This document shows positions 1-64,000 of a DNA stretch of 64,000 nt, in pieces. The first letter of the stretch is position 1; each line of letters opens with the position of its first letter. The notes under the pieces were generated by a model. That model was not told where the DNA came from. It made no database searches and worked only from the letters and a program-made list of their open reading frames with translations. The translations under genes and the position numbers were made by a program. The DNA is taken from the IMG/VR virus record IMGVR_UViG_3300028393_000021. One strand, written 5' to 3'. The DNA comes from a virus.

Positions 1-44
1 ATCGGATAGACAATCCGGTGCCCTACCCAGAGGACTACTGTGGC
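1..44 (-). tRNA. tRNA-Asp(GTC), 5' part only (3' end lies outside the window)
   Basis: Minus strand GCCACAG-TAGTCCTCTGGGTAGGGCA-CCGGA-TTGTCTA-TCCGA: D arm and anticodon arm with GTC; truncated at position 1. Confidence 0.75.
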
Positions 45-49
45 AAAAT

Positions 50-124
50 TGGCATCCTGCACGGGTATCGATCCCGTTCCTACACCTTGAAAGGGTGTTG
101 ATCTAGCCAGTAATCTAGCAGGAT
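50..124 (-). tRNA. tRNA-Glu(TTC)
   Basis: Cloverleaf; anticodon arm ACACC-CTTTCAA-GGTGT, T arm ACGGG-ATCGATA-CCCGT, encoded CCA. Confidence 0.9.
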
Positions 125-130
125 ATAATT

Positions 131-204
131 TGGTGCTCCATGACAGAATCGAACTGCCGTAACCTGATTACAAAACAGGTGTAATACCATTATACTAATA
201 GAGC
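131..204 (-). tRNA. tRNA-Thr(TGT)
   Basis: Anticodon loop TTTGTAA, T loop TTCGATT, encoded CCA. Confidence 0.9.
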
Positions 205-209
205 TAATT

Positions 210-284
210 TGGTGGACCATGGGGGAATCGAACCCCTCAAGACATGATCATTGCAAGTGATCACCGTAACCCATTACTCAGCCC
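210..284 (-). tRNA. tRNA-Ala(TGC)
   Basis: Anticodon arm GATCA-CTTGCAA-TGATC, T arm GGGG-TTCGATT-CCCC, encoded CCA. Confidence 0.88.
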
Positions 285-290
285 ATATAA

Positions 291-373
291 AAACACACTA
301 CCAGTCCCGGGGATTCGAACCCCTTTCTCTTGTAGTTTACCACGACCTTTTCAGTCAGGCAAGTAATGTGTTT
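291..373 (-). ncRNA. tRNA-like structured element (T arm present, no canonical cloverleaf or CCA)
   Basis: GGGG-TTCGAAT-CCCC T arm enclosed by an 11-bp stem AAACACATTAC/GTAGTGTGTTT, lying between two tRNAs. Confidence 0.45.
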
Positions 374-378
374 GCATA

Positions 379-454
379 TGGCTCCATCTGTTGGATTCGA
401 ACCAACCTCTTCCGGTTAACAGCCGGGGGTACTCACCGAGAATACTAAGATGGA
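379..454 (-). tRNA. tRNA-Asn(GTT)
   Basis: Acceptor TCCATCT/AGATGGA, anticodon loop CTGTTAA, T arm GTTGG-TTCGAAT-CCAAC, encoded CCA. Confidence 0.92.
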
Positions 455-465
455 ATAGAATATTT

Positions 466-552
466 TGGTGGAACCCCAAGGAATCGAACCTCTTGCCTCC
501 ACCCACCTTATTTTGGCTACGATTTTACAGACCGCAAGCGGGAAAGGGCTCC
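466..552 (-). tRNA. atypical tRNA-Tyr(GTA) lacking a D arm, with a long variable region
   Basis: Acceptor GGAGCCC/GGGTTCC+ACCA, anticodon arm GCGGT-CTGTAAA-ATCGT, T loop TTCGATT; only 10 nt between acceptor and anticodon stems. Confidence 0.65.
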
Positions 553-793
553 ATTAAACACACTCTAACAGTTTATCTTTCTGCCTCTCTGTACTATGTA
601 CATTGAACAAGTGTGTGTATTAAAGCACTCTTCATGGATGAACCCACGTGTGTCCTTGCGGATAGAGAATGCTTTAATACGTAACCATTTTCTTTCCACA
701 AGAGGAAATGCCATCCGGTACGCCGCCCGTTTGCTCCAATGTTTTAAGTGCGGAGCCAGGACCTCGTTTCCTGTATATTCACACTTTGCGATA

Positions 794-946
794 TTAACGG
801 CCTCCGCAGAGATCCTCTCGCTTTCTAAAAGCTTCATAACTTTGAGCAGCTCTTGCTAACTTGTTCTGAATAAGTTGTTTAACCTGTTCAGGAGTTAGTG
901 TGTGCTGTCGAAGCCATTCTGCTTGTTTGATCTGTTTAGTATCCAT
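794..946 (-). CDS. small hypothetical protein (50 aa, MDTKQIKQAEWLRQ...)
   Basis: ATG with AAGGA Shine-Dalgarno; below the ORF-track cutoff; translated by hand. Confidence 0.6.
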   Translation of the reverse strand: MDTKQIKQAEWLRQHTLTPEQVKQLIQNKLARAAQSYEAFRKREDLCGGR

Positions 947-958
947 GTTCCTTGCGGA

Positions 959-994
959 AAACAAAAAACCCCAGGGTTTCTAATCCTGGGGTCC
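959..994 (-). terminator. intrinsic terminator / attenuator hairpin upstream of the tRNA array
   Basis: GGA-CCCCAGG-ATTAGAAAC-CCTGGGG followed by TTTTTTGTTT. Confidence 0.85.
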
Positions 995-1017
995 TTGGAA
1001 GTTAAAATGTAAACTTG

Positions 1018-1161
1018 TTACACTTTGGTCTCCTGGGACCCCGAGCTAATCTCCGGTGTGCGATCATAACTTGACAGACTATTAATCGCTAACCAGCTGG
1101 CGGACATGCATCCAACCTGTTTGGCTATCGTATTAAAATGTTGTCTTTGTTGCGATTGCAT
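1018..1161 (-). CDS. putative attenuation leader peptide (47 aa, MQSQQRQHFNTIAKQVGCMSASWLAINSLSSYDRTPEISSGSQETKV)
   Basis: ATG to TAA between a sigma70 promoter and the terminator; its last codons contain GGGGTCC, complementary to the terminator 5' arm GGACCCC. Confidence 0.65.
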   Translation of the reverse strand: MQSQQRQHFNTIAKQVGCMSASWLAINSLSSYDRTPEISSGSQETKV

Positions 1162-1220
1162 TTTGTTTTCTCTTTAAACCTTTTGTTTACATCAACAGCA
1201 CCATTGCTGCCTATGTGTTA

Positions 1221-1249
1221 ATTATACATTTATTTAGTCTCGTTGTCAA
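1221..1249 (-). promoter_or_regulatory. sigma70-type promoter of the leader/tRNA operon
   Basis: TTGACA-17 nt-TATAAT with extended -10 TG; spacer also contains TAAATA. Confidence 0.85.
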
Positions 1250-1324
1250 CCACTATTTGTAATTTTGACAAAATATTTTAATTTATTTTATCTAGTTGCC
1301 TACGGTACTTGCTAACTTAACTCT

Positions 1325-1353
1325 ATTGTACATTTATTTGTCTATCTTGTCAA
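1325..1353 (-). promoter_or_regulatory. second tandem sigma70-type promoter
   Basis: TTGACA-17 nt-TACAAT; spacer ends AAATAAATG like the downstream promoter. Confidence 0.75.
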
Positions 1354-1436
1354 ATACTTTTGGTAATTTATTTTGTTGTATTTTTACAACATTTTGTTGC
1401 CTGTTGTTCTTACTAACAAATCTCCATTGTATATTG

Positions 1437-2228
1437 TCATAACCTCAATGCTTTACGAATCTTAGTAGCACTAATATCAGTTACTTTTTTATCAAATGTT
1501 TCCTCACCTACGGTGTAGCCAACTCCTCGACCCCAACCAATATGTACGATGTTAGGAACAACTTGTATTTCGTATTGTCCTTGATACAACGGATCTAGAT
1601 CACGACGAATAAAACTTTTAACTTTTGCCACTTCAAATGGATTGTTTCCTTGCCATCCTTGTACATCACGTACTTGAATAATAACTTGTCCAGTCTTGGC
1701 CAATAGCCTTTCAAACAATGCACGATGTCCTTCATGCCATGGTTGCCAACGCCCTAGCATTTGTACTGTGGGTTTTTTCCAATCAAATACAGGACGCAGT
1801 CTATTGTCCAATATGTGTGCTGCAACAAACTCTCCCCACTTAACAGCATTTTGTTCTGTTATTCTGAAGTCGTATACCTCAGGTTCTACAAACATGGCAT
1901 TAGTATCAGCATAACGGCTTTCACGGATAGTGTCTACCCATACTGTCCAATCTGCTTTGAAGTTGTTACGCATTTCGACTAATGGTGCAACAAAGTCGCA
2001 GATCACATAGTCCATATCAATCATGGCATCTGCTAGATCACGCATACGTTTACTTTGACGAATACGGCCAGTTTCACTAAAATCCCAATCGTCATATTTT
2101 TTACGGACATCATCGGCATTTAGCCAACCTACACGTTTCCTATCTGCTTGTAGATGATCCACGATGTGTTGTGCTAGATAAGTCTTGCCTGCTCCAGGCA
2201 GGCCCATTATTAATATTTTTTTTGTCAT
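1437..2228 (-). CDS. bifunctional adenylylsulfate-kinase-like P-loop kinase + HxGH nucleotidyltransferase
   Basis: GLPGAGKT Walker A, LNADDVR and ICDFVAP (CysC-like); C-terminal GRWQPWHEGH. Confidence 0.75.
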   Translation of the reverse strand: MTKKILIMGLPGAGKTYLAQHIVDHLQADRKRVGWLNADDVRKKYDDWDFSETGRIRQSKRMRDLADAMIDMDYVICDFVAPLVEMRNNFKADWTVWVDTIRESRYADTNAMFVEPEVYDFRITEQNAVKWGEFVAAHILDNRLRPVFDWKKPTVQMLGRWQPWHEGHRALFERLLAKTGQVIIQVRDVQGWQGNNPFEVAKVKSFIRRDLDPLYQGQYEIQVVPNIVHIGWGRGVGYTVGEETFDKKVTDISATKIRKALRL

Positions 2229-2848
2229 GGGTAGAAATGTTTAAGTAATTTGTAAGTGAGAGAATAGTTATCTGGGCATGGAGTTTTAATTGAATTAATT
2301 TTTTCACTAAACACTAAATCTTCATAATGTAAATCTAAATCAAATGTAGCAGGATACTCATCTAATATTTTATTGAAATATTGTATTGTTCTGTTTATTT
2401 TATGAATTTGCATTATATTGATATTTGGAACATTTTTTTCATAGGGGGTATCTTGATTATAACCATAGGTTTTTCTTTGATGTGCAATATACAGACTTGT
2501 GGCTTGTGCAATAACATCTCTTCTTCGAATTCTTATTAAACAACAATTATGTTCACTAATAACATCTTTAACAATATCCGAGTATACCATACGTCTTTTT
2601 ACAGTATTAGATTTTATCAGATCGCCTGCGTGAAGTTTTAATACATATGGATCTTTATTATTAATAGAAGTAATTAATGATGCAAGACTATCTGGTTGAC
2701 CCGGTTCTATAAAAAGTTTCAAGCTAGGATATGAGGTTAATAATTGCTGAAAAATATCATATGTAAGAGCAGTTGAACCTGTACGTAGACTAGATAAAAT
2801 AATAACCGGTACTTTATTTATATTGTATAACAATTTATTTAACTCCAA
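2225..2848 (-). CDS. sulfotransferase-like protein (Stf0/P-loop sulfotransferase family)
   Basis: LSSLRTGST 5'-PSB-like loop, RIRRRDVIAQATS 3'-PB-like motif, HYEDL. Confidence 0.6.
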   Translation of the reverse strand: MELNKLLYNINKVPVIILSSLRTGSTALTYDIFQQLLTSYPSLKLFIEPGQPDSLASLITSINNKDPYVLKLHAGDLIKSNTVKRRMVYSDIVKDVISEHNCCLIRIRRRDVIAQATSLYIAHQRKTYGYNQDTPYEKNVPNINIMQIHKINRTIQYFNKILDEYPATFDLDLHYEDLVFSEKINSIKTPCPDNYSLTYKLLKHFYP

Positions 2849-3377
2849 TGATCATGTATCTGGTAAATTCCCAAGTAGGATATTTAAATTCTTTAAATCC
2901 TTTAAAGTAATATGTAGTTAACGGATACTGATTTACAAAACTATCTAATGTTGTACTATGTATTATATGATCATCATGTGGCATATTATTGCCTTGTAAT
3001 GCAACATGTGTACCATAGGGTATGTTATTCCACCAATCCATACTTTCAAAATGTTCTGTACTTGTATTAATTATAACATCAACATCTATTGGAACAACAG
3101 TATTACAATCCATTGTAACTGCTTTGAATTTCCAATCTTGCCATTTCCAATTTTCATTGATCATATCCGCCATAGCTTCACAGGTTGGATCAATATCTAT
3201 GCTACGAATTTCTTTTATTTGAATATTATTACGACTATATAACAAAAATCCAGTTAGGCCATACCAACCGCCATAGATCCATATTGTGTCTACTGAGTTA
3301 ACTATTTTTTCTAACTCTTCACACAACCAAATTTTACTACCGATCTGTCCACTAGAGAAAGCATCTTTGTTTAACAT
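2835..3377 (-). CDS. class I SAM-dependent methyltransferase-like protein
   Basis: IYGGWYG Gly loop, SIDIDP acidic motif, INTSTEH. Confidence 0.65.
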   Translation of the reverse strand: MLNKDAFSSGQIGSKIWLCEELEKIVNSVDTIWIYGGWYGLTGFLLYSRNNIQIKEIRSIDIDPTCEAMADMINENWKWQDWKFKAVTMDCNTVVPIDVDVIINTSTEHFESMDWWNNIPYGTHVALQGNNMPHDDHIIHSTTLDSFVNQYPLTTYYFKGFKEFKYPTWEFTRYMIIGVK

Positions 3378-3395
3378 TATCTCTCCATCGGTGTG

Positions 3396-3437
3396 TTAAC
3401 AACATCTAATTGTAGTGTGGGGTAAAATGAACTCCAT
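3396..3437 (-). CDS. 13-codon upstream ORF MEFILPHTTIRCC
   Basis: AAAGGA SD 8 nt before ATG; ends TGT TGT TAA just ahead of the methyltransferase SD. Confidence 0.35.
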   Translation of the reverse strand: MEFILPHTTIRCC

Positions 3438-3471
3438 GTCAGTGTCCTTTCATTAAATACCACTATTTAAT

Positions 3472-3493
3472 AAAAAAGAGCCTTTCGGCTCTT
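3472..3493 (-). terminator. intrinsic terminator
   Basis: AAGAGCC-GAAA-GGCTCTT-TTTT. Confidence 0.85.
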
Positions 3494-3575
3494 AGTACTG
3501 GTTACGCGAATCCAGCGACACGCTATTTTGTGCCCGATTTAATTATGTTTCCAAAAAAATTTCAGAAGCTAGGAA

Positions 3576-4220
3576 TTACTTCCCTAACAGACTGTCGACC
3601 TTTGCTTCGGCAAGGGTTAGACGATATTCGATGCTATCTAGTGCTGGGTCAGATGGGGTAGCAACTGCTTCAGCAACTTGCTCATGTACTTCAGCGGCAA
3701 CTTCTTCACCTGTTGCATTTGCAATAACTTCAGCAACTGCGGCTGCAACTTCAGCGTGAACTTCTGGTGCTGGAGCCGGCATGTCAGCAACTGCGGCCAA
3801 AATAGCCTCTGTGATTGCAGCTGGGTCAACTACAACGTCTGGTCCAGCTGTAACAACTGCCAAGACAGCGGCTGCAATAATATCAGCAACTTCTTGTTGA
3901 GTAACTGGCGCTGCTTCAAGTTGTGCTGAAACAACGTCAGCAACAATGTCAGAGGCTTCTGCGTGGTCAGCACTTGGTGATAGTGCAACTACTTCTTCAA
4001 CATCTACGGGTGCGTCACCAGCAGGTGCTGCAACAATAGCGTCAATGTGCTCTTGAGTTTGAACAGCAATCAACTGATCAACTTGAACTTCAACAAGTGT
4101 TAATCTTGCGTCTAGTTCTTCGATGCTTGTGGCAAAGTCTGTGTTAACTGTGGTTCCAGTTAGGTTGGCTAACTTAACTTCTACGGATACTAATCGTCCG
4201 GCTAGGTCGTCTAATCTCAT
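3576..4220 (-). CDS. acidic Ala/Val-rich protein with coiled-coil-like termini
   Basis: 214 aa; strong AAGGAG SD; TAAATA upstream. Confidence 0.75.
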   Translation of the reverse strand: MRLDDLAGRLVSVEVKLANLTGTTVNTDFATSIEELDARLTLVEVQVDQLIAVQTQEHIDAIVAAPAGDAPVDVEEVVALSPSADHAEASDIVADVVSAQLEAAPVTQQEVADIIAAAVLAVVTAGPDVVVDPAAITEAILAAVADMPAPAPEVHAEVAAAVAEVIANATGEEVAAEVHEQVAEAVATPSDPALDSIEYRLTLAEAKVDSLLGK

Positions 4221-4304
4221 GTGGTTCTCCTTAAGGTTTTATGAGTGTGTACCATTATAGTACACTATTATTTATCTATTAACTTATTACACAATTATTA
4301 CAAT

Positions 4305-5315
4305 TTAATATTTTTCAACCAAATTATCACGGAATATTTCCCAAGCTCGTTGCCAACTCCAACGATAGCTTACTCTATGCACATCAGCTCTATTAATTTT
4401 CAAACACTTGTCAACAGCTACTCGTAGACCTTCTCTACCTTCAGCCATAAATCCAGTTATACCTTGATCAATTACATCTTTGGGGCCTTGACAGTTATAG
4501 GCAGCAACCGGAGTGCCACAGGCCATGGATTCAATCATCACAATGCCAAATGTTTCCCACTTACTAGGAAACACAAAAACTTCAGCATTGGCATAATAAC
4601 GTGCTAGATCTACGCCGGTCTTGAATCCAGTGAATGTAACATCTGGATATTGTTTCTTGTATGTTTCCAGCATCGGTCCGTCACCCACCATGATCTTTTG
4701 GTAACCAGGATAATCTAATTCTAAGAAATCTTCTAGATTCTTTTCTTTACTAACACGGCTAACACATAACAAATATTTGCTAGGTAGCTGCTCTCTTAAC
4801 TCTGGTTTAAAGATCGTTCTATCAACGCCGCGTGTCCAAGGAATAACTTCGCCCTTAAATCCGTGTGCTTGTAATTCTGTTACCATGCTGTCCGTAGTGG
4901 TCAACACCTTGCCACTGTGTTTGTGGAACCAGCGAACAAAGTGCCAAGTTAAGAATTCTGGGATTCCAAATAGTTTTTTTAACCCTTCAGGAAATTTAGT
5001 ATGATAAGCGGAATTATGCCTAATATTAGCCAATGACAAATACTTTCTAGCCCAACAACCAAGAGGACCTTCTGTCGCGATGTGTATATAATCCGGAGCA
5101 ATCTCCTTGATCTTCTTGCCCATGTTACGGGGGTAGGCAAGTTTGACTTCGTTATATTTAGGGCAATCAATGTAGCTGAACCACCCGGGATGCAACACCA
5201 CAAACTTATAACCATCCAAAATCGCACATGCCTCAATATTCGTATAGGTCGTGACCACGCCATTAATTTGCTCCGGTAAATTATCCGTTATGATTAGGAT
5301 TGTTTTTTGTTTCAT
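4305..5315 (-). CDS. GT4 glycosyltransferase, Agt-like (glycolipid synthase family)
   Basis: QINGVV, PDYIHIATEGPLG, YHTKFPE, RVSKEKNL, ETFGIVMIESMACGTPV. Confidence 0.85.
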   Translation of the reverse strand: MKQKTILIITDNLPEQINGVVTTYTNIEACAILDGYKFVVLHPGWFSYIDCPKYNEVKLAYPRNMGKKIKEIAPDYIHIATEGPLGCWARKYLSLANIRHNSAYHTKFPEGLKKLFGIPEFLTWHFVRWFHKHSGKVLTTTDSMVTELQAHGFKGEVIPWTRGVDRTIFKPELREQLPSKYLLCVSRVSKEKNLEDFLELDYPGYQKIMVGDGPMLETYKKQYPDVTFTGFKTGVDLARYYANAEVFVFPSKWETFGIVMIESMACGTPVAAYNCQGPKDVIDQGITGFMAEGREGLRVAVDKCLKINRADVHRVSYRWSWQRAWEIFRDNLVEKY

Positions 5316-5384
5316 ATTGTATTTACTAATAATAAATTAAGCCATTGTCTAATAGGTTTCTCCGTCATTTAGATAAATAAAAGT

Positions 5385-6350
5385 ATGAAACAACAAATAT
5401 TAGAATACCTACAAGCATCTACTCTACAGAAGAAACTGATCTTTAGTCTGCGTAAGGCTTCTTGGTTTGGAGAGTTAGAAAAACAATTTGTTCAATTGAA
5501 CTTGCCAGCAGAGTGGAATCTACAGAGAAAACTGTGGCATTATTGGAACGAAACTAATATTGTTCCTTTATGCCCAATCTCGGGTAGGGAAAGAAAATGG
5601 AGAGACGGAGCGGCTGTTGAACGTATAGATATGCCCGGAATGAGCGAGGGATACAGTATGTTTGCTGATTACAAAGTAGCAGGCAAAGGTATTAAAAAAT
5701 TAGCCAAACAAACTCTGCTAGAAAAATACGGAGTAGATAACCCTATGAATCTACCCGGGATGTCAGAACAAAGAAAGAAACACTTTATTGAAAAATACGG
5801 TGTAGAAAATCCCAGTAGCAACGAACAAGTAAAACAAAAAAGAATCAATACTATGATGGAAAGACACGGGATTCCACATAATTTAGTAAATTGGCAGGAA
5901 AAGTTTTTTAATAAGTTTGGAGTCCGTAACCCTGCCCATGTTCCGGAAATTGCCGAAAAATTATGCTACAACAGATTTAAGAAAAGAAAAGAATATACGC
6001 TATCAACAGGCGAAATCATACATCTACAAGGATACGAACCGTTTGGGTTTGACTACTTGAAGACAAAATACCAAGAAAATCAAATACAATATCGTAAAAA
6101 AGATATGCCAGAACTATGGTATAACTGGCAGGAAAAAACTCGTAGATATTATTGTGATTTCTTTGTAGCAGACGATAACCTGGTAGTAGAGATTAAAAGT
6201 CCATTTACTTTGAGTCGCGATCTTGATATCGTAAAACAGAAAATCCGTTCTGCTCAAACCAAGGGACACAAAGTTCTCCTGTTAGTATTTGATCGCTATG
6301 GACAGGTCGCACTGTTACCGGCTGAAATTGATTTCCTACTAACTGAATAA
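5385..6350 (+). mobile_element. free-standing homing-endonuclease-like gene (EKYGVxNP repeats + C-terminal PD-(D/E)xK domain)
   Basis: Repeats LEKYGVDNP/IEKYGVENP/FNKFGVRNP; YYCDFFVADDNLVVEIKS motif; opposite strand to neighbours; TAAATA just upstream. Confidence 0.7.
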
Positions 6351-7083
6351 TAATCCAATCACCGTTGTGTGTTTCACACAAGGCAGTACAACTTTCTACC
6401 CAGTCCCCGGTATTACTGTACCAAACTCCATCTATTAGTTTTATTTCGGCCAAGTGTATATGGCCACATATAATACCATCATATCCGCGTTTCTTACAAT
6501 ACGCTGCCAGATTCCGTTCAAAGTGGAATATAAAATCCACAGCTTTTTTTACTCGTCCTTTAAGATACTGGCTAAGACTAAAGTACCCAAAACCAAAGCG
6601 ATGGCGTATCCAATTGAACCTACTATTAAGCGATAAAATGATATCATATGCTCGATCTCCTAAAAATGCTATCCAGGGTGCTAGTCTGGTGATGCCATCA
6701 AACAAGTCACCGTGAATGACTAGATAATGCTTACCATCGGCACCTATATGCTCTATTTGATTGTGTATTTCTACTAGACCAAAACTGAAACCATACGGAA
6801 TCATTGGTCTTAAAAATTCGTCGTGATTACCTGCAATGTATACTACTCTGGTGCCACGTTTGGCATGACCTAAGACCCTACGAACAACATTGGTGTGACT
6901 TTGTTTCCATCGCCATTTGTTCTGCTGTATGCGCCAGGCATCGATGATGTCGCCGACCAGGTACAAAGTCTCACAAGAGTTATGCTTCAAAAAATTATCA
7001 AGTTGCTCCGCCTTGCAATCTCTTGTTCCTAAATGTACATCACTCACACATATTGTTCTATAAGTTTTGAGTTTATTTGACAT
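6205..7083 (-). CDS. metallophosphoesterase of the LpxH/PlcP family (PlcP-like phospholipase C)
   Basis: SDVHLG, LVGDIID, GNHD, HGD, CGHIH, NTGDWVES; C-terminus overlaps the antisense endonuclease gene. Confidence 0.85.
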   Translation of the reverse strand: MSNKLKTYRTICVSDVHLGTRDCKAEQLDNFLKHNSCETLYLVGDIIDAWRIQQNKWRWKQSHTNVVRRVLGHAKRGTRVVYIAGNHDEFLRPMIPYGFSFGLVEIHNQIEHIGADGKHYLVIHGDLFDGITRLAPWIAFLGDRAYDIILSLNSRFNWIRHRFGFGYFSLSQYLKGRVKKAVDFIFHFERNLAAYCKKRGYDGIICGHIHLAEIKLIDGVWYSNTGDWVESCTALCETHNGDWIIIQLVGNQFQPVTVRPVHSDQILTGELCVPWFEQNGFSVLRYQDRDSK

Positions 7084-7236
7084 ACAGATATTTATTGTAA
7101 AATGTTTACCAGAATATTACAACTGTGTTACAAATATAAATTGCAAATACAAAGATCATAAATATCTACACTTAACACTACTGCTGATAAATATCTTTGA
7201 GACTTGCAGGATTTCATTAATTCAAGGAAACTTAAC

Positions 7237-7872
7237 ATGAAAAAAATTGTATCGCTATTTTTATTGACAGCATTAACAGCCTGTGGCGGTGGAGGTACTT
7301 CAACAGACGTATCAACACCACAAGCAGTGAAATCATCAGTGGAAACAACCACTGATCTACCAACATTTATTCAACTAACTCCCGGCATGGCCACTATTAG
7401 TGGATTTGTTGCTGGACCGGTCAGAGAACCAATCCCAGTGATAAAATTATCGGTGGAGACACTTGCTCAAATGCCTCCACCGTTTGTAACTGGTCCAAAT
7501 CCTGATGGATCACCGTCTGGCCCGTTTGTTGCTGGGCCTGTACCGTTTGTTACAGGACCACAACCGCAAACACCCTGTGCGCCTCAGTTTGTAGCTGGAC
7601 CTGTTGTTGGGCCTACACCCTGTACTGTGCCAGTTCCCAGTGTGCCAGTAGTTGGACCGGGTCCTGTAGCCCAGTTGCCTTTTGTGATTGGTCCTATCGC
7701 AGGTCCTGTTGTTACATTAACTCCGCCCGTAGTAATTGGACCCAGCATTGTAACACAACCTGTGATCAATTACTGTACCAATGGATTTGTAGTTGGACCG
7801 TGTACACCACTGCCCACTACATGTAAACCGGATACCCCCGGTGGATTTGTAACAGGCCCTTGCTCGCCGTGA
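7237..7872 (+). CDS. Pro/Gly/Val-rich lipoprotein with (F/V)VxGP repeats
   Basis: Signal MKKIVSLFLLTALTA-C lipobox; about a dozen VxGP-type units; start placed at ATG 7237. Confidence 0.75.
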   Translation: MKKIVSLFLLTALTACGGGGTSTDVSTPQAVKSSVETTTDLPTFIQLTPGMATISGFVAGPVREPIPVIKLSVETLAQMPPPFVTGPNPDGSPSGPFVAGPVPFVTGPQPQTPCAPQFVAGPVVGPTPCTVPVPSVPVVGPGPVAQLPFVIGPIAGPVVTLTPPVVIGPSIVTQPVINYCTNGFVVGPCTPLPTTCKPDTPGGFVTGPCSP

Positions 7873-7893
7873 AAAAGCCCCTTGCGGGGCTTT
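7872..7893. terminator. bidirectional terminator between convergent genes
   Basis: AAAAAGCCCC-TTGC-GGGGCTTT. Confidence 0.75.
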
Positions 7894-7903
7894 CATCTCT
7901 GTG

Positions 7904-8062
7904 TTAAATCTGAACTATGGTCCACTTGTGTGTGAATGGTTTGCCTTCGGCCTTGTGTTTCAAGATTTTGGCGAATTCTTTCTTACGAAGTTCAAGCTGT
8001 TTCTCGGCATCGTGGTCGAAGCATGCCTTATACAACTCAGAAATTAATTTTCGTTGTTTCAT
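7904..8062 (-). CDS. small hypothetical protein (52 aa, [14 protein letters not shown]...)
   Basis: AGGAGG SD, TAAATA upstream; translated by hand. Confidence 0.7.
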
Positions 8063-8144
8063 AGGTTGCCCCTCCTTGAAAACTATTTATACCGTTTTGA
8101 GTTAAAACAAGATTTTCTAGCCAAATTATGTACGATTAACAATA

Positions 8145-8792
8145 TCAACGTGACATTAAATTATTAACAAAGTCCAGCAGTAGGGTATGATGTTGGCCGT
8201 GATGCCAATGCCGCTTTAAGTACGGCGTTGCATACCAAGATTCTAAACTGTCGGGACATGCTCCCATAAGTCCAATTCTATTCTGTATTATGGCCATTGG
8301 GTCACCGTTTGCATATGAAGCAATGGTGGTGAATTTTTTAGCATCACCTACAAAAGCACATCCATCGCGGAAGAACATTTTCTGAGGCGTATTATTCCAT
8401 ATGACCGATGCAACTGTATTATAACTACGTCTGATATCAGCAGTGGGGCGTTTAATGTATTGCACAGCATCTACACCGTCTAATATGTCAAAGAAGTGTT
8501 TTCCGGCCCAGTATGCACCAATGCATATTCCCAGATAACGGCCGCCATTACTAACATAGTCTGCCATTGCGTTTGCGGATTTTCTTAGAAAATATCCATC
8601 ATAGTCGTCGGCTTCTCCCACACCACCAGGCAATGCAACCATGTCTACATTCTTAAATGTACTAGAATTGCATTGTGCGTGACTAAACATTTTAATATTG
8701 TAGTATGGTGAAAGCACTTTAACCACACCATCGCAGCATTCTTCTGCTTCTTTGGAAGAATAATCTTTAAGCAGGGCAATAGTAGGCTTCAT
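8145..8792 (-). CDS. BPL_N-like class I glutamine-amidotransferase-fold protein
   Basis: VALPGG, GGRYLGICIGAY nucleophile elbow. Confidence 0.75.
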   Translation of the reverse strand: MKPTIALLKDYSSKEAEECCDGVVKVLSPYYNIKMFSHAQCNSSTFKNVDMVALPGGVGEADDYDGYFLRKSANAMADYVSNGGRYLGICIGAYWAGKHFFDILDGVDAVQYIKRPTADIRRSYNTVASVIWNNTPQKMFFRDGCAFVGDAKKFTTIASYANGDPMAIIQNRIGLMGACPDSLESWYATPYLKRHWHHGQHHTLLLDFVNNLMSR

Positions 8793-8920
8793 TTGAATAT
8801 TGTATGTTCTGAATTAATCCACATGATCAATATTATTAGCCATAATATTCTTAATATATGGTCGACGATTATTTCATACCAATCAAACCATGTTTTTTTA
8901 TTTTGATCTTGTTGTGTCAT
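8789..8920 (-). CDS. small membrane protein (43 aa)
   Basis: MTQQDQNKKTWFDWYEIIVDHILRILWLIILIMWINSEHTIFK; ATGA overlap with the next gene. Confidence 0.55.
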   Translation of the reverse strand: MTQQDQNKKTWFDWYEIIVDHILRILWLIILIMWINSEHTIFK

Positions 8921-9044
8921 GTTGTATTGCCGGTTGTTCTATATTAATTTCGGGTTCAATATATTTGTCCCAAACTTTTTGACCAGCATTCCAGCCAAAT
9001 ACTGTACAAAATCCTATAATAACATATGTAAGAATAAATTCCAT
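8898..9044 (-). CDS. small membrane protein (48 aa)
   Basis: AGGAG SD; N-terminal hydrophobic MEFILTYVIIGFCTVFGW. Confidence 0.6.
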   Translation of the reverse strand: MEFILTYVIIGFCTVFGWNAGQKVWDKYIEPEINIEQPAIQHDTTRSK

Positions 9045-9115
9045 TGTTGTTCTCCTAACTGTATTTATTGGGGAAGTTTCTAGGGATTAATTTTCTTTAA
9101 TAGCAAGCGGGATAT

Positions 9116-9166
9116 CTGTATGCTACATATTGGTCAGTGCATGAACAAGGCAATAGTAGGTTTCAT
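9116..9166 (-). pseudogene. 5' remnant of a second BPL_N-like gene
   Basis: Reads MKPTIALFMH*PICSIQ; same start as the 8145..8792 protein (MKPTIAL), with an in-frame TGA. Confidence 0.55.
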
Positions 9167-9175
9167 AATGTTTTG

Positions 9176-10306
9176 TTAAATTTTAATAATAGATTCAGGG
9201 CCCATTAATTCTTTAGATCCCTGCATGGTTCGATCTTGATTACGAATTCCCGGTGTACTTGTATCTTGTACTGGTGCTGCTCCGGGTACTGATTGTGTTG
9301 TTGTTGTTGTTGCTGTAGTAACGGGTGGTGCGGGTGGTGCTTCGGGTGGAGATAGTGTAAGGTCATCTAGCCATTTGACTTTTCTAGTTTCGTTCTTTGT
9401 ATTAGTTTCTGCTCTAGCATTCTTAAGACCTAGATCCGGTCTACCTGTCATGTACCTAACTGTAAGATAGGGTTCGTATATACCAGTAGGAGTAACACCA
9501 TTATCATACACAGTGTCACCATTTAATTTAAACACACCCGAACCTGCTGGAGCTATAGAAACTTTACCTACTAGAACGCAATTAACATTAGAAACTCCAA
9601 CATCTTGTCCAAAATCTTTTCCAAAAACAATTTTATTTTTAATTTCATTGTTGTTGAGGTGAAGTCCAAATGATTCTCGTGGACCTAATTCTCCTCCTGT
9701 AATTTCTTTTATCTTATCGACCCATGCTTTTATAGTTGGATATGATCCGACTAAATGTGTAAAACCACCCCACTTTTTAAAATTATCTGCTTTTAGACTG
9801 ACATATGCAACCGGCTCATTATTTTCATTAACGACCGTCATATCGCTTTTTACCCTTCCAGGCGTTTTTTCAAATCTTGCTGCATTAACTATTGATCCCT
9901 TGCCGACTATTAATTTAATAAAAGGTTGACCTGCTTTTAATTTTTCTAATTCTTCAGATAACCCGGCAATTTGAGCTTGTTCTTTTCTTTCTCGAGAGAA
10001 TGAACCTTCTCCGCCAAACTCTTTTGTTTTTTTAATTTTACCAAATGAAATAAACCTTGGTGGCTCTTCTATTGTTTTTAATTGGAAATTGGTGTTGTTT
10101 TGTTCCAAATTTTGAGCAATTTCGTCGTATTGGGTGGGATCAAATATAACTTTTTCTTCGCCCGCTGCTGTTTTAATTGTAAAAGGTGTCTGCATTATTA
10201 TTTTATCTAAGAAAATAGGAACTCTATCTCTGTTAGGATGGTCCTTGTACTTGAACATTTCCTTATTGGTCAAATATGTTTCTGGTAAAAATTCTCTTGC
10301 TCTCAT
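9176..10306 (-). CDS. hypothetical protein with a possible PD-(D/E)xK nuclease fold and Pro/Thr-rich tail
   Basis: KSDMTVVNENNEPVAYVSLK motif; TAAATA upstream. Confidence 0.5.
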   Translation of the reverse strand: MRAREFLPETYLTNKEMFKYKDHPNRDRVPIFLDKIIMQTPFTIKTAAGEEKVIFDPTQYDEIAQNLEQNNTNFQLKTIEEPPRFISFGKIKKTKEFGGEGSFSRERKEQAQIAGLSEELEKLKAGQPFIKLIVGKGSIVNAARFEKTPGRVKSDMTVVNENNEPVAYVSLKADNFKKWGGFTHLVGSYPTIKAWVDKIKEITGGELGPRESFGLHLNNNEIKNKIVFGKDFGQDVGVSNVNCVLVGKVSIAPAGSGVFKLNGDTVYDNGVTPTGIYEPYLTVRYMTGRPDLGLKNARAETNTKNETRKVKWLDDLTLSPPEAPPAPPVTTATTTTTQSVPGAAPVQDTSTPGIRNQDRTMQGSKELMGPESIIKI

Positions 10307-10315
10307 AACAAGTAT

Positions 10316-10981
10316 TTATACCACTTCTGGAAACAGAATTTCGCTAACAAATTTTTTCATTTTAGATTCTTCTACACCCATAGCAACCATACTTTTAATT
10401 ACGTGAGGATTCTGCTTTTGATAATGACAATACCGATTCTGTGCCATGTGATAATCTGCTAGATCTTGCTGTGTGTTTCCCACATGTTTTAGGTAATAAT
10501 CTAATGTTCTAGTGGCTAATTCGCATAAGTTATCTAATTCTTCACCTATTCTTACATTACCTGCGGCAACCATGGCAGGACTGAATATACTACTTGCCCA
10601 CTCAGGAAGGTTTCTAGGTCGTTGCCAGTTGTAATATAGTGTTTCATTAGCGAACCAATGCATCATAGGATGACTAGGATCGCCTGCTGAACTATAATCA
10701 CAGAATGCACCTGTAATTTTGTTTGGACCGCATACAGCATCAAACCCAAAAATAGGACTAGAGTCGTTGAAATGTGGAAACACCGTACAATGTAGAATGT
10801 ATATATTGTGACTTTCTCTATTGTCTACAATTTCTATATGTGCTCTACGATATCGAGGACTTGCCCAAAGTTGATTATGCCACTCGTAATCTAAATTACC
10901 AGTTATCGGTTCACCGGTAGCATTGAATCGATCTTCAAACTTCTTGGCTAATTCTTCAATTTTGTCCCAAACTGCTGTCAT
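10316..10981 (-). CDS. pcyX: ferredoxin-dependent bilin reductase (PcyX/PcyA-like)
   Basis: YRRAHIE, LHCTVFP, PIFGFD, GAFCDYS; directly downstream of heme oxygenase. Confidence 0.8.
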   Translation of the reverse strand: MTAVWDKIEELAKKFEDRFNATGEPITGNLDYEWHNQLWASPRYRRAHIEIVDNRESHNIYILHCTVFPHFNDSSPIFGFDAVCGPNKITGAFCDYSSAGDPSHPMMHWFANETLYYNWQRPRNLPEWASSIFSPAMVAAGNVRIGEELDNLCELATRTLDYYLKHVGNTQQDLADYHMAQNRYCHYQKQNPHVIKSMVAMGVEESKMKKFVSEILFPEVV

Positions 10982-11498
10982 ATGATTCCATTATTTTAAT
11001 TGCCCATTCAAAGGCTATGTTGGCTTCAACAGCCATATCGTCTGAAAGCATAGTACGTACAGTTTTAATTAACTCAGCACGATCTTCAAACTCTAAATGT
11101 GAGTGAGGTGCTTGCACAATTTTTTTAATCATTTGGCCGCCATGTAGATCTCCCATGTGCCATGTATAAAGATGTGCCATAATACGTTTAGGATCATCTA
11201 ACGACCTTATATAACTAGCATAATCTTTAGTTATTGATTTATATGTATTAAAACTTCCTATAGGTTTATCCATAGCTTTGTAGTCGTCCATGATTAATCC
11301 TGCACGTTCAAACCCCGGTAATGCATCTAACAATCCTGCTTGACGAGCAGCATGTTCGATCTCGTTATACCATAGTTGTTTTTGGTAAGTGAAATCTACC
11401 CATAAATCAAAAGGCAGGGTTTTTGCAAACACTGCCTTCATAAAAGGGGTATCTTCCGCTTGTTGATGTTTTTCAGCGGTTAATTCTTTTAAGCTCAT
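10956..11498 (-). CDS. hemO: heme oxygenase
   Basis: Proximal His in KHQQAE; distal HLYTWHMGDLHGGQ motif. Confidence 0.88.
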   Translation of the reverse strand: MSLKELTAEKHQQAEDTPFMKAVFAKTLPFDLWVDFTYQKQLWYNEIEHAARQAGLLDALPGFERAGLIMDDYKAMDKPIGSFNTYKSITKDYASYIRSLDDPKRIMAHLYTWHMGDLHGGQMIKKIVQAPHSHLEFEDRAELIKTVRTMLSDDMAVEANIAFEWAIKIMESYDSSLGQN

Positions 11499-11507
11499 AA
11501 TATTTTC

Positions 11508-11810
11508 TCATTCTGCGGTTATCTTAATTATCAAAGGCCAACCGTGCAGCCTTGCTAAATTGGTTCCATCTAATTGTTTTTGCTCTGCAACCTCATGAGT
11601 ATATGTGCCAACAATTGCACTTTCTTCATTATGAATTTTTAAAGTTAATTCCATTGCTGTGCTTTCATTATGCCTAAATATTAAAATTAACATTGCAATA
11701 ACAAATTCCATGGGGGTGGAATTATCATTACAAACAATAACATTAAATTTTCCAGGTTCTTTTACATTTGTAGTTTTAGACTTTTTTTCAATGATTGTAT
11801 CAGTGGTCAT
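11508..11810 (-). CDS. clpS: ATP-dependent Clp protease adaptor ClpS
   Basis: VIVCNDNSTPMEFV, IHNEESAIVGTYTHEVAE. Confidence 0.9.
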   Translation of the reverse strand: MTTDTIIEKKSKTTNVKEPGKFNVIVCNDNSTPMEFVIAMLILIFRHNESTAMELTLKIHNEESAIVGTYTHEVAEQKQLDGTNLARLHGWPLIIKITAE

Positions 11811-11850
11811 AATTTTATTTAATTTAGTGGGGGCAAATGCCCCCGGGGGT

Positions 11851-12285
11851 TTACTCAGCTTTAATTTTTAATACACGAGGTTTTAATGCATCGGGAACAA
11901 TACGCTTTAATTCAATTGTAAGCACGCCATTCTTAATCTTACCCTCGCCAACTTCCATGTGTTCAGCTAATGTCCAGCTACGTGTGAAATCGCGGAATGA
12001 AAGTCCACGATGTAAAAACTCAGCAGTTATATCATTGCTCTTGTCTCGAACACCCTTAACAATGAGTTGATTCTGATCAATCTCAACTGTGACTTCATCC
12101 TTAGCAAAACCTGTAACAGCGATTTCAATCTCGTAAGAGGCATCGTCGTGTTTAACAATATTGTAAGGTGGGTAATTGTCTTTGAGTTGATTTGCAAAAC
12201 GATGTTCAAAATCGTCAAACATTGAATCAAATCCTAAGAGTGCTCTGTTTAGAGCGTTGGTATCAAAACGTACTAATTGTGTCAT
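11851..12285 (-). CDS. small heat-shock protein (Hsp20/IbpA family)
   Basis: YPPYNI, EIAVTGF, LHRGLSFRDF, NGVLTIEL. Confidence 0.95.
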   Translation of the reverse strand: MTQLVRFDTNALNRALLGFDSMFDDFEHRFANQLKDNYPPYNIVKHDDASYEIEIAVTGFAKDEVTVEIDQNQLIVKGVRDKSNDITAEFLHRGLSFRDFTRSWTLAEHMEVGEGKIKNGVLTIELKRIVPDALKPRVLKIKAE

Positions 12286-12357
12286 AATTTTCTCCTTTAA
12301 AAGTAAGTGACAACATTGGGCACTATGCCCTAAAGTGGGACCCTTAATAGGTATCCC
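12286..12357 (-). promoter_or_regulatory. structured 5' UTR of hsp20 (candidate RNA thermometer)
   Basis: Two hairpins including GGGCA-TAG-TGCCC, then TCACTT able to pair with the AAGGA SD. Confidence 0.45.
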
Positions 12358-12370
12358 ACGATATTATTTA

Positions 12371-14302
12371 TTAAGCAGCCTTTTTAGCTTGCTCAGTTGT
12401 TTCTTTAAAATCTACATCAACTATATTATCATCTGCGGGTTTCTCAGACTCGCCAGATGCGGTTTTTTCTTCCTCTTCTGCTTTAAGTTTTGCAGCAGTA
12501 ATAGAACCCATGCATTCGTAAAGAGTTGAAATACTTTTTTGTATTGCTTCAACATCGTCCCCCTTGACAGCATCGTTGATACCTTTGATTGCATCTTCAA
12601 CCTTGGTCTTTTCTTCAGGTGGAACTTTATCGCCGTATTTTTCAATATCATCTTTAAATCCGTGAACAGTAGATTCGGCAGTATTTCGAGCATCAACTAA
12701 CGCACGTTGCGTTTTATCTGCTTCTGCATTGAGTTCAGCATCTTTGATCATATCTTGGATTTCCGATTCACTCAAACCACTGTTAGATTTAATGGTGATT
12801 TTGTTTTCTTTACCAGTATTTTTATCTTTGGCACTTACGTGCATGATACCATTTGCGTCAATATCAAATGTAATTTCAATTTGAGGAATTCCCCGACGTG
12901 CAGGTGGAATTCCTTCTAGATTAAATTCACCTAACAATTTGTTATGTTGTACAAACTCGCGCTCGCCTTGGAATGCTTTGATAGTAACAGCTGGCTGATT
13001 GTCGTCAGCAGTTGAAAACGTTTGTGAGGCCTTAGTAGGGATAGTTGTATTCTTTTGAATCAACTTGGCCATTACGCCACCCTGTGTTTCAATACCAAGA
13101 CTCAACGGAGTAACGTCTAGCAATAAAACGTCATTACGTCCACCACCTAGAACATCACCTTGGATAGCTGCACCTGCGGCCACTGCTTCGTCTGGGTTAA
13201 CATCTTTACGTGGTGCTTTGCCAAACAATTTTTCAACTGTTTCAACAACTTTGGGCATACGTGTCATACCACCAACGAGGATAACTTCATCGATATCACT
13301 GGCAGTAACGCCTGCATCTGCCATAGCAGTTTTACAAGGTGCAACACTACGCTGAATTAGTTCTTCAACAAGTTGTTCTAATTTAGCACGGGTGATCTTA
13401 ACATTCATATGTTTCGGACCGCTTGCATCTGCTGTGATATAAGGCAAGTTAACATCTGTTTGTGCAGAACTTGAAAGTTCAATCTTGGCTTTTTCAGCAG
13501 CTTCTTTCAAACGCTGAAGCGCCAGCATGTCCTTCTTAAGATCAACGCCCGAGTCTTTCTTAAATTCATTAACCAAGAAATCCATAATACGTTGGTCAAA
13601 GTCTTCACCACCCAAGAACGTATCGCCGTTAGTACTCAGTACTTCAATTTGTTTATCGCCGTCGATGTGTGCAATTTCAATAATACTAACATCAAATGTA
13701 CCACCACCCAAGTCGTAAACTGCAATCTTACGATCTCTTTTATCAGTTTTATCAACGCCATACGCAAGAGCTGCCGCAGTTGGTTCGTTGATAATACGTA
13801 GAACTTCAAGTCCTGCAATTAAACCAGCGTCTTTAGTTGCCTGTCTTTGACTGTCATTAAAGTATGCAGGAACTGTGATAACTGCTTGTGTAACTTCGTG
13901 TCCTAGATAATCCTCTGCTGTCTTTTTCATTTTACGTAGCACTTCTGCACTAATTTGTGGAGGTGCCAGTTTTTCATTATTCACATCTATCCAAGCATCG
14001 CCGTTTTCTGCTTCTACAATTTTGTAGGGCATTAGGTCAATGTCTTTTTGCACAGCTTCTTCTTTAAATTTACGTCCAATTAGACGTTTAGCTGCATAGA
14101 TTGTATTTTTTGGATTTGTAACTGCTTGGCGTTTTGCGCTAGCACCTACAAGGATCTCATCATTGGCATATGCAACAATACTTGGGGTAGTGCGATTGCC
14201 TTCTGAATTTTCTATAATTTTTGTGACGCCATTTTCAATAACTGCCACACAGGAATTTGTAGTTCCAAGGTCGATACCTATAACATGATTTCTTTTGCTC
14301 AT
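12371..14302 (-). CDS. dnaK: molecular chaperone DnaK
   Basis: [32 protein letters not shown]; full length 643 aa. Confidence 0.97.
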
Positions 14303-14402
14303 TAATTTCTCCTTAGTAAGTGAGCGGGCATTGTGCCCATGTAAAAGCCATAAGGTCTTTTACAGCTTTATTTATTATACCACTATAATAAATAATTGTC
14401 AA
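14303..14402 (-). promoter_or_regulatory. sigma70 promoter plus structured 5' UTR of dnaK
   Basis: TTGACA(14402-14397)-17-TATAAT overlapping TAAATA; hairpins GTAAAAG/CTTTTAC and GGGCA-CAA-TGCCC; CTCACTT-ACT-AAGGAG. Confidence 0.65.
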
Positions 14403-14680
14403 TTGATTGTATCATCAATATGATCTGATGCTCTTGGCACCTGATCAATAAACTTGTCTTTGTATTCTTTTTTACCTCCTTCTACATCATAGGTAGATTC
14501 GGTGTTGGCTATGGCTTTGTATATAGGGTGCAATAGTTTATCCATAATCCTACGTGCCATTTCTTCCAATACTCGATCTACATCTTTGCCCTGTGCAATC
14601 TGCATCATAGCGTGGCCGTGTTCAAACATGCGGACACGGTTGCTCCACGATTCCATAGATTCGTTGGGATTAGGTTTCAC
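14399..14680 (-). CDS. hypothetical protein
   Basis: 93-aa ORF with GTG start, in operon. Confidence 0.65.
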   Translation of the reverse strand: MKPNPNESMESWSNRVRMFEHGHAMMQIAQGKDVDRVLEEMARRIMDKLLHPIYKAIANTESTYDVEGGKKEYKDKFIDQVPRASDHIDDTIN

Positions 14681-14789
14681 ACGGTCACGACCACTTTAAA
14701 ATAAACATTGTAGCATCTCTAGGGTCTTTGAACAACCACTGTCCTTTCGACAACTTATATTCATCTTTGAAATACAATTTCTTATCTTA

Positions 14790-15050
14790 CTATACCCATT
14801 TTAAAATAAAATTAACAGCATCTTTTTTAGATTTAAAAATAAAATCTCTACCATTGCGCTCATAATTTTTAACATTTTCTTCTAGCCAATAAGTTATGTC
14901 TATTGCATGTTTATTATCTTGAAATCTTGATATACTAACACAAGTCCAGCCTTGGGCTTTAAGCATATTCCACATAACGTCTTGATCAATTGCTTCTTGC
15001 ATTTCTTTAGCAATCTTAGTTAGTATTTGATCTTGTAAATTCATGACCAT
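14790..15050 (-). CDS. hypothetical protein, F-x-D/S-x-x-D-A-x-x-F-x-L-K-W family
   Basis: Ends FKSKKDAVNFILKWV. Confidence 0.7.
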   Translation of the reverse strand: MVMNLQDQILTKIAKEMQEAIDQDVMWNMLKAQGWTCVSISRFQDNKHAIDITYWLEENVKNYERNGRDFIFKSKKDAVNFILKWV

Positions 15051-15310
15051 TTCAAAATAAACATAGTACGATCACGTTCATCACGGAACCAATACTTTTG
15101 ATCACTACCAACCCAACGAGCGTTTTCTGTAAACCAATTACAATTGCCCATTGTTTCTATTAACCAATTGGTCATCTCTTGAAATTCTGTCGTAGAGTAG
15201 TAGTAAGGTCGAACCCAATAGGGCCATTTAAGTTGAGTATCGGCATATCCAGTTTCGAGGTATTTCGCATTTGTATAATAATAGACATCGTACGAAGAAT
15301 CTATTAACAT
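15041..15310 (-). CDS. hypothetical protein, same FILKW family
   Basis: Probable start MLIDSS at 15310; ends FRDERDRTMFILKWS. Confidence 0.7.
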   Translation of the reverse strand: MLIDSSYDVYYYTNAKYLETGYADTQLKWPYWVRPYYYSTTEFQEMTNWLIETMGNCNWFTENARWVGSDQKYWFRDERDRTMFILKWS

Positions 15311-15338
15311 GTCTCTTGAGGCGGACAAGGCACGTTTC

Positions 15339-15596
15339 TTAAGCATTGAACATCTTACCAACATGTTCCACTGCGAGTCTGTCGTCTGGAACAATTTGAG
15401 CATTCCACATGATTGCCATGACCAATGCATCCTTGTTGCTTTCAAAGATGAAATCCATATATATCTCGTTGGCATGGGCAAAAAACTTTCCGCCAGGCAA
15501 ACCAAATCGTTCGATTGCCCAAGCACAGACGTTGCCCCACCAGACGCCCTTATCTGTTTCAATGGTCCAAGGTATTCTTACAGTGCTAGACATCAT
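15339..15596 (-). CDS. hypothetical protein, divergent FILKW-family member
   Basis: FESNKDALVMAIMW. Confidence 0.65.
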   Translation of the reverse strand: MMSSTVRIPWTIETDKGVWWGNVCAWAIERFGLPGGKFFAHANEIYMDFIFESNKDALVMAIMWNAQIVPDDRLAVEHVGKMFNA

Positions 15597-15706
15597 GCCT
15601 CCACAATTCTATACTGAGAGTTTGGATAATTTTCCTGCAACCATTCCAACATACCTTCCTCACAGGGCAGTCGAATAGAATCAAATTTGTTAGTAATGTA
15701 TCTCAT
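15593..15706 (-). CDS. small hypothetical protein (37 aa, MRYITNKFDSIRLPCE...)
   Basis: AAGGA SD; ATGA overlap with the next gene. Confidence 0.6.
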   Translation of the reverse strand: MRYITNKFDSIRLPCEEGMLEWLQENYPNSQYRIVEA

Positions 15707-15713
15707 TTTATCC

Positions 15714-16109
15714 TTAATATAAATGTGGTTCTACTGTGTGTTCATCTTTTAGAATCAACATGACTTCTTCTTTGCTGGTATAGATCAACCGGTGTTCTTC
15801 CAAAATACTTCTACGTTGCTCTTCATCACAGCTGGACCAAAACAAAATCTGTTTATGACTGCCACGTGCTACTTCTGGTACTGTGCTGTCAATCCAACCC
15901 ACTAAGGCCTTGAACGCAGGAACAGTATTGCCAGGATGGCTACGTCGGATTGCTTTGGCAAAGTCGTTGCACAGGATTGCCTCAAAACAGCCGCCTGGTC
16001 TAAAACCCCAGACTAGATAGTTGTAAAACGGTTCAGCAAACTCCTCGGGCACATCCCAACGTTTAAAGGTTTGCAAGAGTTTGTTTCTACTGTGGACTGT
16101 TAGTTTCAT
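15714..16109 (-). CDS. hypothetical phage protein
   Basis: 131 aa, tightly packed in the operon. Confidence 0.7.
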   Translation of the reverse strand: MKLTVHSRNKLLQTFKRWDVPEEFAEPFYNYLVWGFRPGGCFEAILCNDFAKAIRRSHPGNTVPAFKALVGWIDSTVPEVARGSHKQILFWSSCDEEQRRSILEEHRLIYTSKEEVMLILKDEHTVEPHLY

Positions 16110-16360
16110 TCTTCAACTCCAAAATGTTTGCTAATACCATGCCCTGCTTCCAACGAAGCCATATCCCACGTGTGTCCAAGCCGCTGTCTTACTTCATCTT
16201 CTTCGTACGGACAAGGGGTTGCTCGTGCAATGCGGGCGCATTCTTTCACAATCAACTCGGCGAACTTTTCTTTGTCAAAGATCCATCCTTCGCCACTGTT
16301 GGATGTTGGTTCAATACGAGTAGTAGCCTGTTCAGCAAGTTGTCTAATTCGTTCGTTCAT
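16106..16360 (-). CDS. hypothetical protein (MNERI...HFGVE family)
   Basis: MNERIRQLAEQA, KFAELIVKECA, HFGVEE. Confidence 0.75.
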   Translation of the reverse strand: MNERIRQLAEQATTRIEPTSNSGEGWIFDKEKFAELIVKECARIARATPCPYEEDEVRQRLGHTWDMASLEAGHGISKHFGVEE

Positions 16361-16566
16361 AGCTCAACTCCAAAATGTTTCATAAGAGCCTGATATCCGT
16401 TTGGACTAGCAGTTGCTTTACCAACAACATCAATACATTCTTTAATAATCAACTCGGCAGTACGATTTTGAATTTCTTTGATTTTATCGTAGCCCAACGC
16501 CACCCAAGTCTCGGGCACTATCTCATCTAGCACCTGTCCTGTGATTTGTTTAATTCGTTCGTTCAT
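16357..16566 (-). CDS. hypothetical protein, tandem paralog (MNERI...HFGVE family)
   Basis: Start MNERIKQ at 16566; AELIIKEC, HFGVEL. Confidence 0.7.
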   Translation of the reverse strand: MNERIKQITGQVLDEIVPETWVALGYDKIKEIQNRTAELIIKECIDVVGKATASPNGYQALMKHFGVEL

Positions 16567-16567
16567 A

Positions 16568-17395
16568 TCATACCTCAATTGTAAAGTTTGGATCAAAACC
16601 ATTACCGGATTCCCATGGAATATATCCTCTGGGATTACTTATTACTCTTGTCGTTCCTATATTGTAACTTACTGGGTCATGCATGTGACCGTGAAGAAAG
16701 TATTTTATATTAGGAAAATCTAAAATAAACTCACTCATGTCACTAGCATAGGCACCATTACTAGTAGTCTCATGTTTATACTTTTCATGTATACTCATGT
16801 AGCTAGGAGCCATATGTGTAATAATCACAAAAGGTTTATCTCTGTTCATTTCCAACACAGACTTAAAATACTGTTTGGTCTTACGATGAATAGCCACAGT
16901 ATGTTCCGGTGTCAATTTATGATAGAGACTTTTAGCAGGATAGAAGTTTTGAATAACCTTGTAGTCATTTATAAAACTTCTCATGGAATGAAGGGTAATA
17001 GGATCACCCTTGTTCATGTCGGTCCATAATGTAGCACCCATGAACATGACACCTTCATACTCTACTACTTCATCTTCCAGAATGGTCACGTTGGGGGGCA
17101 TCAAGGATTTTAAATCATTATAAGTTTTATCCAATCTATGATTATAGAATTCGTGATTTCCTAGCACATAGAACACTTTCTTATATTTGGCACATTCGTG
17201 ATAAAAGAAATCATAGGCATTCAATCCACCGGGAGTATAAGGAACTACGCGGGTGCTGTGAAAGTCCTTTTTGAGAGTTCGGTATTCACAGATATCTCCG
17301 GCTAATATCAATAAATCTCCTCCGGGAAGTGATTGGTATCCAAATTCAAGGTGAATATCGGAAACAAGGGATGCGTTAATTTTAGTGTTTATCAT
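16568..17395 (-). CDS. calcineurin-like metallophosphoesterase
   Basis: SDIHLE, LAGDI, GNHE, THMAP, HGHMH. Confidence 0.88.
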   Translation of the reverse strand: MINTKINASLVSDIHLEFGYQSLPGGDLLILAGDICEYRTLKKDFHSTRVVPYTPGGLNAYDFFYHECAKYKKVFYVLGNHEFYNHRLDKTYNDLKSLMPPNVTILEDEVVEYEGVMFMGATLWTDMNKGDPITLHSMRSFINDYKVIQNFYPAKSLYHKLTPEHTVAIHRKTKQYFKSVLEMNRDKPFVIITHMAPSYMSIHEKYKHETTSNGAYASDMSEFILDFPNIKYFLHGHMHDPVSYNIGTTRVISNPRGYIPWESGNGFDPNFTIEV

Positions 17396-17745
17396 GTTAT
17401 CTTTACCTTATATGTTTCTGCTCTATCACTATATAATTGATGACCCCGCTGTCTAATTAAGTCTGCTGTTTCTTGCGGGCATTCATTCCATTGTTTCCAC
17501 CAAAATGTTTCATCCATCTCTTTGGTGCAATCAATGGCATAGATTTCATAATGCCTGTGTGTATTAAATCTAGCCCGCAATAACAAACTTCGAACAATAT
17601 TGTCAAGAGGGTTTGGTATAGTTGTTTCGTCTTTTAGTAAACGCATTGTATTATCTCTGTCAACATGTTCATACTGAGAGATGGGTATAATTGCTTCGAT
17701 ACCTAACCGATCCCAACTAAATATAAATGCATTTTGCGTTGACAT
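17392..17745 (-). CDS. hypothetical protein (probably leaderless mRNA)
   Basis: ATG 17745 lies 6 nt after a consensus -10 box. Confidence 0.7.
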   Translation of the reverse strand: MSTQNAFIFSWDRLGIEAIIPISQYEHVDRDNTMRLLKDETTIPNPLDNIVRSLLLRARFNTHRHYEIYAIDCTKEMDETFWWKQWNECPQETADLIRQRGHQLYSDRAETYKVKIT

Positions 17746-17751
17746 GTTAAT

Positions 17752-17780
17752 ATTATACACTCAACTAATAATTTTGTCAA
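17752..17780 (-). promoter_or_regulatory. sigma70 promoter
   Basis: TTGACA-17-TATAAT. Confidence 0.85.
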
Positions 17781-17819
17781 GTGATTCTGTCTCACTAACT
17801 ACTAAAAAGGAACTGTTAC

Positions 17820-18242
17820 ATGATAGCAAAAATTAAAAAAACACTTTGGTTTGCCGCAGGGATATTATTCTTAGGTATAGCCTATATTGGTGTAATTGTT
17901 CCGGGCATCCCATGGTCTACCCCCAGTTTAATTGCCACCTATTGCTTTGCTCGTAGTAGTAAACGGTTTCATGACTACATGATAAATCATAAATTATTTG
18001 GACCTTTTATCCGAGATTGGCAAGAAGGTAGCGTATTTCCAACCAAAGGTAAATGGTTTATGTTTATTAGTATGGATGTTAGCCTTGTATTATTTTATCT
18101 AGCAACTCAAAATTGGAAAGCCACCATGGGTATGGGTATATTCTTTGCACTGATCATACTCTGGGCAAGTCGTTTGCCGGGTAGTAGGGAAGAAGCCGAA
18201 CGCAGAAAAGAATCCGGCCAAAAATTGGGTTGGTTCAAATAA
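17820..18242 (+). CDS. YbaN/DUF454 family inner-membrane protein
   Basis: GIAYIGVIVPGIPWSTPSLIATYCFARSS and HKLFGPFIRDW pattern. Confidence 0.8.
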   Translation: MIAKIKKTLWFAAGILFLGIAYIGVIVPGIPWSTPSLIATYCFARSSKRFHDYMINHKLFGPFIRDWQEGSVFPTKGKWFMFISMDVSLVLFYLATQNWKATMGMGIFFALIILWASRLPGSREEAERRKESGQKLGWFK

Positions 18243-18273
18243 TGCTGATTACAATATAATTAAAAAATGTAGA

Positions 18274-18669
18274 TTACTTTGTCAAACTTGCTAGACGCTT
18301 ATATTCTCTAGCAGTAGGATGCACATGATCCTTACTTAACTCTGCAATAGATATAGACTTATCTTCAAACTTATCTGCAACAATACTCACGGCTTCGGCG
18401 GCTGTTTTATTGTTAGCGGGTAATATCCAAACTACGTGTTTAGAACCAATTACTTGTCGTAGTGCAAACAATTCTTTAAGAGTTTTGATGTTCTTAGAAT
18501 CATTTGCACCCAAACTGACTACAACCGTATTAGCATTTAGATCACCTGCAATATGCTGATCAACAAACTTGCGACTTGTAATACCTACAGTAGCATAGGC
18601 AATGCACTCCGGACGGTGTTGTGCTATACCAACTGCGATACTATCTCCTAAGATTAGGCACCCTAACAT
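18274..18669 (-). CDS. SGNH/GDSL hydrolase-like protein
   Basis: LGDSIA, SLGAND, DHVHP. Confidence 0.75.
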   Translation of the reverse strand: MLGCLILGDSIAVGIAQHRPECIAYATVGITSRKFVDQHIAGDLNANTVVVSLGANDSKNIKTLKELFALRQVIGSKHVVWILPANNKTAAEAVSIVADKFEDKSISIAELSKDHVHPTAREYKRLASLTK

Positions 18670-18914
18670 TACATTTCCTTTAATTTCTTTATATCTTTAT
18701 GTTTGACTATAATGATGTTGTTTATAACATCGTTAAACTTGATTGGCAAATCTAAATGTATAGTAATACGAGGTCCTTCGATCTCATTGATCACAGTATC
18801 ATTACCCACTGTACCAATGAATGGGATTTTATTCCATTTGCCAAATACTCGATCACCTAAGAAATAAGATGGCCAGTATTTGGTCTTGTTAAAATAATCA
18901 GTCTGATTTGCCAT
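18669..18914 (-). CDS. hypothetical protein
   Basis: Probable start MANQTDYF at 18914. Confidence 0.6.
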   Translation of the reverse strand: MANQTDYFNKTKYWPSYFLGDRVFGKWNKIPFIGTVGNDTVINEIEGPRITIHLDLPIKFNDVINNIIIVKHKDIKKLKEM

Positions 18915-19185
18915 ACGTTTCCCAACAATTGTTCTTGTAATCCCAATGACGGCTGTCATAGATACTGATATCCAATTGATAACCAAATAGTCCTAATTCA
19001 AAACGAACACCTGCATGGTCATGTTGTACAGTCCAATTAAACTCAATTCGAAATAGTTCCGGAGTTTTCATAAACTGAACTTCCCAGAATTTATGCTGGA
19101 AAGGAGTTTTTCCAGACTTGCACCAACGGCTCTCAAATCGATCCCACCATTTGGGATTTTGGATATTGAGATTAAGGTATATCAT
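18898..19185 (-). CDS. hypothetical protein
   Basis: 95-aa ORF overlapping its neighbours. Confidence 0.65.
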   Translation of the reverse strand: MIYLNLNIQNPKWWDRFESRWCKSGKTPFQHKFWEVQFMKTPELFRIEFNWTVQHDHAGVRFELGLFGYQLDISIYDSRHWDYKNNCWETYGKSD

Positions 19186-19406
19186 ACAATGTGACCAAGC
19201 ACTTGGTAAATCAACCGATCCAATTCTATTTGGTAATCGTGATTACCTAGACGGCGTTTGAGCCAGATCTTTTCTACTAAATCTTTAATGTTTGATGGAT
19301 TACTCACTTGCATTAAACCGCGTGATTCTAGTTCGTCAATCAATTCAGAGTCGTCAAACTCTTCCAAGTCAACTTCAACTTCTGTATAAACTGTTTTATA
19401 GGTCAT
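19182..19406 (-). CDS. hypothetical protein
   Basis: 74 aa, acidic N-terminus. Confidence 0.65.
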   Translation of the reverse strand: MTYKTVYTEVEVDLEEFDDSELIDELESRGLMQVSNPSNIKDLVEKIWLKRRLGNHDYQIELDRLIYQVLGHIV

Positions 19407-19407
19407 A

Positions 19408-19938
19408 TTATCTTTCTCTTATTTTAAGTTTAGCGTAGATGTTTTGCACACCTACACTTTGCCGAATAGCATCCTGCAGAGCATCGTGTTTGGCACCCTG
19501 TGGCATCTCTGGATCATAGCCTAGATCGAACAGTGTGCGAGTGTCACGTAGTTGCCAATAGTTCCAAGGCAGTGGTTTGCCAAGCTGACTATAGATATCT
19601 TGGATAATCATTAAGTCAAAGGTAGCACCGTGACTCCAAAATGTGTCACATCCCCAAGCAAACTTGTGGAATTGGTCGATAGCATCGACTAAAGGAATTC
19701 TGCCTTCTTCGCTGAATGCTTCTTCCATAATTACTGGATCTTGCCGCCCCCACCATTCCAAAGTTTTTGGATCCACTTCTCTACCCAATGCATCTTGATC
19801 GTCAATATTAATTTTAAAATAGAGCTTGTCCCCGTATCCGTTTCCATATGGATTAAAGTGTACCGCACCTAGGGATAATACAGTAGCTTTTGGAGAGACT
19901 GCCATAGTCTCTAAATCTAGCATCATATGACGAGACAT
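19408..19938 (-). CDS. DEDDh 3'-5' exonuclease (ExoVIII/RNase AS-like)
   Basis: MLDLET, WSHGATFD, RDTRT, HDALQDA. Confidence 0.85.
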   Translation of the reverse strand: MSRHMMLDLETMAVSPKATVLSLGAVHFNPYGNGYGDKLYFKINIDDQDALGREVDPKTLEWWGRQDPVIMEEAFSEEGRIPLVDAIDQFHKFAWGCDTFWSHGATFDLMIIQDIYSQLGKPLPWNYWQLRDTRTLFDLGYDPEMPQGAKHDALQDAIRQSVGVQNIYAKLKIRER

Positions 19939-19964
19939 AAATTACTTTCTATATGTAAAAGTAT

Positions 19965-19993
19965 AGTTTAACAGGATATATTATATTTGTCAA
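19965..19993 (-). promoter_or_regulatory. sigma70 promoter
   Basis: TTGACA-17-TAAACT. Confidence 0.65.
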
Positions 19994-19997
19994 CCGC

Positions 19998-20423
19998 TTA
20001 ACAATCTAAATGTGCGTTCATCCAATCTCTAAATTGGATCCATTCTTCTTTGAGTATATCTCGTTTCCAAATGTTATAGATCAAAGGAACAATAACCAAA
20101 TTATCAATTGTCAATGCTCCGCCTTTGACTCTGGGTATTTTATGATCCGGACTAGGCATATGCATAAAATCATCTGTAACTTTATTAGCACCCATTCCAT
20201 AACAGACTTTTCTATCTCCAAAGTAGTCCGGACTAATTGCATACAGCTCCTCGGGTGTTGCATCGTAATCGGGTTGCCTACTCCAATAAATACAACGTAG
20301 CATTTTCAAATCCATACGCCCTTCCATAACTGCCAGATGGTAGTCACCGTTAATATAGGTGGCTGCATCTGGCATCTTGTTAGGACGAGCCTCGATAGCT
20401 AGGATCAGCTCGTTAGTTGTCAT
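19998..20423 (-). CDS. HNH endonuclease
   Basis: PSPDHKIPRVKGGALTIDNLVIVPLIYNIWK; start MTTNEL coupled to the upstream stop (TAATG). Confidence 0.75.
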   Translation of the reverse strand: MTTNELILAIEARPNKMPDAATYINGDYHLAVMEGRMDLKMLRCIYWSRQPDYDATPEELYAISPDYFGDRKVCYGMGANKVTDDFMHMPSPDHKIPRVKGGALTIDNLVIVPLIYNIWKRDILKEEWIQFRDWMNAHLDC

Positions 20424-21649
20424 TATGACGTCAACCAACTATGTACACGGATTGTCTCACCGTACTTGTTCACCGGAGCAGTCATTGAGTATTTGTTACC
20501 TTTTGACACATAGACATGATACAATGCATGTCCAACTTTAATCTCAGGACCAATGCCGTTACCTTTGCCGTACTCGTCATTAACCGCTTTCTTACAGCTA
20601 GCATGAAGACTTTCACTACCTGTACCAAACTCGTCTAAAACAATCGTTGACAGGTGTTCCAGTTTGGGATTAGTCAAACTGCCTTTATCAAAAGATGTCT
20701 TTAAATCTGGAATAGTCCAAGTTACATCTTGTTGACTGATCAAATTAGTTAATCCCAGCAAGTTTGCAGACTTGATAGTTTGATCATCGTAGCATCGAAT
20801 ATGCACTGCGGCGGCAATGTCCATGTTTGCAATGCCCATACGAGCCGACTTCAACAAATCGCCCATGTGACTAATACCTCGATTGCTACTAGCTGCCGGA
20901 TCATTAGCACGGCAAATACGAATCTTCCAACGAGTCGCCCAATGTTTAATATCCAACATTTCTTGATCTTCGCGGAATGGCTTCTTACCGCCATTGATAT
21001 AAATTTCTGCACGGCTTGAGCGATTACGATAGTTGTCATACGGCTCGCTGGGCAAGTTATCTACATTACATGCACAGAACTGATCAATATCAACTGTGAT
21101 GTCGTCACTGATACGATATTGCACAGCCATATATCGCATACCAAAGAACAAACAAGCAACAGTGCGATGTTGGCCGTCGTTAACATAAACATAGTTGGAT
21201 GAGTCTTTACGACCGATAGCGTTAAACACACTCCATGGGTCAAACTTAAAAACAATGCCAATACAATGGCGAAGATACAAGATACGCTGACTGCCATAAT
21301 TAATCATCAAAATTTCTACAGGATGCCGTTCTGTTCCTTCCATGGGCATGATATTAAATTGTGGGAAATCAACACCCCACAGAGCTTTGCTGTCGGCAAG
21401 ATTCCGCAAGGCCAATTTCCAGCTATCAAGGATTGACAGCATTCCTCCTCGGGTTTGGTCCACCCACAATTTTTCTGGAATCTTTTCAAGACGTTCTGCT
21501 ATGTCTTTTTGACTGAGTTGTCGATAATCAACTCGTTGATTTTTTGGACCAAAAATCAATTCTAGATTTTCTCCAAATTCTTCTTTAATTGTATCAGCGT
21601 ATCCATAGTTTGGAAATGGATTGGCCATAATTTGAGATGCTTGTGTCAT
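20423..21649 (-). CDS. DGQHR/ParB-like N-terminal domain protein
   Basis: YVNDGQHRT motif; 408 aa. Confidence 0.7.
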   Translation of the reverse strand: MTQASQIMANPFPNYGYADTIKEEFGENLELIFGPKNQRVDYRQLSQKDIAERLEKIPEKLWVDQTRGGMLSILDSWKLALRNLADSKALWGVDFPQFNIMPMEGTERHPVEILMINYGSQRILYLRHCIGIVFKFDPWSVFNAIGRKDSSNYVYVNDGQHRTVACLFFGMRYMAVQYRISDDITVDIDQFCACNVDNLPSEPYDNYRNRSSRAEIYINGGKKPFREDQEMLDIKHWATRWKIRICRANDPAASSNRGISHMGDLLKSARMGIANMDIAAAVHIRCYDDQTIKSANLLGLTNLISQQDVTWTIPDLKTSFDKGSLTNPKLEHLSTIVLDEFGTGSESLHASCKKAVNDEYGKGNGIGPEIKVGHALYHVYVSKGNKYSMTAPVNKYGETIRVHSWLTS

Positions 21650-21703
21650 AATGTTTTCTTATCCAAAAGAGTTAAACTTGTTAGCACCACGCTAACAGTA
21701 TAT

Positions 21704-21732
21704 ATTATACACTAAACTTAGAAGGCTGTCAA
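21704..21732 (-). promoter_or_regulatory. sigma70 promoter for the DGQHR-HNH pair
   Basis: TTGACA-17-TATAAT; the -35 box overlaps the rpsU stop codon. Confidence 0.85.
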
Positions 21733-21962
21733 TACATTTTTTTAGGTAATTGCTGATCGCGTAGCTTTTTATTCCAGCGAGCCTTGGCAGCTCCCTTTTT
21801 ACGCTTACGCTCAGTAGTGGGTTTTTCATAAAACATTTTGGCTCGTACAGTTTCCAGTACTCCTGAATCTTCTACTTTTTGTTTGAACTTTCTAAGTGCA
21901 ACTGCTAGGGGTAAATCTCCTACAAGTATTTTATTACCTAGTAATTTATTTTGTTTGCTCAT
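21729..21962 (-). CDS. rpsU: ribosomal protein bS21
   Basis: [35 protein letters not shown]. Confidence 0.88.
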
Positions 21963-23178
21963 TTTTATTTTTATCAAAAATCATCGTGGCTGATTTGCCA
22001 TCAATCGTATCTTTAGTTATCCGAATTGTATTCAAACCGCGTTCTACTAAATCAACAGCATCAAATTGATAGGGCAATAGGACTTTTTCAATTATGTTTT
22101 TTAATCCGCGAGCATTTGTTTCTAGTTCTTTAGCTTTGGCTGCAATACTGAGCATTGAGTCATGGTCAAATTCTAATGTAATATTATCCAAATTAAACAT
22201 ATATTCATATTGTTTAATTGGGCTATTCTTTGTTTTGGTAAGAATTTCTACTAACTGTTCTTCGGTAAGTTCATCGACGTTGGTAATGAGTCCAAACCTT
22301 CCAACGAATTCTGGGATAAGACCAAATTTAATAAGATCTTTAGTAATTACTTCTTGAAATACATTTTTATCATCTTCTGCATTACTAAAGTTTGCATGAA
22401 ATCCCACTGAACGTTTACCCATTCGTTGCTTAATAATTTTATCTAAACCAACAAACGCACCTCCGCAAATAAACAATATACTTCGAGTATCAATTTCTTG
22501 CATATCGCTACCAGGATGCTTTCTTTTACTATTTGAAGGTATTCGCATTACACAACCTTCGATCATTTTTAACAATGCTTGTTGTACACCCTCACCACTT
22601 ACGTCTCTGGTAATACTGGCACTTTCGCCTTTACGTGCAATTTTGTCGATTTCATCAATGTAAACAATACCTCTACTAGCTTTTTCAATATCGCCATCGG
22701 CTTCGCTGATTAAACGAGTAAGAATACTTTCTACATCATCACCCACATATCCTGCTTCTGTAATTCCTGTTGCATCACATATAGCAAATGGGAGGTCTAG
22801 ATATTGTGCAATTTTCCTAGCCATCATTGTTTTACCACAACCAGTTGGACCAAGTAATAACACATTGGTTTTTTCTAATTCGATAGAAGTACTAGGGTTG
22901 TTTATTCTTTTAAAATGTTGACTAACTGCTACACTTAAAGAAATTTTAGCCTGGTCTTGTCCTATAATGTATTCGTCTAAATAGTCTTTGATCAACACTG
23001 GATTTAGTAATTTACTTGTATCGGCGGGAACTTTTACTTTTTCGTCTACAAGTATATCAACACAGAGATCAACACAATCATTACAAATTGCTGCAAGGCC
23101 ACCGACAATTAACTTCTCTACATCTTCTTTACTTTTTCCGCAAAAATCACAACTGTGAGTTTTTTCCGATTTTGCCAT
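21946..23178 (-). CDS. clpX: ATP-dependent Clp protease ATPase ClpX
   Basis: C4 zinc domain CDFC...[36 protein letters not shown]. Confidence 0.95.
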
Positions 23179-23560
23179 TAAATGTTCTTTCTAAAAAGGT
23201 TTGTATAGTAGTTATTCGATTTTGATTTATGTAATGATAAACTGCGGATTCATTTTCATCGTCGGTTTTATAATATGTATTTTTCTTACCTACTATATAC
23301 CCGCTCAATGCAGAGGTAGCATAGTTAAGTCCGTCTAGGTCTATATACTTATATTCGCATCTTGCCAAGGCGTGCAAGAACCATGGTACATCTATTTCAT
23401 GATCATAAAAATATATATTCACATGCTCGGTTAAATCAGCCTTGGCTAGCCATTCGCTAACTGTAGCTTGATCATCATCACTAAGGTGAATGAACAATAT
23501 ACTAAATGATTCATTCTCAAAAAAATCAGGAGGAGTTATTAATGTTATTTTGTTATTCAT
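23147..23560 (-). CDS. hypothetical protein
   Basis: 137-aa ORF in operon. Confidence 0.7.
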   Translation of the reverse strand: MNNKITLITPPDFFENESFSILFIHLSDDDQATVSEWLAKADLTEHVNIYFYDHEIDVPWFLHALARCEYKYIDLDGLNYATSALSGYIVGKKNTYYKTDDENESAVYHYINQNRITTIQTFLERTFNGKIGKNSQL

Positions 23561-24903
23561 TATATACGTTTTTTAACTGCTTCCATCATATCAGGATGTA
23601 ATTCTGACAGACGAATTTTTTTGGCTTTTATAAGATCAATATATTTTTGAACTTCTGGTGAGGGACGATCGTTATATGGGTCTTCGTTATTTGTAGCTGT
23701 TTCACTGGTCTTTATATATTCTTCTTTGCTTATTAAATTAGACGACCAAAGATTGCTTTCGTTTTGTTCTTCATTTTGAATATATACTGATTCTTTAATT
23801 TGTTCAATTTGAATATTAGTTATTGGAACATTATCCAGCTCGTACACAGGTTCTTCAATTACACCACATTTTTTGTTAGGGCAGAATAATCCTATACCTG
23901 GTACATTAATTAGTTCAGTTTCACACTTGTTACAATCAATAGGTTCAAATTGTGTAATAGTAGTGCCAACACTAACTACGTTAGTAGGTTCTTGACGGTC
24001 ATCCTCCGCTAATTTTTTTAATTGTTCAGTTTGTTGATCTGTTAATGGTCCGTTATCAGGTTCATAATCGAGCATTAAATTTTTACGGTCTCTAAACTCT
24101 TGAAAACTTGTTTGACTAGCTAATAATAGTATAACTGCTAATGGATCAAACACCACAATTAATGTAATGATAACCCACGTAACTGATTTTTCTAAAACAC
24201 TAGGATCAGTGTTACCATAGAAGAATGCGGCTATATATTTTATTGGTCCTACTTCAGCTTCTACCTTGCGGACCTCGGCCGCAATTGGCGCACGTTCTTC
24301 GCTAAGTGCGGCAATAGTTTTCTGTTCGGCTTGGATCTCAGACTGAAGGCGGGCACGTTCTTTAAGTTGTGAGCGGCGTAGCCCAACTGCTTTGTCCGCA
24401 CCTGTTTCCGAACTGCTTCTTGCCATGACCTGGTCCACAGCTTCATCCATCTGTTTAAGAGCCTGACGGTTTGCATCGATATTGTCCTTACTGGTTTTAA
24501 TTTTTTCATCATATATTGCAATCTTACTGATAACATCCCCACTAACTAAATTTTGATCACTATGTGCCTTACTTAAGAATCCAAAGATTCCTATGCTGGT
24601 AATGATCATCAATACCACAATAGCAGTAAAAAGATATGTTTTAATTAAAAGTGGAGCAGTCTTCCAATTTTGTTTGAGCCAAACTGTGGCTACTAACTTA
24701 CTGATTTCTAATGTAGTTCCCATAATGATAATAGGAATAATAGCCGCGGCAAAAATAGCAGTAAGACCTACTACGCTATAATAAACTGCTACTGCTGAAA
24801 TTGATAATCCACTTAGTAGTGCTAGGTATGCTATAAATTTTTCAATGAGTGTAGGTTTCATAAGGTATTTATCGGCGTAATTTTGCCTGGTTTGATTATA
24901 CAT
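23560..24903 (-). CDS. membrane protein with long coiled coil (probable start MKPTL at 24861)
   Basis: Three N-terminal TM segments, coiled coil, further TM segment (VIITLIVVFDPLAVILLLA), CxxC motifs. Confidence 0.7.
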   Translation of the reverse strand: MYNQTRQNYADKYLMKPTLIEKFIAYLALLSGLSISAVAVYYSVVGLTAIFAAAIIPIIIMGTTLEISKLVATVWLKQNWKTAPLLIKTYLFTAIVVLMIITSIGIFGFLSKAHSDQNLVSGDVISKIAIYDEKIKTSKDNIDANRQALKQMDEAVDQVMARSSSETGADKAVGLRRSQLKERARLQSEIQAEQKTIAALSEERAPIAAEVRKVEAEVGPIKYIAAFFYGNTDPSVLEKSVTWVIITLIVVFDPLAVILLLASQTSFQEFRDRKNLMLDYEPDNGPLTDQQTEQLKKLAEDDRQEPTNVVSVGTTITQFEPIDCNKCETELINVPGIGLFCPNKKCGVIEEPVYELDNVPITNIQIEQIKESVYIQNEEQNESNLWSSNLISKEEYIKTSETATNNEDPYNDRPSPEVQKYIDLIKAKKIRLSELHPDMMEAVKKRI

Positions 24904-24923
24904 ATCATCTTATTACCAGTGTA

Positions 24924-25325
24924 TTAACGTCTCATTCGGGCAATATCTACAATGTGATCACTATTGAATACAGGCACGGCGTTTGATTTGGCCATTTGGG
25001 ATATTCCTAACATTTCAGTTCCAGTATACATCTGTGTAGGTTTAAGAATAGCCACACCCCCACTATCCCTACTAGGGATATGTTTTGTATTTGTACGTCC
25101 AATTGGAGTTTCAAGTTTGTAGACTAAGGGTTCAGCAACCATTGCTCTTTTTCTTTTTTTCTCTTCTTGCTCAATACCTTGACGTTTGAGCAAATCTTTC
25201 CAATCTGATTCTAACTCTCGATGTTTACGAGCTGCTTCAGCATTACGGAATTTAAATTTACCTCGTGATTTTCCATTAGTGGTCAGTGCGGGTCCTGCAA
25301 GATGAAATGACATACAAAAACTCAA
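24924..25325 (-). CDS. conserved T4-like phage hypothetical protein
   Basis: YTGTEMLGISQMAKSNAVPVF...DIARMRR C-terminal motif. Confidence 0.6.
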   Translation of the reverse strand: MSFCMSFHLAGPALTTNGKSRGKFKFRNAEAARKHRELESDWKDLLKRQGIEQEEKKRKRAMVAEPLVYKLETPIGRTNTKHIPSRDSGGVAILKPTQMYTGTEMLGISQMAKSNAVPVFNSDHIVDIARMRR

Positions 25326-25457
25326 TTGTTGATATGTTACTATTATATAACAGAATTAATAAAAAAGCAAGAGTAATTTTTCCAACAAAAAAGGGTTCCT
25401 CAAGGAACCCTTTTTATACTAAAACGCAAGAGAATTTGGTAATTTATTCTATTAAAT

Positions 25458-25943
25458 TTAAAAAACTTTTCTAGCTAAACTTAAAAACGATGGATTTTTA
25501 TTAGTTATAAAGTCGTCAAATTGATCCGTTAACTCTTCTAACGATTGTGGTTTATATATCTTGATATTTGGCAAACATGCTAGGATCTCATCTGCATCAT
25601 GTGCCCAATGTGATAGTCCATCATGAGAGTAATCTTTATTTCTTCCACTTCCAATTAGTTTGACTGGAATATTTTCTGCATCAAGATAATTACGCAAGAA
25701 TTCGAATGGACGATATAGAACAAAACTACTCATACTATAGCAAACAGGAATTTTACCTTGCTCAGCAAGGCCGATACCAGCACCAATCAGTAATTGCTCT
25801 GCTGCACCAACATTGTAGAATCTGTCTGGATGTGTATCACGCACCACATCGAGCAATCCAAATCCTAAATCTGCGGTAAGCAAAATCACATCTTTGTTTT
25901 CTGTCATCTTTTGTGACAGGAGATTCATGCATGTTTTTCTCAT
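25458..25943 (-). CDS. transketolase-like pyrimidine-binding subunit (no C-terminal domain)
   Basis: TADLG, NVGAAEQ, GLAEQG, HDGLSH. Confidence 0.85.
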   Translation of the reverse strand: MRKTCMNLLSQKMTENKDVILLTADLGFGLLDVVRDTHPDRFYNVGAAEQLLIGAGIGLAEQGKIPVCYSMSSFVLYRPFEFLRNYLDAENIPVKLIGSGRNKDYSHDGLSHWAHDADEILACLPNIKIYKPQSLEELTDQFDDFITNKNPSFLSLARKVF

Positions 25944-26554
25944 AATGTATTATACTCTTCAGGTTTAATTACATGATAATGAGATTCAAGACCCTTTGTG
26001 AAACCCAAATCAGTTGGCAAACTTATTCTTAAATTAATTGTAGGCAGGAACGCTTTAAGCCTATTTGATAGATTCTCAACATCGATATATTCATATGCAC
26101 CCATGCCATTAATATTTACGTAAACATGAATATTATTAAGTTTTTGTTTATTAATAAATGCAAGTGATTCCCAAATACTACCTTCAGCACATTCGCCATC
26201 ACTAATCATACAGTAGACAGATTTATCTTTATTAGCTAATGCATGACCCACTGCAATTGGAAGTCCAGAACCTAAACTGCCGGTAGAGCAATATAGTTTG
26301 TTCTCCAAATCTTTTCCTGGATGAATTCCATGCTTATGAAGGAGCATTACTGGATCAATTCCATATCTAAATTCAAGTTCACAATATAGTGCCAGCCCAG
26401 CATGTCCATTACTGAGGATGAATACATCATCCTCTTTCTTGATATTATAAATTTCATGAATGATGGGCCATGCACTAAGACAACTGCTTAGATGGCATAA
26501 TTTTTCTTGATATGTAATATCCACAATTCTCTTTTCAATTTGATGCATGATCAT
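25940..26554 (-). CDS. transketolase-like N-terminal TPP-binding subunit
   Basis: HLSSCLS, LSNGHAG, STGSLGSGL, SDGECAEGSIWE TPP motif. Confidence 0.88.
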   Translation of the reverse strand: MIMHQIEKRIVDITYQEKLCHLSSCLSAWPIIHEIYNIKKEDDVFILSNGHAGLALYCELEFRYGIDPVMLLHKHGIHPGKDLENKLYCSTGSLGSGLPIAVGHALANKDKSVYCMISDGECAEGSIWESLAFINKQKLNNIHVYVNINGMGAYEYIDVENLSNRLKAFLPTINLRISLPTDLGFTKGLESHYHVIKPEEYNTL

Positions 26555-27404
26555 CTTTCATTATTGTTTTATTAAACCAATTCACAATTTCTGGCGAAAA
26601 AAGTTCATCTAGTCTCGGCTTTCTTGCTCTGCCGCCTGGCGCAGAAATTGGATTCCCATGTGCCACATGATAACTTCTCATAGGTTTTCCATCTAGAATT
26701 ACTTGTCCATTAACTAGGCTACATGTATTTTCTCTACCTAAACTTGCACAATTATAATATCGCAAAAATTTAGTGCTTCTGTAATCATAGTCACCATCTA
26801 GTAATTTAGTCTTATATTTTCCACTGTGCCATAAAATATTTAGAGTATCATTTTCATACAATCGCAATTTTAATCCTAAGTCTCTCGTAACGTTGTAATA
26901 TTCATCCCAAAATTCTTTGCTTGTGCTTGCAACTAGGCCAGCTTGAACGTATTCAATTTCACTAACATACGGAATATCATATCCGTCTATTGTTTTCTTT
27001 TCTATCCCAACATTCATTTTTGCATTGTAGTTGCTACATGCTGCAATATCATAGTCTGCTTCTAAAATTTCATGGCATCTATCGAAAAAGTAAAAGTCTG
27101 CATCTACATTTACGACAAGGTCATACTGCTCATAAAGTTTTTTTGCAAAGGCAGCTTTACATGTACTGTGCATTATCCAAGGTTCTGATCCAAAGACTTT
27201 TGCAATATCATCATCTGTGTAGATTTTTAAATCGATATCAGGATGAAAATGTTTGAAACTTTTATAGAATCCTTTAAAGTCTACTACCGTATCTTTAAAG
27301 TCTTCTGTTATCCAGGCAAAAAAGACAGTCTTCATTTGATTACGACTTGAAAACGCGGAGACCATCCGCTTCATAATATTCTGTTTGATATCCAGCTTTT
27401 TCAA
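26535..27404 (-). CDS. GT-A fold glycosyltransferase (GT8-like)
   Basis: VVNVDAD DxD motif, QAGLV, ENDTLN. Confidence 0.65.
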   Translation of the reverse strand: MKKLDIKQNIMKRMVSAFSSRNQMKTVFFAWITEDFKDTVVDFKGFYKSFKHFHPDIDLKIYTDDDIAKVFGSEPWIMHSTCKAAFAKKLYEQYDLVVNVDADFYFFDRCHEILEADYDIAACSNYNAKMNVGIEKKTIDGYDIPYVSEIEYVQAGLVASTSKEFWDEYYNVTRDLGLKLRLYENDTLNILWHSGKYKTKLLDGDYDYRSTKFLRYYNCASLGRENTCSLVNGQVILDGKPMRSYHVAHGNPISAPGGRARKPRLDELFSPEIVNWFNKTIMKDDHASN

Positions 27405-28032
27405 ACACTTCTTTTAGTCTATTTCTATTGTCATGAGTATAGCCAGTTGATGTATTGTGAGATTCAATGAACCATGCACCAACTCTATCCTTTGTTTCTC
27501 CAATTGTCTGATCATTGATTGCAATCATTTCACTGCCTTCAATATCACACTTGATAAAATCAACATAATCTAATCCTAGCATGTCTAAAACAGATGATAG
27601 CTTTTTACCAGAAACAACAACTTCAGCGCCGTATCTATTTGCAATGCTATTCATTGTAGAGTTTTCTGTAGAGAGATATAATGTAATGTCGCCATCTTCT
27701 CCACTCAACGCAAGATTTTGCGGATGAATATTTGAATGTGCTTCTGTCAGTTCACTTAGAATTTCAAAGTGAGCAGGAGTTGGTTCTATTGCATAGATTG
27801 CTTTAGCACAATCTGATACATGCAAAGAAAATAGTCCAATGTTTGCACCAATATCTAAAATAGTTAGATCATTTCCTTTCGGAACAATGTCTGCGTACAT
27901 ATTTTTGATGTTCATCTGTCCAATAATAAAGTCTGCGTAATTAGTACCATTAGCAAAATGAGCATTGGTAGCGACATTTTCAGATTGAATTTCTATTGTA
28001 TTTCCTCGAATTGTATTAATTTGTCTTTTCAT
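27340..28032 (-). CDS. FkbM family methyltransferase
   Basis: LDIGANIG, FIKCDIEGSE. Confidence 0.88.
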   Translation of the reverse strand: MKRQINTIRGNTIEIQSENVATNAHFANGTNYADFIIGQMNIKNMYADIVPKGNDLTILDIGANIGLFSLHVSDCAKAIYAIEPTPAHFEILSELTEAHSNIHPQNLALSGEDGDITLYLSTENSTMNSIANRYGAEVVVSGKKLSSVLDMLGLDYVDFIKCDIEGSEMIAINDQTIGETKDRVGAWFIESHNTSTGYTHDNRNRLKEVFEKAGYQTEYYEADGLRVFKS

Positions 28033-28041
28033 ATTTTCCTA

Positions 28042-28866
28042 TTAGTTTGTGTATTCTAAAAATTCTTTGATACCGTCTCTTAATATGTATTTTGCTTCAA
28101 ACGCATATGCACTTTTGGCATATTCAGTGTCACATTTCCATACTTCCGATTCAAAGTTCTTACTTAGCGTATGCATTATATTAACATTGCCTTTGCGATT
28201 TGTCAACTCTTTAAAGATGTCGTAGACACCATTTTTGCCAAAATTAGGCGATTGTATTCCAGAACCTAGATTAATGATATCACCTGGATTCTTTTCAGAG
28301 TTAGCAATAATATTTAGACCACGAATAAAGTCATCAATGTAAATAAAGTCGTGATATCCTTGCCATAGTGTCATCTCTTGATCTTTAAAGAATGACCTCC
28401 ACATAGTAGGAAATAGTCGATGACTTCTTTCAAATCTTCCGTATACACTATATGGTCTTGCAATCTTTATGTCTAAATCATAATGTCTAGCATAACCTTG
28501 ACATAGTAATGTAGCAGCGCCCTTAGTTGCTTGATACATATCTACAGGATTTATCCTATCAGTTTCTGCACTTGCTCTAGGGACTTTTCCATATTCACTG
28601 CTTGACCCTATATATATCAGTTTAGTTTTTGGATTTAATTTAACGTACTCAAGAATATCTTTAGTCATAAGAACGTTAGTTGATATCATAAGATTATCTT
28701 TATAAATCTCACCTGCACAATGAAAAATTAAATCTGGACAACAATTATTTAATGCAGTCGATATACATTCACCACGTTTGTACTCGATAATAGTGTTTGT
28801 GGTATTGTAGTATCTAATTAAGTTTAGACCTATAAATCCAGTCGATCCTGTGATAAAGATTTTCAT
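28042..28866 (-). CDS. NAD-dependent epimerase/dehydratase/reductase (extended SDR)
   Basis: TGSTGFIG, GSSSEYG, YQATK. Confidence 0.88.
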   Translation of the reverse strand: MKIFITGSTGFIGLNLIRYYNTTNTIIEYKRGECISTALNNCCPDLIFHCAGEIYKDNLMISTNVLMTKDILEYVKLNPKTKLIYIGSSSEYGKVPRASAETDRINPVDMYQATKGAATLLCQGYARHYDLDIKIARPYSVYGRFERSHRLFPTMWRSFFKDQEMTLWQGYHDFIYIDDFIRGLNIIANSEKNPGDIINLGSGIQSPNFGKNGVYDIFKELTNRKGNVNIMHTLSKNFESEVWKCDTEYAKSAYAFEAKYILRDGIKEFLEYTN

Positions 28867-29525
28867 AATATAACGTGTTGAGAATATTCTTCAGCCAATT
28901 GCAATCGTCTACTTAATGACATTCCGGGCCAATGAATTAACAAATCCCCAGGTTTCCACATTCCTTCCCATGGAGGAGGCTGATAAATAACTCTTTCTTT
29001 ATACATAATTTCATAATCATATGAATTAAAAGTTTTTTGATGAACTATTTTTATAATATTGTTAAATTCTTTTAGATTATCAATCACACATTGTTGTTCA
29101 GCTAAACAATGAGCTTTATATTTTTCATAGTTTGATGCAATAAGGTCTATAAAAGATCTACCCTCTTGAGAATTTTTAACTAGAAAACTATCCATATTAA
29201 TTCCATTCACATCTTTTGCAATAATGAAATGAAAATTTTCATCGATAATTGATTCCAATTTTATATTAAAGTTTGTGATTATAGAATCACATCCTGTTAC
29301 CCACACCCAATCAGGATTGTCCTCATTAAAGATTTTCTGTAGATGATATATCTTTTTAAATCCATGAAATGATAATGAATGTGGGGTATTAGCTTCATTT
29401 TGATAGATGTTTAATCTAGTGTCGTATCCATGCTTAGCCGCATATGCAATTTTATTTTTATGCCAAGTTAAATTTCCTAAAGAAATATAATTGTCTGCAT
29501 AACAATTTTGCAATATAATTTTCAT
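28863..29525 (-). CDS. GT34 (GMA12/MNN10-like) glycosyltransferase
   Basis: YAAKHGY, WVWVTGCDSII, GINMDSFLVKN, HWPG. Confidence 0.7.
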   Translation of the reverse strand: MKIILQNCYADNYISLGNLTWHKNKIAYAAKHGYDTRLNIYQNEANTPHSLSFHGFKKIYHLQKIFNEDNPDWVWVTGCDSIITNFNIKLESIIDENFHFIIAKDVNGINMDSFLVKNSQEGRSFIDLIASNYEKYKAHCLAEQQCVIDNLKEFNNIIKIVHQKTFNSYDYEIMYKERVIYQPPPWEGMWKPGDLLIHWPGMSLSRRLQLAEEYSQHVIL

Positions 29526-30487
29526 GTTGTATGTACCTGATTGTTAATCCAGTTATACGTAGCAGTTAGTCCTTTTTTCAAATCTTGTGGTGGCTTCCAC
29601 TTTAGTTTTTCTTTAATTAAATCGTTATTACTATTTCTACCACGCACGCCTTGGGGGCCATCGATGTGTTTAATTTTTATATCTTTTTTTGCAATACTAG
29701 CAATTAATGTTACTAGGTCGTTGATTGAAATTAAATGATCTGAACCTAAGTTTACTGGACCATTGAATGTTTTATGTTTCATTAAACGCATAACGCCTTC
29801 AACACAATCGTCTATATAAAGAAAACTTCGAGTTTGTTCCCCATCGCCCCATACTTCAATTTCGTCCCCATCTTTTGCATATGCAATTTTTCTACATATT
29901 GCCGCTGGCGCTTTTTCTCTACCACCTTGCCATGTTCCATTTGGCCCAAATATGTTATGGAATCTTGCAACTTTATTCTCCATACCATGTTGACGATTAT
30001 ATGACATAATTAATCTTTCGGTGAATAGTTTTTCCCATCCATAATCACTGTCAGGGTGTGCAGGATATGCAGACGCTTCTCTGCAATCAGGATTTTGAGT
30101 ATCTAGCTGTAGTTCTTCATTATAGACACAGGCGCTACTACTGAAAAATACTTGTGGTACATTTCTTCGATGTGCCGCATCTAATACATTTAAATTTATA
30201 ATGGCACTGTTATGCATAACATCTGCATCGTATAAATTTGTATTAATATAGCCTGCGCCACCCATGTCAGCAGCTAATTGATATACTTCGTCAAATCCTC
30301 TATCAACAGCACTCCGGACTACGTATTGCTCTCTCAAGTCTCCGAGTAAAAAATCATCTGCTTGAGTTGATTCAAACTCACATTTTTTAATATCAACTCC
30401 ACGAACCCAATAGCCATTCTTTTTTAAACGATTAACAATGTGCCCACCAATGAATCCACCGGCGCCTAATACTAATGCTGTTTTCAT
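29522..30487 (-). CDS. GDP-mannose 3,5-epimerase-like SDR
   Basis: GAGGFIG, QLAADMGG, SSACVY, YGWEK, GREKAPAAICRK. Confidence 0.85.
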   Translation of the reverse strand: MKTALVLGAGGFIGGHIVNRLKKNGYWVRGVDIKKCEFESTQADDFLLGDLREQYVVRSAVDRGFDEVYQLAADMGGAGYINTNLYDADVMHNSAIINLNVLDAAHRRNVPQVFFSSSACVYNEELQLDTQNPDCREASAYPAHPDSDYGWEKLFTERLIMSYNRQHGMENKVARFHNIFGPNGTWQGGREKAPAAICRKIAYAKDGDEIEVWGDGEQTRSFLYIDDCVEGVMRLMKHKTFNGPVNLGSDHLISINDLVTLIASIAKKDIKIKHIDGPQGVRGRNSNNDLIKEKLKWKPPQDLKKGLTATYNWINNQVHTT

Positions 30488-30504
30488 TTTTTATCCTAAT
30501 AATT

Positions 30505-31461
30505 TTATATTATACTTTTTAATACTTCTTTGCAAGCCTCAGGCGACCAATCTTTTTGCATTTGTTCAATATTTTGAGCACCATTGAGAATTGCGTCTTT
30601 CAATGATTGTGCTGGGTAAGGTTGTACATATTTATGGATGTGTCTAAATGTAGTGTTAGAAGAAACTAATAACGGTGCGCCTGACATTACTACTTGATCA
30701 GTAGTCGCCGCCAATCCCGGCAGGTCTCTGGTATAGAAAAAACAATTTAACGTATTTTCTGCACACCAATCAATTAATTGGTCATCAGAAAAATAGTCAC
30801 GTGTAAATTGTAGTTCGATACCGACTTTTAAATTTGCTCTACATTGATCTTCAATCATTGTTTTGTAATCAGCACCAAAGTGTCTATTGACTGCAACATC
30901 TGCAAATGTTGACGGAGGAAGATTTATTCTAAGTATTGCTTTATCGAATTCATGAGAAACTGCTGCTGCAATTAAATGAAACCCTTTGTCAAAAGTTGCA
31001 TATCCAAAACTTCCAATTACAGGAACTTCTGGTATACTATCATAGTGTTTAATACTTCTAAAATTAGAAAGTGGACGAGAGAAAGCATGTATATTATTTT
31101 GTTTAGATTCAAATGTTGGATCTAAAACAAGAAACTCATCAAAGCCTTCAGGACGCATAAAGATAAAAGGATCATCTGCTGTCATCTCTAAAATTATACA
31201 AATCTTTTTGCCTGGTAGATTTACAAAATATCTGGAATCTACTCCTTCATGTAACCGCATAGTATTGTGATGGTAATTAAAAATATAGAAGTCATAAGGT
31301 TTATAATTACCGCTATGTAATGAATTAACATCTATATGACTAATTTCTTTATATGTTAGTTCATAGTCGACGCTGTCTTTTAATGCATTGTATATCATCA
31401 ATCCACTACTATAAATGCTACAATTTGCTTTTCTAGTATTAACAAACAATCCCTTTTTCAT
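30505..31461 (-). CDS. probable glycosyltransferase-like protein
   Basis: IGSFGYATFDKGF GT-B-like acceptor segment; located in the sugar cluster. Confidence 0.5.
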   Translation of the reverse strand: MKKGLFVNTRKANCSIYSSGLMIYNALKDSVDYELTYKEISHIDVNSLHSGNYKPYDFYIFNYHHNTMRLHEGVDSRYFVNLPGKKICIILEMTADDPFIFMRPEGFDEFLVLDPTFESKQNNIHAFSRPLSNFRSIKHYDSIPEVPVIGSFGYATFDKGFHLIAAAVSHEFDKAILRINLPPSTFADVAVNRHFGADYKTMIEDQCRANLKVGIELQFTRDYFSDDQLIDWCAENTLNCFFYTRDLPGLAATTDQVVMSGAPLLVSSNTTFRHIHKYVQPYPAQSLKDAILNGAQNIEQMQKDWSPEACKEVLKSII

Positions 31462-31476
31462 TATTAAATTCCTTAA

Positions 31477-32700
31477 TTATTTTGAAATAATTTCAAAAAC
31501 AGGACATGGTACGATAAAGGAACCACCTGCCTCTAGGAATGCTCGTTCTCTAGTTTGGAATTCACTGATAAAATGCCATGGAAGAACTAGTGCATAATCT
31601 GGATTTGCATCACGCATTTCTTCTTCGCTGATGATTGGAATATTTGTTCCAATCGTTTTGTATCCAAATTTGTACGGACTACGCTCTGCAATTGCAGCAA
31701 TATGGCTACTATCTAACCCAAAGTACTGTAACAACGTGTTACCTTTAGTACTAGCACCATACCCATATACCTTTTTACCTTCAGCTTTGGCTGTATTAAT
31801 AAACGAGTTAACATTATTTTTTAATGTATCAAGTCTAAGTTTGAAATCATCCCATGCTGCCGCACTCGAAATATCAACTACATTAGTTTCATAATTAAGA
31901 ATAGTTTCTACACGATAATCACAAACATCACGCAAAGGAGAAGTTCCAAAACTAGTAACTAGTGCAGTTTCTTTTTGGAAGTAAATTCTAAAACTACCAC
32001 CATTTGTATCATTAACGCTACAATCAACAACACGGAAACCATGTTGTGAAAATAGTTTATTGATGCTCTTTAGGTCATAATAATACACATGCTCATGACA
32101 GATATTATCAAATGCCAATTGATTCATCATCAATGGAGTATAACTCATTTGAAGAACAGCAACACCATCATCGTCAAGAATATCATACAAGTCTTGTACA
32201 AATGGATGTGGATTATCTAAATCATAAAACATCGCAATACAAGTAATAACTTTAGCTTTCTTATCTGCAAATGGTGTTTTGTTCCATGCATCCTTACTAA
32301 AGAAGTCTTGGACAACAGTGGCTACTTTACTGCTTTCAGCATAGAAAGATTCGTCACATGGATCAATACCCACTTTGGTTAAGTTGTTTGGTACAGCTTT
32401 TAACAATGTTCCGTCATTACACGCAATGTCAAGCCAAATATCATCATCTTTTAATTTAACTCTAGAAGTAATTTCTTTAACAATCCCCTGAAGTTCAATA
32501 GTCATGCTGGTATTAATAGCACTACGGTACCAATATTTGCCCCACATGGTATGTGCTGGCGCAATGTTCATTAATCGAGGAGCTCCTAGGTCTTCATCTA
32601 GGTATAGATCTAAACTATACTTTGTACGTCCCTCCATTTCGCTGTCTTCTTTAATAAAATCACTTACATAGTGATTGCCGAGTTCAAGTAATTTTTTCAT
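31477..32700 (-). CDS. NDP-hexose C-methyltransferase
   Basis: LDIACNDG, FDNICHEH, YGASTKG, LPWHF. Confidence 0.88.
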   Translation of the reverse strand: MKKLLELGNHYVSDFIKEDSEMEGRTKYSLDLYLDEDLGAPRLMNIAPAHTMWGKYWYRSAINTSMTIELQGIVKEITSRVKLKDDDIWLDIACNDGTLLKAVPNNLTKVGIDPCDESFYAESSKVATVVQDFFSKDAWNKTPFADKKAKVITCIAMFYDLDNPHPFVQDLYDILDDDGVAVLQMSYTPLMMNQLAFDNICHEHVYYYDLKSINKLFSQHGFRVVDCSVNDTNGGSFRIYFQKETALVTSFGTSPLRDVCDYRVETILNYETNVVDISSAAAWDDFKLRLDTLKNNVNSFINTAKAEGKKVYGYGASTKGNTLLQYFGLDSSHIAAIAERSPYKFGYKTIGTNIPIISEEEMRDANPDYALVLPWHFISEFQTRERAFLEAGGSFIVPCPVFEIISK

Positions 32701-32702
32701 AA

Positions 32703-33080
32703 TTAGTCCTTATAAGATTTTTCTTCAATTAGTTCAGAATTGCAAAGGATGTTTATTTCCTTTTTAATTTTGCTTCGTTTGTCATTCATTTTGAATATCA
32801 TTCTCGATGTTTCAAGATATTCTTCGCCGATGTTATTATCGTTTTCAAGTCGTCTAATATCTTCGCCACCGAACCATATTTTATAATTTACAGTAAGAAG
32901 ATCTTTTAGATGCTTGGCAAACTTTTCTTGAACATTTATAAATTCAGGTAAAGCAGTTAATACATCATATTCTTTTGTAATGTTTTTTAATTTATCAGCA
33001 TCGGTTATTTCCATAGATTTAATCTTAAGAACTGTGATCTTATCTACAAGTTCGCCGATGCTAGCGGGTACGTTAATCAT
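32703..33080 (-). CDS. DUF6165-like protein
   Basis: SIGELVDKITVLKIK...NDKRSKIKKEIN...EEKSY. Confidence 0.7.
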   Translation of the reverse strand: MINVPASIGELVDKITVLKIKSMEITDADKLKNITKEYDVLTALPEFINVQEKFAKHLKDLLTVNYKIWFGGEDIRRLENDNNIGEEYLETSRMIFKMNDKRSKIKKEINILCNSELIEEKSYKD

Positions 33081-33937
33081 TTGCGTTCGATATCCTCTTC
33101 AATACACTTATCACCATATTGAATTTCTATAACTCGTAATGGTAAATCAGTTTCATTGCATAGCTTGTGCCATTGCTCATTACTGATATGTAAATTTTGA
33201 AACTTATTAAAGTTACCAACTAATTCCATATCTGTACTAGCACTATCTAATGTGTATACTGTTGCAGTACCTTCAGCGACAAACCAATGCTCTGCTCTGT
33301 CTTTATGTTTTTGCATACTTAAACAAGTCTTTGGCATTACAGTTAATTCTTTAACTTTAATTTCTTTACCTTGCTCATGTAATACACGATAGTATCCCCA
33401 TTCACGAGAAGTTTTAGGAGCCTTCCATTCTTCAAGTATCCACGATGATGAATTCATTTTATTATCGCCACCGACACTAAATTCAAATGATACGCCTTCT
33501 ACAGACATCTCTGAAATATTCTCACTAGTCCTATCTCCACCATTAGCAAATACTATTTTTGATACTGGAAATTGTTTTTTAATTAGTTCAATAGCATTAA
33601 TGGAATTATTAGTGTCATCATTAAATTCAATGACATGGTCTACCATACTTAGATTGCTAATAATAGCAAAGCGTTCTTGCCAAGTATAAAATGCTCGGCC
33701 TTTTTTTCTTTTCAACCAAGCATCTGAATTAATGCCTACAACTAGTACATCGCCTAATGCTTTGGCAGCATTAAAATATGCAATATGTCCAGAATGTAAC
33801 GGATCAAATCCGCCAGTTACTATAATAACTCGTTCGTCTTTGGAAAGAAGCGTCCGCTCAAGTTTTCCAAAGTCTCTAACATAAACAGTTTTTCCTTTAT
33901 CAGGACTTTCGTATATTTTAGCTGTTGGCGATTGCAT
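33077..33937 (-). CDS. cytidylyltransferase-like (HldE/TagD type) + cupin (mannose-6-phosphate isomerase type II C-terminal-like) fusion
   Basis: TGGFDPLHSGH, NGGDR; REWGYY, SMQKHKDRAEHW cupin. Confidence 0.8.
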   Translation of the reverse strand: MQSPTAKIYESPDKGKTVYVRDFGKLERTLLSKDERVIIVTGGFDPLHSGHIAYFNAAKALGDVLVVGINSDAWLKRKKGRAFYTWQERFAIISNLSMVDHVIEFNDDTNNSINAIELIKKQFPVSKIVFANGGDRTSENISEMSVEGVSFEFSVGGDNKMNSSSWILEEWKAPKTSREWGYYRVLHEQGKEIKVKELTVMPKTCLSMQKHKDRAEHWFVAEGTATVYTLDSASTDMELVGNFNKFQNLHISNEQWHKLCNETDLPLRVIEIQYGDKCIEEDIERK

Positions 33938-34955
33938 GTTGTTGGGCTTTCATTTCAGTTTCACACATTTCAAAAACTAAATCTTTAAATGTGTAAGCAG
34001 GTTTCCAGTTTAACTTTGTGTGCGCTTTAGAGCAATCACCGAAGATATTCGGCACTTCAGCCCTGCGATAGAAATCTGAGTTTACTCTAACCACTGTCTT
34101 ACCTGTAGTTTTGTTAATGCCGATTTCATCTAATCCAGTACCTTGCCATTCAATTTCAAATCCAAGATATGTAGCAACATCATTACAGAAATCTCTAACT
34201 GAATGCTCTTCACCACTAGAGATAACAAAATCTTCAGGTGTGTCTTGTTGTAGGATCGCCCACATTGCAACAACATAGTCCTTGGCATGTCCCCAATCTC
34301 TACGTGCATCTAAGTTGCCTAATTCTAGAATGTCCTGGAGGCCAAGGTGTGTACGGATCATTCCCAGTACAATCTTACGTGTTACAAACTCTGATCCCCT
34401 ACGTGGGCTTTCGTGATTAAACAAAATACCATTACATGCATATAAATTAAAACTCTCACGATAATTTACTGTGATCCAATAGCCAAACAATTTTGCAACT
34501 GCATATGGGCTTCTTGGATAGAATGGAGTATTTTCTGTTTGTGGAATTTCTTTAACCTTGCCATACAACTCACTAGTTGACGCTTGATAGAATCTAACTT
34601 CCTTATGATCAGAAAGTTTCTTAACTGCTTCTAATAATTTTAAAACACCGATTGCATTTACATCGCCTGTATAAGTTGGGCAATCATAACTAACACTTAC
34701 ATGACTTTGAGCGCCTAAGTTATATACTTCATCTGGTTTAACTTTTAAAAGAATATCATTTAAATTAGCGCAATCTGTTAAATCACTATAGTGAAAATGT
34801 ATTTTATCTTTAATCGATTCAATGTTTGCAGTGTTTAATCCTGTGCTAGATCTACGAACCAAGCCATGAACTTCGTAATCTTTCTCTAGCAAAAGTTCTG
34901 CTAAGTAGCTTCCGTCTTGTCCAGTGATGCCTGTGATCAGCGCAATTTTTTTCAT
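33918..34955 (-). CDS. gmd: GDP-mannose 4,6-dehydratase
   Basis: TGITGQDGSYL, YQASTSELYG, PRSPYAVAK, NHESPRRG. Confidence 0.96.
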   Translation of the reverse strand: MKKIALITGITGQDGSYLAELLLEKDYEVHGLVRRSSTGLNTANIESIKDKIHFHYSDLTDCANLNDILLKVKPDEVYNLGAQSHVSVSYDCPTYTGDVNAIGVLKLLEAVKKLSDHKEVRFYQASTSELYGKVKEIPQTENTPFYPRSPYAVAKLFGYWITVNYRESFNLYACNGILFNHESPRRGSEFVTRKIVLGMIRTHLGLQDILELGNLDARRDWGHAKDYVVAMWAILQQDTPEDFVISSGEEHSVRDFCNDVATYLGFEIEWQGTGLDEIGINKTTGKTVVRVNSDFYRRAEVPNIFGDCSKAHTKLNWKPAYTFKDLVFEMCETEMKAQQHAIANS

Positions 34956-35073
34956 TTGTAATTCCTTTAATTATTTGCCTTTTGCGTCAGCGTGTTATAT
35001 TATATATGCTTTTTAAAGCCGCTGTCAATAAGATATTGGCTTTTAATAAAGAAAACCTGCCAAAGCAGATTAA

Positions 35074-35769
35074 TTATTTTACATAGAGAGCAGGAGGGTA
35101 TCTAGTTTGATAGTGATTAGTATTGTTATCGTGTGACTCATGGAAACTATATGCATTTGGCTTTCCTAAGCCGATCCAAAATTCTGCATCCATTCTATGC
35201 ATATAGCCATGCGGTCCAAAATTAAATTGACCAAAATAATTATTGTCTTCTGGCATCCGGAATGGCGGCAATTTTTTAATATAGCTACTAGTTGCCCACC
35301 AAAAATTTCCACTATAATGTAAATGGTGATAATCACCTCGCCATATTACTCCAGCAGTATCATATCCTTGATCTAATTTATCAACACAATCTTTCCATTG
35401 TGTAACATTAAAATACATCATTAAATCGCGCCAATCATCTACTGATGGATTACCCATATGTGTTATACCTTTCTGATGTATATATAACACATATGTTTCT
35501 TCAGAAACATTATCGCAATATTCTTTAAGACGTTTAAGTGTAGGGATTTCCCAATCTTCTGGTTTTATACGTTGATCAATATAAGATATATTTTTATAAT
35601 CTTTTAATCGATCCTTTAACCAATCATAGTTAGCAATGTCATAATTGCAATAAAAAAACAATTCACTATGATCTATAATACCTGAATTAACAATTGTATT
35701 AATTTGAGATTCAATAATAGGACGACCGACAGGAAAGTCGGTCATGTGATAAAATACCGCTAATTTCAT
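35074..35769 (-). CDS. hypothetical glycan-related protein
   Basis: YVLYIHQKG and HYSGNFWW motifs, of a type seen near glycosyltransferases in large viruses. Confidence 0.5.
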   Translation of the reverse strand: MKLAVFYHMTDFPVGRPIIESQINTIVNSGIIDHSELFFYCNYDIANYDWLKDRLKDYKNISYIDQRIKPEDWEIPTLKRLKEYCDNVSEETYVLYIHQKGITHMGNPSVDDWRDLMMYFNVTQWKDCVDKLDQGYDTAGVIWRGDYHHLHYSGNFWWATSSYIKKLPPFRMPEDNNYFGQFNFGPHGYMHRMDAEFWIGLGKPNAYSFHESHDNNTNHYQTRYPPALYVK

Positions 35770-35864
35770 TTTTACTTATTTCTTTTTCCTAATAACTTGT
35801 GTAGCAAGTCTTTCCATTAGGGTTAGATTTTTACATGACATAATTTTTTTATTGAAATGACGGA

Positions 35865-35944
35865 CTCCTTAGGGATTGAATATAGCCTCCGCCTAGCCGA
35901 TGTAGTTTTTCACTACCCCAAGCCGCTATGCAACTTTAGCCCTA
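35865..35944 (-). ncRNA. candidate structured RNA abutting a Shine-Dalgarno
   Basis: Nested helices TAGGG/CCCTA, ATAGC/GCTAT, GCTTGG/CTAGGC, GTAG/CTAC, then AAGGAG. Confidence 0.35.
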
Positions 35945-35957
35945 CAAGATATAATAT

Positions 35958-36104
35958 TTAATCAATCCGGCTGTAGTTAAGTACAGTACCTGAACCATAT
36001 TGTGATTCGGCAATCATTTTGGCTTGCCAATCATTATCTGCATTAACCACAACATTGGCGGTTTGATATTGATTAAGTCTAATCCAAACTGTATATTTGT
36101 ACAT
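35958..36104 (-). CDS. small hypothetical protein (48 aa, MYKYTVWIRL...)
   Basis: AAGGA SD; translated by hand. Confidence 0.65.
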   Translation of the reverse strand: MYKYTVWIRLNQYQTANVVVNADNDWQAKMIAESQYGSGTVLNYSRID

Positions 36105-36113
36105 GATAAATCC

Positions 36114-36320
36114 TTACTTTACTAGTTGAATGTTTTGAGCCTGTTTTCCATTTTTACCATCGATGATTTCAAATTCTACAAGATCGTCTGGTTTCAAACT
36201 TTTGTATCCCTCTATTTGAATTTGACTATAATGTGCAAACACATCATCGCTACCCGATTCTGGAACAATAAATCCAAAACCTTTGGAATTATTAAACCAT
36301 TTTACCTTACCTTTTACCAT
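36114..36320 (-). CDS. cold-shock protein (CspA family)
   Basis: [14 protein letters not shown] (RNP1), DVFAHYS (RNP2). Confidence 0.95.
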
Positions 36321-36377
36321 ATTACTTTGCCTTCTTTATGTATTTATTATACTGTGTTTTAGTCAACTTGTCAACCA

Positions 36378-37241
36378 TTATGTTTTAGTTGGGCGCCAGC
36401 AACTTACCCAATTTGCATTATCTGCGGTCATTCCGTTTGGATATGACTTAGTTAGATCGCCATCATCTGGATTATTTTTACCACCGCTAGGAGTTTGATT
36501 GCCGCCTACAAATGTATACTTTCCATTTACCGCAGTATAAACAAAGTTAACATGCCTATAACTCCAAAATGCAATATCGCCGGGCTGAGCTTGATTCTTT
36601 GGAACCGATGTGGCACCCCATTTTTCTGGATTAGTTGTAATTGCGGCTGCACTGGCAGTTTGAAAATATCTATAGCCTGAACTTTTAAGGGCATAATTTA
36701 CAAATCCCATACACCAAGCAGTTTGATCTGTAGTCCACGGGTTGTTTTTTGGATATCCTAAATTTTGCCAAATTCCTGTAATAGTAGGATTACTTGGTTT
36801 ACCGCCTTGGCCGGTTTCTCTCCATTTACCTTGTGCTGCCTCATCAAGACACTGTGTTAAGAATGGAACAATGCTTGTAAAAGTACTATCAGTTGAAATA
36901 CTTGATGTTGCAGTTGTTGATGTTGTACTGTCATCAACTGTTCCGGCGCCTGCATTGCCCTTAACTCCATCAGCTGTGGCCGCTGCACTATATGACGGGC
37001 CCGGTTGTCCTGGATTTGTAACTTGTTGTGCTATTAGTGAATCTATCTGACTAGCTGCTGCGGCTTGAACTGTGGAATCTAAAGCCACTGCAACACTAAC
37101 ACTGACACTACCAAATGTTCCGCTTTCTCCAGGGGGTTTCCACAATGCTACTAATGTATTGTTTATATAAACATTCCCGGTATGATAAACGTCAGCTACG
37201 TGAACTACCCCGTGTGCTACTGATCCTGGCTGGTATGGCAT
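36378..37241 (-). CDS. TIGR02594-like CHAP/NlpC-P60 peptidoglycan hydrolase
   Basis: AWCMGFVN catalytic Cys, HVNFV, VGGNQ. Confidence 0.8.
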   Translation of the reverse strand: MPYQPGSVAHGVVHVADVYHTGNVYINNTLVALWKPPGESGTFGSVSVSVAVALDSTVQAAAASQIDSLIAQQVTNPGQPGPSYSAAATADGVKGNAGAGTVDDSTTSTTATSSISTDSTFTSIVPFLTQCLDEAAQGKWRETGQGGKPSNPTITGIWQNLGYPKNNPWTTDQTAWCMGFVNYALKSSGYRYFQTASAAAITTNPEKWGATSVPKNQAQPGDIAFWSYRHVNFVYTAVNGKYTFVGGNQTPSGGKNNPDDGDLTKSYPNGMTADNANWVSCWRPTKT

Positions 37242-37264
37242 AAAGTTAATTTCCTATCACTTAT

Positions 37265-37558
37265 TTAACTCAATGCAATACCAGTAGTACCTTCTAGATA
37301 TTGTTTAGCTGCTTCGCCCTTACTTTCTACAACAAAAAATGTGTTGCTTCTGCTAAGTGTAACAGCAGAGTCTTTACCTAAGAACACCCAAGGAATCATT
37401 CCAAGTCCTTGACCGTTCATGGTCAATGCTAGAGGGCGACTAACTGTAACAGTATCTGCGTCCTCTTTTTCAAACCTAGCAATAATTTCATCACCGTTGA
37501 TTAGTTTGATACTTACTACATCTCCACTGGAGAAATTCTTACTGACATTGATTAGCAT
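37265..37558 (-). CDS. hypothetical protein (Sm/SH3-like beta fold)
   Basis: VVSIKLINGDEIIARF pattern. Confidence 0.6.
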   Translation of the reverse strand: MLINVSKNFSSGDVVSIKLINGDEIIARFEKEDADTVTVSRPLALTMNGQGLGMIPWVFLGKDSAVTLSRSNTFFVVESKGEAAKQYLEGTTGIALS

Positions 37559-37559
37559 T

Positions 37560-38036
37560 TTATTCCTTTGTTTCTTTTGGTAAATCGCACAAGGCTTCTA
37601 GAGTCTTGTAATTGTTGTAGGCTTTCTTTAGTGCCTCAAAGTGTTCTAACTTGGCAGGGTCTGGCACTAGTATGGCCAACCGACTCTGTATATCATCTAA
37701 TATTTTGGCAATACTAACGCCTTTGATTTTAACATCACCCTCAAAGTTAGCATCGCCGCTGACACTTAATGATGGGGGGGTAGATGACGATGTTACTATA
37801 CTTGGAGCACTGCTCCAAGTAGTTCCATTCATTCCGTTATATAGATACTGACCAGCGGAACCTGTAGAATTTATAGTATAATTTGATGTATTCCATAATG
37901 ATGTATCGAGGGTAATAGTATTAGATGCTGCTTCCTCAATTTCTTGAGTTGCAATCTCTGTCTCGTCTGCCCATTTAAACTCGTTTGGTTTAATGTTTGC
38001 TAGAGCTTCTTTGATTTTATCAAACCCATTAACCAT
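37560..38036 (-). CDS. hypothetical protein
   Basis: 158 aa, Ser/Thr-rich middle. Confidence 0.65.
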   Translation of the reverse strand: MVNGFDKIKEALANIKPNEFKWADETEIATQEIEEAASNTITLDTSLWNTSNYTINSTGSAGQYLYNGMNGTTWSSAPSIVTSSSTPPSLSVSGDANFEGDVKIKGVSIAKILDDIQSRLAILVPDPAKLEHFEALKKAYNNYKTLEALCDLPKETKE

Positions 38037-38253
38037 TTAAATGTGCCTTTAATTCAGTAAAGCCGCCAATTACCACATCGTCGATAATAATTTGTGGAAC
38101 TGACCGGGCAGTTGGGATTGCTTCTAGCAATTCTTCTCTACTATATCCATCACCAATTTTACGTTCTTCAAATGCGATATCACGTTGACCTAACAATGCT
38201 TTGGCCTGATCACAATATGGGCAGTGATACTTACTCCATACAACAACTTTCAT
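38029..38253 (-). CDS. glutaredoxin
   Basis: CPYC, RSVPQI, IGGF. Confidence 0.95.
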   Translation of the reverse strand: MKVVVWSKYHCPYCDQAKALLGQRDIAFEERKIGDGYSREELLEAIPTARSVPQIIIDDVVIGGFTELKAHLNG

Positions 38254-38266
38254 TTTTATTTTCCTT

Positions 38267-38650
38267 TTAAATTATATTATGTTTCTTTTTATAGTCTTCA
38301 ACGGCTGCAGAAATTGCTGATTCTGCCAAAATACTACAATGTATCTTAACTGGGGGCAGGGCTAGTTCTTCTGCAATTTGATTGTTTTTGAGTTTAATAG
38401 CATCATCAATATGCATACCTTTAACCCACTCTGTAACCAACGAGCTACTGGCAATTGCTGAACCACATCCATATGTCTTGAAACGAGCATCTCTAATAAT
38501 ACCATTTTCATCTACCTTTATCTGTAATTTCATCACATCCCCGCAAGCAGGGGCCCCGACCATACCTGTACCAACTGTATCGTCGATTTCAAACTTACCC
38601 ACATTACGAGGGTTTTCATAGTGGTCAATTACGGCAGCTGAATAAGACAT
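38267..38650 (-). CDS. iscU: Fe-S cluster scaffold IscU
   Basis: PRNVG, APACGD, GCGSAIASSS, KIHCS. Confidence 0.95.
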   Translation of the reverse strand: MSYSAAVIDHYENPRNVGKFEIDDTVGTGMVGAPACGDVMKLQIKVDENGIIRDARFKTYGCGSAIASSSLVTEWVKGMHIDDAIKLKNNQIAEELALPPVKIHCSILAESAISAAVEDYKKKHNII

Positions 38651-38654
38651 AATT

Positions 38655-39746
38655 TTACAAGTCCGGTAATTCTTCGTATGTTACAGAGTCCGACATTACC
38701 CCAATAACATAATTCGTACTTTCAGTTTCCTGAAGTGCCGACTGCTTCTTGCCGATGTTGACATGCTTATTAAACCATGGGATAGGACTAGATTTAGGAT
38801 GTTCACCTAGATACTTAATGCCAATATCCTTGAGACGATTAAATGCGGTATAATCAACAAAATCGCTTAGGATAGCGGCATTAAGACCAATAACTGGTCC
38901 TAGTTTAAACAAATAGGTTGCCCAGGCCTTTTCTTCTTTTATAACTTCCATATACATAGCATAAACTTCATCTCGACATTCTTCAACTAGATTAGCAAAA
39001 TCAGCATCATCTTTTACTACATTATTAATAATCCAGGCAGTCCAATCTGCGTGTAGGATTTCGTCTTGTAGGATCAAGCTGATAATGTTGCCATTACCGA
39101 TGTAGATTTTATTCTCTACCATGGCTAGACTTGTGGCAAATGAAACCATAAAGCGGAACGCTTCTAATGCATAGCTAGCATGTAATGCAAGCCAAATGGC
39201 TTTCTTATGTTCGTGTAGATCAATATCCTCACCACATGCTTTTCGACAATTGAGAATGTGTAAGGCTTCGTAGTAGCGACCAATACTAGCAGCCATTTCT
39301 ACAATTTCTGTAGTGTCGTGAATCTTATTAAATTCTTCTTTAGGTACTCCATATACGTTACGAATAATGTGACTGTAGCTTTTGCTATGAATATTTGTCT
39401 CGAACATCGACCAAATAGATACTAACGACTCAAGTTCAGGTAAACTAACAACGGGACTAAAAATTTGAACCGGTGCTCGACCCTGAATGCTGTCTAATGC
39501 TGTCTGTCTTAACAAGTTACTGGTAAAAATATGTTTAACTGCCTCACTTGCATCTTTGTGGTCCATTTTGTCTTTAGTGAGACTAATTTCCTCCGGCACC
39601 CAAAAAAATCCTCTTTGTAGTTCTTCAAACTTTGCAATTTTAGGCTGTCGATATTCTTCAAATCGTTGCACAGTTACTACACCATCTAAAAACATTTTTC
39701 GTTTTAAATAGTTAGTAGGTTTAGATAGGTCATATGTATTTGTCAT
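38655..39746 (-). CDS. nrdB: ribonucleotide reductase class Ia beta subunit
   Basis: FWVPEE, LDSIQG, ETNIHSKSY, DEILH. Confidence 0.95.
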   Translation of the reverse strand: MTNTYDLSKPTNYLKRKMFLDGVVTVQRFEEYRQPKIAKFEELQRGFFWVPEEISLTKDKMDHKDASEAVKHIFTSNLLRQTALDSIQGRAPVQIFSPVVSLPELESLVSIWSMFETNIHSKSYSHIIRNVYGVPKEEFNKIHDTTEIVEMAASIGRYYEALHILNCRKACGEDIDLHEHKKAIWLALHASYALEAFRFMVSFATSLAMVENKIYIGNGNIISLILQDEILHADWTAWIINNVVKDDADFANLVEECRDEVYAMYMEVIKEEKAWATYLFKLGPVIGLNAAILSDFVDYTAFNRLKDIGIKYLGEHPKSSPIPWFNKHVNIGKKQSALQETESTNYVIGVMSDSVTYEELPDL

Positions 39747-39926
39747 TATTTTTCCTTACAGTTATCAAAATGCCAACGACCCATTGATATTGCGCCACCC
39801 TCTTTATTACAATGAGGACAGATTTTATTAGGCCTTGGTTTGTTCTTTAGTGTTTCTCTTATTTTATTCTTTGTGTCTTCAGAATGGAAAACAGGACCAT
39901 TCCCGCCATTCTTTTTTTGTGTTTTG
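39730..39926 (-). pseudogene. C-terminal relic of a homing endonuclease (NUMOD3-like + Zn motif)
   Basis: Start-less frame with HSEDTKNKIRE and CPHCNKEGGAISMGRWHFDNCK. Confidence 0.65.
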
Positions 39927-40442
39927 CTAATGTTCTGTCACTTTGAATATTTGTTCTAACCATAATTTACAGTCATTCCATTTTTTATATATGTGTGACT
40001 GTCCGCCCGCATTTTCCCATTCTTGACAATTGCTGATTCTATCATCTATCAATATGTCTCCTGATTTGCAATGCTTCCATTTGTCGGTACTGTAAGGACC
40101 AAGGAAAACAGGAATACCGGGAAAATGTTCTTGCGCCCAAAAAACTTTATCTTGTATGGCCCATTGCATGTCGTTGTTGCGCGGTAATGCTGATAGAAAA
40201 AATAAATTCTCTACTTTGCCAGATTCAACAAGATCACGACAATATTGCACTAGGTCATGTGCATTATCTTTCAAAGGCAAATGGCGATAAAATCTAGAGT
40301 TCATTTTGATTTTATCCCAATCCTCCTGGGGAATACGGCCGCCTTCTCTTTCCCATTTCATTTTAAGAAATTCTTCTGCACTAGTATGCCAATCGGCTAC
40401 TACGTCATCCATGTCTAAATATATGTTCATAATTTCATCCAT
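39927..40442 (-). CDS. 5'(3')-deoxyribonucleotidase (HAD, NT5C family)
   Basis: YLDMDDVV, ILIDD, WENAGG. Confidence 0.85.
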   Translation of the reverse strand: MDEIMNIYLDMDDVVADWHTSAEEFLKMKWEREGGRIPQEDWDKIKMNSRFYRHLPLKDNAHDLVQYCRDLVESGKVENLFFLSALPRNNDMQWAIQDKVFWAQEHFPGIPVFLGPYSTDKWKHCKSGDILIDDRISNCQEWENAGGQSHIYKKWNDCKLWLEQIFKVTEH

Positions 40443-41116
40443 TCATTGTCTTGTATTGGAATCCAACCTTTTCTAAAATACTTTATCATATTCATAAAAG
40501 GCCCTGCCTCTTTGCCGTCATCTTTCCAGTTATAATTTTTATTCATAGTCAATCCGTATAACTTACAATACGATGGTTTATTATTGTTAATCCATATATT
40601 GTAAATCTCATCGGCTCTTTTCCATAATGCTCGAGTAACATCGGTCGCCCTAGGATGATTCCAGGGCTTGACTCCAGCATTTGGATTCTTTTCGCCGCGC
40701 TTTGCTTCAGACATGGATTTCAATCCAGATTCTGTAAAACACGATGCATCAAAAGGCATACCAAATTTCCAATGTGCAGATCCCCTTGGCTGATTTTTTC
40801 CAGGATTATTAGGACCACGCATATATTCGGAATATTGTCGTTTTAGCCAACCATATGCTTTATTGTTACGTTGTACATTGCTGTTTGATGATACCATAAA
40901 CATAGCGGCTTTGACAAGGCGTATATTGTTAGGATGTATTTTAACTAACAACAGATGACACAAGTAATGTTCTTCTGGTGTAAGTGATACTAAGTTAGTT
41001 GCTTCATCTGTTCCTTCCATACATCGTGGAACAATATGATGCTTTTCCTTATATCCTTCTAATATTCTGTTTTGTCCTCTCCTTATTATATTATTATATA
41101 TTTTTTGGTAATCCAT
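40427..41116 (-). mobile_element. free-standing HNH homing endonuclease
   Basis: EKHHIVPRCMEGTDEATNLVSLTPEEHYLCH; TAAATA and AGGAG upstream; lies between nrdA and nrdB. Confidence 0.85.
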
Positions 41117-41172
41117 ACAAGTCTCCTGTAAGTTTATTTATCACAACTTACAGAAAACTTATAATTTACAAC

Positions 41173-42153
41173 TCAAAGTTTGCAGGCTAAACAATCCTCT
41201 TCTTCTTCATATATTGTAACAGGTTCTGCTGTTACTAATCTATCACTTTGTGTATTTAAAATATTCTTACTGCCCACTTTATCTATCAGACTATAGTACA
41301 TTGTCTTTAAACCCCACTTGTAGGCCAACATTAAATTCTTTGCTATTAATGTGCCCGGCACCTTGCCATCTTTAAAATGCCTTGGACTATAGAATGTATT
41401 AGTACTCAAACTTTGATCAACATACACTGCAAGTACAGCGGATGTCTTTAAGTATTCAACACAATCCTTTTGATCCCACATCATTTGATAACGATTCTTT
41501 AAACGGCGATATTCTGGAACCACTTGTACAAAACTACCTGCCTTGCTTTCTTTAACACTGATCAGTTCCATGGGCATTTCAATACCATTGGTAGAATTTA
41601 ATACAACACTACTAGACTCAACAGGAGCAACTGCCATAAGTGTAGCATTACGAATACCATACTTGATCATACGAGCACGTAGTGGTTCCCAATCCATGCT
41701 AGAAGTAAAGTCAGTTAATTCGTTAACACCGTTGGCTCTACGTTCCCAAGGAAATACTCCCCGACCGTAGTAAGTGTGTTCGCTACGCAGACAGGGGCCG
41801 CGCTCTTGGGCCAATTCCACACTGGTTTCGGTTAGGTAGTATGCCTGGTGTTCCATCCAACGTTTGACTTCGGCCAGTGCTTCAGGTGTTCCATACTTGA
41901 AACTTTTGCGAGCATGCCAGTAGGCCAGATTTGTGATGCCAACTCCCAACGGTTCAAAGTCTTCGTTAGCCAGTTTACTTTGAATGCTCAAGAAGTCTTG
42001 ATACTGCAATAGGTTGCTTAAACTACGCACCAGCACACGACAGGCTTTTCTCATTTCCTGTGGATTACGGAACGCTCCCCAATTGATTGATCCCAACGTG
42101 CATAAGGCTATCTTTGGTACAGCTCGTGTACATTCTTTTTTAACTATTTTCAT
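41173..42153 (-). CDS. nrdA: ribonucleotide reductase alpha subunit, C-terminal fragment (NrdA-b)
   Basis: IALCTLG, APVESSS, DQSLSTN, KTMYY, C-terminal CLAC; preceded by a 13-aa non-RNR leader MKIVKKECTRAVP. Confidence 0.92.
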   Translation of the reverse strand: MKIVKKECTRAVPKIALCTLGSINWGAFRNPQEMRKACRVLVRSLSNLLQYQDFLSIQSKLANEDFEPLGVGITNLAYWHARKSFKYGTPEALAEVKRWMEHQAYYLTETSVELAQERGPCLRSEHTYYGRGVFPWERRANGVNELTDFTSSMDWEPLRARMIKYGIRNATLMAVAPVESSSVVLNSTNGIEMPMELISVKESKAGSFVQVVPEYRRLKNRYQMMWDQKDCVEYLKTSAVLAVYVDQSLSTNTFYSPRHFKDGKVPGTLIAKNLMLAYKWGLKTMYYSLIDKVGSKNILNTQSDRLVTAEPVTIYEEEEDCLACKL

Positions 42154-42391
42154 TTTTTAATGTTCTTCCTCTATAATAATTTTTATTTTCTTCTAGAAAA
42201 TTATCCATAATAGATAACTCAATCCTGCAATTTGCTGTCCCATTAGTCACCCAGATCCATTTTGCTGACTGCGATGATAAGTGTTTTTTATGTTCCGAAC
42301 TTCTATAATATGGATTATACTTAACCCAGTTATCGGGCGCTAGTTCATTATTAATTAATTGAACCAATTTTGTCTGAAATACTATTACCCA
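42140..42391 (-). pseudogene. homing-endonuclease C-terminal relic between the two nrdA halves
   Basis: No ATG; KWIWVTNG...YYRGR resembles DNA-binding tails of phage homing endonucleases; no catalytic domain visible. Confidence 0.55.
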
Positions 42392-42396
42392 CTAAA

Positions 42397-43911
42397 TTAT
42401 ATTAACAAATCTCCGATATCATCTGTTTCATCTAGTTCTCGAACCTTTTTACGATTTCCATCTTTAAGCAACACTTTATGTTCGCCGGGCAGAGTTAATT
42501 CTTCCCCGGTGTCGAGAGTGATCTTAAATTCACCTTCGTCGTCAATTCTTTGAAATGGATAAGTTGGAAGTAAAATTTCCATACACAAATTCGATTGATA
42601 TATTGGATCCACCGTTGTGTCAAACGGGCCCTGGTTGATGACATTGTCGATATTGACAAGATATATGCGCCCAGTATCAGTACGTTCTTTAAGGATTCCA
42701 GCTTTGAATATCGCATCCGCCGATACAACTTTCTTTTTAACTTTCTTGTCCTGCTCATATTGTAGGTATAACCTTTCGAACTCTTTACTGTCTCTGTAGT
42801 AGGCTTCGTATAGATCCGGAACTTCATGAGGATCAAACAACGTCATCATTTCACCACGTTTATAACGGTTCCAGAACATGGCATTAACTACCACTGAGTA
42901 ATCCATTTGACGCACACGAGTTTCATCAGTACCTTGATTGTTCTTTAATACAATAAGATCTTCAAACTGTGCGTGCCAAATGGGGAATGTAACTGTACAG
43001 CTGGCGTTACGAATTCCGCCCTGCGAGCATGATCTCAAATCTGCAAACCATTTCTTCAAGAAAGGTATCATTCCAGTATGCTTGATCTCACCATTGCGAA
43101 TAGGTGCACCTAAGGGTCTGATTCTGCCTATTTCGAGACCAATTCCGGCTCGTTTTGAGGCATATTTGGCCATCATTTCGCCGCTAGCAAAGATACTGTC
43201 TAAAGTGTCATCTGACGTTATCAATACACACGAGCTAAATTGTTTGGTGGTTGTTCCTAATCCTGCTAGTACCGGAGTAGCTAATGTAAAGTGTCCACTA
43301 CTAGCACATTCATAATATTCTTTTACAAGTTTTAATCTTGTTTCCTTGGGTTCATTATGAAAAGCTGTTGCGGCTGCAATAGCATAACGTACCTGCGGAG
43401 TTTCATAGACCTGTCCAGTGGCACGATTTTGTACAAGATACTTTTCTGTTAACTGTGCTATCGCAGCAAATGTGTATGTTTCATCTTTATCATGGTCGAT
43501 GAAAAGATCAATGATATCCCATTCATCTTCTGTGTACCAATCTAGCAATTTGCTAGTGTACATGCCTGCCTCTGTATTTGTTTGTACAATGCTATAAAGT
43601 TTAGGAGGGTCGTATTTACCATAGACTTCTTTGCGTAGCATACTAACACGCTGACGTCCTGCTACGTATTGGTAATTGACATTGTTAATTTCTGGATTTT
43701 CTGTTTCATCTATCAAATTAACCATAGCTTTAAGCAATAGTTCATCTATAGTTTCTGTGGTCATTCCGTCATGGAGTTCAATTTGAGCTTTGATTTCGAT
43801 CATTGATGGACTAACTCCATCAATTCCTCGGCATGCATGTGCTACTTGTCTTTGTATTTTTTCAATGTCCAATGGAACACGTTGTCCATTACGTTTGACC
43901 ACTGTGATCAT
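42397..43911 (-). CDS. nrdA: ribonucleotide reductase alpha subunit, N-terminal fragment (NrdA-a) with Hint-like tail
   Basis: ATP cone, QFSSCVL, SNLCMEI; last 44 aa resemble an intein block B region. Confidence 0.92.
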   Translation of the reverse strand: MITVVKRNGQRVPLDIEKIQRQVAHACRGIDGVSPSMIEIKAQIELHDGMTTETIDELLLKAMVNLIDETENPEINNVNYQYVAGRQRVSMLRKEVYGKYDPPKLYSIVQTNTEAGMYTSKLLDWYTEDEWDIIDLFIDHDKDETYTFAAIAQLTEKYLVQNRATGQVYETPQVRYAIAAATAFHNEPKETRLKLVKEYYECASSGHFTLATPVLAGLGTTTKQFSSCVLITSDDTLDSIFASGEMMAKYASKRAGIGLEIGRIRPLGAPIRNGEIKHTGMIPFLKKWFADLRSCSQGGIRNASCTVTFPIWHAQFEDLIVLKNNQGTDETRVRQMDYSVVVNAMFWNRYKRGEMMTLFDPHEVPDLYEAYYRDSKEFERLYLQYEQDKKVKKKVVSADAIFKAGILKERTDTGRIYLVNIDNVINQGPFDTTVDPIYQSNLCMEILLPTYPFQRIDDEGEFKITLDTGEELTLPGEHKVLLKDGNRKKVRELDETDDIGDLLI

Positions 43912-43942
43912 TAATTACCTCTTTTATCGATATAGATGATAT

Positions 43943-44377
43943 TTATCTAGGACTACTTACTTCAATTAGGTTTTCAATGCTAACTGAATCGGGAATGTTT
44001 TTTAAGGTAATTGGACCGTTATCGTTATAGTTTATAACCCACGTGTCATCTATATATATTACATTATACTCTCTAGTTTGGTTAAGGTCAACTAATGTTT
44101 TAAGTTCTATTTTTGAATCTTTGTATTTTTTTGTCAATTTTAACGTCCAGCCTATCATCAAAGCCTTGGTAAAATCATCGTATTTGTTATTCACAATAAT
44201 TTCCCAAGGACTAGGCCAGCTTTGTTGATAGTAGGGATCTACTTTTGGATTGTGGGGAACAAAAGGAGCATGTCTCCAAAAATCACAAGTTTCTTGTAAT
44301 GGATCTGCAACTTCGTCTAATTGTTTTCTATGATTTGACCACTCTGTTAATCTATTGTCTATGGGCTGATTAAACAT
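43943..44377 (-). CDS. hypothetical protein
   Basis: 144-aa ORF. Confidence 0.7.
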   Translation of the reverse strand: MFNQPIDNRLTEWSNHRKQLDEVADPLQETCDFWRHAPFVPHNPKVDPYYQQSWPSPWEIIVNNKYDDFTKALMIGWTLKLTKKYKDSKIELKTLVDLNQTREYNVIYIDDTWVINYNDNGPITLKNIPDSVSIENLIEVSSPR

Positions 44378-44384
44378 AGGTTCC

Positions 44385-46121
44385 TTATAACATTATTTTT
44401 GTTTGAAATTCCATAATAAATGATGTACTTGTACTGGGATTAACAACTAACACTTCTAGCGATTTTGTAGTACTATTAGCAATTAGGCCAAAGTATATCC
44501 CACCGTCAGCTCCTGCTGAATTATAATTATCCTGTAATGTCACATTATTTGGTGTTAGTCCCGGTCGTACATTTATATCTAGATTACCTGTTTTTGCACC
44601 AATAGGTGATGTAGATATACAATTATATTTTACAGTTATTGCTTGAGCGGCACCGGTTATGGGCAATCTCATAATTGTAGTTGATGTGCTGGTACTTAAT
44701 GATGCAGTGGTTATTGCTCTAAAATCTAATTCAGCTTTTCCTTGAATTAATGGATAATAAACAGTTGAGGTATTAAAGTTAGTATCGTGATAACGTTTTC
44801 TTTCAAAATAATCATTGATACTAACATTTCCATTAGTGGAAAAAATTATAACTGGCTCAACTGCTACCCTCTCAGTTCCTCCGTTAGTGTTACCCACATT
44901 GATGTACGAATTATTTTCACTAATAAAATTATGTGATTCCACACTGGTATTGGTTCCTATAAAAATTGCTTGATGTTCTATACCCTGAAATTTATTATTA
45001 ACTGCTCTATAATAATTAGGACCAACAGTGGCTAGTAAGTGTGTAGTGGTGTTTAATGCTATACCATATGATGAAGCTAAAAAATTATTATTTTGAATCA
45101 CAACATGATTAGTATCATAATTTGATCTTATACCATAATATAAACCATTAAATTCACAATTATCTATTAAAATATTTTCAGAAGTAACAGCACTGTATCC
45201 TCGTAAATTTATTCCTGTAGGCAAATTTCCACCAAGACCAGACCAGGATAGTTGTCTTCCTTGTAATTTAATATTGCGTATTAATCCACCGGACACGCAA
45301 TCAAGACTAATTAAACTTAAATGTGGCGTAAATCCAGTTGAACTAGAATATCGTAATGTCATTCCTTCAATTTGAATATTATTGGGTTGCCCTGACCCTG
45401 ATATGCTTGTTACTGCATTATATTCAGTTGGATCAAACTTGCCCCAAGTTAATGGATTAATCCTTCTTCCATCATAATCCACGGTTTGAAAAATTCCCGA
45501 ACCTGTAGTGATATTTTCAATAATAGTTTTATCAATGCCTTCACCAATTAATACTGCTTTTCTAGGAAGGAAAATTGTTTGTCCTACTTTGTATATACCT
45601 GATTGAAAATTTAATTTTTTATTATATTTTAAAGTATTTCCAACATCCCAATGTGTAGAAGTTGTGAGAATATCAGTATCTAAATATAAATGATCTATAA
45701 CCATTTGAAGAGCCGCACTGCAATCTACAGGTGATGCGTCAGTTGATGGATAAACACCAAAATCAGCAACATTAACGATATCATCTAACTTATTTTGAAC
45801 TGTACGTTGTATTACTTGAAACAATGCATTGTTGATTGAAGTAGAGGTGGTAATTGTTGCTGCGTTATCACTTTCCCAAACATAATTTGTTAAAGTATTT
45901 AATAATCCTGTACTTACTATAGTGAATAGAGATTTAACATCATTTTCTGTTAATACTCGTATATTTGTGTTTCTAGATCCGCCGTCGTTGCGGTTAAGTC
46001 CAATATATAAATGTTCAGTGTCTGCGGCCCATGCAAATTCACCGCCGTCAAGTAGCGGGACTCCTGTTGTAGATTCTTTTCCTCTACGTACTTGAATTTT
46101 TGCAATTTCAACCACAGCCAT
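44385..46121 (-). CDS. virion/tail protein with Mtd_N-like N-terminus and pectin-lyase-like beta helix
   Basis: KIQVRRG...GEFAWAADTEHLYIG; VNVADFG, LIGEGIDKT beta-helix signature. Confidence 0.7.
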   Translation of the reverse strand: MAVVEIAKIQVRRGKESTTGVPLLDGGEFAWAADTEHLYIGLNRNDGGSRNTNIRVLTENDVKSLFTIVSTGLLNTLTNYVWESDNAATITTSTSINNALFQVIQRTVQNKLDDIVNVADFGVYPSTDASPVDCSAALQMVIDHLYLDTDILTTSTHWDVGNTLKYNKKLNFQSGIYKVGQTIFLPRKAVLIGEGIDKTIIENITTGSGIFQTVDYDGRRINPLTWGKFDPTEYNAVTSISGSGQPNNIQIEGMTLRYSSSTGFTPHLSLISLDCVSGGLIRNIKLQGRQLSWSGLGGNLPTGINLRGYSAVTSENILIDNCEFNGLYYGIRSNYDTNHVVIQNNNFLASSYGIALNTTTHLLATVGPNYYRAVNNKFQGIEHQAIFIGTNTSVESHNFISENNSYINVGNTNGGTERVAVEPVIIFSTNGNVSINDYFERKRYHDTNFNTSTVYYPLIQGKAELDFRAITTASLSTSTSTTIMRLPITGAAQAITVKYNCISTSPIGAKTGNLDINVRPGLTPNNVTLQDNYNSAGADGGIYFGLIANSTTKSLEVLVVNPSTSTSFIMEFQTKIML

Positions 46122-46169
46122 AATAATATCCCCTATATAGGATATTTATACGTTTAGTAAAAATTGATA

Positions 46170-46862
46170 TTAAGCGGGTAAAGCGTAATATTCTTCAACT
46201 TTACCAAGCCAAGCATCTTGCCACTTGTTGAAGTCTTTTGGCTCTAATGTAAATTGTTGGTATTGTAAATCTCTGCTACACATGAATATAACACCCTTGC
46301 GAATGTTAGTTTTGTACACTTCATTGTGTGCCAGTATATATGCCATCAATTGCAAATAGTAATCATCTACCCAAGCGGCTTTTTTTGGCTTGTTGGTTTG
46401 CTTGTGGTCACACACTGCTGGCTCATCTTGATGAATACCAATTAAGTCAGTAGTACCACTATACAGTCCAGGGAAGTAAAGACTTTGTTCCATGGCCCAA
46501 ACTTCACTCATTTTACTGAGTCCGTTCTCAATAATAATGTCTGCCATTTTGTTAGCCTGCACATGTACAGGATTACTACCTGGTTGTCTTTGTTCACCGA
46601 TTAAGAATCGTTCTAAATTGGCATGCATTGCAGTCCCCACGCCTGCTGCTTCTGTAGTAATCTGCTGTGCTTTGGCATGCCCGATTCTATCACGCCATTG
46701 ATTTAAATGTGTCATATCTTTAGTAGCACCAAGGATAGTGGTCACGCTGGGCAACTTTTCACCGTCGGGCGTCCTGTAAACTCGCTTACGAGTTACTGGA
46801 TCATTTATTTGGACACAATTTTTATATTGGAAACGTTCGACGAACGGAGGAGGAGTATACAT
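46170..46862 (-). CDS. PD-(D/E)xK exonuclease (RecB/Cas4-like), probably leaderless
   Basis: LPSVTTIL, GTAMH, SGTTDLIG, CDHKQT; ATG 46862 lies 7 nt after the -10 box. Confidence 0.85.
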   Translation of the reverse strand: MYTPPPFVERFQYKNCVQINDPVTRKRVYRTPDGEKLPSVTTILGATKDMTHLNQWRDRIGHAKAQQITTEAAGVGTAMHANLERFLIGEQRQPGSNPVHVQANKMADIIIENGLSKMSEVWAMEQSLYFPGLYSGTTDLIGIHQDEPAVCDHKQTNKPKKAAWVDDYYLQLMAYILAHNEVYKTNIRKGVIFMCSRDLQYQQFTLEPKDFNKWQDAWLGKVEEYYALPA

Positions 46863-46869
46863 AGTATTA

Positions 46870-46898
46870 ATTATAATACCACGTAATCTTAAAGTCAA
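46870..46898 (-). promoter_or_regulatory. sigma70 promoter
   Basis: TTGACT-17-TATAAT. Confidence 0.8.
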
Positions 46899-47236
46899 AT
46901 ATCTGGTTTTAAATTCTTAGCGTTTCTAGATGCCATTGCATCTACAGTGGGGCTTGCCCCAGGTGCTGGAGGAGTTTGATCTGGTCTTTGTGTTTTTGTT
47001 TTGAGAGTAACTGTACCATTATCATCAATCTTTTTAATAATATCGCCAGCTGGATCAACTGCATTTTTTAGTGCAATCAATCCATCAATGTCACTGATTC
47101 CAAGATCCATTCTTTTAATTATTTGCATAACAGCGGTAAAAGGCAACGTTGACGGTTGCCCTAACCTATCCGCTTCGCCTTTGATAACTGCTAGAACATC
47201 TCTAGCATCACCGACGTCTATTTCATACAATCTCAT
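46895..47236 (-). CDS. hypothetical protein
   Basis: Probable start MRLYEID at 47236. Confidence 0.65.
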   Translation of the reverse strand: MRLYEIDVGDARDVLAVIKGEADRLGQPSTLPFTAVMQIIKRMDLGISDIDGLIALKNAVDPAGDIIKKIDDNGTVTLKTKTQRPDQTPPAPGASPTVDAMASRNAKNLKPDI

Positions 47237-47237
47237 A

Positions 47238-48650
47238 TTACTTGGCCAATGCACTTATTATATTATGCGACTCTTGAAGTTTTTGAGAAAATGTATTTTC
47301 ACGAATTTCACGACCTGTTGTGCCTGCACCTGCTGCTGCATCTGCTGCACCAAATTCATCACCTGCAGGTTCTGGATTCATTTCGTCAGGTGCGCTCATA
47401 TCCATGCCCGGTTCCATACCCATACCCATGTCAGCTGTGGCTTCACCTGCAAGTACTGCTACTGCATTACTAATTGCTTCACGCTGTTGTGTTAGCATTT
47501 CTAATGTTGAGCTCAATGCTGGAACAATTGCTGCCTTAAATGCTTCTGCTTCTTGCGCTCCAAAGTCTGCTTTGATGGCATCTGCTAATTCGATCAAAGT
47601 CTTGGTTTGATACTGGCCAACACGCTGCATCCAACTGGTGAAGTTATTGACCATATCGCCTGCACTGGTAATAGCTTTTGCTTTACCTTCTTCATCTTCT
47701 TGTAATAAGAAATCTAAACTTTCATTAACAAAACGTACATTGTGTTTGAAGTTGCTTTCTTCTAATGTACCAGCCTTGGCCTTGTTAGCACGGATTTTAC
47801 CTGCTACACGTTCACCAGCCTCTTTGCTACCATAACGCTTGCCTGCATCCTTAGCAATCTTTTTAAACATCTTACCTGGTTTGCCTTCGTCTTTACCTTC
47901 CATTGTACCCATGCATTCTTTGCAATCACAATCTTTAGGATGTGCATCATCTTCACCTAGTGGCTTTTTGTCTTTTTTAGCAGGCATTGTAGTTGCTGGA
48001 CGACGGGCGTCTTCTGGTGGCTTTTTATAATCAGATTGATTGCCATAGGATTTGCCTTTAACTGTTTTACTCGGTAAATCAGACATTTTAACTTCTTTGA
48101 TTTTCTTTTCTGGGTCAGCATCTGCTTTTGTATGCTTCTTAGTGTAGATTGTTCCACCAGTTTGCGGATTTGGCTTTTTATCAAACTTGCCAGTAGTCTT
48201 TTCCTTTTCGGCGCGAGCTTGAGCATCAGCCACCGTAGGAAATTCTTCTTTGACTTTGGTATCTTTCGTAGCGCCACTAGCCTTCAAGCGAGCAATTTGC
48301 ACATCCTTGAAATCATTTTTGCCATCTTTGTTCTGGTCTACTTTTTTACCTTCGCTTAGTTGTGCCATTTTGTCACGTAGTTTTTGCATTTGTTCGCCTA
48401 GCATTTCTTTAATCCTTGTGTTTAACAAGTCCAGCATGGCCTTGTCTTTTTGGTATGTTTCATTGGTTAGCAAGTCGTTAATACTTACTCGTCCCTCTTG
48501 TTGGAATACCTTTGTGCGAAGTTTATTTCGCATATCTTCTAATTGTTCTCTAGAATACTTTGATATATTGACATTGACACCAAACATTTTATTCATGTTT
48601 TCTTTTAGCTGCGAACTTGTTAGTTTTTTTCTAAAATCACTTGTTTTCAT
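47238..48650 (-). CDS. probable head scaffold/core-type virion protein
   Basis: Charged coiled-coil protein with a low-complexity Lys-rich middle; lies in a late-gene block. Confidence 0.5.
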   Translation of the reverse strand: MKTSDFRKKLTSSQLKENMNKMFGVNVNISKYSREQLEDMRNKLRTKVFQQEGRVSINDLLTNETYQKDKAMLDLLNTRIKEMLGEQMQKLRDKMAQLSEGKKVDQNKDGKNDFKDVQIARLKASGATKDTKVKEEFPTVADAQARAEKEKTTGKFDKKPNPQTGGTIYTKKHTKADADPEKKIKEVKMSDLPSKTVKGKSYGNQSDYKKPPEDARRPATTMPAKKDKKPLGEDDAHPKDCDCKECMGTMEGKDEGKPGKMFKKIAKDAGKRYGSKEAGERVAGKIRANKAKAGTLEESNFKHNVRFVNESLDFLLQEDEEGKAKAITSAGDMVNNFTSWMQRVGQYQTKTLIELADAIKADFGAQEAEAFKAAIVPALSSTLEMLTQQREAISNAVAVLAGEATADMGMGMEPGMDMSAPDEMNPEPAGDEFGAADAAAGAGTTGREIRENTFSQKLQESHNIISALAK

Positions 48651-48682
48651 AATATTGGTTCCAAAAGAATAGTTAACTTTAT

Positions 48683-49153
48683 TTATCTGAATCTTAATAG
48701 TTTCTCAAAATCATTAACAATGGTTTTCTTGTGTTGTTCTCGCTTATATTTGGCAATATTATATTTGGTAAACATAATTTCAGCTCTGTCAATATTCTTT
48801 GATTTAATGTTTTTTTCCGCTAACATTTTATGTAATTCTTCTTCAAATAGTGCATGACCATAGTTTCTGTCAGCATTTAATATCTCATCATCTATGTATT
48901 TTCCAAGGGCAAGTTTATTGGCCAACAATGCAGCAGATTGTGGGAGATTAATAAAATCAACTACTACATCATTACAATAATTTAAAATGCTATAAAATCC
49001 AGTTTTAGATTTTTTAATCTTATAATTCCCTAAGATGATAGTTCCATCTTCAGCCTTAGATGGGATTGCAATGCCTTGTTTTTGTAATTTTGTTTTTACT
49101 TTTTCGGCAAGATCTTTGACTTGTTGATATACATCATCGAGATTTTTTTTCAT
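48683..49153 (-). CDS. hypothetical protein
   Basis: 156-aa ORF. Confidence 0.7.
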   Translation of the reverse strand: MKKNLDDVYQQVKDLAEKVKTKLQKQGIAIPSKAEDGTIILGNYKIKKSKTGFYSILNYCNDVVVDFINLPQSAALLANKLALGKYIDDEILNADRNYGHALFEEELHKMLAEKNIKSKNIDRAEIMFTKYNIAKYKREQHKKTIVNDFEKLLRFR

Positions 49154-49346
49154 CTATTTTCTTTATCAATGTTTGGTTATTATTACTTATTGAGTAAATT
49201 CCTTTTCTCACTAAGTTTTGGGCAAGCCATTGATCGCGATCACTCATAGCATCAATGGATATGTGTGATCTATGATTCTCTACAAATTGCTGTTCTTGAT
49301 TTGTGAGAATAATATCCATTCCAGATAGTAACTGTGCTATTTTCAT
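49134..49346 (-). CDS. hypothetical protein
   Basis: 70-aa ORF. Confidence 0.65.
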   Translation of the reverse strand: MKIAQLLSGMDIILTNQEQQFVENHRSHISIDAMSDRDQWLAQNLVRKGIYSISNNNQTLIKKIDEKKSR

Positions 49347-49774
49347 ACTCGGGCAGGTGTACTAGGTTGTGCTGGCGGGGAGGCGGGATTAAGAATTTGT
49401 TTTTGTAGCTGATCATATTTTAATTTCAATGCATTAAATTGATCAGACATAGCCTGCATACCTTGTTTTATCTCCGGACTGGGTGTAGCAGGAGTAGCAG
49501 TTGCATTAGGTTGTTGATTGCCCAAAGTGGGCTGAGGTGCCTTACCCGGAGGAGGTACAGCTTGTTGAGAATTTTGCTGTTGAGTCGGTGCTGCAGGTTG
49601 CGGTTGTCCTGGCACAGCTGGTGCCTGTTGTTGCGGAGGTGTATTGGGATTAGCAGCAGGTTGCGGTTGTCCTGGCACAGCTGGTGCCTGTTGTTGCGGA
49701 GGTGTATTGGGATTAGCAGCAGGTTGTGTGCTTGATCCTACAGGTATAGCTTCAACTAATTCTTGTATCCGCAT
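49343..49774 (-). CDS. Pro/Gln-rich low-complexity protein
   Basis: 143 aa with an internal 21-aa duplication. Confidence 0.7.
   Translation of the reverse strand: MRIQELVEAIPVGSSTQPAANPNTPPQQQAPAVPGQPQPAANPNTPPQQQAPAVPGQPQPAAPTQQQNSQQAVPPPGKAPQPTLGNQQPNATATPATPSPEIKQGMQAMSDQFNALKLKYDQLQKQILNPASPPAQPSTPARV
49593..49726. repeat. perfect 63-bp tandem duplication (2 copies + 8 bp)
   Basis: gcaggttgcggttgtcctggcacagctggtgcctgttgttgcggaggtgtattgggattagca x2. Confidence 0.9.
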
Positions 49775-49775
49775 A

Positions 49776-50096
49776 TTATTTTAATAGAGTTAGCAATGTT
49801 TCACTATGCGCGGTAACCCATCCCAACGCTGCTAACGCACCTGCACTAAGATAAACCCATTTTGTTTTAAATTGCTCTAGATCTTTGATTTTACCCAACA
49901 TGTTATCATGTTGTTCAATATTTTCCCCATGCATACCTTTAAGTTGATCCATAATATCATCACGTGTCTTATCAAGACAATCATGCATGTCCTTAACATC
50001 TATTTTAAGGTTATCAATTTTTTCTTCGATGTTATCTACTTTTGTTTCTAACACGCTAACACGTTCTGGAACGGTTGCTAATGATGTTTTTGCCAT
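49776..50096 (-). CDS. coiled-coil protein with C-terminal TM helix (holin/XhlA-like)
   Basis: ERVSVLETKVDNIEEKID; WVYLSAGALAALGWV. Confidence 0.55.
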   Translation of the reverse strand: MAKTSLATVPERVSVLETKVDNIEEKIDNLKIDVKDMHDCLDKTRDDIMDQLKGMHGENIEQHDNMLGKIKDLEQFKTKWVYLSAGALAALGWVTAHSETLLTLLK

Positions 50097-50146
50097 CCGA
50101 GCTATCTCCTTTTTTTTTAGAACTACTACTACTGTTAAATAGTGCC

Positions 50147-50590
50147 TTAAGATGCCTTGATGATTGTATTTTTAGCGGAAGAACTTTTCAGTTCAAATAT
50201 CGCCTTATCTATATTTATGGTTTCTGTTAATTTTTTAACGATAGGTACACCATCAATATCATTGATTAACAATCCTATTTCACTAGTTTCATCACTGTAC
50301 ACACCTGCTCTATCAGGATAAAATACCCATGTCCATACAGTGTGTTTACCTTTGTATTTAGAACCAAATCCTAGATCTTTAATGTCAATGTTTTCGGAAC
50401 TGGGTCCACGATCGTAGCTAATGATCGACCTAAGTTCAGCACATTGCCTTAATGTGGTAAAATTTCTATATTGGTCATATTCTAGTTGAGAACCTTGACC
50501 GGGTCTAAGCATTGTGATGTTAGTGATGTCTAATAAAGTTTTAATTTCTATGATTTGCATAATATACCTATATAATATATTTATGGCCAA
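50147..50590 (-). CDS. hypothetical protein (probable start MQIIEIK at 50560)
   Basis: ORF track; TAAATA upstream. Confidence 0.65.
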   Translation of the reverse strand: MAINILYRYIMQIIEIKTLLDITNITMLRPGQGSQLEYDQYRNFTTLRQCAELRSIISYDRGPSSENIDIKDLGFGSKYKGKHTVWTWVFYPDRAGVYSDETSEIGLLINDIDGVPIVKKLTETINIDKAIFELKSSSAKNTIIKAS

Positions 50591-50617
50591 AAGAAAAGGG
50601 AGTTAAAAAACTCCCTT
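50589..50617 (-). terminator. intrinsic terminator
   Basis: AAGGGAGTT-TTTT-AACTCCCTT-TTCTTTT. Confidence 0.8.
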
Positions 50618-50637
50618 GTCTTACTCTTAATAAAATA

Positions 50638-51042
50638 TTAAGCTAGTGTGAATGCACCAGTGTTGGCCATTGATGTACCAGAAGTAACTGTTAGGTTACC
50701 TAGAGTAGCACCAGTTGCTGCCACGATAGCGGCCTTCAATGCACCGAAACCAGTTGTAACACCAGATCCAGCAACGCCGTCGCCTTGGTTGCAACTTGGG
50801 AAGTCAACGATAGCGCAAATTGCGGTTGCGTCTGTACGTGCGCCTAGTAGAACAATGCTGGCTACTGCTTGAATGCCTTTAACTGCCTTAGAATAACCAC
50901 CTTCTGTGATTACGCCTGTTGTTGCATTAACTGTGTCAGCTGTGAAGCTGTTACCAGAATCAGCAATTTTAATTACTAGTGGTGAATAGCCATAGAAAGC
51001 ACCTGCGCTAACTTGACCGTGAACTCGATTGATTGTTGCCAT
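50638..51042 (-). CDS. probable structural protein (Ala/Gly/Thr-rich)
   Basis: AAGGAG SD, TAAATA upstream, own terminator. Confidence 0.6.
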   Translation of the reverse strand: MATINRVHGQVSAGAFYGYSPLVIKIADSGNSFTADTVNATTGVITEGGYSKAVKGIQAVASIVLLGARTDATAICAIVDFPSCNQGDGVAGSGVTTGFGALKAAIVAATGATLGNLTVTSGTSMANTGAFTLA

Positions 51043-51133
51043 TTTAAATCTCCTTGATCTTTTTTGAGCTCCCCTATGGAACTCGTTATGTTTTTATTTA
51101 TCTAATTTGGAAAAAAATATCCATTATGGTCGA

Positions 51134-51433
51134 TTAGTCGTCGGTTTTTACATCACCTTCGATGACTTTTAGGTGTTTAGCAGTTTCTTTATTGTCTCTC
51201 AACTTACGTATGCTGCGAGTAAATTTGCTTGAATCCCCACCTTTAATACTGTTAAGTAGTCTACGTTCTAATTCATAGGCCTCGTCTGGACTGAAGTTTT
51301 CTTTGATAAATGACAATAGATTGATTGCACTATCAATTACATGAGTTGCCCTAGCTTCTATCAATGCTTCATTATCTTTTTTCAAAGTAATAGAATTTAG
51401 TTCTTCTAGTAAACTGCGGGTGACTTTTTTCAA
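51134..51433 (-). CDS. hypothetical protein
   Basis: 99-aa ORF. Confidence 0.7.
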   Translation of the reverse strand: MKKVTRSLLEELNSITLKKDNEALIEARATHVIDSAINLLSFIKENFSPDEAYELERRLLNSIKGGDSSKFTRSIRKLRDNKETAKHLKVIEGDVKTDD

Positions 51434-51584
51434 GATAGTATCCTTGTTGTATGAATATTTAGTGTAATTGTAACATCATTAAATGGTAAAATAAAGACTT
51501 GCAAATACACTCAAGGATTATTTAATTGTAAAAATATTTATACTTTTTTGGAAGAAATATATAATGGTTTCTACTGAGTTTTGT

Positions 51585-51601
51585 TGCGTCGCCGCATAAA
51601 T
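51585..51601 (+). promoter_or_regulatory. TGC-rich box (PhaR-box-like) abutting the TAAATA late-promoter motif
   Basis: TGCGTCGCCGCA immediately followed by TAAATA. Confidence 0.35.
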
Positions 51602-51632
51602 ACCAGTACAATTAACACACAGGAGAAAAAAT

Positions 51633-51821
51633 ATGTTAAACCAATTAGCTGAATACTTCCACAAGATGTTTCAGAATTTCGAAGCGCCGTCTACCTATGG
51701 CGCTGCATTAGAATCGTACATTGTTTCTAAAAACCCACAAGATGGTGGTGATGTAGATCGATTAGTACGAGAGTTTGATCAAAAAATGGCAAACCGTCAC
51801 GAAGCAGGGTGGCCAATATGA
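51633..51821 (+). CDS. small hypothetical protein (DUF3563-like)
   Basis: ALESYIVSKNPQDGGDVDRLVREFD; ACACAGGAGA SD. Confidence 0.65.
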   Translation: MLNQLAEYFHKMFQNFEAPSTYGAALESYIVSKNPQDGGDVDRLVREFDQKMANRHEAGWPI

Positions 51822-51919
51822 TCAAGAAAATCTTAAACTCTATCTGGGATTTCTTGATAGATCTCGGAGAATATCGTTACAAAGTAATCAAATCCCATGG
51901 TTACCAAACTTGGTATTAG
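51818..51919 (+). CDS. small hypothetical protein (33 aa)
   Basis: ATGA overlap; MIKKILNSIWDFLIDLGEYRY... Confidence 0.55.
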   Translation: MIKKILNSIWDFLIDLGEYRYKVIKSHGYQTWY

Positions 51920-51920
51920 A

Positions 51921-51995
51921 ATGAGAAAGGAAATTGACTTTGTAGCTGTCAGTACTTTGATCCTGTTATCAGGATTGTTAATACTGGTTATCTAA
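51921..51995 (+). CDS. 24-aa single-TM peptide
   Basis: MRKEIDFVAVSTLILLSGLLILVI, fills the gap between two genes exactly. Confidence 0.45.
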   Translation: MRKEIDFVAVSTLILLSGLLILVI

Positions 51996-51996
51996 A

Positions 51997-52554
51997 ATGT
52001 CATATGCAACAGTTAGGCGAGTACTGCCTTACGAATATCCCAAATATAGACTACACCTTAAGTGCTTGGATTCTGAATCTAGGACACTTAGGTTTGCTAG
52101 TCCAATCAATGATCATGTAATAGATAAATTATGTGATGGGTTTGAGGCAGATCCAAGCAAACATGTATTATTTGCCATTGAGAATTGTCGATTAGAATTT
52201 ATTGCCATCGGTCATATTTCTCTAGACGGTGACATGGAACTGGCATTTAGTGTGCTTAAAAAGCACCAAGGCCGCGGCTTTGGTAATTTGCTGATAAAAC
52301 GTTGTATACAATATTGCCGTACACATAACATACTCAAAGGTTACATGGTATGTTTAAGTACCAACACTGCTATTCGATACTTGTGTAGAAAGCACGGAAT
52401 TACTGTGGAGAATGATCAAGGCGAAAGCCTTGCCAACATTCAATTGCCACCTGCAGGCATTAACACATATATCAACGAAACTATAGACAACAACATATCT
52501 GCCTTAGACTATATTACTAAGCGAGCAACTAACAAACTTCTATTTTTATCGTAA
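51997..52554 (+). CDS. GNAT family N-acetyltransferase
   Basis: ELAFSVLKKHQGRGFG acetyl-CoA motif A; CLSTN. Confidence 0.88.
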   Translation: MSYATVRRVLPYEYPKYRLHLKCLDSESRTLRFASPINDHVIDKLCDGFEADPSKHVLFAIENCRLEFIAIGHISLDGDMELAFSVLKKHQGRGFGNLLIKRCIQYCRTHNILKGYMVCLSTNTAIRYLCRKHGITVENDQGESLANIQLPPAGINTYINETIDNNISALDYITKRATNKLLFLS

Positions 52555-52621
52555 CAATTGTTTTACACAGAGACACTGTGTATAATAAATACATTACACA
52601 TATACACACAAGGAGAATAAT

Positions 52622-52897
52622 ATGTTTACACCGGAATTCTATATTGATTTATTTCAATCATCCAAGCGTCAGTTTACTAATCAAGTTTACAAAGACGACA
52701 CACTCAACAAGGCCTGCAATGCATTTATTGACGCTCAAACAGCGTTTGCTAAAATGATGGCTAAGAATTACATTGACCTGTCTACATATTCTGCAGACGC
52801 AATGAGCAAAGTATTTTTCCCTCAACAGGAAGAAACAGTCAAGGCCAAGACTGTTAAAAAATCAGCCAACACAGACATTAACACACAAGGAGAATAA
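52622..52897 (+). CDS. phasin-like helical protein
   Basis: Amphipathic helical pattern (FIDAQTAFAKMM), Lys/Ala-rich tail. Confidence 0.45.
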   Translation: MFTPEFYIDLFQSSKRQFTNQVYKDDTLNKACNAFIDAQTAFAKMMAKNYIDLSTYSADAMSKVFFPQQEETVKAKTVKKSANTDINTQGE

Positions 52898-52898
52898 T

Positions 52899-53168
52899 AT
52901 GTCAAATTTTGAAACCCCTAAGCTACCAGAAGTTAAATTTAACAAGAACGGATACGAAATCCGTACCGACATCTTGGGCATGGCCAAAAGCCTAGTGCAA
53001 GAGGATTTCCATGCCAAATTCCAAGGCTGGGAAATGACTGCCAATCGTGACGAGAAGACAGGACAAATTGTCAGTACAGTTCAAATGCCACAGTTTCCAG
53101 GACTTGACAAGGTTCTAGAAACAGCAGAAAAAATGTACTCATTTGTTAACTCTGGTACAAAGAAATAA
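52899..53168 (+). CDS. hypothetical protein
   Basis: KNGYEIRTDIL...VLETAEKMYSFV; ACACAAGGAGA SD. Confidence 0.75.
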   Translation: MSNFETPKLPEVKFNKNGYEIRTDILGMAKSLVQEDFHAKFQGWEMTANRDEKTGQIVSTVQMPQFPGLDKVLETAEKMYSFVNSGTKK

Positions 53169-53193
53169 TATAATAAAAGTTAGAGCGTAGCTC

Positions 53194-53218
53194 AATAGGA
53201 CCTCCGGGTCCTATTTTT
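53194..53218 (+). terminator. intrinsic terminator
   Basis: AATAGGACC-TCCG-GGTCCTATT-TTT. Confidence 0.85.
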
Positions 53219-53227
53219 ACGAATGTA

Positions 53228-53938
53228 TTATCTAAATAAATGCATTTTAGAATTATGTACAGCGACATAGTTTGGACCACCAAAATTTTCATCAGTTAAC
53301 TTGTAATTCTTAAACTCAAGGCCGTTTTTATTAAGTAATCCCAAATGAAAGCCCAATGGTGATAATTTATTGTATGCATCAAGCAACAACCATCTACTTA
53401 ATACATTGGCAAAACCATACTCAAATTGTATAATACCTATTTTATTATTTTCTAATGTCTTGGTAAATCCTTCAATTACCATACCCTCTGCACCTTCAAC
53501 ATCAATTTTTAGAAAATCAATAAAATCTATTTTTCTACTTTCCACATATTCATCACCTGTTGCCACAAAACAATTCCTAACCTCAACTGGCCCAATATTC
53601 AATCCGCTATACAGTGAACTAACAGCATCAAACTTTGTACTGTACTGGATCTCCATCATTCCATGCATATCCGATAATCCAAATCCGTTGGGAATTATTT
53701 TAGGATCACTGGGTACATTGGCTAGAAATTTTCTATAGACATCTGGTACAATTTCAAAAGTATGTATATCTGCGTATGGTTGGCACGACCTAGCCATTAA
53801 ACACCATTCTCCTATATTACTTCCAGCATCAAAAATTGTGAATAATTTATTTCTTAAATGCGATAATATCCAATCCTCGCCGTGTCGAGCAAATTCTGCT
53901 CGAGCATGTTCTTTATCATATACAGGGTAATTTGTCAT
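53228..53938 (-). CDS. FkbM family methyltransferase
   Basis: FDAGSNIG, FLKIDVEGAE, IIQFEY. Confidence 0.88.
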   Translation of the reverse strand: MTNYPVYDKEHARAEFARHGEDWILSHLRNKLFTIFDAGSNIGEWCLMARSCQPYADIHTFEIVPDVYRKFLANVPSDPKIIPNGFGLSDMHGMMEIQYSTKFDAVSSLYSGLNIGPVEVRNCFVATGDEYVESRKIDFIDFLKIDVEGAEGMVIEGFTKTLENNKIGIIQFEYGFANVLSRWLLLDAYNKLSPLGFHLGLLNKNGLEFKNYKLTDENFGGPNYVAVHNSKMHLFR

Positions 53939-54624
53939 ATTTTATTTTTAAAGTTGTTTAACATGGCAACATATAATCTACATTCTCTTTCGAGATATAT
54001 AAATTCTCGATTTGGTATTGTGTTTGCTGTTACATTATTAGGTGTTGAAAATTTAAGATTTTTAATATAGTAATTTTGATTAAATTTGGCCAGCATGGTG
54101 TCCCATAACCAACTATCACCATGATAGATATCTAACCCTGCAGGAATATTGATCCAATCTTGCTTGTTAATAAACATTAAACAGCCGATATCAAATATGT
54201 TAGTTGATCCGTTGTAGTGAACTATATCAACAGGTTCCGAAGATCCATTAGATAATTGTGAATGAGATTGTGAAAATACTACAAATTTTCCTGTATCCAA
54301 TTTATTCTTTAAAAAATCAAATATTGATAGATCAAAATCAATATCATCATTCATGACACACACATTTGAATATTCACTCACGCCTGCTCCAAAATTCCAA
54401 GCAGGATTTACAAATATATTTAATTTAAAATTATGTAATTTAATTTTTGGATGATGTAATACATCAGCATTGGGTGTGGAATTCATATCATTATTAATAA
54501 TAATAATTTCTCCCACTAATTCATGCTGTACTAACTTATATAGTAAATTAATAAATGGTGCATATTTCCACATAGTGGGTACTACTATTGAAAATTTATT
54601 TTCGTACAAAGTGATAATCTCCAT
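53935..54624 (-). CDS. GT-A (GT2-like) glycosyltransferase
   Basis: SIVVPTMW, IFVNPAWN, VMNDDI; probable start MEIIT at 54624. Confidence 0.75.
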   Translation of the reverse strand: MEIITLYENKFSIVVPTMWKYAPFINLLYKLVQHELVGEIIIINNDMNSTPNADVLHHPKIKLHNFKLNIFVNPAWNFGAGVSEYSNVCVMNDDIDFDLSIFDFLKNKLDTGKFVVFSQSHSQLSNGSSEPVDIVHYNGSTNIFDIGCLMFINKQDWINIPAGLDIYHGDSWLWDTMLAKFNQNYYIKNLKFSTPNNVTANTIPNREFIYLERECRLYVAMLNNFKNKI

Positions 54625-57600
54625 CTGGTCCTTTATCGCAGAACATGCCTGTACACTCAAATCCCAGTCTACTCATGTATGCTATTACTTCATTATGTAA
54701 AGGAGCACCTTTATTATATTCTATCATCTGTAATCCTAAAATTACATGGTTAACAGTTTTTAAAGTTTCTGTGGCACCTTTGAGAATATCCAATTCAGAG
54801 CCCTGCACATCCATCTTAATTAAATCAGGTAGTGGTAATTGTCCAGCAAGAACTGCACTATCTAATGTGATTGATTTAAGTTTACGCTTGTGAGATTCAG
54901 TGTATAAAATTTTAGCTGCTGGATTTATATCAGAATTTTCTACATAATAACTATTGCCACCTGGATCAAAATCATTTTGATAAAATTCAATTTCTCTACC
55001 ATCAGTGTCACTGAGCAAACCTATGTTATATTTCATACCCGCTTCTTGATATAAAATTTCTGCAGAATCCATGGCATCAAATGCAACAACCTCAGCATTG
55101 ACCCAAACTTTCTTTGCAGCTTTGGTCCAATGTAATACACATGCACCTATATCATACACAACAATAGGGTTATAATTATATTGATCTCTAATTTTTACAA
55201 GATAGTCAGTATGTGAAGTGGGCAATGTTCCACTGTTTCCTATAAATCGCAATCTGTCTGCTACGCTATTAAACGTGGCAGAAGCTGGATCTAATAGTGC
55301 AGGTATACTATTATCAATTTGATAAGTGAAACTACCAATATGTCTGCATTGTATAGTAGTATCTACCCAGATATGGAATCCATTGTTTCTTGCCTTAGTA
55401 CAGAAATCATTATCTTCAGAGATAGTGTGTGCATGATTTATGGCAGAGTGGTATTTAAATTGTGGATATCCAACTGTTCTAAACACTTCTGCCTTGACTA
55501 ATACACATCCAAAACCGCAGCCTGCAATTTCAACTAGACCCCGTCCTTTGATCTTTTCATAAGGAATGTTTGATACGCCACCTCTATTATTATGCTCATA
55601 TAATTCTAAAACATGTATGCCAGGTCGACGTTGTATGTACATACCTGATACCACATCCTTATCATGTGCCAATAATTTTTTAAGAATATCTCTGTCAAAT
55701 GCAATGTCACTGTCAATGGATAACAAATAATCATACCCATTAACTACCCAATCAGCAATCAGGTTACGTACCTGATCAATGTTGTAACCGTAGTAATATT
55801 GAAAGTCAACTATATATCCATCGGGTACTTCTAGATCATATATAGATTTAAACGTGTCTGCTTCAATGTTTCTAGCAGTGGGTATACCGATTAAAATTCG
55901 TTTCTTTACTTGTACAGGTAATGGCGCAATGATAGGAACAGGCAATTCGTTGATTATCTCTTGCATGTCTACTCTAACCTGTTCGTAGACATGAGTTTCT
56001 CTTTCTAACACCCCACCGGTGATAGAAATATCCGAAGTAGTTGCTGCAAATTGACTATAGAACTCCATGTTTGTAATAATATAGTTTGTCTTGCCTCTCC
56101 TTAGCTGTAGATCAAATATAAAATTATCACCATAATAAATATCCAAACCATGGGGTATTGGGATCCAGCTCTTTTTATCGATGAACATTAAACAGCCAAA
56201 ACCATAAGTATGTTCACCTGTCCATGGAACAATATCGATGATTTTTGTAGTAATAGGTGGCTGGTTAAAGTCGGGCTCGCCTGGACATAACCCAAACACA
56301 CCATTATCTTCATTTAACATGTTTTGTAGTTTTTCAAATACATCAGTATCAAACACCACATCATCGTTGACAATACATAGTTTGTCATTTCTACTGGTTT
56401 CAACACCAATGTTCCATGCTGGATTAACAAATATGTTTGTGCCAAAGTCTAACATTCTAATCTTAGGATGATCTAATCCTATACTAGGTGTTTTGGTATT
56501 ATCATTGTTAATGATGATAATTTCATTTACAGATTTATGTTCACATAGCTTACCCACAAATTCTATAAATTGATCTGCTACTCTCCACATTGTGGGAACA
56601 ATTACAGAATACTTGGTAGTTTTAGTTTTGTTAATAATATCTCGGGCTGTGCGTGTTTGTTCATCACTGTTAACTTTATAATCGTTCAATGGATTTATAT
56701 CGTTGTAATTATAAACAATGTCCTGCAAACATTTAATTTTATTGGGATTAGCTGCTTCGATCAATGCATAGAACACACTACCGTCGCCTCCTGCTTTGTA
56801 CCATTCCCCTTGACTGTCTTGAAACATATTGTTATCAATACTATTAATTAGATGTTTCCTAAAGGTACGAAAATGCGTATAAGGTAAAATCCAGTTAAAG
56901 TGATGGTTACGATAATTTCCGGACTGCTTAATCTTTTCAGGATATGGTTGACTAATCAACGGAATGTTATCAACCATACTCCAGCAACTACCATAAGTAA
57001 ATTCAGTGTCAGCATCGTATACAGTATTGTAATAGGATAATACAGTATTGTCGTTAATTAAACTATCATCACCATCGAGCAACATTACAATCGCACCATC
57101 ATTTAATGTACGTATGGTGTCAATTTGATTTTTAACAGCACCTTGATTAGTTGTATTTTTAATTAATATAAATTTATCTTGTATCTCAATGGGTAACTTG
57201 CTGATTACATATTCTACAACTTCAATGGAATTATCAGTTGAGCAATCGTCAATCAGTATATGACGGTAATTATTGTAATCCTGTGTGGCCACACTGAGGA
57301 TACATTTTTCAATGTAATGAGCACAATTATAAAATGGGCTAAGAATTACAAATTCTTGTTCAACATTGGATTTATAAGTTTCAAGTTCAATCTCATTATG
57401 GAATCTACGTTTCCATATTTTATTGACTTTGTGATTAATTTTACTAGCTTCTCTATATTCATCAGCAGGGAGATAATTGCCTGTCTTTTTAAAGAAATGC
57501 TGTTTCCACTGCAATGCCACACTGTCCCATCCTGCTATATCTTTGATGATGTTGCAATAGTATTGTTTTTGTTGATGTAGATATTTGTTATGATATGCTG

Positions 57601-58681
57601 CTAGTGTTGCATTGACAAAATGTTCAACTTGTGCCGATGAATTAATAGTGGGAAATAAACCGTTGGGTACTATGGCATAGTCAATGAGATAACAGGCACC
57701 GTCTAATGCAATTTCTTCCAAAGCGCCAAATCTGCAAGTGATCACAGGAGTATTGTAGATTAAACTTTCTAATGTACTAATTCCGTAAGTTTCAGGAAAT
57801 GCTGCAGGATATATCATGAAATTAGATTCAGATAATATCTTTGCAATTTCGTACTGTGGTATAATGCCAGTAAATTCTATACCCTTGGCCTGATTATTGA
57901 CATCATCTGCTAGCTGTCGCCATTTTGTTTCTTGTTCATCAGGTGCATCACCGGAGCTAAATCTATAATAGCCTCCAATGATTTTTAATTTTGCCTGTGG
58001 CAATTGATGTTTAATCCTTGGCCAAATTTGTTCCACCAAGGGGACCATGCCCTTGCTAACAGAAGCATTATATACAAATAAATTTGGGTCTTTAGCTTGT
58101 ATATCAACTTCGAGATTATAATTCCTAGCACCGTTTCTAGTAATGAATAACTTGCGTTTTAATACTTCAAAGTTTCTTTTCTTACCATGGTCGCAATTGG
58201 CCACATAGGTTGAATGAAAGTCACTGAGTGTAAAAATGTCAGTGATACGATTTGCATTGGCCAAATCTTCAATCAATAAGTCTCCGAGGCAAAATGTATC
58301 ATGCATCCATAACACACGCATCTTGGCTTTGCTTAGAATACGATCATATAGATTCATATCCTTAAATGGCCAAGCTCTTGCATCACCTAATTTCTGATAG
58401 TCATTTGGATCTGTAAATGGTATTACAGTCCTAGAACTAATAATTATATCAAAAATATGATCTTGTGCAAGATCAGTTAATGGACGATATGTTACGTCAT
58501 CATATATGCCTGCTTTTGCGTGATCAATATTACAGTTATTGAACACGGTAACATTAAAATCTAATTCGGCTAATTCTCGAGCCATTAAAGTAACAGCACT
58601 TTCGCTGCCACCTAATCCTTGTTTATCCACAGTAGTACCATCGAATGGTATACCAATAATGTCTATTATAGCAATTTTCAT
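54596..58681 (-). CDS. 1361-aa multidomain glycosyltransferase (GT4 + three GT-A domains + FkbM methyltransferase)
   Basis: GGSE and ETYGISTLE (GT4); SPFYN...LLDGDD; VPTMW...VNDD; GIPT...IDSD; YDIGA...KMDVQGSE. Confidence 0.85.
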   Translation of the reverse strand: MKIAIIDIIGIPFDGTTVDKQGLGGSESAVTLMARELAELDFNVTVFNNCNIDHAKAGIYDDVTYRPLTDLAQDHIFDIIISSRTVIPFTDPNDYQKLGDARAWPFKDMNLYDRILSKAKMRVLWMHDTFCLGDLLIEDLANANRITDIFTLSDFHSTYVANCDHGKKRNFEVLKRKLFITRNGARNYNLEVDIQAKDPNLFVYNASVSKGMVPLVEQIWPRIKHQLPQAKLKIIGGYYRFSSGDAPDEQETKWRQLADDVNNQAKGIEFTGIIPQYEIAKILSESNFMIYPAAFPETYGISTLESLIYNTPVITCRFGALEEIALDGACYLIDYAIVPNGLFPTINSSAQVEHFVNATLAAYHNKYLHQQKQYYCNIIKDIAGWDSVALQWKQHFFKKTGNYLPADEYREASKINHKVNKIWKRRFHNEIELETYKSNVEQEFVILSPFYNCAHYIEKCILSVATQDYNNYRHILIDDCSTDNSIEVVEYVISKLPIEIQDKFILIKNTTNQGAVKNQIDTIRTLNDGAIVMLLDGDDSLINDNTVLSYYNTVYDADTEFTYGSCWSMVDNIPLISQPYPEKIKQSGNYRNHHFNWILPYTHFRTFRKHLINSIDNNMFQDSQGEWYKAGGDGSVFYALIEAANPNKIKCLQDIVYNYNDINPLNDYKVNSDEQTRTARDIINKTKTTKYSVIVPTMWRVADQFIEFVGKLCEHKSVNEIIIINNDNTKTPSIGLDHPKIRMLDFGTNIFVNPAWNIGVETSRNDKLCIVNDDVVFDTDVFEKLQNMLNEDNGVFGLCPGEPDFNQPPITTKIIDIVPWTGEHTYGFGCLMFIDKKSWIPIPHGLDIYYGDNFIFDLQLRRGKTNYIITNMEFYSQFAATTSDISITGGVLERETHVYEQVRVDMQEIINELPVPIIAPLPVQVKKRILIGIPTARNIEADTFKSIYDLEVPDGYIVDFQYYYGYNIDQVRNLIADWVVNGYDYLLSIDSDIAFDRDILKKLLAHDKDVVSGMYIQRRPGIHVLELYEHNNRGGVSNIPYEKIKGRGLVEIAGCGFGCVLVKAEVFRTVGYPQFKYHSAINHAHTISEDNDFCTKARNNGFHIWVDTTIQCRHIGSFTYQIDNSIPALLDPASATFNSVADRLRFIGNSGTLPTSHTDYLVKIRDQYNYNPIVVYDIGACVLHWTKAAKKVWVNAEVVAFDAMDSAEILYQEAGMKYNIGLLSDTDGREIEFYQNDFDPGGNSYYVENSDINPAAKILYTESHKRKLKSITLDSAVLAGQLPLPDLIKMDVQGSELDILKGATETLKTVNHVILGLQMIEYNKGAPLHNEVIAYMSRLGFECTGMFCDKGPDGDYHFVRK

Positions 58682-58688
58682 ACTATTA

Positions 58689-58716
58689 ATTATACACTAC
58701 AGGTACTGTGTGTCAA
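58689..58716 (-). promoter_or_regulatory. sigma70 promoter (leaderless start)
   Basis: TTGACA-16-TATAAT, 7 nt before ATG 58681. Confidence 0.75.
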
Positions 58717-58732
58717 TAATATTGAGTATGGT

Positions 58733-61700
58733 TTATCTTAACCGTGGATAAGTCAGTGGTGGCGGAAGTAAAGGGTCTGTATATCGAGCAATTTGTGTAA
58801 TTCTTAAATCATCAATATATCCCTTAAATGATAATGAATTATAGGATATTCCAATGTACTTAAATGGTATTGTGTAATTTGTTGTATTTGTTGTAGAACT
58901 AGTAATTGCAGAATTTATATACATAGTTAATATAGATCCAGATCTAACAACTGCTACATGATTCCATATATTAACAATCACAGTTCCTGTGGTAACAAAT
59001 GTGGTATTATCTTTCCAACCAATTTGACTGCCCACAGCATCGTTCACTCCTGTATATCCTAAATATGCAGATCCCGGAACACTGGTACTAGTAGTCCTAG
59101 AATCTAATAATGCCGGTGCGGTAGTTGAGGTACTGTACAAACTAAGTGGGTACATCCACATTTCTATTGTAAAATCCCCAGAGCCCAGTGCTGTTAAATT
59201 TGTTGCAGTGGTTGTTGAAGTCGAACCTATACCCAATCCATCACCGTCACCATCAAAGTATATACTAGTGGCATTATATTTAACAATTGAATTTGAAACT
59301 GATATATCACCTATGGAATATATATTATTTTGTGTAGTGGCATCAAATATTTTACTTTCAGTGGCATTAATTAATAAACTAGTGTTAGCAAATTTAAATT
59401 CAATAGCTCCGCTGGAATTAAACACATAAACTTTATAGCTGTTTGTGGTATAAACTCCAGTTGTACCTGTGGTCAACGGTGCAGTAGTAAGCGTATCTGT
59501 ATGCCATATAATTACTTTACCTGATCCTCCGGTGCCGCCGGTGCCGCCGCCGCCGTAGTAATCGCCGCCGCTGCCGGCTCCCCCGTTGCCAGTGTTTGTG
59601 CCGGCTGCAGGTGGACTTAAGGAGTTGGATGGTGTGCCACCTGCAGAAAATGTTGCCGAATATGTTGAACTACTAGCAACACTAACATACAGTCCGGAAC
59701 CACCAACACCGTAAGCTCCTGCACTAGATGCACCACCTGCAGAACCAGCGCCACCACCACCGCCACCGAAATAGCTGCTGCGGCCCTGGCCGGCAACGCT
59801 GTAGCTGTAACCGCCACTATTCCCTCCACTATTTCCATATCCAATTCCAGAACCATTTAGTCCCAGTGTATTTTGTGTAGATGTACCAGCCTGGGTTGCC
59901 GCCGTTTGATAACTATAGGCATTACCACCACTACCAGAACCACCAGCGAGACCTACGGTACCGGCTGCATCCGACCCACCACCACCACCACCTTTAGCTA
60001 GAATATTTGGAGGAATATTAAGTCCAACCAGTTGACTATCTTGGCCATTGGTCCGGGAACCACCGCCTGCACCCACAGTGATAGTTATTACACCCATGAT
60101 ATCAGTGGCAGTAAAGCTACCAACTGTTAGGCCGCCTGCGCCGCCGCCTGCGCCATATTCTGTGCCATAGGCCGCACTGGGAGTGTATTGGCCAGTCCCA
60201 CCACCACCGCCACCTGCTACTACTACATAATTAATTGTAAAACTTGATGATTGAGATCTAGTGTCAGGTGTTAATGGTGTAACTGGTAATGTATATGTTG
60301 TAACACCTCCAGCAGTTGTTATCCGTTCTGAAATAGCGCCTCGTAATATACGTAGATTCGATAGATACCCCTTGTAATATCCAAGATTTAGATATGTCGA
60401 TCTACCTATACTAAAATTATTAGTAATCAATTTAAAATTAGGAGATACAGCAGTATACAAACTGCTTAGAACAGTTGTAATTGTAATAGATGTAACAGTA
60501 GTACCGGCAGATGTGCCATTGATATACAAAGTTACAGTTGTATTATTTCTAACTAATGCTATATGATTCCATGCTCTAAATTTAACTTTTAAATTTTCTG
60601 CATCGGTACTTGTAAATGTAGTGGCAGTTCCTAGACTAACTGTACATCGCCCCGAAGTCTGCAATGCCAAAGACATCCCATCGTTGGTAGACGTAGTAGC
60701 TGTACCAAATGTCATAGCACCGGATATGTTATATCGACTATCGATAAAATACACAGTGGTGCTAATTGGTTCTGGATAAGACCAAAATTCTATACTAAAA
60801 CTGTTATTTTGAAAATTAACAGCATTAGGATTCACTGTTAAAAAGTCTGTGCTACCATCAAAGTAAACACTACCACCGGTCAACAGTGTGTTATATGGCC
60901 CGGGATTTATAAAGGGAGAGAATCTACGTATTGCAGGAGTACCATTTTGACTAACTGTAAAATTATAATTGCTTTTGTCAATAAGTGATCCACTTGCAGA
61001 AACCAACAAGTTAGTATTATTAACTAACGGAAACGGTGATCTAGGTAATGCAATTATACTTGATCCATTTAAAAAACGAAAATTTGACATGTAACCCTGG
61101 AAATAGTTGGTACCGTCATAGCCAATATATATAGATTGAGTATTATTATACACTGTTCCAGTGCTGGACGCGGTTACTAAATTACCGCCATTTAACATGC
61201 TGGTATAGGTTGATCCGGACCTAGATAGAGATATGTGATTCCAAGTGTTCAAATTAATCAGAGTGTTAGATATTGGTAGATAATCTGTTCCGAACGTAAT
61301 AGTTCCACTACCGGTGAATATATATATTCTAAATCCGCCTGTCACAGTGTATGTTACTGGGCCAATTGTTGTTGCTGGTGCATAGGTATCAGAATAACGA
61401 AGAATGACTACTCCCGACCCGCCTCTACTACCCGCAGTCCCTGACTCACCGCCACCACCGCCACCACCTCCTCCAGTATTTGCGGTGGCGTTTGAGGCAG
61501 CCCTGTAATTGTAAGCTGCGCCATAGCCACCGCCATAACTAAGGCCGAAGCCGGTGTAACTGCTGTTGCCGCCGCCACCACCTCCTCCTCGGCCAACAGA
61601 TGTCCCTGTAATAGTCGAATATAATCCTATGCCACCTTCTCCTCCTCCTCCGACCCCGCCAGCACCACCGCCTCCGTTGTTATAATAGCTAAAACTGCCG

Positions 61701-64000
61701 CTAAGACTGCCACCGGCAAATCCTTGCCCAGTTGTGCCAGCACCACCAGTACCGCTACCGGAGTTGCCTTGAGCACCGCCACCACCACCAGACCCTCCAG
61801 CAAGGCCATTACCAACATTATCATAATAACTACTACCACCACCACCACCACCGTTTGCAACCACGCTTACATTTGGGCCTGTTATAGAAGAATAGTTGCC
61901 AGATTGTCCTGTTCCAAAGAACGGCGTTCCTCCACCATCTCCCACCGTTACGGTATAAAGGGTAAGAGTTTGTACCGTAAGCGTATTCTCGGCAGATGCT
62001 CCGCCTCCAGATGTTTCGACAGATGTTCTATATCCACCAGCACCTCCTCCAGCGCCGCCAAGACCACCACCACCACCTCCTCCACCACCACCACCAATGA
62101 CTAGAAAATCAACACTCTGTGGCGGGCGAACTTCAGCAATTGAAGTAGTTACTGTATTTTGAGCACTTATTTTTAAGTTAAAAGGACTGAGTTCACTAGT
62201 GATTGATTTTGTAATAATCGTAGAAGTGGATGCACGAGTTGAATAAAACCAACCCTCTACTGTAAAATCTGAACTAATATTGAATACACTGCTGTGTTGA
62301 ATGCTTAGGTAGTCAGTGGTGCCATTAAAATATGTACTCCAATTTGTTGAGTATGGATTAAATGATCCTTGTGCCAACATATTCCCATACCCTTGAACAG
62401 GATATGATAATATACTTGAATCTTTTAAATATCTATTACCCCATTGTGGACCAAATGTAATTGTTCCGCTGCCATTAAGAAATGCATATATTATATAATC
62501 ATTTTGATATGATATATTATATGCACTTTTATTTCCAACTGCTGCTATTGGCAATGATGCTAAATGCCAGAAGAATGCAAGACCACCACCGCCGGAATAT
62601 CCAGCACTTCCACTTCCACCTCCACCATTTCCGCCTATTGGGCCGGCACCGTTAATACCACCATTACTATCGCCACCACCAGTGGCAAAAGTATTTGAAA
62701 AAGTTGAAGAGCTAGCTATATTAACATATTTTCCAGCAACAACAACTGAACCGTCTGGTGAGTTAGAAAGATAGACTGTATTCCCACTACCTGTAATATT
62801 AACTTTTTTAATATTAGTAGGACGGGTACCTAATCGATCATCATTGCCTACTTGAAATAATCCGCCATCATCATGTCCCCAGTCTGCAAACCATAGATAT
62901 CCTGATGAATCAATGGATCCAAATATATCCATGTCGCTTTGCGTTGAGTACCCAGCAGTAAAACTACTTTTTCCAATAATTGAACTTGGACCGTAACCTG
63001 TGTTTTCTTTCCAACCCGATGTTCCACCATAGTAAAAGTTCCCGTTACTATGGAAAGAAGAATAACCATCAATTGAAAATAATTGTGTTCCCACTGAATC
63101 TTCTTCTGTAGTATTTCCATATGTTTGACCAAATGACACACTGATTGGAAAAGCAACAGAAGTTAATACGCCTGTGGATAAATTTACTGTAAACAATCTT
63201 GCGGAGTTGGTATTCCAACGTCCAATCATAAATTGATTAACACCGTCCGACATTGTCCATAAACTGTTGCGGGGCGACGCAGTTCCTATTGCAGCCTGTT
63301 CACTTGCTGAAAATGTTCCAGTAGTAAAAGAATTTACTTTATATTTTTGTGTAGACAAGTTAATCCACACAGTACTACTTGTTGCAGGGAACGTAACTAT
63401 TGTTGCGCTGGCGCTGCCAGCGTTTATAAACGTAGATCCAGGATAATACGTTACACTATCAAGTGCTGAATTTGTAATAGTAGCGGCGCTCCCTTGAAAT
63501 TTGTCCCAGTTGCCGCCCCAAGTATCTGTATTATTTCTAGCAATTACACCTTTACCATCTGCATCCATGAATAAACTATCATGGTCGTCATTACTATAGA
63601 ATAATATACTAGTAGTAGCAGCAGTGTATGCTGGGGTTACGCCACCAGTAGTAAACATAGACTGCGAAATTGTAGTTCCGAGTGTGTTTTTTACATATGC
63701 TACACTAATAGTTATATTGCCACTGGCAGTTGCAAGTATATATTTTAAAAATCCTTTATTTGGTAACGCAATAAATCCAGTAATAGGAAGTAATGCATCA
63801 ATGGATGTAATTGGGCCAACTGAGGTAGCGTCATAACTGCTACCTGATATCAATGAAAACCCAGAACTAAGACCACTAGTAGCTGCACCAGCGCCACCGC
63901 CTTGGGCAACATAGAGACCTCCGCCACCCATGAAACCTGCATGACCCCAATAATTAGGACCATTATTTAGTGATAATGTTGTAATACCAGCAGTACCTCC
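58733..64000 (-). CDS. large Gly-rich tail fibre/adhesin with LamG/ConA-like domains; 5' end outside the window
   Basis: Frame open from 64000 to 58733; repeated GGGGGG blocks, FTVEGW/FTIEMW...WNHV LamG modules, GSGVVILRY glycine-rich modules. Confidence 0.85.
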   Translation of the reverse strand, partial: GGTAGITTLSLNNGPNYWGHAGFMGGGGLYVAQGGGAGAATSGLSSGFSLISGSSYDATSVGPITSIDALLPITGFIALPNKGFLKYILATASGNITISVAYVKNTLGTTISQSMFTTGGVTPAYTAATTSILFYSNDDHDSLFMDADGKGVIARNNTDTWGGNWDKFQGSAATITNSALDSVTYYPGSTFINAGSASATIVTFPATSSTVWINLSTQKYKVNSFTTGTFSASEQAAIGTASPRNSLWTMSDGVNQFMIGRWNTNSARLFTVNLSTGVLTSVAFPISVSFGQTYGNTTEEDSVGTQLFSIDGYSSFHSNGNFYYGGTSGWKENTGYGPSSIIGKSSFTAGYSTQSDMDIFGSIDSSGYLWFADWGHDDGGLFQVGNDDRLGTRPTNIKKVNITGSGNTVYLSNSPDGSVVVAGKYVNIASSSTFSNTFATGGGDSNGGINGAGPIGGNGGGGSGSAGYSGGGGLAFFWHLASLPIAAVGNKSAYNISYQNDYIIYAFLNGSGTITFGPQWGNRYLKDSSILSYPVQGYGNMLAQGSFNPYSTNWSTYFNGTTDYLSIQHSSVFNISSDFTVEGWFYSTRASTSTIITKSITSELSPFNLKISAQNTVTTSIAEVRPPQSVDFLVIGGGGGGGGGGGLGGAGGGAGGYRTSVETSGGGASAENTLTVQTLTLYTVTVGDGGGTPFFGTGQSGNYSSITGPNVSVVANGGGGGGSSYYDNVGNGLAGGSGGGGGAQGNSGSGTGGAGTTGQGFAGGSLSGSFSYYNNGGGGAGGVGGGGEGGIGLYSTITGTSVGRGGGGGGGNSSYTGFGLSYGGGYGAAYNYRAASNATANTGGGGGGGGGESGTAGSRGGSGVVILRYSDTYAPATTIGPVTYTVTGGFRIYIFTGSGTITFGTDYLPISNTLINLNTWNHISLSRSGSTYTSMLNGGNLVTASSTGTVYNNTQSIYIGYDGTNYFQGYMSNFRFLNGSSIIALPRSPFPLVNNTNLLVSASGSLIDKSNYNFTVSQNGTPAIRRFSPFINPGPYNTLLTGGSVYFDGSTDFLTVNPNAVNFQNNSFSIEFWSYPEPISTTVYFIDSRYNISGAMTFGTATTSTNDGMSLALQTSGRCTVSLGTATTFTSTDAENLKVKFRAWNHIALVRNNTTVTLYINGTSAGTTVTSITITTVLSSLYTAVSPNFKLITNNFSIGRSTYLNLGYYKGYLSNLRILRGAISERITTAGGVTTYTLPVTPLTPDTRSQSSSFTINYVVVAGGGGGGTGQYTPSAAYGTEYGAGGGAGGLTVGSFTATDIMGVITITVGAGGGSRTNGQDSQLVGLNIPPNILAKGGGGGGSDAAGTVGLAGGSGSGGNAYSYQTAATQAGTSTQNTLGLNGSGIGYGNSGGNSGGYSYSVAGQGRSSYFGGGGGGAGSAGGASSAGAYGVGGSGLYVSVASSSTYSATFSAGGTPSNSLSPPAAGTNTGNGGAGSGGDYYGGGGTGGTGGSGKVIIWHTDTLTTAPLTTGTTGVYTTNSYKVYVFNSSGAIEFKFANTSLLINATESKIFDATTQNNIYSIGDISVSNSIVKYNATSIYFDGDGDGLGIGSTSTTTATNLTALGSGDFTIEMWMYPLSLYSTSTTAPALLDSRTTSTSVPGSAYLGYTGVNDAVGSQIGWKDNTTFVTTGTVIVNIWNHVAVVRSGSILTMYINSAITSSTTNTTNYTIPFKYIGISYNSLSFKGYIDDLRITQIARYTDPLLPPPLTYPRLR

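Follow-up and report, generated by a model that had tools for sequence, protein, structure and literature searches.

A candidate ribosome-mediated transcription attenuator in front of the tRNA array of giant lake phages

It is an open question why large phages carry sets of tRNA genes and how these are put to use, and the question is reportedly tied to tRNA-cleaving host defences such as PARIS. Here we analyse a 64,000-nucleotide (nt) stretch of the virus record IMGVR_UViG_3300028393_000021 (hereafter referred to as the window), in which a short leader region on the minus strand precedes a tRNA array, and ask what this leader does. The original prediction described the leader as a leader-peptide attenuator that gates the tRNAs. 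Its interpretation is supported by our comparative analysis, in which every check proposed with it that could be carried out computationally came out favourably. The locus is probably a ribosome-mediated transcription attenuator that heads a phage tRNA super-operon and ties tRNA transcription to decoding speed.

The predicted minus-strand order of promoters, leader open reading frame (ORF), terminator, small ORF and tRNAs was recovered with every named element in its place, including the two tandem sigma70 promoters, of which one is a near-perfect and the other a perfect match to consensus (Table 1). Across the phage family that carries the arrangement, which consists of giant lake phages, the minus-strand order is 2–4 tandem consensus sigma70 promoters, a 5′ hairpin, the ORF, a predicted antiterminator hairpin (P3), the terminator and the tRNA array. 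The leader peptide family comprises 92 IMG/VR loci, an invariant 18-nt leader core is found once in each of 115 IMG/VR phage contigs, the whole arrangement is kept in at least 115 related contigs, and the protein-database matches to the leader peptide amount to 482 clusters. The P3/terminator motif is unique within the window, with no match in 100 shuffles. Searches of the cultured phages in INPHARED returned no match to the region (blastn) or to the leader (tblastn), and an Rfam scan of window positions 1–3000, which include the leader, returned tRNAs only at E values up to 1. Among relatives picked by the kinase gene upstream of the leader, 2 of 80 had a leader within 4 kb; the kinase gene was rejected as a synteny anchor, and synteny was followed from the leader itself, because the kinase–leader junction is not conserved.

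Table 1. Features of the attenuator region and the adjoining genes, in window coordinates.
Feature	Position	Strand	Description
Attenuator region	959–1353	−	In the 64,000-nt window
Distal sigma70-type promoter, P1	1325–1353	−	TTGACA-17-TACAAT, 11/12 match
Proximal promoter, P2	1221–1249	−	TTGACA-17-TATAAT, 12/12 match
5′-terminal stem-loop of leader transcript	1190–1215	−	From RNA fold
Shine-Dalgarno-like GAG	1170–1172	−	In an A-rich unpaired stretch; ATG 8 nt further on
Leader ORF	1018–1161	−	47 codons; all 20 amino acids; 34 distinct codons
Mid-ORF hairpin	1093–1124	−	GGAU/GUCC closed by CCA/UGG; RNAalifold pairs with compensatory changes
D-R-T-P-E(-I) codons	1048–1065	−	Invariant in alignment; just upstream of the P3 5′ arm
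Predicted antiterminator hairpin P3	988–1042	−	Outer helix 1042–1036 with 994–988; inner helices enclose the stop codon, 1020–1018
Intrinsic terminator	958–992	−	Stem 992/991–985 with 975–969/968, 7–8 bp, G+C-rich; 9-nt loop; T6-G-T4 (968–958)
Small ORF, first gene past the terminator	794–946	−	50 codons; basic, helical; own AAGGA ribosome-binding site
Conserved structured RNA	671–786	−	About 115 nt; between attenuator and tRNAs; about 77 loci, four covarying stems
First tRNA-like gene	469–553	−	Class II shape with GUA anticodon loop and CCA end; not called by ARAGORN
Start of tRNA array	1–454	−	tRNA-Asn 379–454, tRNA-Thr 131–204, tRNA-Glu 50–124, plus uncalled tRNA-like stretches

All 63 unique relatives carry 2–4 tandem near-consensus promoters per leader, and the end of the P2-type −10 hexamer lies 48–66 nt from the ATG. 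Of 59 unique 5′ untranslated regions (UTRs), 55 form a hairpin, whose stem sequences differ, and 58 have a GGA/GAG motif at −16 to −5. The leader is covered by metatranscriptome contigs from four studies: one starts at 1209, about 5 nt past the predicted P2 start site, and bridges the terminator, and one contig of a relative ends about 11 nt past the T tract. These are assembled contigs, which give no levels, strands or true ends and whose uncovered parts do not count as evidence.

The central part of the prediction concerned two competing RNA structures. The GGGGTCC segment of the leader (1042–1036, the last base of codon 40 plus codons 41–42) is indeed complementary to GGACCCC at 994–988, and a strong terminator, with CCCCAGG at 991–985, CCTGGGG at 975–969 and a U tract, follows. 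The 3′ arm of P3 and the 5′ arm of the terminator have 4 nt in common (991–988), and the minimum-energy structure of the 96-nt region is the predicted antiterminator (z = −3.1). By anchored arm extraction, the arm pairs of the P3 outer helix in 64 unique sequences fall into five types, AGGGUCC/GGACCCU (37), GGGGUCC/GGACCCC (22), a G·U intermediate (3), AGGGCUU/AAGCCCU (1) and AGGGUUC/GAACCCU (1), and none of the 64 has mismatched arms. The proposed covariation was therefore found, with G–C, A–U and G·U exchanges and double changes in two relatives (L111 and L137). These and the other P3 counts come from the anchored extraction and from per-sequence folds, as MAFFT alignments are unreliable for P3 covariation: one sequence class has its 5′ arm shifted by one column, and the low figure of 75% paired that they give is an artefact of this shift.

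P3, which is about 58 nt long in the family, forms with its outer helix in 50 of 50 unique sequences (z of about −6) and has the stop codon among its paired bases in 45 of them. A search free of motif assumptions found a terminator in 75 of 76 unique leaders, and in all 75 terminator-bearing leaders 2–9 nt of the terminator 5′ arm pair with ORF bases; a consensus terminator scan, which allows loops of up to 8 nt, missed the terminator in the window because its loop is 9 nt long. The classical attenuator geometry that had been proposed is thus present throughout, with the end of the ORF always inside the antiterminator hairpin. From these pairings, P3 and the terminator are predicted to be mutually exclusive. 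The P3 state is favoured over the terminator by a median of 3.4 kcal/mol, and when the part that a ribosome would cover is masked in folding, the terminator forms. The outer helix has a pairing probability of at least 0.94 in 63 of 63 nascent leaders, indicating that it meets no upstream competitor; accordingly, we found no trp-type anti-antiterminator (segment 1:2) that would compete for the P3 5′ arm in these 63 nascent folds. A small hairpin in the full-length fold of the window was considered as an anti-antiterminator and rejected, being neither conserved nor ever used in nascent folds. As the nascent-transcript folds always form P3, read-through would be the default, and a ribosome at the stop codon would favour termination. 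The stop codon lies 22–35 nt upstream of the terminator stem, such that a terminating ribosome could disrupt P3 without covering the terminator. This distance is consistent with measurements in Escherichia coli, in which a stop codon 28 bp upstream gave about 90% termination and one 5 bp upstream less than 10% (PMC4824070).

The leader ORF, predicted as 47 codons and present as such at 1161–1018, behaves in its relatives as a reading frame, and we infer that it is translated. Its length ranges from 42 to 52 codons and its ATG is invariant (63/63 leaders). In the leader alignment, all 17 gap runs between the ATG and the Pro-Glu-Ile (PEI) codons are multiples of 3; in the 5′ UTR this holds for 5 of 25 gap runs, and downstream of the stop codon for 3 of 21. 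Conserved leader residues show synonymous variation. The P3 5′ arm is read in different frames in the two main sequence classes, as G-S in one and as R-V-R in the other, and compensating frameshifts hold the stop codon within P3, in its apical part in both classes. The conservation of the ORF that was to be checked on homologous leaders is thus borne out, and these patterns argue that selection acts on the ORF as a reading frame. Switches between the TCA and AGT codon families of Ser were rejected as evidence, because some alignment rows contain an extra Ser codon. Within the ORF, the stem of the mid-ORF hairpin is kept although the amino acids encoded there vary, and it is possibly an RNA polymerase pause hairpin.

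The leader always stands at the head of a tRNA array, as predicted. Downstream sequence of 520 nt or more is available for 77 loci; in every one of them a tRNA array on the same strand starts 260–1030 nt past the stop codon, and almost no tRNAs lie upstream of the leader. The array in the window runs beyond the window edge; in a near-identical relative (L176) it goes on for 15 kb and includes at least 34 tRNAs, and same-strand arrays in the family hold 27–46 tRNA genes. In two genomes that are nearly complete (345 and 356 kb), one 12–15-kb array contains nearly all of the tRNAs, and the array covers tRNAs for nearly all amino acids. Three parts of the tRNA-like gene at 469–553, namely its anticodon loop, T arm and 3′ end, align with the ARAGORN-called tRNA-Tyr of a relative (L044). 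Gating by the leader would nevertheless be partial: a near-consensus promoter lies between the terminator and the first tRNA in 12 of 65 relatives, and array-internal promoters occur in relatives 10–50 nt upstream of tRNAs. No block-specific leaders were found behind array-internal promoters in three relatives. The predicted succession of a small ORF and then the tRNAs also stands, except that it had missed the conserved structured RNA that lies between them. This RNA has no match in Rfam over 640–960 at E values up to 10, and an RNA contig covers 686–945 at a depth of 28.8. The small ORF is kept as a protein in many relatives and absent from others, and it matches no family in Pfam or PHROG. 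We found no promoter in the window belonging to the small ORF and the adjoining structured RNA themselves.

Together, these features suggest the following mechanism. Host RNA polymerase would start at the tandem consensus promoters, and the nascent leader RNA would by default fold into P3, whose 3′ arm holds four bases of the terminator 5′ arm, so that the terminator cannot form. With P3 intact, transcription would continue into the small ORF, the structured RNA and the tRNA genes. A fast ribosome that is inside P3 or at the buried stop codon when the polymerase reaches the T tract would melt P3; the terminator would then form and transcription would stop. Slow decoding of any one codon, caused by a mismatch between host tRNAs and phage codons, by depletion or cleavage of tRNAs or by lost charging, would delay the ribosome and increase read-through. 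The outcome would be a demand-driven, self-limiting supply of phage tRNAs. Since P3 is the default and the two structures are close in energy, termination would need tight coupling between ribosome and polymerase.

What quantity would such a leader sense? It had been noted that the leader lacks a run of one amino acid and samples most of them. This proved to be an understatement, as none of the 20 amino acids is missing from nearly all homologues (60 of 63 unique leaders), and runs of regulatory codons for one or a few amino acids are absent from the leaders. The full set is present in 2.8% of 48-residue control windows and in 3 of 46 of the neighbouring downstream small ORFs, and 2000 shuffles within alignment columns left 26.8 ± 3.0 leaders with all 20 and never more than 36. 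More divergent leaders in an independent set hold all 20 in 17 of 24 cases, and database representatives, a second independent set, in 93 of 120, the rest in both sets having 18–19. Cys is present as a single copy in 53 of the 63 leaders, spread over 10 different columns; the tree implies at least 23 changes of its position and a single loss. Relocation is also seen for Tyr and His, in their case without loss. The all-20 composition thus appears, from these patterns of substitution, to be maintained through relocation of the rare residues. The codons follow suit: leaders use 36.7 distinct codons per 48, compared with 28.1 ± 3.1 in controls (99th percentile, 35), with 33–41 per leader, and 48 of 63 leaders cover 24 of 24 decoding boxes, including codons that are rare in phage genes, compared with 0.19% of controls. 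A match between leader codons and phage anticodons was also considered and rejected, as it does not discriminate: the arrays decode almost everything.

On balance we lean, with limited confidence, towards a 20-valent decoding sensor. Its frame would have evolved to contain every amino acid and about three quarters of the decoding boxes, so that any shortage of charged tRNA opens the complete viral tRNA set and restored decoding re-closes the gate. The trigger could be host tRNAs that fit the phage codons poorly or the action of host tRNA-cleaving defence nucleases; extra tRNA would not help under plain amino-acid starvation. With a strict ribosome footprint of +12 nt, the sole Glu codon lies on the border of the region in which a stall leaves P3 intact. 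A plain hungry-codon model also does not explain the invariant Trp, the D-R-T-P-E motif and the near-invariant synonymous blocks.

These invariant residues raise the alternative that the RNA switch is the same and the sensor is nascent-peptide arrest, in which the invariant Trp and D-R-T-P-E would act in the exit tunnel and pause or arrest the ribosome just before or in P3. The response would then be to a single cue, for instance a metabolite, a factor or a phage protein, and the presence of all 20 amino acids would be secondary. M1, W and DRTPE(I) are the only invariant residues in leaders whose remaining residues all vary, and DRTPE recurs in essentially all of the 120 database representatives. 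Its distance to P3 is fixed: it ends 4–6 nt before the P3 5′ arm. It lies about 10–14 residues from the stop codon, a spacing also seen for the key residues of arrest peptides such as TnaC, and the tail past it is constrained as RNA only. To our knowledge, DRTPE resembles no known arrest motif, and the spacing from Trp to the motif ranges from 5 to 11 residues. Arrest also leaves unexplained the wandering single Cys, Tyr and His residues and the excess of distinct codons, and it could act alongside codon sensing without replacing it. We consider it unlikely to be the sensor.

A second alternative dispenses with attenuation altogether. The ORF would encode a small trans-acting protein, active for instance in tRNA biology or host takeover, and would be followed by an ordinary, somewhat leaky terminator. 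P3 would serve the stability or processing of the 3′ end, and the downstream genes would be expressed by constitutive read-through. Hundreds of conserved variants with an invariant motif and the RNA contig that bridges the terminator are compatible with this, and trans functions of attenuated leader RNAs and peptides have been described for rnTrpL and peTrpL (PMC6614838, PMC7968998). A folded or binding peptide would, however, fix its residues, whereas most leader positions vary, the rare residues move yet persist and the tail is read in different frames. Moreover, covariation preserves exactly the pairing that overlaps the terminator, and the window shows no promoter belonging to the small ORF and the RNA next to it. 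We therefore regard this reading as improbable. Still less credible, and very improbable in our view, is an RNA-only or factor-bound riboregulator that binds a tRNA, protein or metabolite in the manner of a T-box or riboswitch, with the open frame incidental: two ORF blocks that are near-invariant even at synonymous sites and the covarying mid-ORF and 5′ hairpins would fit it, but no Rfam family, T-box included, matches the leader in the scan of window positions 1–3000, and an incidental frame would lack the uniformly in-frame gaps, the invariant ATG with its ribosome-binding motif and the frameshift compensation that keeps the stop codon in P3.

A comparison of the candidate attenuator with known systems places it close to the enterobacterial leaders trpL, hisL and pheL and the multivalent thrL and ilvL. 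They share a leader ORF (translated in the enterobacterial systems and presumably so in the phage), an intrinsic terminator before the regulated genes and an antiterminator that shares bases with the terminator. A ribosome at the stop codon leads to termination and a ribosome held upstream to read-through in trpL-type attenuators, and the same would apply to the phage leader. Unlike these, the phage leader has no codon run for one to three amino acids and has instead about one codon for each of the 20; its ORF has 42–52 codons, and its regulated genes are viral tRNAs and not biosynthetic enzymes. Because it lacks an upstream segment 1, an untranslated phage leader should read through, rather than super-attenuate as in trp. 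The nearest analogue for what the phage switch would respond to, namely general translation stress, is PA5471.1–armZ of Pseudomonas aeruginosa, in which complete translation of the leader allows the terminator to form, and the downstream gene is induced when ribosomes stall because of antibiotics or of a defect in tRNA maturation, namely the lack of the CCA-adding enzyme (PMC13041342). The gene under control there is a bacterial efflux-pump regulator, and the effect maps to particular codons (3Q4F), whereas the phage output is the tRNA supply itself, which would close a feedback loop, and the leader samples all amino acids.

The phage leader resembles T-boxes in that tRNA status would be coupled to terminator read-through by a choice between antiterminator and terminator. 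T-boxes, however, bind one uncharged tRNA directly, without translation, and control aminoacyl-tRNA synthetase and amino-acid genes, whereas the phage leader frame is under apparent selection; the T-box covariance model gave no match in the window (1–3000 at E values up to 1; 640–960 at E values up to 10). As in TnaC, SecM and MifM, a conserved peptide motif lies near the C-terminal third of the ORF, which in the phage would regulate the genes after it in cis. In contrast to those peptides, the phage leader shows no sequence similarity to them and has a variable Trp spacing, and its output would be intrinsic termination by an RNA switch, not Rho access or the unmasking of a ribosome-binding site.

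We found no paper in which tRNA genes, whether of phages or of cells, are described as controlled by attenuation. Known attenuators sense one to three amino acids, and a leader built to sense all twenty would be a new design within a textbook mechanism, with the unusual signature of a conserved composition at drifting positions. If this is correct, lack of any one amino acid would raise read-through, and loss of the single Cys codon would abolish the Cys response alone; the leader might also be used as a compact reporter of how fast ribosomes decode overall. If the tRNA operon has a translation-sensing gate, the phage tRNA supply would be regulated by demand, and a 20-valent sensor would make the gate a homeostat of viral tRNAs with an inbuilt defence against tRNA-targeting immunity.

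Every element of the original prediction, namely the promoters, 47-codon leader ORF, GGGGTCC/GGACCCC complementarity, terminator, small ORF and tRNAs, was recovered as described, which confirms the observation, and the further analysis supports its interpretation as an attenuator. The terminator hairpin escaped the consensus scan solely on account of its 9-nt loop. The minimum-energy fold of the local 96-nt RNA is a long hairpin (P3, the antiterminator; z = −3.1), in which the predicted heptamer pairing forms the outer helix and the leader stop codon lies within the inner helix. The P3/terminator motif occurs once in the window.

Features of the leader locus and other genes in the window
Feature	Position	Strand	Remarks
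Sigma70-type consensus promoter	1353-1325	minus	
Sigma70-type consensus promoter (P2)	1249-1221	minus	
Leader ORF, 47 codons	1161-1018	minus	
Heptamer GGGGTCC	1042-1036	minus	complement of GGACCCC, 994-988
Terminator	991-985 and 975-969	minus	CCCCAGG with CCTGGGG, then T6-G-T4
Small ORF, 50 codons	946-794	minus	3′ of terminator, 5′ of tRNA genes
Structured RNA, ~115 nt	671-786	minus	four covarying stems; about 77 related loci
Listed 90-codon ORF	837-565	minus	overlaps structured RNA
tRNA-like stretches	205-378 and 469-553	minus	T arms and CCA ends; uncalled by ARAGORN and Rfam
APS-kinase-like domain fused to cytidylyltransferase-like domain	1437-2228	minus	
ORF	2225-2848	minus	weak sulfotransferase-like match
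ORF	2835-3377	minus	faint MMACHC-like match
Low-complexity protein, 214 residues	3576-4220	minus	Ala/Val/Glu/Asp-rich; no family match
Phage DnaK (Hsp70)	12371-14302	minus	56-69% identity to DnaK of listed phage records and bacterial contigs
ClpX/AAA-like ORF	21946-23178		
Two very large ORFs	54596-63931	minus	1361 and 1732 residues

A leader-peptide search of IMG/VR yielded 92 loci, an invariant 18-nt core was found in 115 contigs at one copy each, and a profile search returned 482 protein clusters, none with a name. Matching DNA came from freshwater metagenomes of many studies; the related contigs, up to 350–520 kb long, belong to uncultured freshwater phages, and neither the region nor the leader matched cultured-phage records. 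The neighbouring genes (an APS-kinase-like/nucleotidyltransferase protein, ribonucleotide reductase and DnaK) are those of a large phage. Downstream sequence was long enough to judge in 77 loci; every one of them has a tRNA array on the leader's strand, starting 260–1030 nt past the leader stop, and almost no tRNAs lie 5′ of the leader. The arrays of three long records span 12–15 kb, with 27–34 ARAGORN tRNAs and up to 46 covariance-model candidates, and contain nearly all tRNAs of the genome. Upstream, two to four tandem near-consensus promoters occur in 63 of 63 unique regions, a hairpin stands at the 5′ UTR start in 55 of 59, and a GGA/GAG motif precedes the invariant ATG in 58 of 59 5′ UTRs. 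In the window, the matches of the three adjacent minus-strand genes at 1437–3377 suggest a putative sulfation module.

Judged by selection, the leader ORF is a real reading frame, and its predicted conservation is borne out. The alignment has 17 gap runs between the ATG and the conserved PEI codons just 5′ of P3, each with a length divisible by three; in the 5′ UTR this holds for 5 of 25 runs and past the stop for 3 of 21. Synonymous variation occurs at the conserved Ser3, Gly18, Leu34 (CTA/CTG/TTA), Arg39 and Pro41. The strongest point in favour of a real frame is the comparison of the two main sequence classes, which are separated by indels of −2 and −1 that compensate each other. Translation of the P3 5′ arm therefore gives Gly-Ser in one class and Arg-Val-Arg in the other, yet each frame reaches its stop within the apical portion of P3; other variants use a neighbouring TAA. 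The tail is thus constrained as RNA, and the frame is constrained to enter P3.

The expected covariation of the GGGGTCC/GGACCCC pairing was found when the outer-helix arms were taken by anchored extraction from 64 unique sequences. Five arm-pair types were present, AGGGUCC/GGACCCU (37), GGGGUCC/GGACCCC (22), a G·U intermediate (3), AGGGCUU/AAGCCCU (1, with three double changes) and AGGGUUC/GAACCCU (1), and none of the 64 sequences had mismatched arms. Pair counts on a MAFFT alignment of the leader loci understate this covariation, as MAFFT displaces one class by a single column. A base common to P3 and the terminator forms the pair that alternates between G-C and A-U; in the terminator, the same C-to-U change is accommodated as a G·U pair. 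P3 folds in 50 of 50 unique sequences (~20 bp in 58 nt, z ~ −6), with the stop codon paired in 45. In nascent-transcript folds from the start site to the terminator 5′ arm, the outer helix had pair probabilities of 0.94–1.00 in 63 of 63 leaders, with no upstream competitor for P3. A motif-free search found the terminator in 75 of 76 leaders, with 2–9 nt of its 5′ arm always paired with ORF bases.

The calculated P3 state is favoured over the terminator state by a median of 3.4 kcal/mol, and masking the bases under a stop-codon ribosome makes the terminator form. The terminator stem lies 22–35 nt 3′ of the stop codon; in Escherichia coli, a stop 28 bp upstream gives ~90% termination and one 5 bp upstream gives <10% (PMC4824070). 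The phage spacing leaves the terminator clear of a terminating ribosome. In the proposed two-state switch, no ribosome or a late ribosome would give read-through, and a ribosome in P3 would give termination. Under this logic, a start-codon knockout would be expected to raise read-through, unlike in trp.

The leader was noted to sample most amino acids, and it does so to the full: 60 of 63 unique leaders (42–52 residues) contain all 20, and the remaining three contain 19. All 20 occurred in 2.8% of 48-residue windows of the same phage's proteins, and in 3 of 46 copies of the adjacent downstream small ORF, which served as a control of like length, context and sampling. Shuffling residues within columns left 26.8 ± 3.0 all-20 leaders (maximum 36 in 2000 shuffles). 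The composition is not simply inherited. A single Cys is present in 53 of 63 leaders, spread over ten columns; where the Tyr ahead of the conserved DRTPE is substituted, a Tyr is found ahead of Trp, and His relocates likewise. On a tree built from the same region, Cys changed position no fewer than 23 times and was lost once, and Tyr and His changed 12 and 14 times with no loss of either. Per 48 codons, the leaders draw on 36.7 different ones, and controls on 28.1 ± 3.1 (99th percentile, 35). Of 24 decoding boxes (one for each of the 20 amino acids, a second each for Ser, Arg and Leu, and AUA), 48 of 63 leaders leave none uncovered; among controls the share is 0.19%. Codons rare in phage genes are kept, among them ACG, GCG and CGC, which make up 5%, 6% and 10% of the codons for their respective amino acids. 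In independent sets, all 20 amino acids occur in 17 of 24 leaders that are far more divergent, and in 93 of the 120 representatives taken from the protein database, the others having 18–19. A-site stall positions that leave P3 intact include 19–20 of the amino acids, the Glu of PEI being borderline.

The main rival, or complement, to codon sensing is a programmed pause just 5′ of P3, which could account for the only residues invariant across all leaders, M1, one Trp and D-R-T-P-E, and for two blocks nearly invariant even at synonymous sites. These features suggest an added function of the peptide or the RNA.

Behind the terminator, the order is a small basic ORF (most relatives), the structured RNA (almost always) and the tRNAs. 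In 46 unique relatives the ORF is 48–58 residues long; its protein sequence is conserved in many relatives, others lack the ORF, and no Pfam or PHROG family matched it. The structured RNA has invariant loops AACGAGG and CACUUAAAACA and no Rfam match, and the overlapping 90-codon ORF is probably spurious, at least in its 5′ half. The tRNA-like stretches may be unusual or degenerate tRNAs; the one at 469–553 carries the anticodon loop GUA and shows a partial alignment to a relative's tRNA-Tyr. In the window, the stretch from the terminator to the tRNAs is free of promoter-like sites; 12 of 65 relatives have one there. In three relatives with long arrays (L176, L177 and L178), near-consensus sigma70 promoters lacking leaders lie 10–50 nt 5′ of individual tRNAs, and terminator-like hairpins are almost absent for several kilobases 3′ of the attenuator. 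Given these internal and intervening promoters, the attenuator would govern tandem-promoter flux into the array rather than all tRNA transcription.

Four studies contributed metatranscriptome contigs that cover the leader; being contigs, they report presence and bridging, not levels. One 500-nt RNA contig runs from 1209 to 710 across the terminator, beginning ~5 nt past the transcription start predicted for P2, and a relative's contig ends ~11 nt past the T tract. An abundant 260-nt contig (depth 28.8) spans exactly 945–686 (minus), with a sequencing adapter at 945, which falls in the start ATG (946–944) of the 50-codon ORF; this suggests a discrete processed RNA spanning the interval from that ATG to where the structured RNA ends.

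The phage locus shares the architecture of leader-peptide attenuation, but lacks both the codon run and segment 1 of trp-type attenuators. Its closest counterparts in behaviour are leaders that respond to general translation stress, for example PA5471.1-armZ, in which the terminator forms on full translation and a tRNA-maturation defect causes read-through (PMC13041342). A full-text literature search found no report of tRNA-gene attenuation in phages or cells. We consider a ribosome-mediated attenuator the probable reading, and lean slightly towards its operation as a full tRNA homeostat. The novelty is that of a variant on a known attenuation mechanism, a 20-valent leader holding all the amino acids, which is distinctive and testable.

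Follow-up and report, generated by a model that had tools for sequence, protein, structure and literature searches.

How can a ribonucleotide reductase work when the gene for its large subunit is broken inside the active site, and what are the additional residues found on both new ends of the protein? The question was raised by an uncultured T4-like phage, represented by the IMG/VR virus record IMGVR_UViG_3300028393_000021; the whole stretch of DNA analysed, 64,000 nucleotides, is called the window below. In this phage, nrdA, encoding the ribonucleotide reductase (RNR) large subunit, is present as two minus-strand open reading frames (ORFs), one at 42397-43911 for the N-half (504 aa) and one at 41173-42153 for the C-half (326 aa). 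The features of the locus are as follows.

42532..43911, minus strand: native part of nrdA-N, residues 1-460, with ATP-cone, all-alpha domain, first barrel half and the equivalents of C225 and N437/C439/E441 (PF03477, PF00317, PF02867 positions 1-222)
42400..42531, minus strand: 44-aa C-terminal tail of the NrdA N-half, a truncated split N-intein reduced to its C-terminal part from block B on, block A and Cys1 being absent; net charge -5 (PF14890, tail profile, MAFFT, pN/pS)
42397..42399, minus strand: TAA stop of nrdA-N
42140..42367, minus strand: GIY-YIG homing endonuclease relic, last 75 of 258 codons (75/75 identity to the C-terminus of the L088 endonuclease)
42121..42730, minus strand: co-conversion tract, in which identity to L088 is 97-100%, falling to 70-90% in flanking nrdA (sliding identity, 90-nt bins)
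42115..42153, minus strand: 13-aa N-terminal head of nrdA-C, MKIVKKECTRAVP, apparently a split C-intein cut down to its first strand, with neither blocks F/G nor His-Asn; a net charge of +3 and conservation across 24 distinct alleles
41173..42114, minus strand: native part of nrdA-C, second barrel half, with the equivalents of C462, Y730/Y731 and the C-terminal CxxC (PF02867 positions 223-433; alignment to contiguous NrdA)
40427..41116, minus strand: free-standing HNH homing endonuclease gene, downstream of nrdA-C (phrog_655, E 6e-57; weak Pfam HNH/NUMOD3)
38655..39746, minus strand: nrdB, RNR small subunit (PF00268, E 8e-38)

The break falls within a loop flanked by the C439 equivalent (SNLCME, on the N-half) and the C462 equivalent (IALC, on the C-half), and the RNR barrel (PF02867) is divided cleanly, profile positions 1-222 falling to the N-half and 223-433 to the C-half. 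Alignment with contiguous NrdA from close and distant phages showed that the native sequence runs to ...QRIDDEG and resumes at KIALCTL with no residue lost or duplicated; the native part of nrdA-N is 77-91% identical to the contiguous NrdA of IMG/VR relatives. The domain set of a class Ia NrdA (ATP-cone, all-alpha and barrel; PF03477, PF00317 and PF02867) is complete over the two ORFs, and direct reading found all catalytic residues, namely the Cys225 equivalent in FSSC, SNLCME, IALC, the YY pair and the C-terminal CxxC. The first-pass annotation had described nrdA as two genes, broken between the thiyl-radical and resolving Cys at RIDDEG/KIALC, with both halves otherwise intact and nrdB adjacent, and the full-length ORFs, Pfam matches, alignment and catalytic residues agree with it. 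An assembly artefact, which had been named as a possible refutation, is excluded because 45 IMG/VR contigs, as well as other metagenome assemblies, show the identical split with its tails. No close DNA relative was found among cultured phages, and no record in the phage collection searched carries the 44-aa tail. The HNH gene downstream of nrdA-C stands in the same position as mobE in T4, and ahead of it a hairpin at 41116-41163 (-25.3 kcal/mol, z -6.0) sequesters its ribosome-binding site.

Beyond native NrdA, there are 44 aa on the C-terminus of the N-half (42400-42531) and 13 aa on the N-terminus of the C-half (42115-42153). The homology of the tail to Hint domains rests on a library-wide profile search and not on motif resemblance. 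A profile of six diverse tails, searched against 1.84 billion proteins, gave 135 matches at E<=1e-3; these were inteins, except for members of the split-nrdA family and two tails of related sequence carried by a split DNA polymerase. All 19 of the sampled matches outside the family were inteins, and the best E values outside it went down to 5e-15. Moreover, positions 51-92 of PF14890 (Intein_splicing) were matched by each of the six tails (E 0.004-0.03). The Hint homology is limited to the stretch from block B to the split site, which in natural split N-inteins makes up the final ~42 residues, and in a MAFFT alignment with such N-inteins the tail ends at the natural split site. Against PDB sequences, phmmer gave no match to the tail, and a profile search gave a weak one (E 3.5) to residues ~50-66 of the gp41-1 intein (6qaz). 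Judged by these sequence comparisons, the 44-aa tail is a Hint-derived remnant of a split N-intein, as had been proposed from its resemblance to the stretch around block B. The tail length of 44 residues given in that proposal was also correct; its range, 42397-42531, wrongly took in the stop codon at 42397-42399.

We were then interested in whether any splicing chemistry is left. The allele counts given here and below, for charge, reading frame and catalytic residues, cover 24 distinct alleles. Block A is missing in all of them: the residue next to native ...DDEG is E in 22 alleles and otherwise L or I, never Cys, Ser or Ala, and the ~55 N-terminal residues of an N-intein (CLHPD... in related N-inteins) are absent from the tail. 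In the Thr-x-x-His of block B, the His is invariant (24/24) and the Thr position is occupied by P (20 alleles), Q, N, L or K, the motif in this phage reading PGEH. The head, at 13 aa too short for statistics of its own, resembles the start of genuine C-inteins (L133 and P0020). These partners have ~22 further residues, ending in Asn, which are absent from the head together with blocks F and G and the (His-)Asn; the head ends in VP, PG, PP, EG, SG, AP or GG. No Cys, Ser or Thr stands at the C-extein +1 position here, which is K; among other alleles the residue varies (K, S, A, T, L, Q, R or M), so that a nucleophile is not kept there. The complete, splicing-competent split-intein halves of known fractured genes were thus not found. 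Since block A and its Cys1, the Thr of block B, blocks F/G with their His-Asn and a +1 nucleophile are all absent, no peptide bond can re-form and the enzyme must work as two chains; protein splicing at the split nrdA is excluded on sequence grounds. The survey bore out the claims that block A and the N-terminal Cys/Ser are missing, that TxxH has become PGEH, that the C-half begins like the first strand of split-intein C parts without block F and His-Asn, and that splicing chemistry has been lost. In a motif screen of the 135 profile matches, no complete intein was found in NrdA at exactly the tail/head site.

The homing-endonuclease relic that had been noticed between the halves is real, since its 75 residues are all identical to the C-terminus of the intact L088 endonuclease. 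The intact homologues are of the GIY-YIG family, as assigned by Pfam for L068 (E 3e-5) and by PHROGs (phrog_314/5123) for L088 (258 aa), and intact GIY-YIG genes lie between the halves in L068, L031, L083, L087 and L088. In the relic, a 567-nt deletion took the catalytic domain, the start codon and the ribosome-binding site. The arrangement is that of a fractured gene, with two same-strand ORFs, an endonuclease gene between them and its 3' end overlapping the downstream start, here by 14 nt. By comparison of sequences, the cassette was shown to be mobile between diverged nrdA alleles, in view of the mosaic identity to L088 and its polyphyly on the NrdA tree. Relatives of the cassette endonuclease at 58% identity sit in Aeh1-type split nrdA and none in a complete split intein; endonucleases are therefore swapped between cassettes.

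The cassette is common in uncultured T4-like phages, with 45 loci in IMG/VR carrying a tail of the 44-aa type. What lies between the halves differs among alleles, namely an intact GIY-YIG gene, an HNH gene on the other strand, another unknown ORF, a relic or nothing at all, and the tails are kept throughout. On the NrdA tree, all 16 NrdA rows of one clade are of this split-tail type. As the cassette is stable after endonuclease loss, the split active site is a long-lived state and no transient accident.

Taken together, the sequences show that nrdA was fractured by a mobile intein-remnant cassette and that the product is a two-chain enzyme; we consider it likely that tail and head aid its non-covalent assembly. 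The cassette sits in the surface loop that separates the thiyl-radical Cys from the resolving Cys. It is made up of ~44 residues from the end of a split N-intein, then a homing endonuclease gene that stands free, and lastly what are apparently the opening ~13 residues of the partner C-intein. Gene conversion driven by the endonuclease spreads it among diverged nrdA alleles; in this genome the endonuclease gene was later destroyed by the 567-nt deletion, leaving the tails untouched. When the halves of a split intein associate, the acidic tail and the basic head would be the first regions to come into contact. Binding of the one to the other, or of each to the opposite subunit, probably persists here, and such a contact would help to form the active (NrdA-N/NrdA-C)2-NrdB2 reductase, much as the unrelated tails of Aeh1 NrdA-a/b do. 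By carrying its own assembly aid, the cassette could sit at a site without a nucleophile, where a real intein could not live. A role of the tails in assembly, the docking clamp of the first-pass annotation, is suggested by selection, charge complementarity and the Aeh1 precedent.

On the other hand, the tails could be tolerated debris, the halves joining through the large native NrdA interface alone and the leftovers being kept since their precise removal is improbable. We regard this as rather unlikely. Synonymous sites are saturated (pS 0.816), yet the pN of the tail, 0.176, is as low as that of the adjoining catalytic barrel, and its pN/pS of 0.215 equals the constraint on adjacent NrdA (flank pN/pS 0.22-0.32). 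Among the six diverse tails, 25 of 44 positions are invariant. A search of the 24 alleles for a truncated or frameshifted tail found none, though a stop anywhere in a debris tail would be harmless, and the charges of tail (-1 to -6) and head (+1 to +5) are opposite in every allele. What favours debris comes from three sides. In Aeh1, the halves make a heterodimer without the tails, which are required only for dimerisation of that heterodimer (PMC3045599), so that a clamp between halves may be the wrong picture. The split DNA polymerase in L137/L138, which is broken inside motif C, bears a related truncated N-intein tail with no matching head and without the conserved His, and a tail can therefore persist alone; the same polymerase hints that the remnant-tail route was taken more than once. 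Finally, AlphaFold2 gave no confident tail-head structure: both a 155-aa read-through mini-construct (mean pLDDT 49.8) and the 912-aa full read-through fusion (mean pLDDT 49.3) were modelled with low confidence, and Foldseek of the low-confidence mini-model returned no match at E<=0.001, Npu DnaE appearing only at E~3.5.

That the fractured nrdA is dead and the phage uses the host RNR is very unlikely. The endonuclease between the halves has itself decayed, yet both halves are full-length ORFs with all catalytic residues, the flanks are under purifying selection, the arrangement is fixed across the clade of 16 NrdA rows, and an intact nrdB adjoins.

Covalent rejoining of the halves, either at the RNA level by a group I/II intron or ribosomal bypass, or at the protein level by an unusual trans-splicing intein, seems hardly credible. 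T-even phages are known for group I introns in nucleotide-metabolism genes, and the N- and C-halves are in one frame here and in 17 of the 24 distinct alleles. A shared reading frame had held as a rule in the first 6 of 6 loci and was broken by 7 of the 24 alleles; the excess of same-frame alleles may reflect shared descent. Against rejoining, a permissive Rfam search found no relevant family at E<=5 in the window region and none at E<=1 in four related loci. The DNA between the halves ranges from -1 to 1126 nt and its contents are unrelated among alleles, selection on the tail acts at the protein level, and every residue required for protein splicing is absent. Moreover, the head has its own ATG, and in the endonuclease-free L110/L112 the stop and start overlap as ATGA; both features support separate translation of the C-half.

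The tail was also considered as a diverged duplicate of the native strand after the break (KIALCTLGS...), made by target duplication at insertion: tblastn of the N-half against contiguous NrdA of Xanthomonas phages and cyanophages continued through the tail, and MAFFT laid it over that native segment, but profile searches rule this origin out, as the tail alone had no PF02867 match even at E<=10, matched Intein_splicing in 6 of 6 cases and, apart from the split-nrdA family and the two polymerase tails, retrieved inteins only.

The reading of a two-chain reductase with intein-derived tails can be compared with three known systems. The closest is Aeh1 NrdA-a/mobE/NrdA-b, whose tails are experimentally essential for activity and were speculated, in the Discussion of Crona et al. 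(2011), to be degenerate split-intein remnants together with mobE (PMC3045599). Both are class Ia NrdA split in the same C439/C462 loop, so that active-site residues lie on separate polypeptides; both have a homing endonuclease gene between the halves, nrdB downstream, and, at both new termini, tails foreign to NrdA whose net charges are opposite (here -5 for the tail and +3 for the head). In contrast to the basic N tail and acidic C head of Aeh1, the polarity is reversed here, the break point is off by a few residues, and the endonuclease is GIY-YIG (a relic) instead of the HNH mobE. No similarity was found between the two kinds of tails, which are not homologous, the one described here being Hint-derived. 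True Aeh1-type tails are present in other members of the same phage group, the motif KVKK-x-x-[VI]-DKF occurring in L072 and L077 and the variant KVKKS-[ND]-VDEF in L144 and L145.

The second system is the fractured genes described by Dassa et al. (2009), in which functional split inteins flank a free-standing endonuclease, including NrdA loci split at the thiyl-radical Cys (PMC2677866). The order (host N-part with N-intein piece, endonuclease, C-intein piece with host C-part) is the same, the endonuclease 3' end overlaps the next start, and, like those of NrdA-2, IMPDH-1 and NrdJ-1, an acidic N piece goes with a basic C piece (PMC2677866). Aligned with such N-inteins, the tail covers their C-terminal end as far as the natural split site. 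Unlike in these genes, the N-intein lacks ~55 residues at its N-terminus and the C-intein ~22 at its C-terminus, every catalytic residue is missing, and the insertion lies 17 residues downstream of the known NrdA intein site, with no +1 Cys/Ser/Thr. L131 has, besides the remnant, a genuine split intein at the C439 site.

Third, the naturally split inteins gp41-1 and Npu DnaE assemble by 'capture and collapse' (doi 10.1101/546465). By alignment, the tail takes in strand beta4 and, from the second C2-symmetry unit, the globular part, and the head corresponds to beta6, the C-intein start, a region described as making the first electrostatic contacts (doi 10.1101/546465). The first symmetry unit and the last strands are absent here. 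The deleted part includes beta3, with which the first C-intein strand of gp41-1 mainly zips (doi 10.1101/546465), an observation that stands against a clamp.

By its sequence, the split nrdA with Hint-derived tails adds a further form to the genes-in-pieces reductase known from Aeh1, and it gives evidence of that kind, in a different tail family, for the split-intein origin on which Crona et al. speculated. Two phenomena described separately, split-intein fractured genes and the tail-assembled Aeh1 reductase, are now linked, and the locus offers sequence evidence that intein fragments can be kept and selected after all splicing chemistry is gone. It is also a directly testable system, consisting of two halves with or without tails plus NrdB, and its 44- and 13-residue pair could be of use in protein engineering as a small, natural docking module that acts non-covalently. 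With about an even chance, in our judgement, this pair is a naturally minimised, chemistry-free split-intein half that still does the 'capture', a portable heterodimerisation tag freeing an endonuclease cassette from nucleophilic insertion sites to fracture essential genes at new positions. If true, this would document a route from protein splicing to non-covalent assembly, the origin guessed at for split phage reductases, in which a selfish protein-splicing element was apparently reused as a non-covalent assembly tag in an essential enzyme.

The first-pass annotation had described nrdA as two genes broken at RIDDEG/KIALC with both halves otherwise intact, and the ORFs, the cut Pfam barrel and alignments with contiguous NrdA proteins all agreed with this description. 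The Pfam RNR barrel model was divided exactly between the two ORFs. Native NrdA runs up to ...QRIDDEG and restarts at KIALCTL with no residue missing, and the catalytic residues are complete, being shared out over the two chains. nrdA-C has its own ATG, and no intron was found at this locus or at four related loci by Rfam in permissive mode. The split is real and is not rejoined at the RNA level. From nrdA to nrdB, the features are:

42397-43911, minus strand: nrdA-N, 504 aa, barrel profile positions 1-222
42400-42531, minus strand: 44-residue tail, extra residues on the N-half
42140-42367, minus strand: 75-aa ORF (endonuclease relic) between the nrdA halves
41173-42153, minus strand: nrdA-C, 326 aa, barrel profile positions 223-433
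42115-42153, minus strand: 13-residue head, extra residues on the C-half
40427-41116, minus strand: HNH endonuclease gene, downstream of nrdA-C
minus strand: 5'-nucleotidase gene, after the HNH endonuclease gene and before nrdB
minus strand: nrdB, last gene in this order

The HNH homing endonuclease gene has its GGAG and AUG buried inside a 19-bp hairpin (41116-41163, minus strand; -25.3 kcal/mol, z -6.0) with AUAAAUA in the loop. Translational control has been described for mobE, which lies between the nrdA pieces of Aeromonas phage Aeh1, and for T4 intron endonucleases, and the predicted hairpin appears to resemble it.

Six diverse tails were scanned alone against Pfam. All six matched Intein_splicing at profile positions 51-92 (E 0.004-0.03) and none matched the RNR barrel. 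A 44-column profile built from the six tails was then used against 1.84 billion representative proteins, giving 135 proteins at E<=1e-3, with outside-family matches from E 5e-15. In all 19 matches sampled, the part aligned to the profile lies in an intein splicing domain according to Pfam; the hosts were T4-type portal proteins, DNA polymerase A, UvsW-type helicases, a radical-SAM enzyme and a topoisomerase. Several matches were C-terminal ends of natural split N-inteins from fractured genes. In a MAFFT alignment, the tail overlies the last ~42 residues of such N-inteins, and both end at the natural split site. The ~55 residues with which the N-inteins begin (starting CLHPD...) have no counterpart and native DDEG directly adjoins the tail, bearing out the proposed absence of block A and the N-terminal Cys. 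By homology, the tail is a split-intein fragment, as had been proposed from its Hint-like stretch around block B. The proposed change of TxxH also held, the block B His being invariant in 24 alleles and the Thr position being Pro in 20. An early impression that the tail was a likeness of the native strand after the break was overturned by the Pfam scans and the profile search.

The head is 13 residues long, too short for statistics. Heads read MK[IVL][IVT]KK[EV]... and end immediately before the expected start of block F. They lack block F and resemble the start of a C-intein, as had been claimed: the C-intein that partners one of the closest N-inteins opens with MKVTKIERC... (L133), and a genuine C-intein from a related nrdA, located at the C439 site, opens with MIKIKKIKV... 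(P0020). Position 1 of the tail is Glu, Leu or Ile across alleles; block A, block F/G and the terminal Asn are all absent from tail and head, and no conserved nucleophile follows the head. Judged by these motifs, the pieces have no splicing chemistry, in line with the earlier claim.

In NrdA, the classical intein site directly precedes the thiyl-radical Cys (Dassa et al., PMC2677866); the split described here is 17 residues further downstream. One related locus, L131, carries a true split intein at the classical site together with the remnant, and its 96-aa middle gene joins a C-intein to the tail through 18 extein residues. There nrdA is in three pieces (L131:2202-6427). A 320-aa endonuclease gene accompanies the split intein at the thiyl-radical Cys; the 96-aa gene comes next and then, past a 164-nt spacer without endonuclease, the C-half. 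Three pieces were also seen at L083:4018-6038, with an atypically split intein at an RSC/SQGG site and the tail-type split further on. In the atypical intein, only 41 nt, which hold no endonuclease gene, separate an N-piece of 18 aa (CLHPDMYVEV...) from a C-piece of 134 aa whose last residues are ...TKN; five similar proteins of 335-344 aa are in the protein collection (P0003, P0006, P0007, P0012, P0017). At L137:1-2171 and L138:2856-4054, a break falls within motif C of a family-B DNA polymerase (...IGD/TDSVF...). The N-part closes with a related truncated N-intein tail of ~41 aa in which Cys1 and the block B His are absent, the C-part has no head, and an endonuclease gene is present in L137 and not in L138. 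This suggests that dead-intein tails are not restricted to nrdA.

A protein search limited to the tail gave 19 clusters carrying it, and a scan with the tail alignment gave 45 tail loci in IMG/VR. The DNA between the halves ranges from -1 to 1126 nt among 24 distinct alleles. It holds an intact 253-262-aa GIY-YIG endonuclease in L068, L031, L083, L087 and L088, an HNH endonuclease on the opposite strand in L084, an unrelated 146-aa ORF in L086, and an endonuclease relic in the window. The relic had been recognised earlier; its 75 residues are 75/75 identical to the C-terminus of the intact L088 enzyme, and the remainder of the L088-type gene was lost by a 567-nt deletion. L110 and L112 have no DNA content between the halves and no endonuclease, and retain tail and head in full; the stop codon of nrdA-N and the start codon of nrdA-C share the sequence ATGA (L110:2090-2096; L112:3629-3635), implying probable translational coupling of the two halves. 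The opposite-strand HNH enzyme (363 aa, phrog_655; L084:4737-5828, minus strand; also L103 and L122) shares its PHROG family with the window HNH gene. In 17 of the 24 distinct alleles, whose intervening genes are unrelated, the number of nucleotides from the last tail codon to the head ATG is divisible by three; this excess may reflect shared descent or chance.

Over 23 alleles, pS in the tail was 0.82 (synonymous sites saturated) and pN 0.18, a ratio of 0.215 versus 0.22-0.32 for the 100 NrdA codons on each side. No allele had a shortened tail, and in every allele the tail was net acidic and the head net basic. The codon data show a cassette kept under protein-level selection. In the NrdA tree, 16 tail-type rows formed one fully supported clade and 6 others were dispersed among contiguous alleles, the starred branches requiring at least 4 changes; the nearest relative of the window, L005, has a contiguous nrdA. 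The window and L088 are 97-100% identical from 42730 to 42121, covering the last ~200 nt of the N-extein, the tail, the relic and the head, versus 70-90% further out. This contrast is what endonuclease-driven gene conversion leaves behind when the flanks are co-converted.

The Aeh1 tails, which Crona et al. speculated to be a degenerate split intein (PMC3045599), were unrelated to the window tails when the Aeh1 locus sequence was compared. Clear homology links them to the tails of a second, independent nrdA split in the same loop and phage group (L072:5372-5464 and 6414-6500; L077; L144; L145). In this second type the N tail is basic and carries the KVKK-x-x-[VI]-DKF motif shared with Aeh1, the head is very acidic and the endonucleases are GIY-YIG enzymes, whereas Aeh1 has the HNH mobE. 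Since the L144/L145 endonuclease is 58% identical to that of the window-type cassette, endonucleases are exchanged between the two tail systems. No cultured phage with the window tail was found in the phage collection, and the open-access literature searched contained no description of natural tails made from a truncated split intein. The split NrdA of Aeh1 and its speculated intein origin were already known; what appears new is a tail with sequence homology to a split intein.

Aligned to gp41-1, the tail corresponds to strand beta4 plus the globular portion of the second C2-symmetry unit; the head matches the stretch where beta6 begins. It is exactly this second unit that the natural split site divides, and charge-driven association of split inteins starts in this region (doi 10.1101/546465). 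Because tail and head map to this region, we infer that the pieces probably still associate and help the two-chain large subunit to assemble. Two AlphaFold2 runs gave a mean pLDDT near 50, and a fold search with the predicted model gave no match at E<=0.001. The Aeh1 tails can be essential, and they act in dimerisation of the heterodimer, not in joining the halves (PMC3045599), so the window tails may serve that assembly step or another. Taken together, the alleles show a mobile cassette, in which truncated intein halves around an endonuclease gene are inserted in the active-site loop of NrdA and maintained by selection on the protein.
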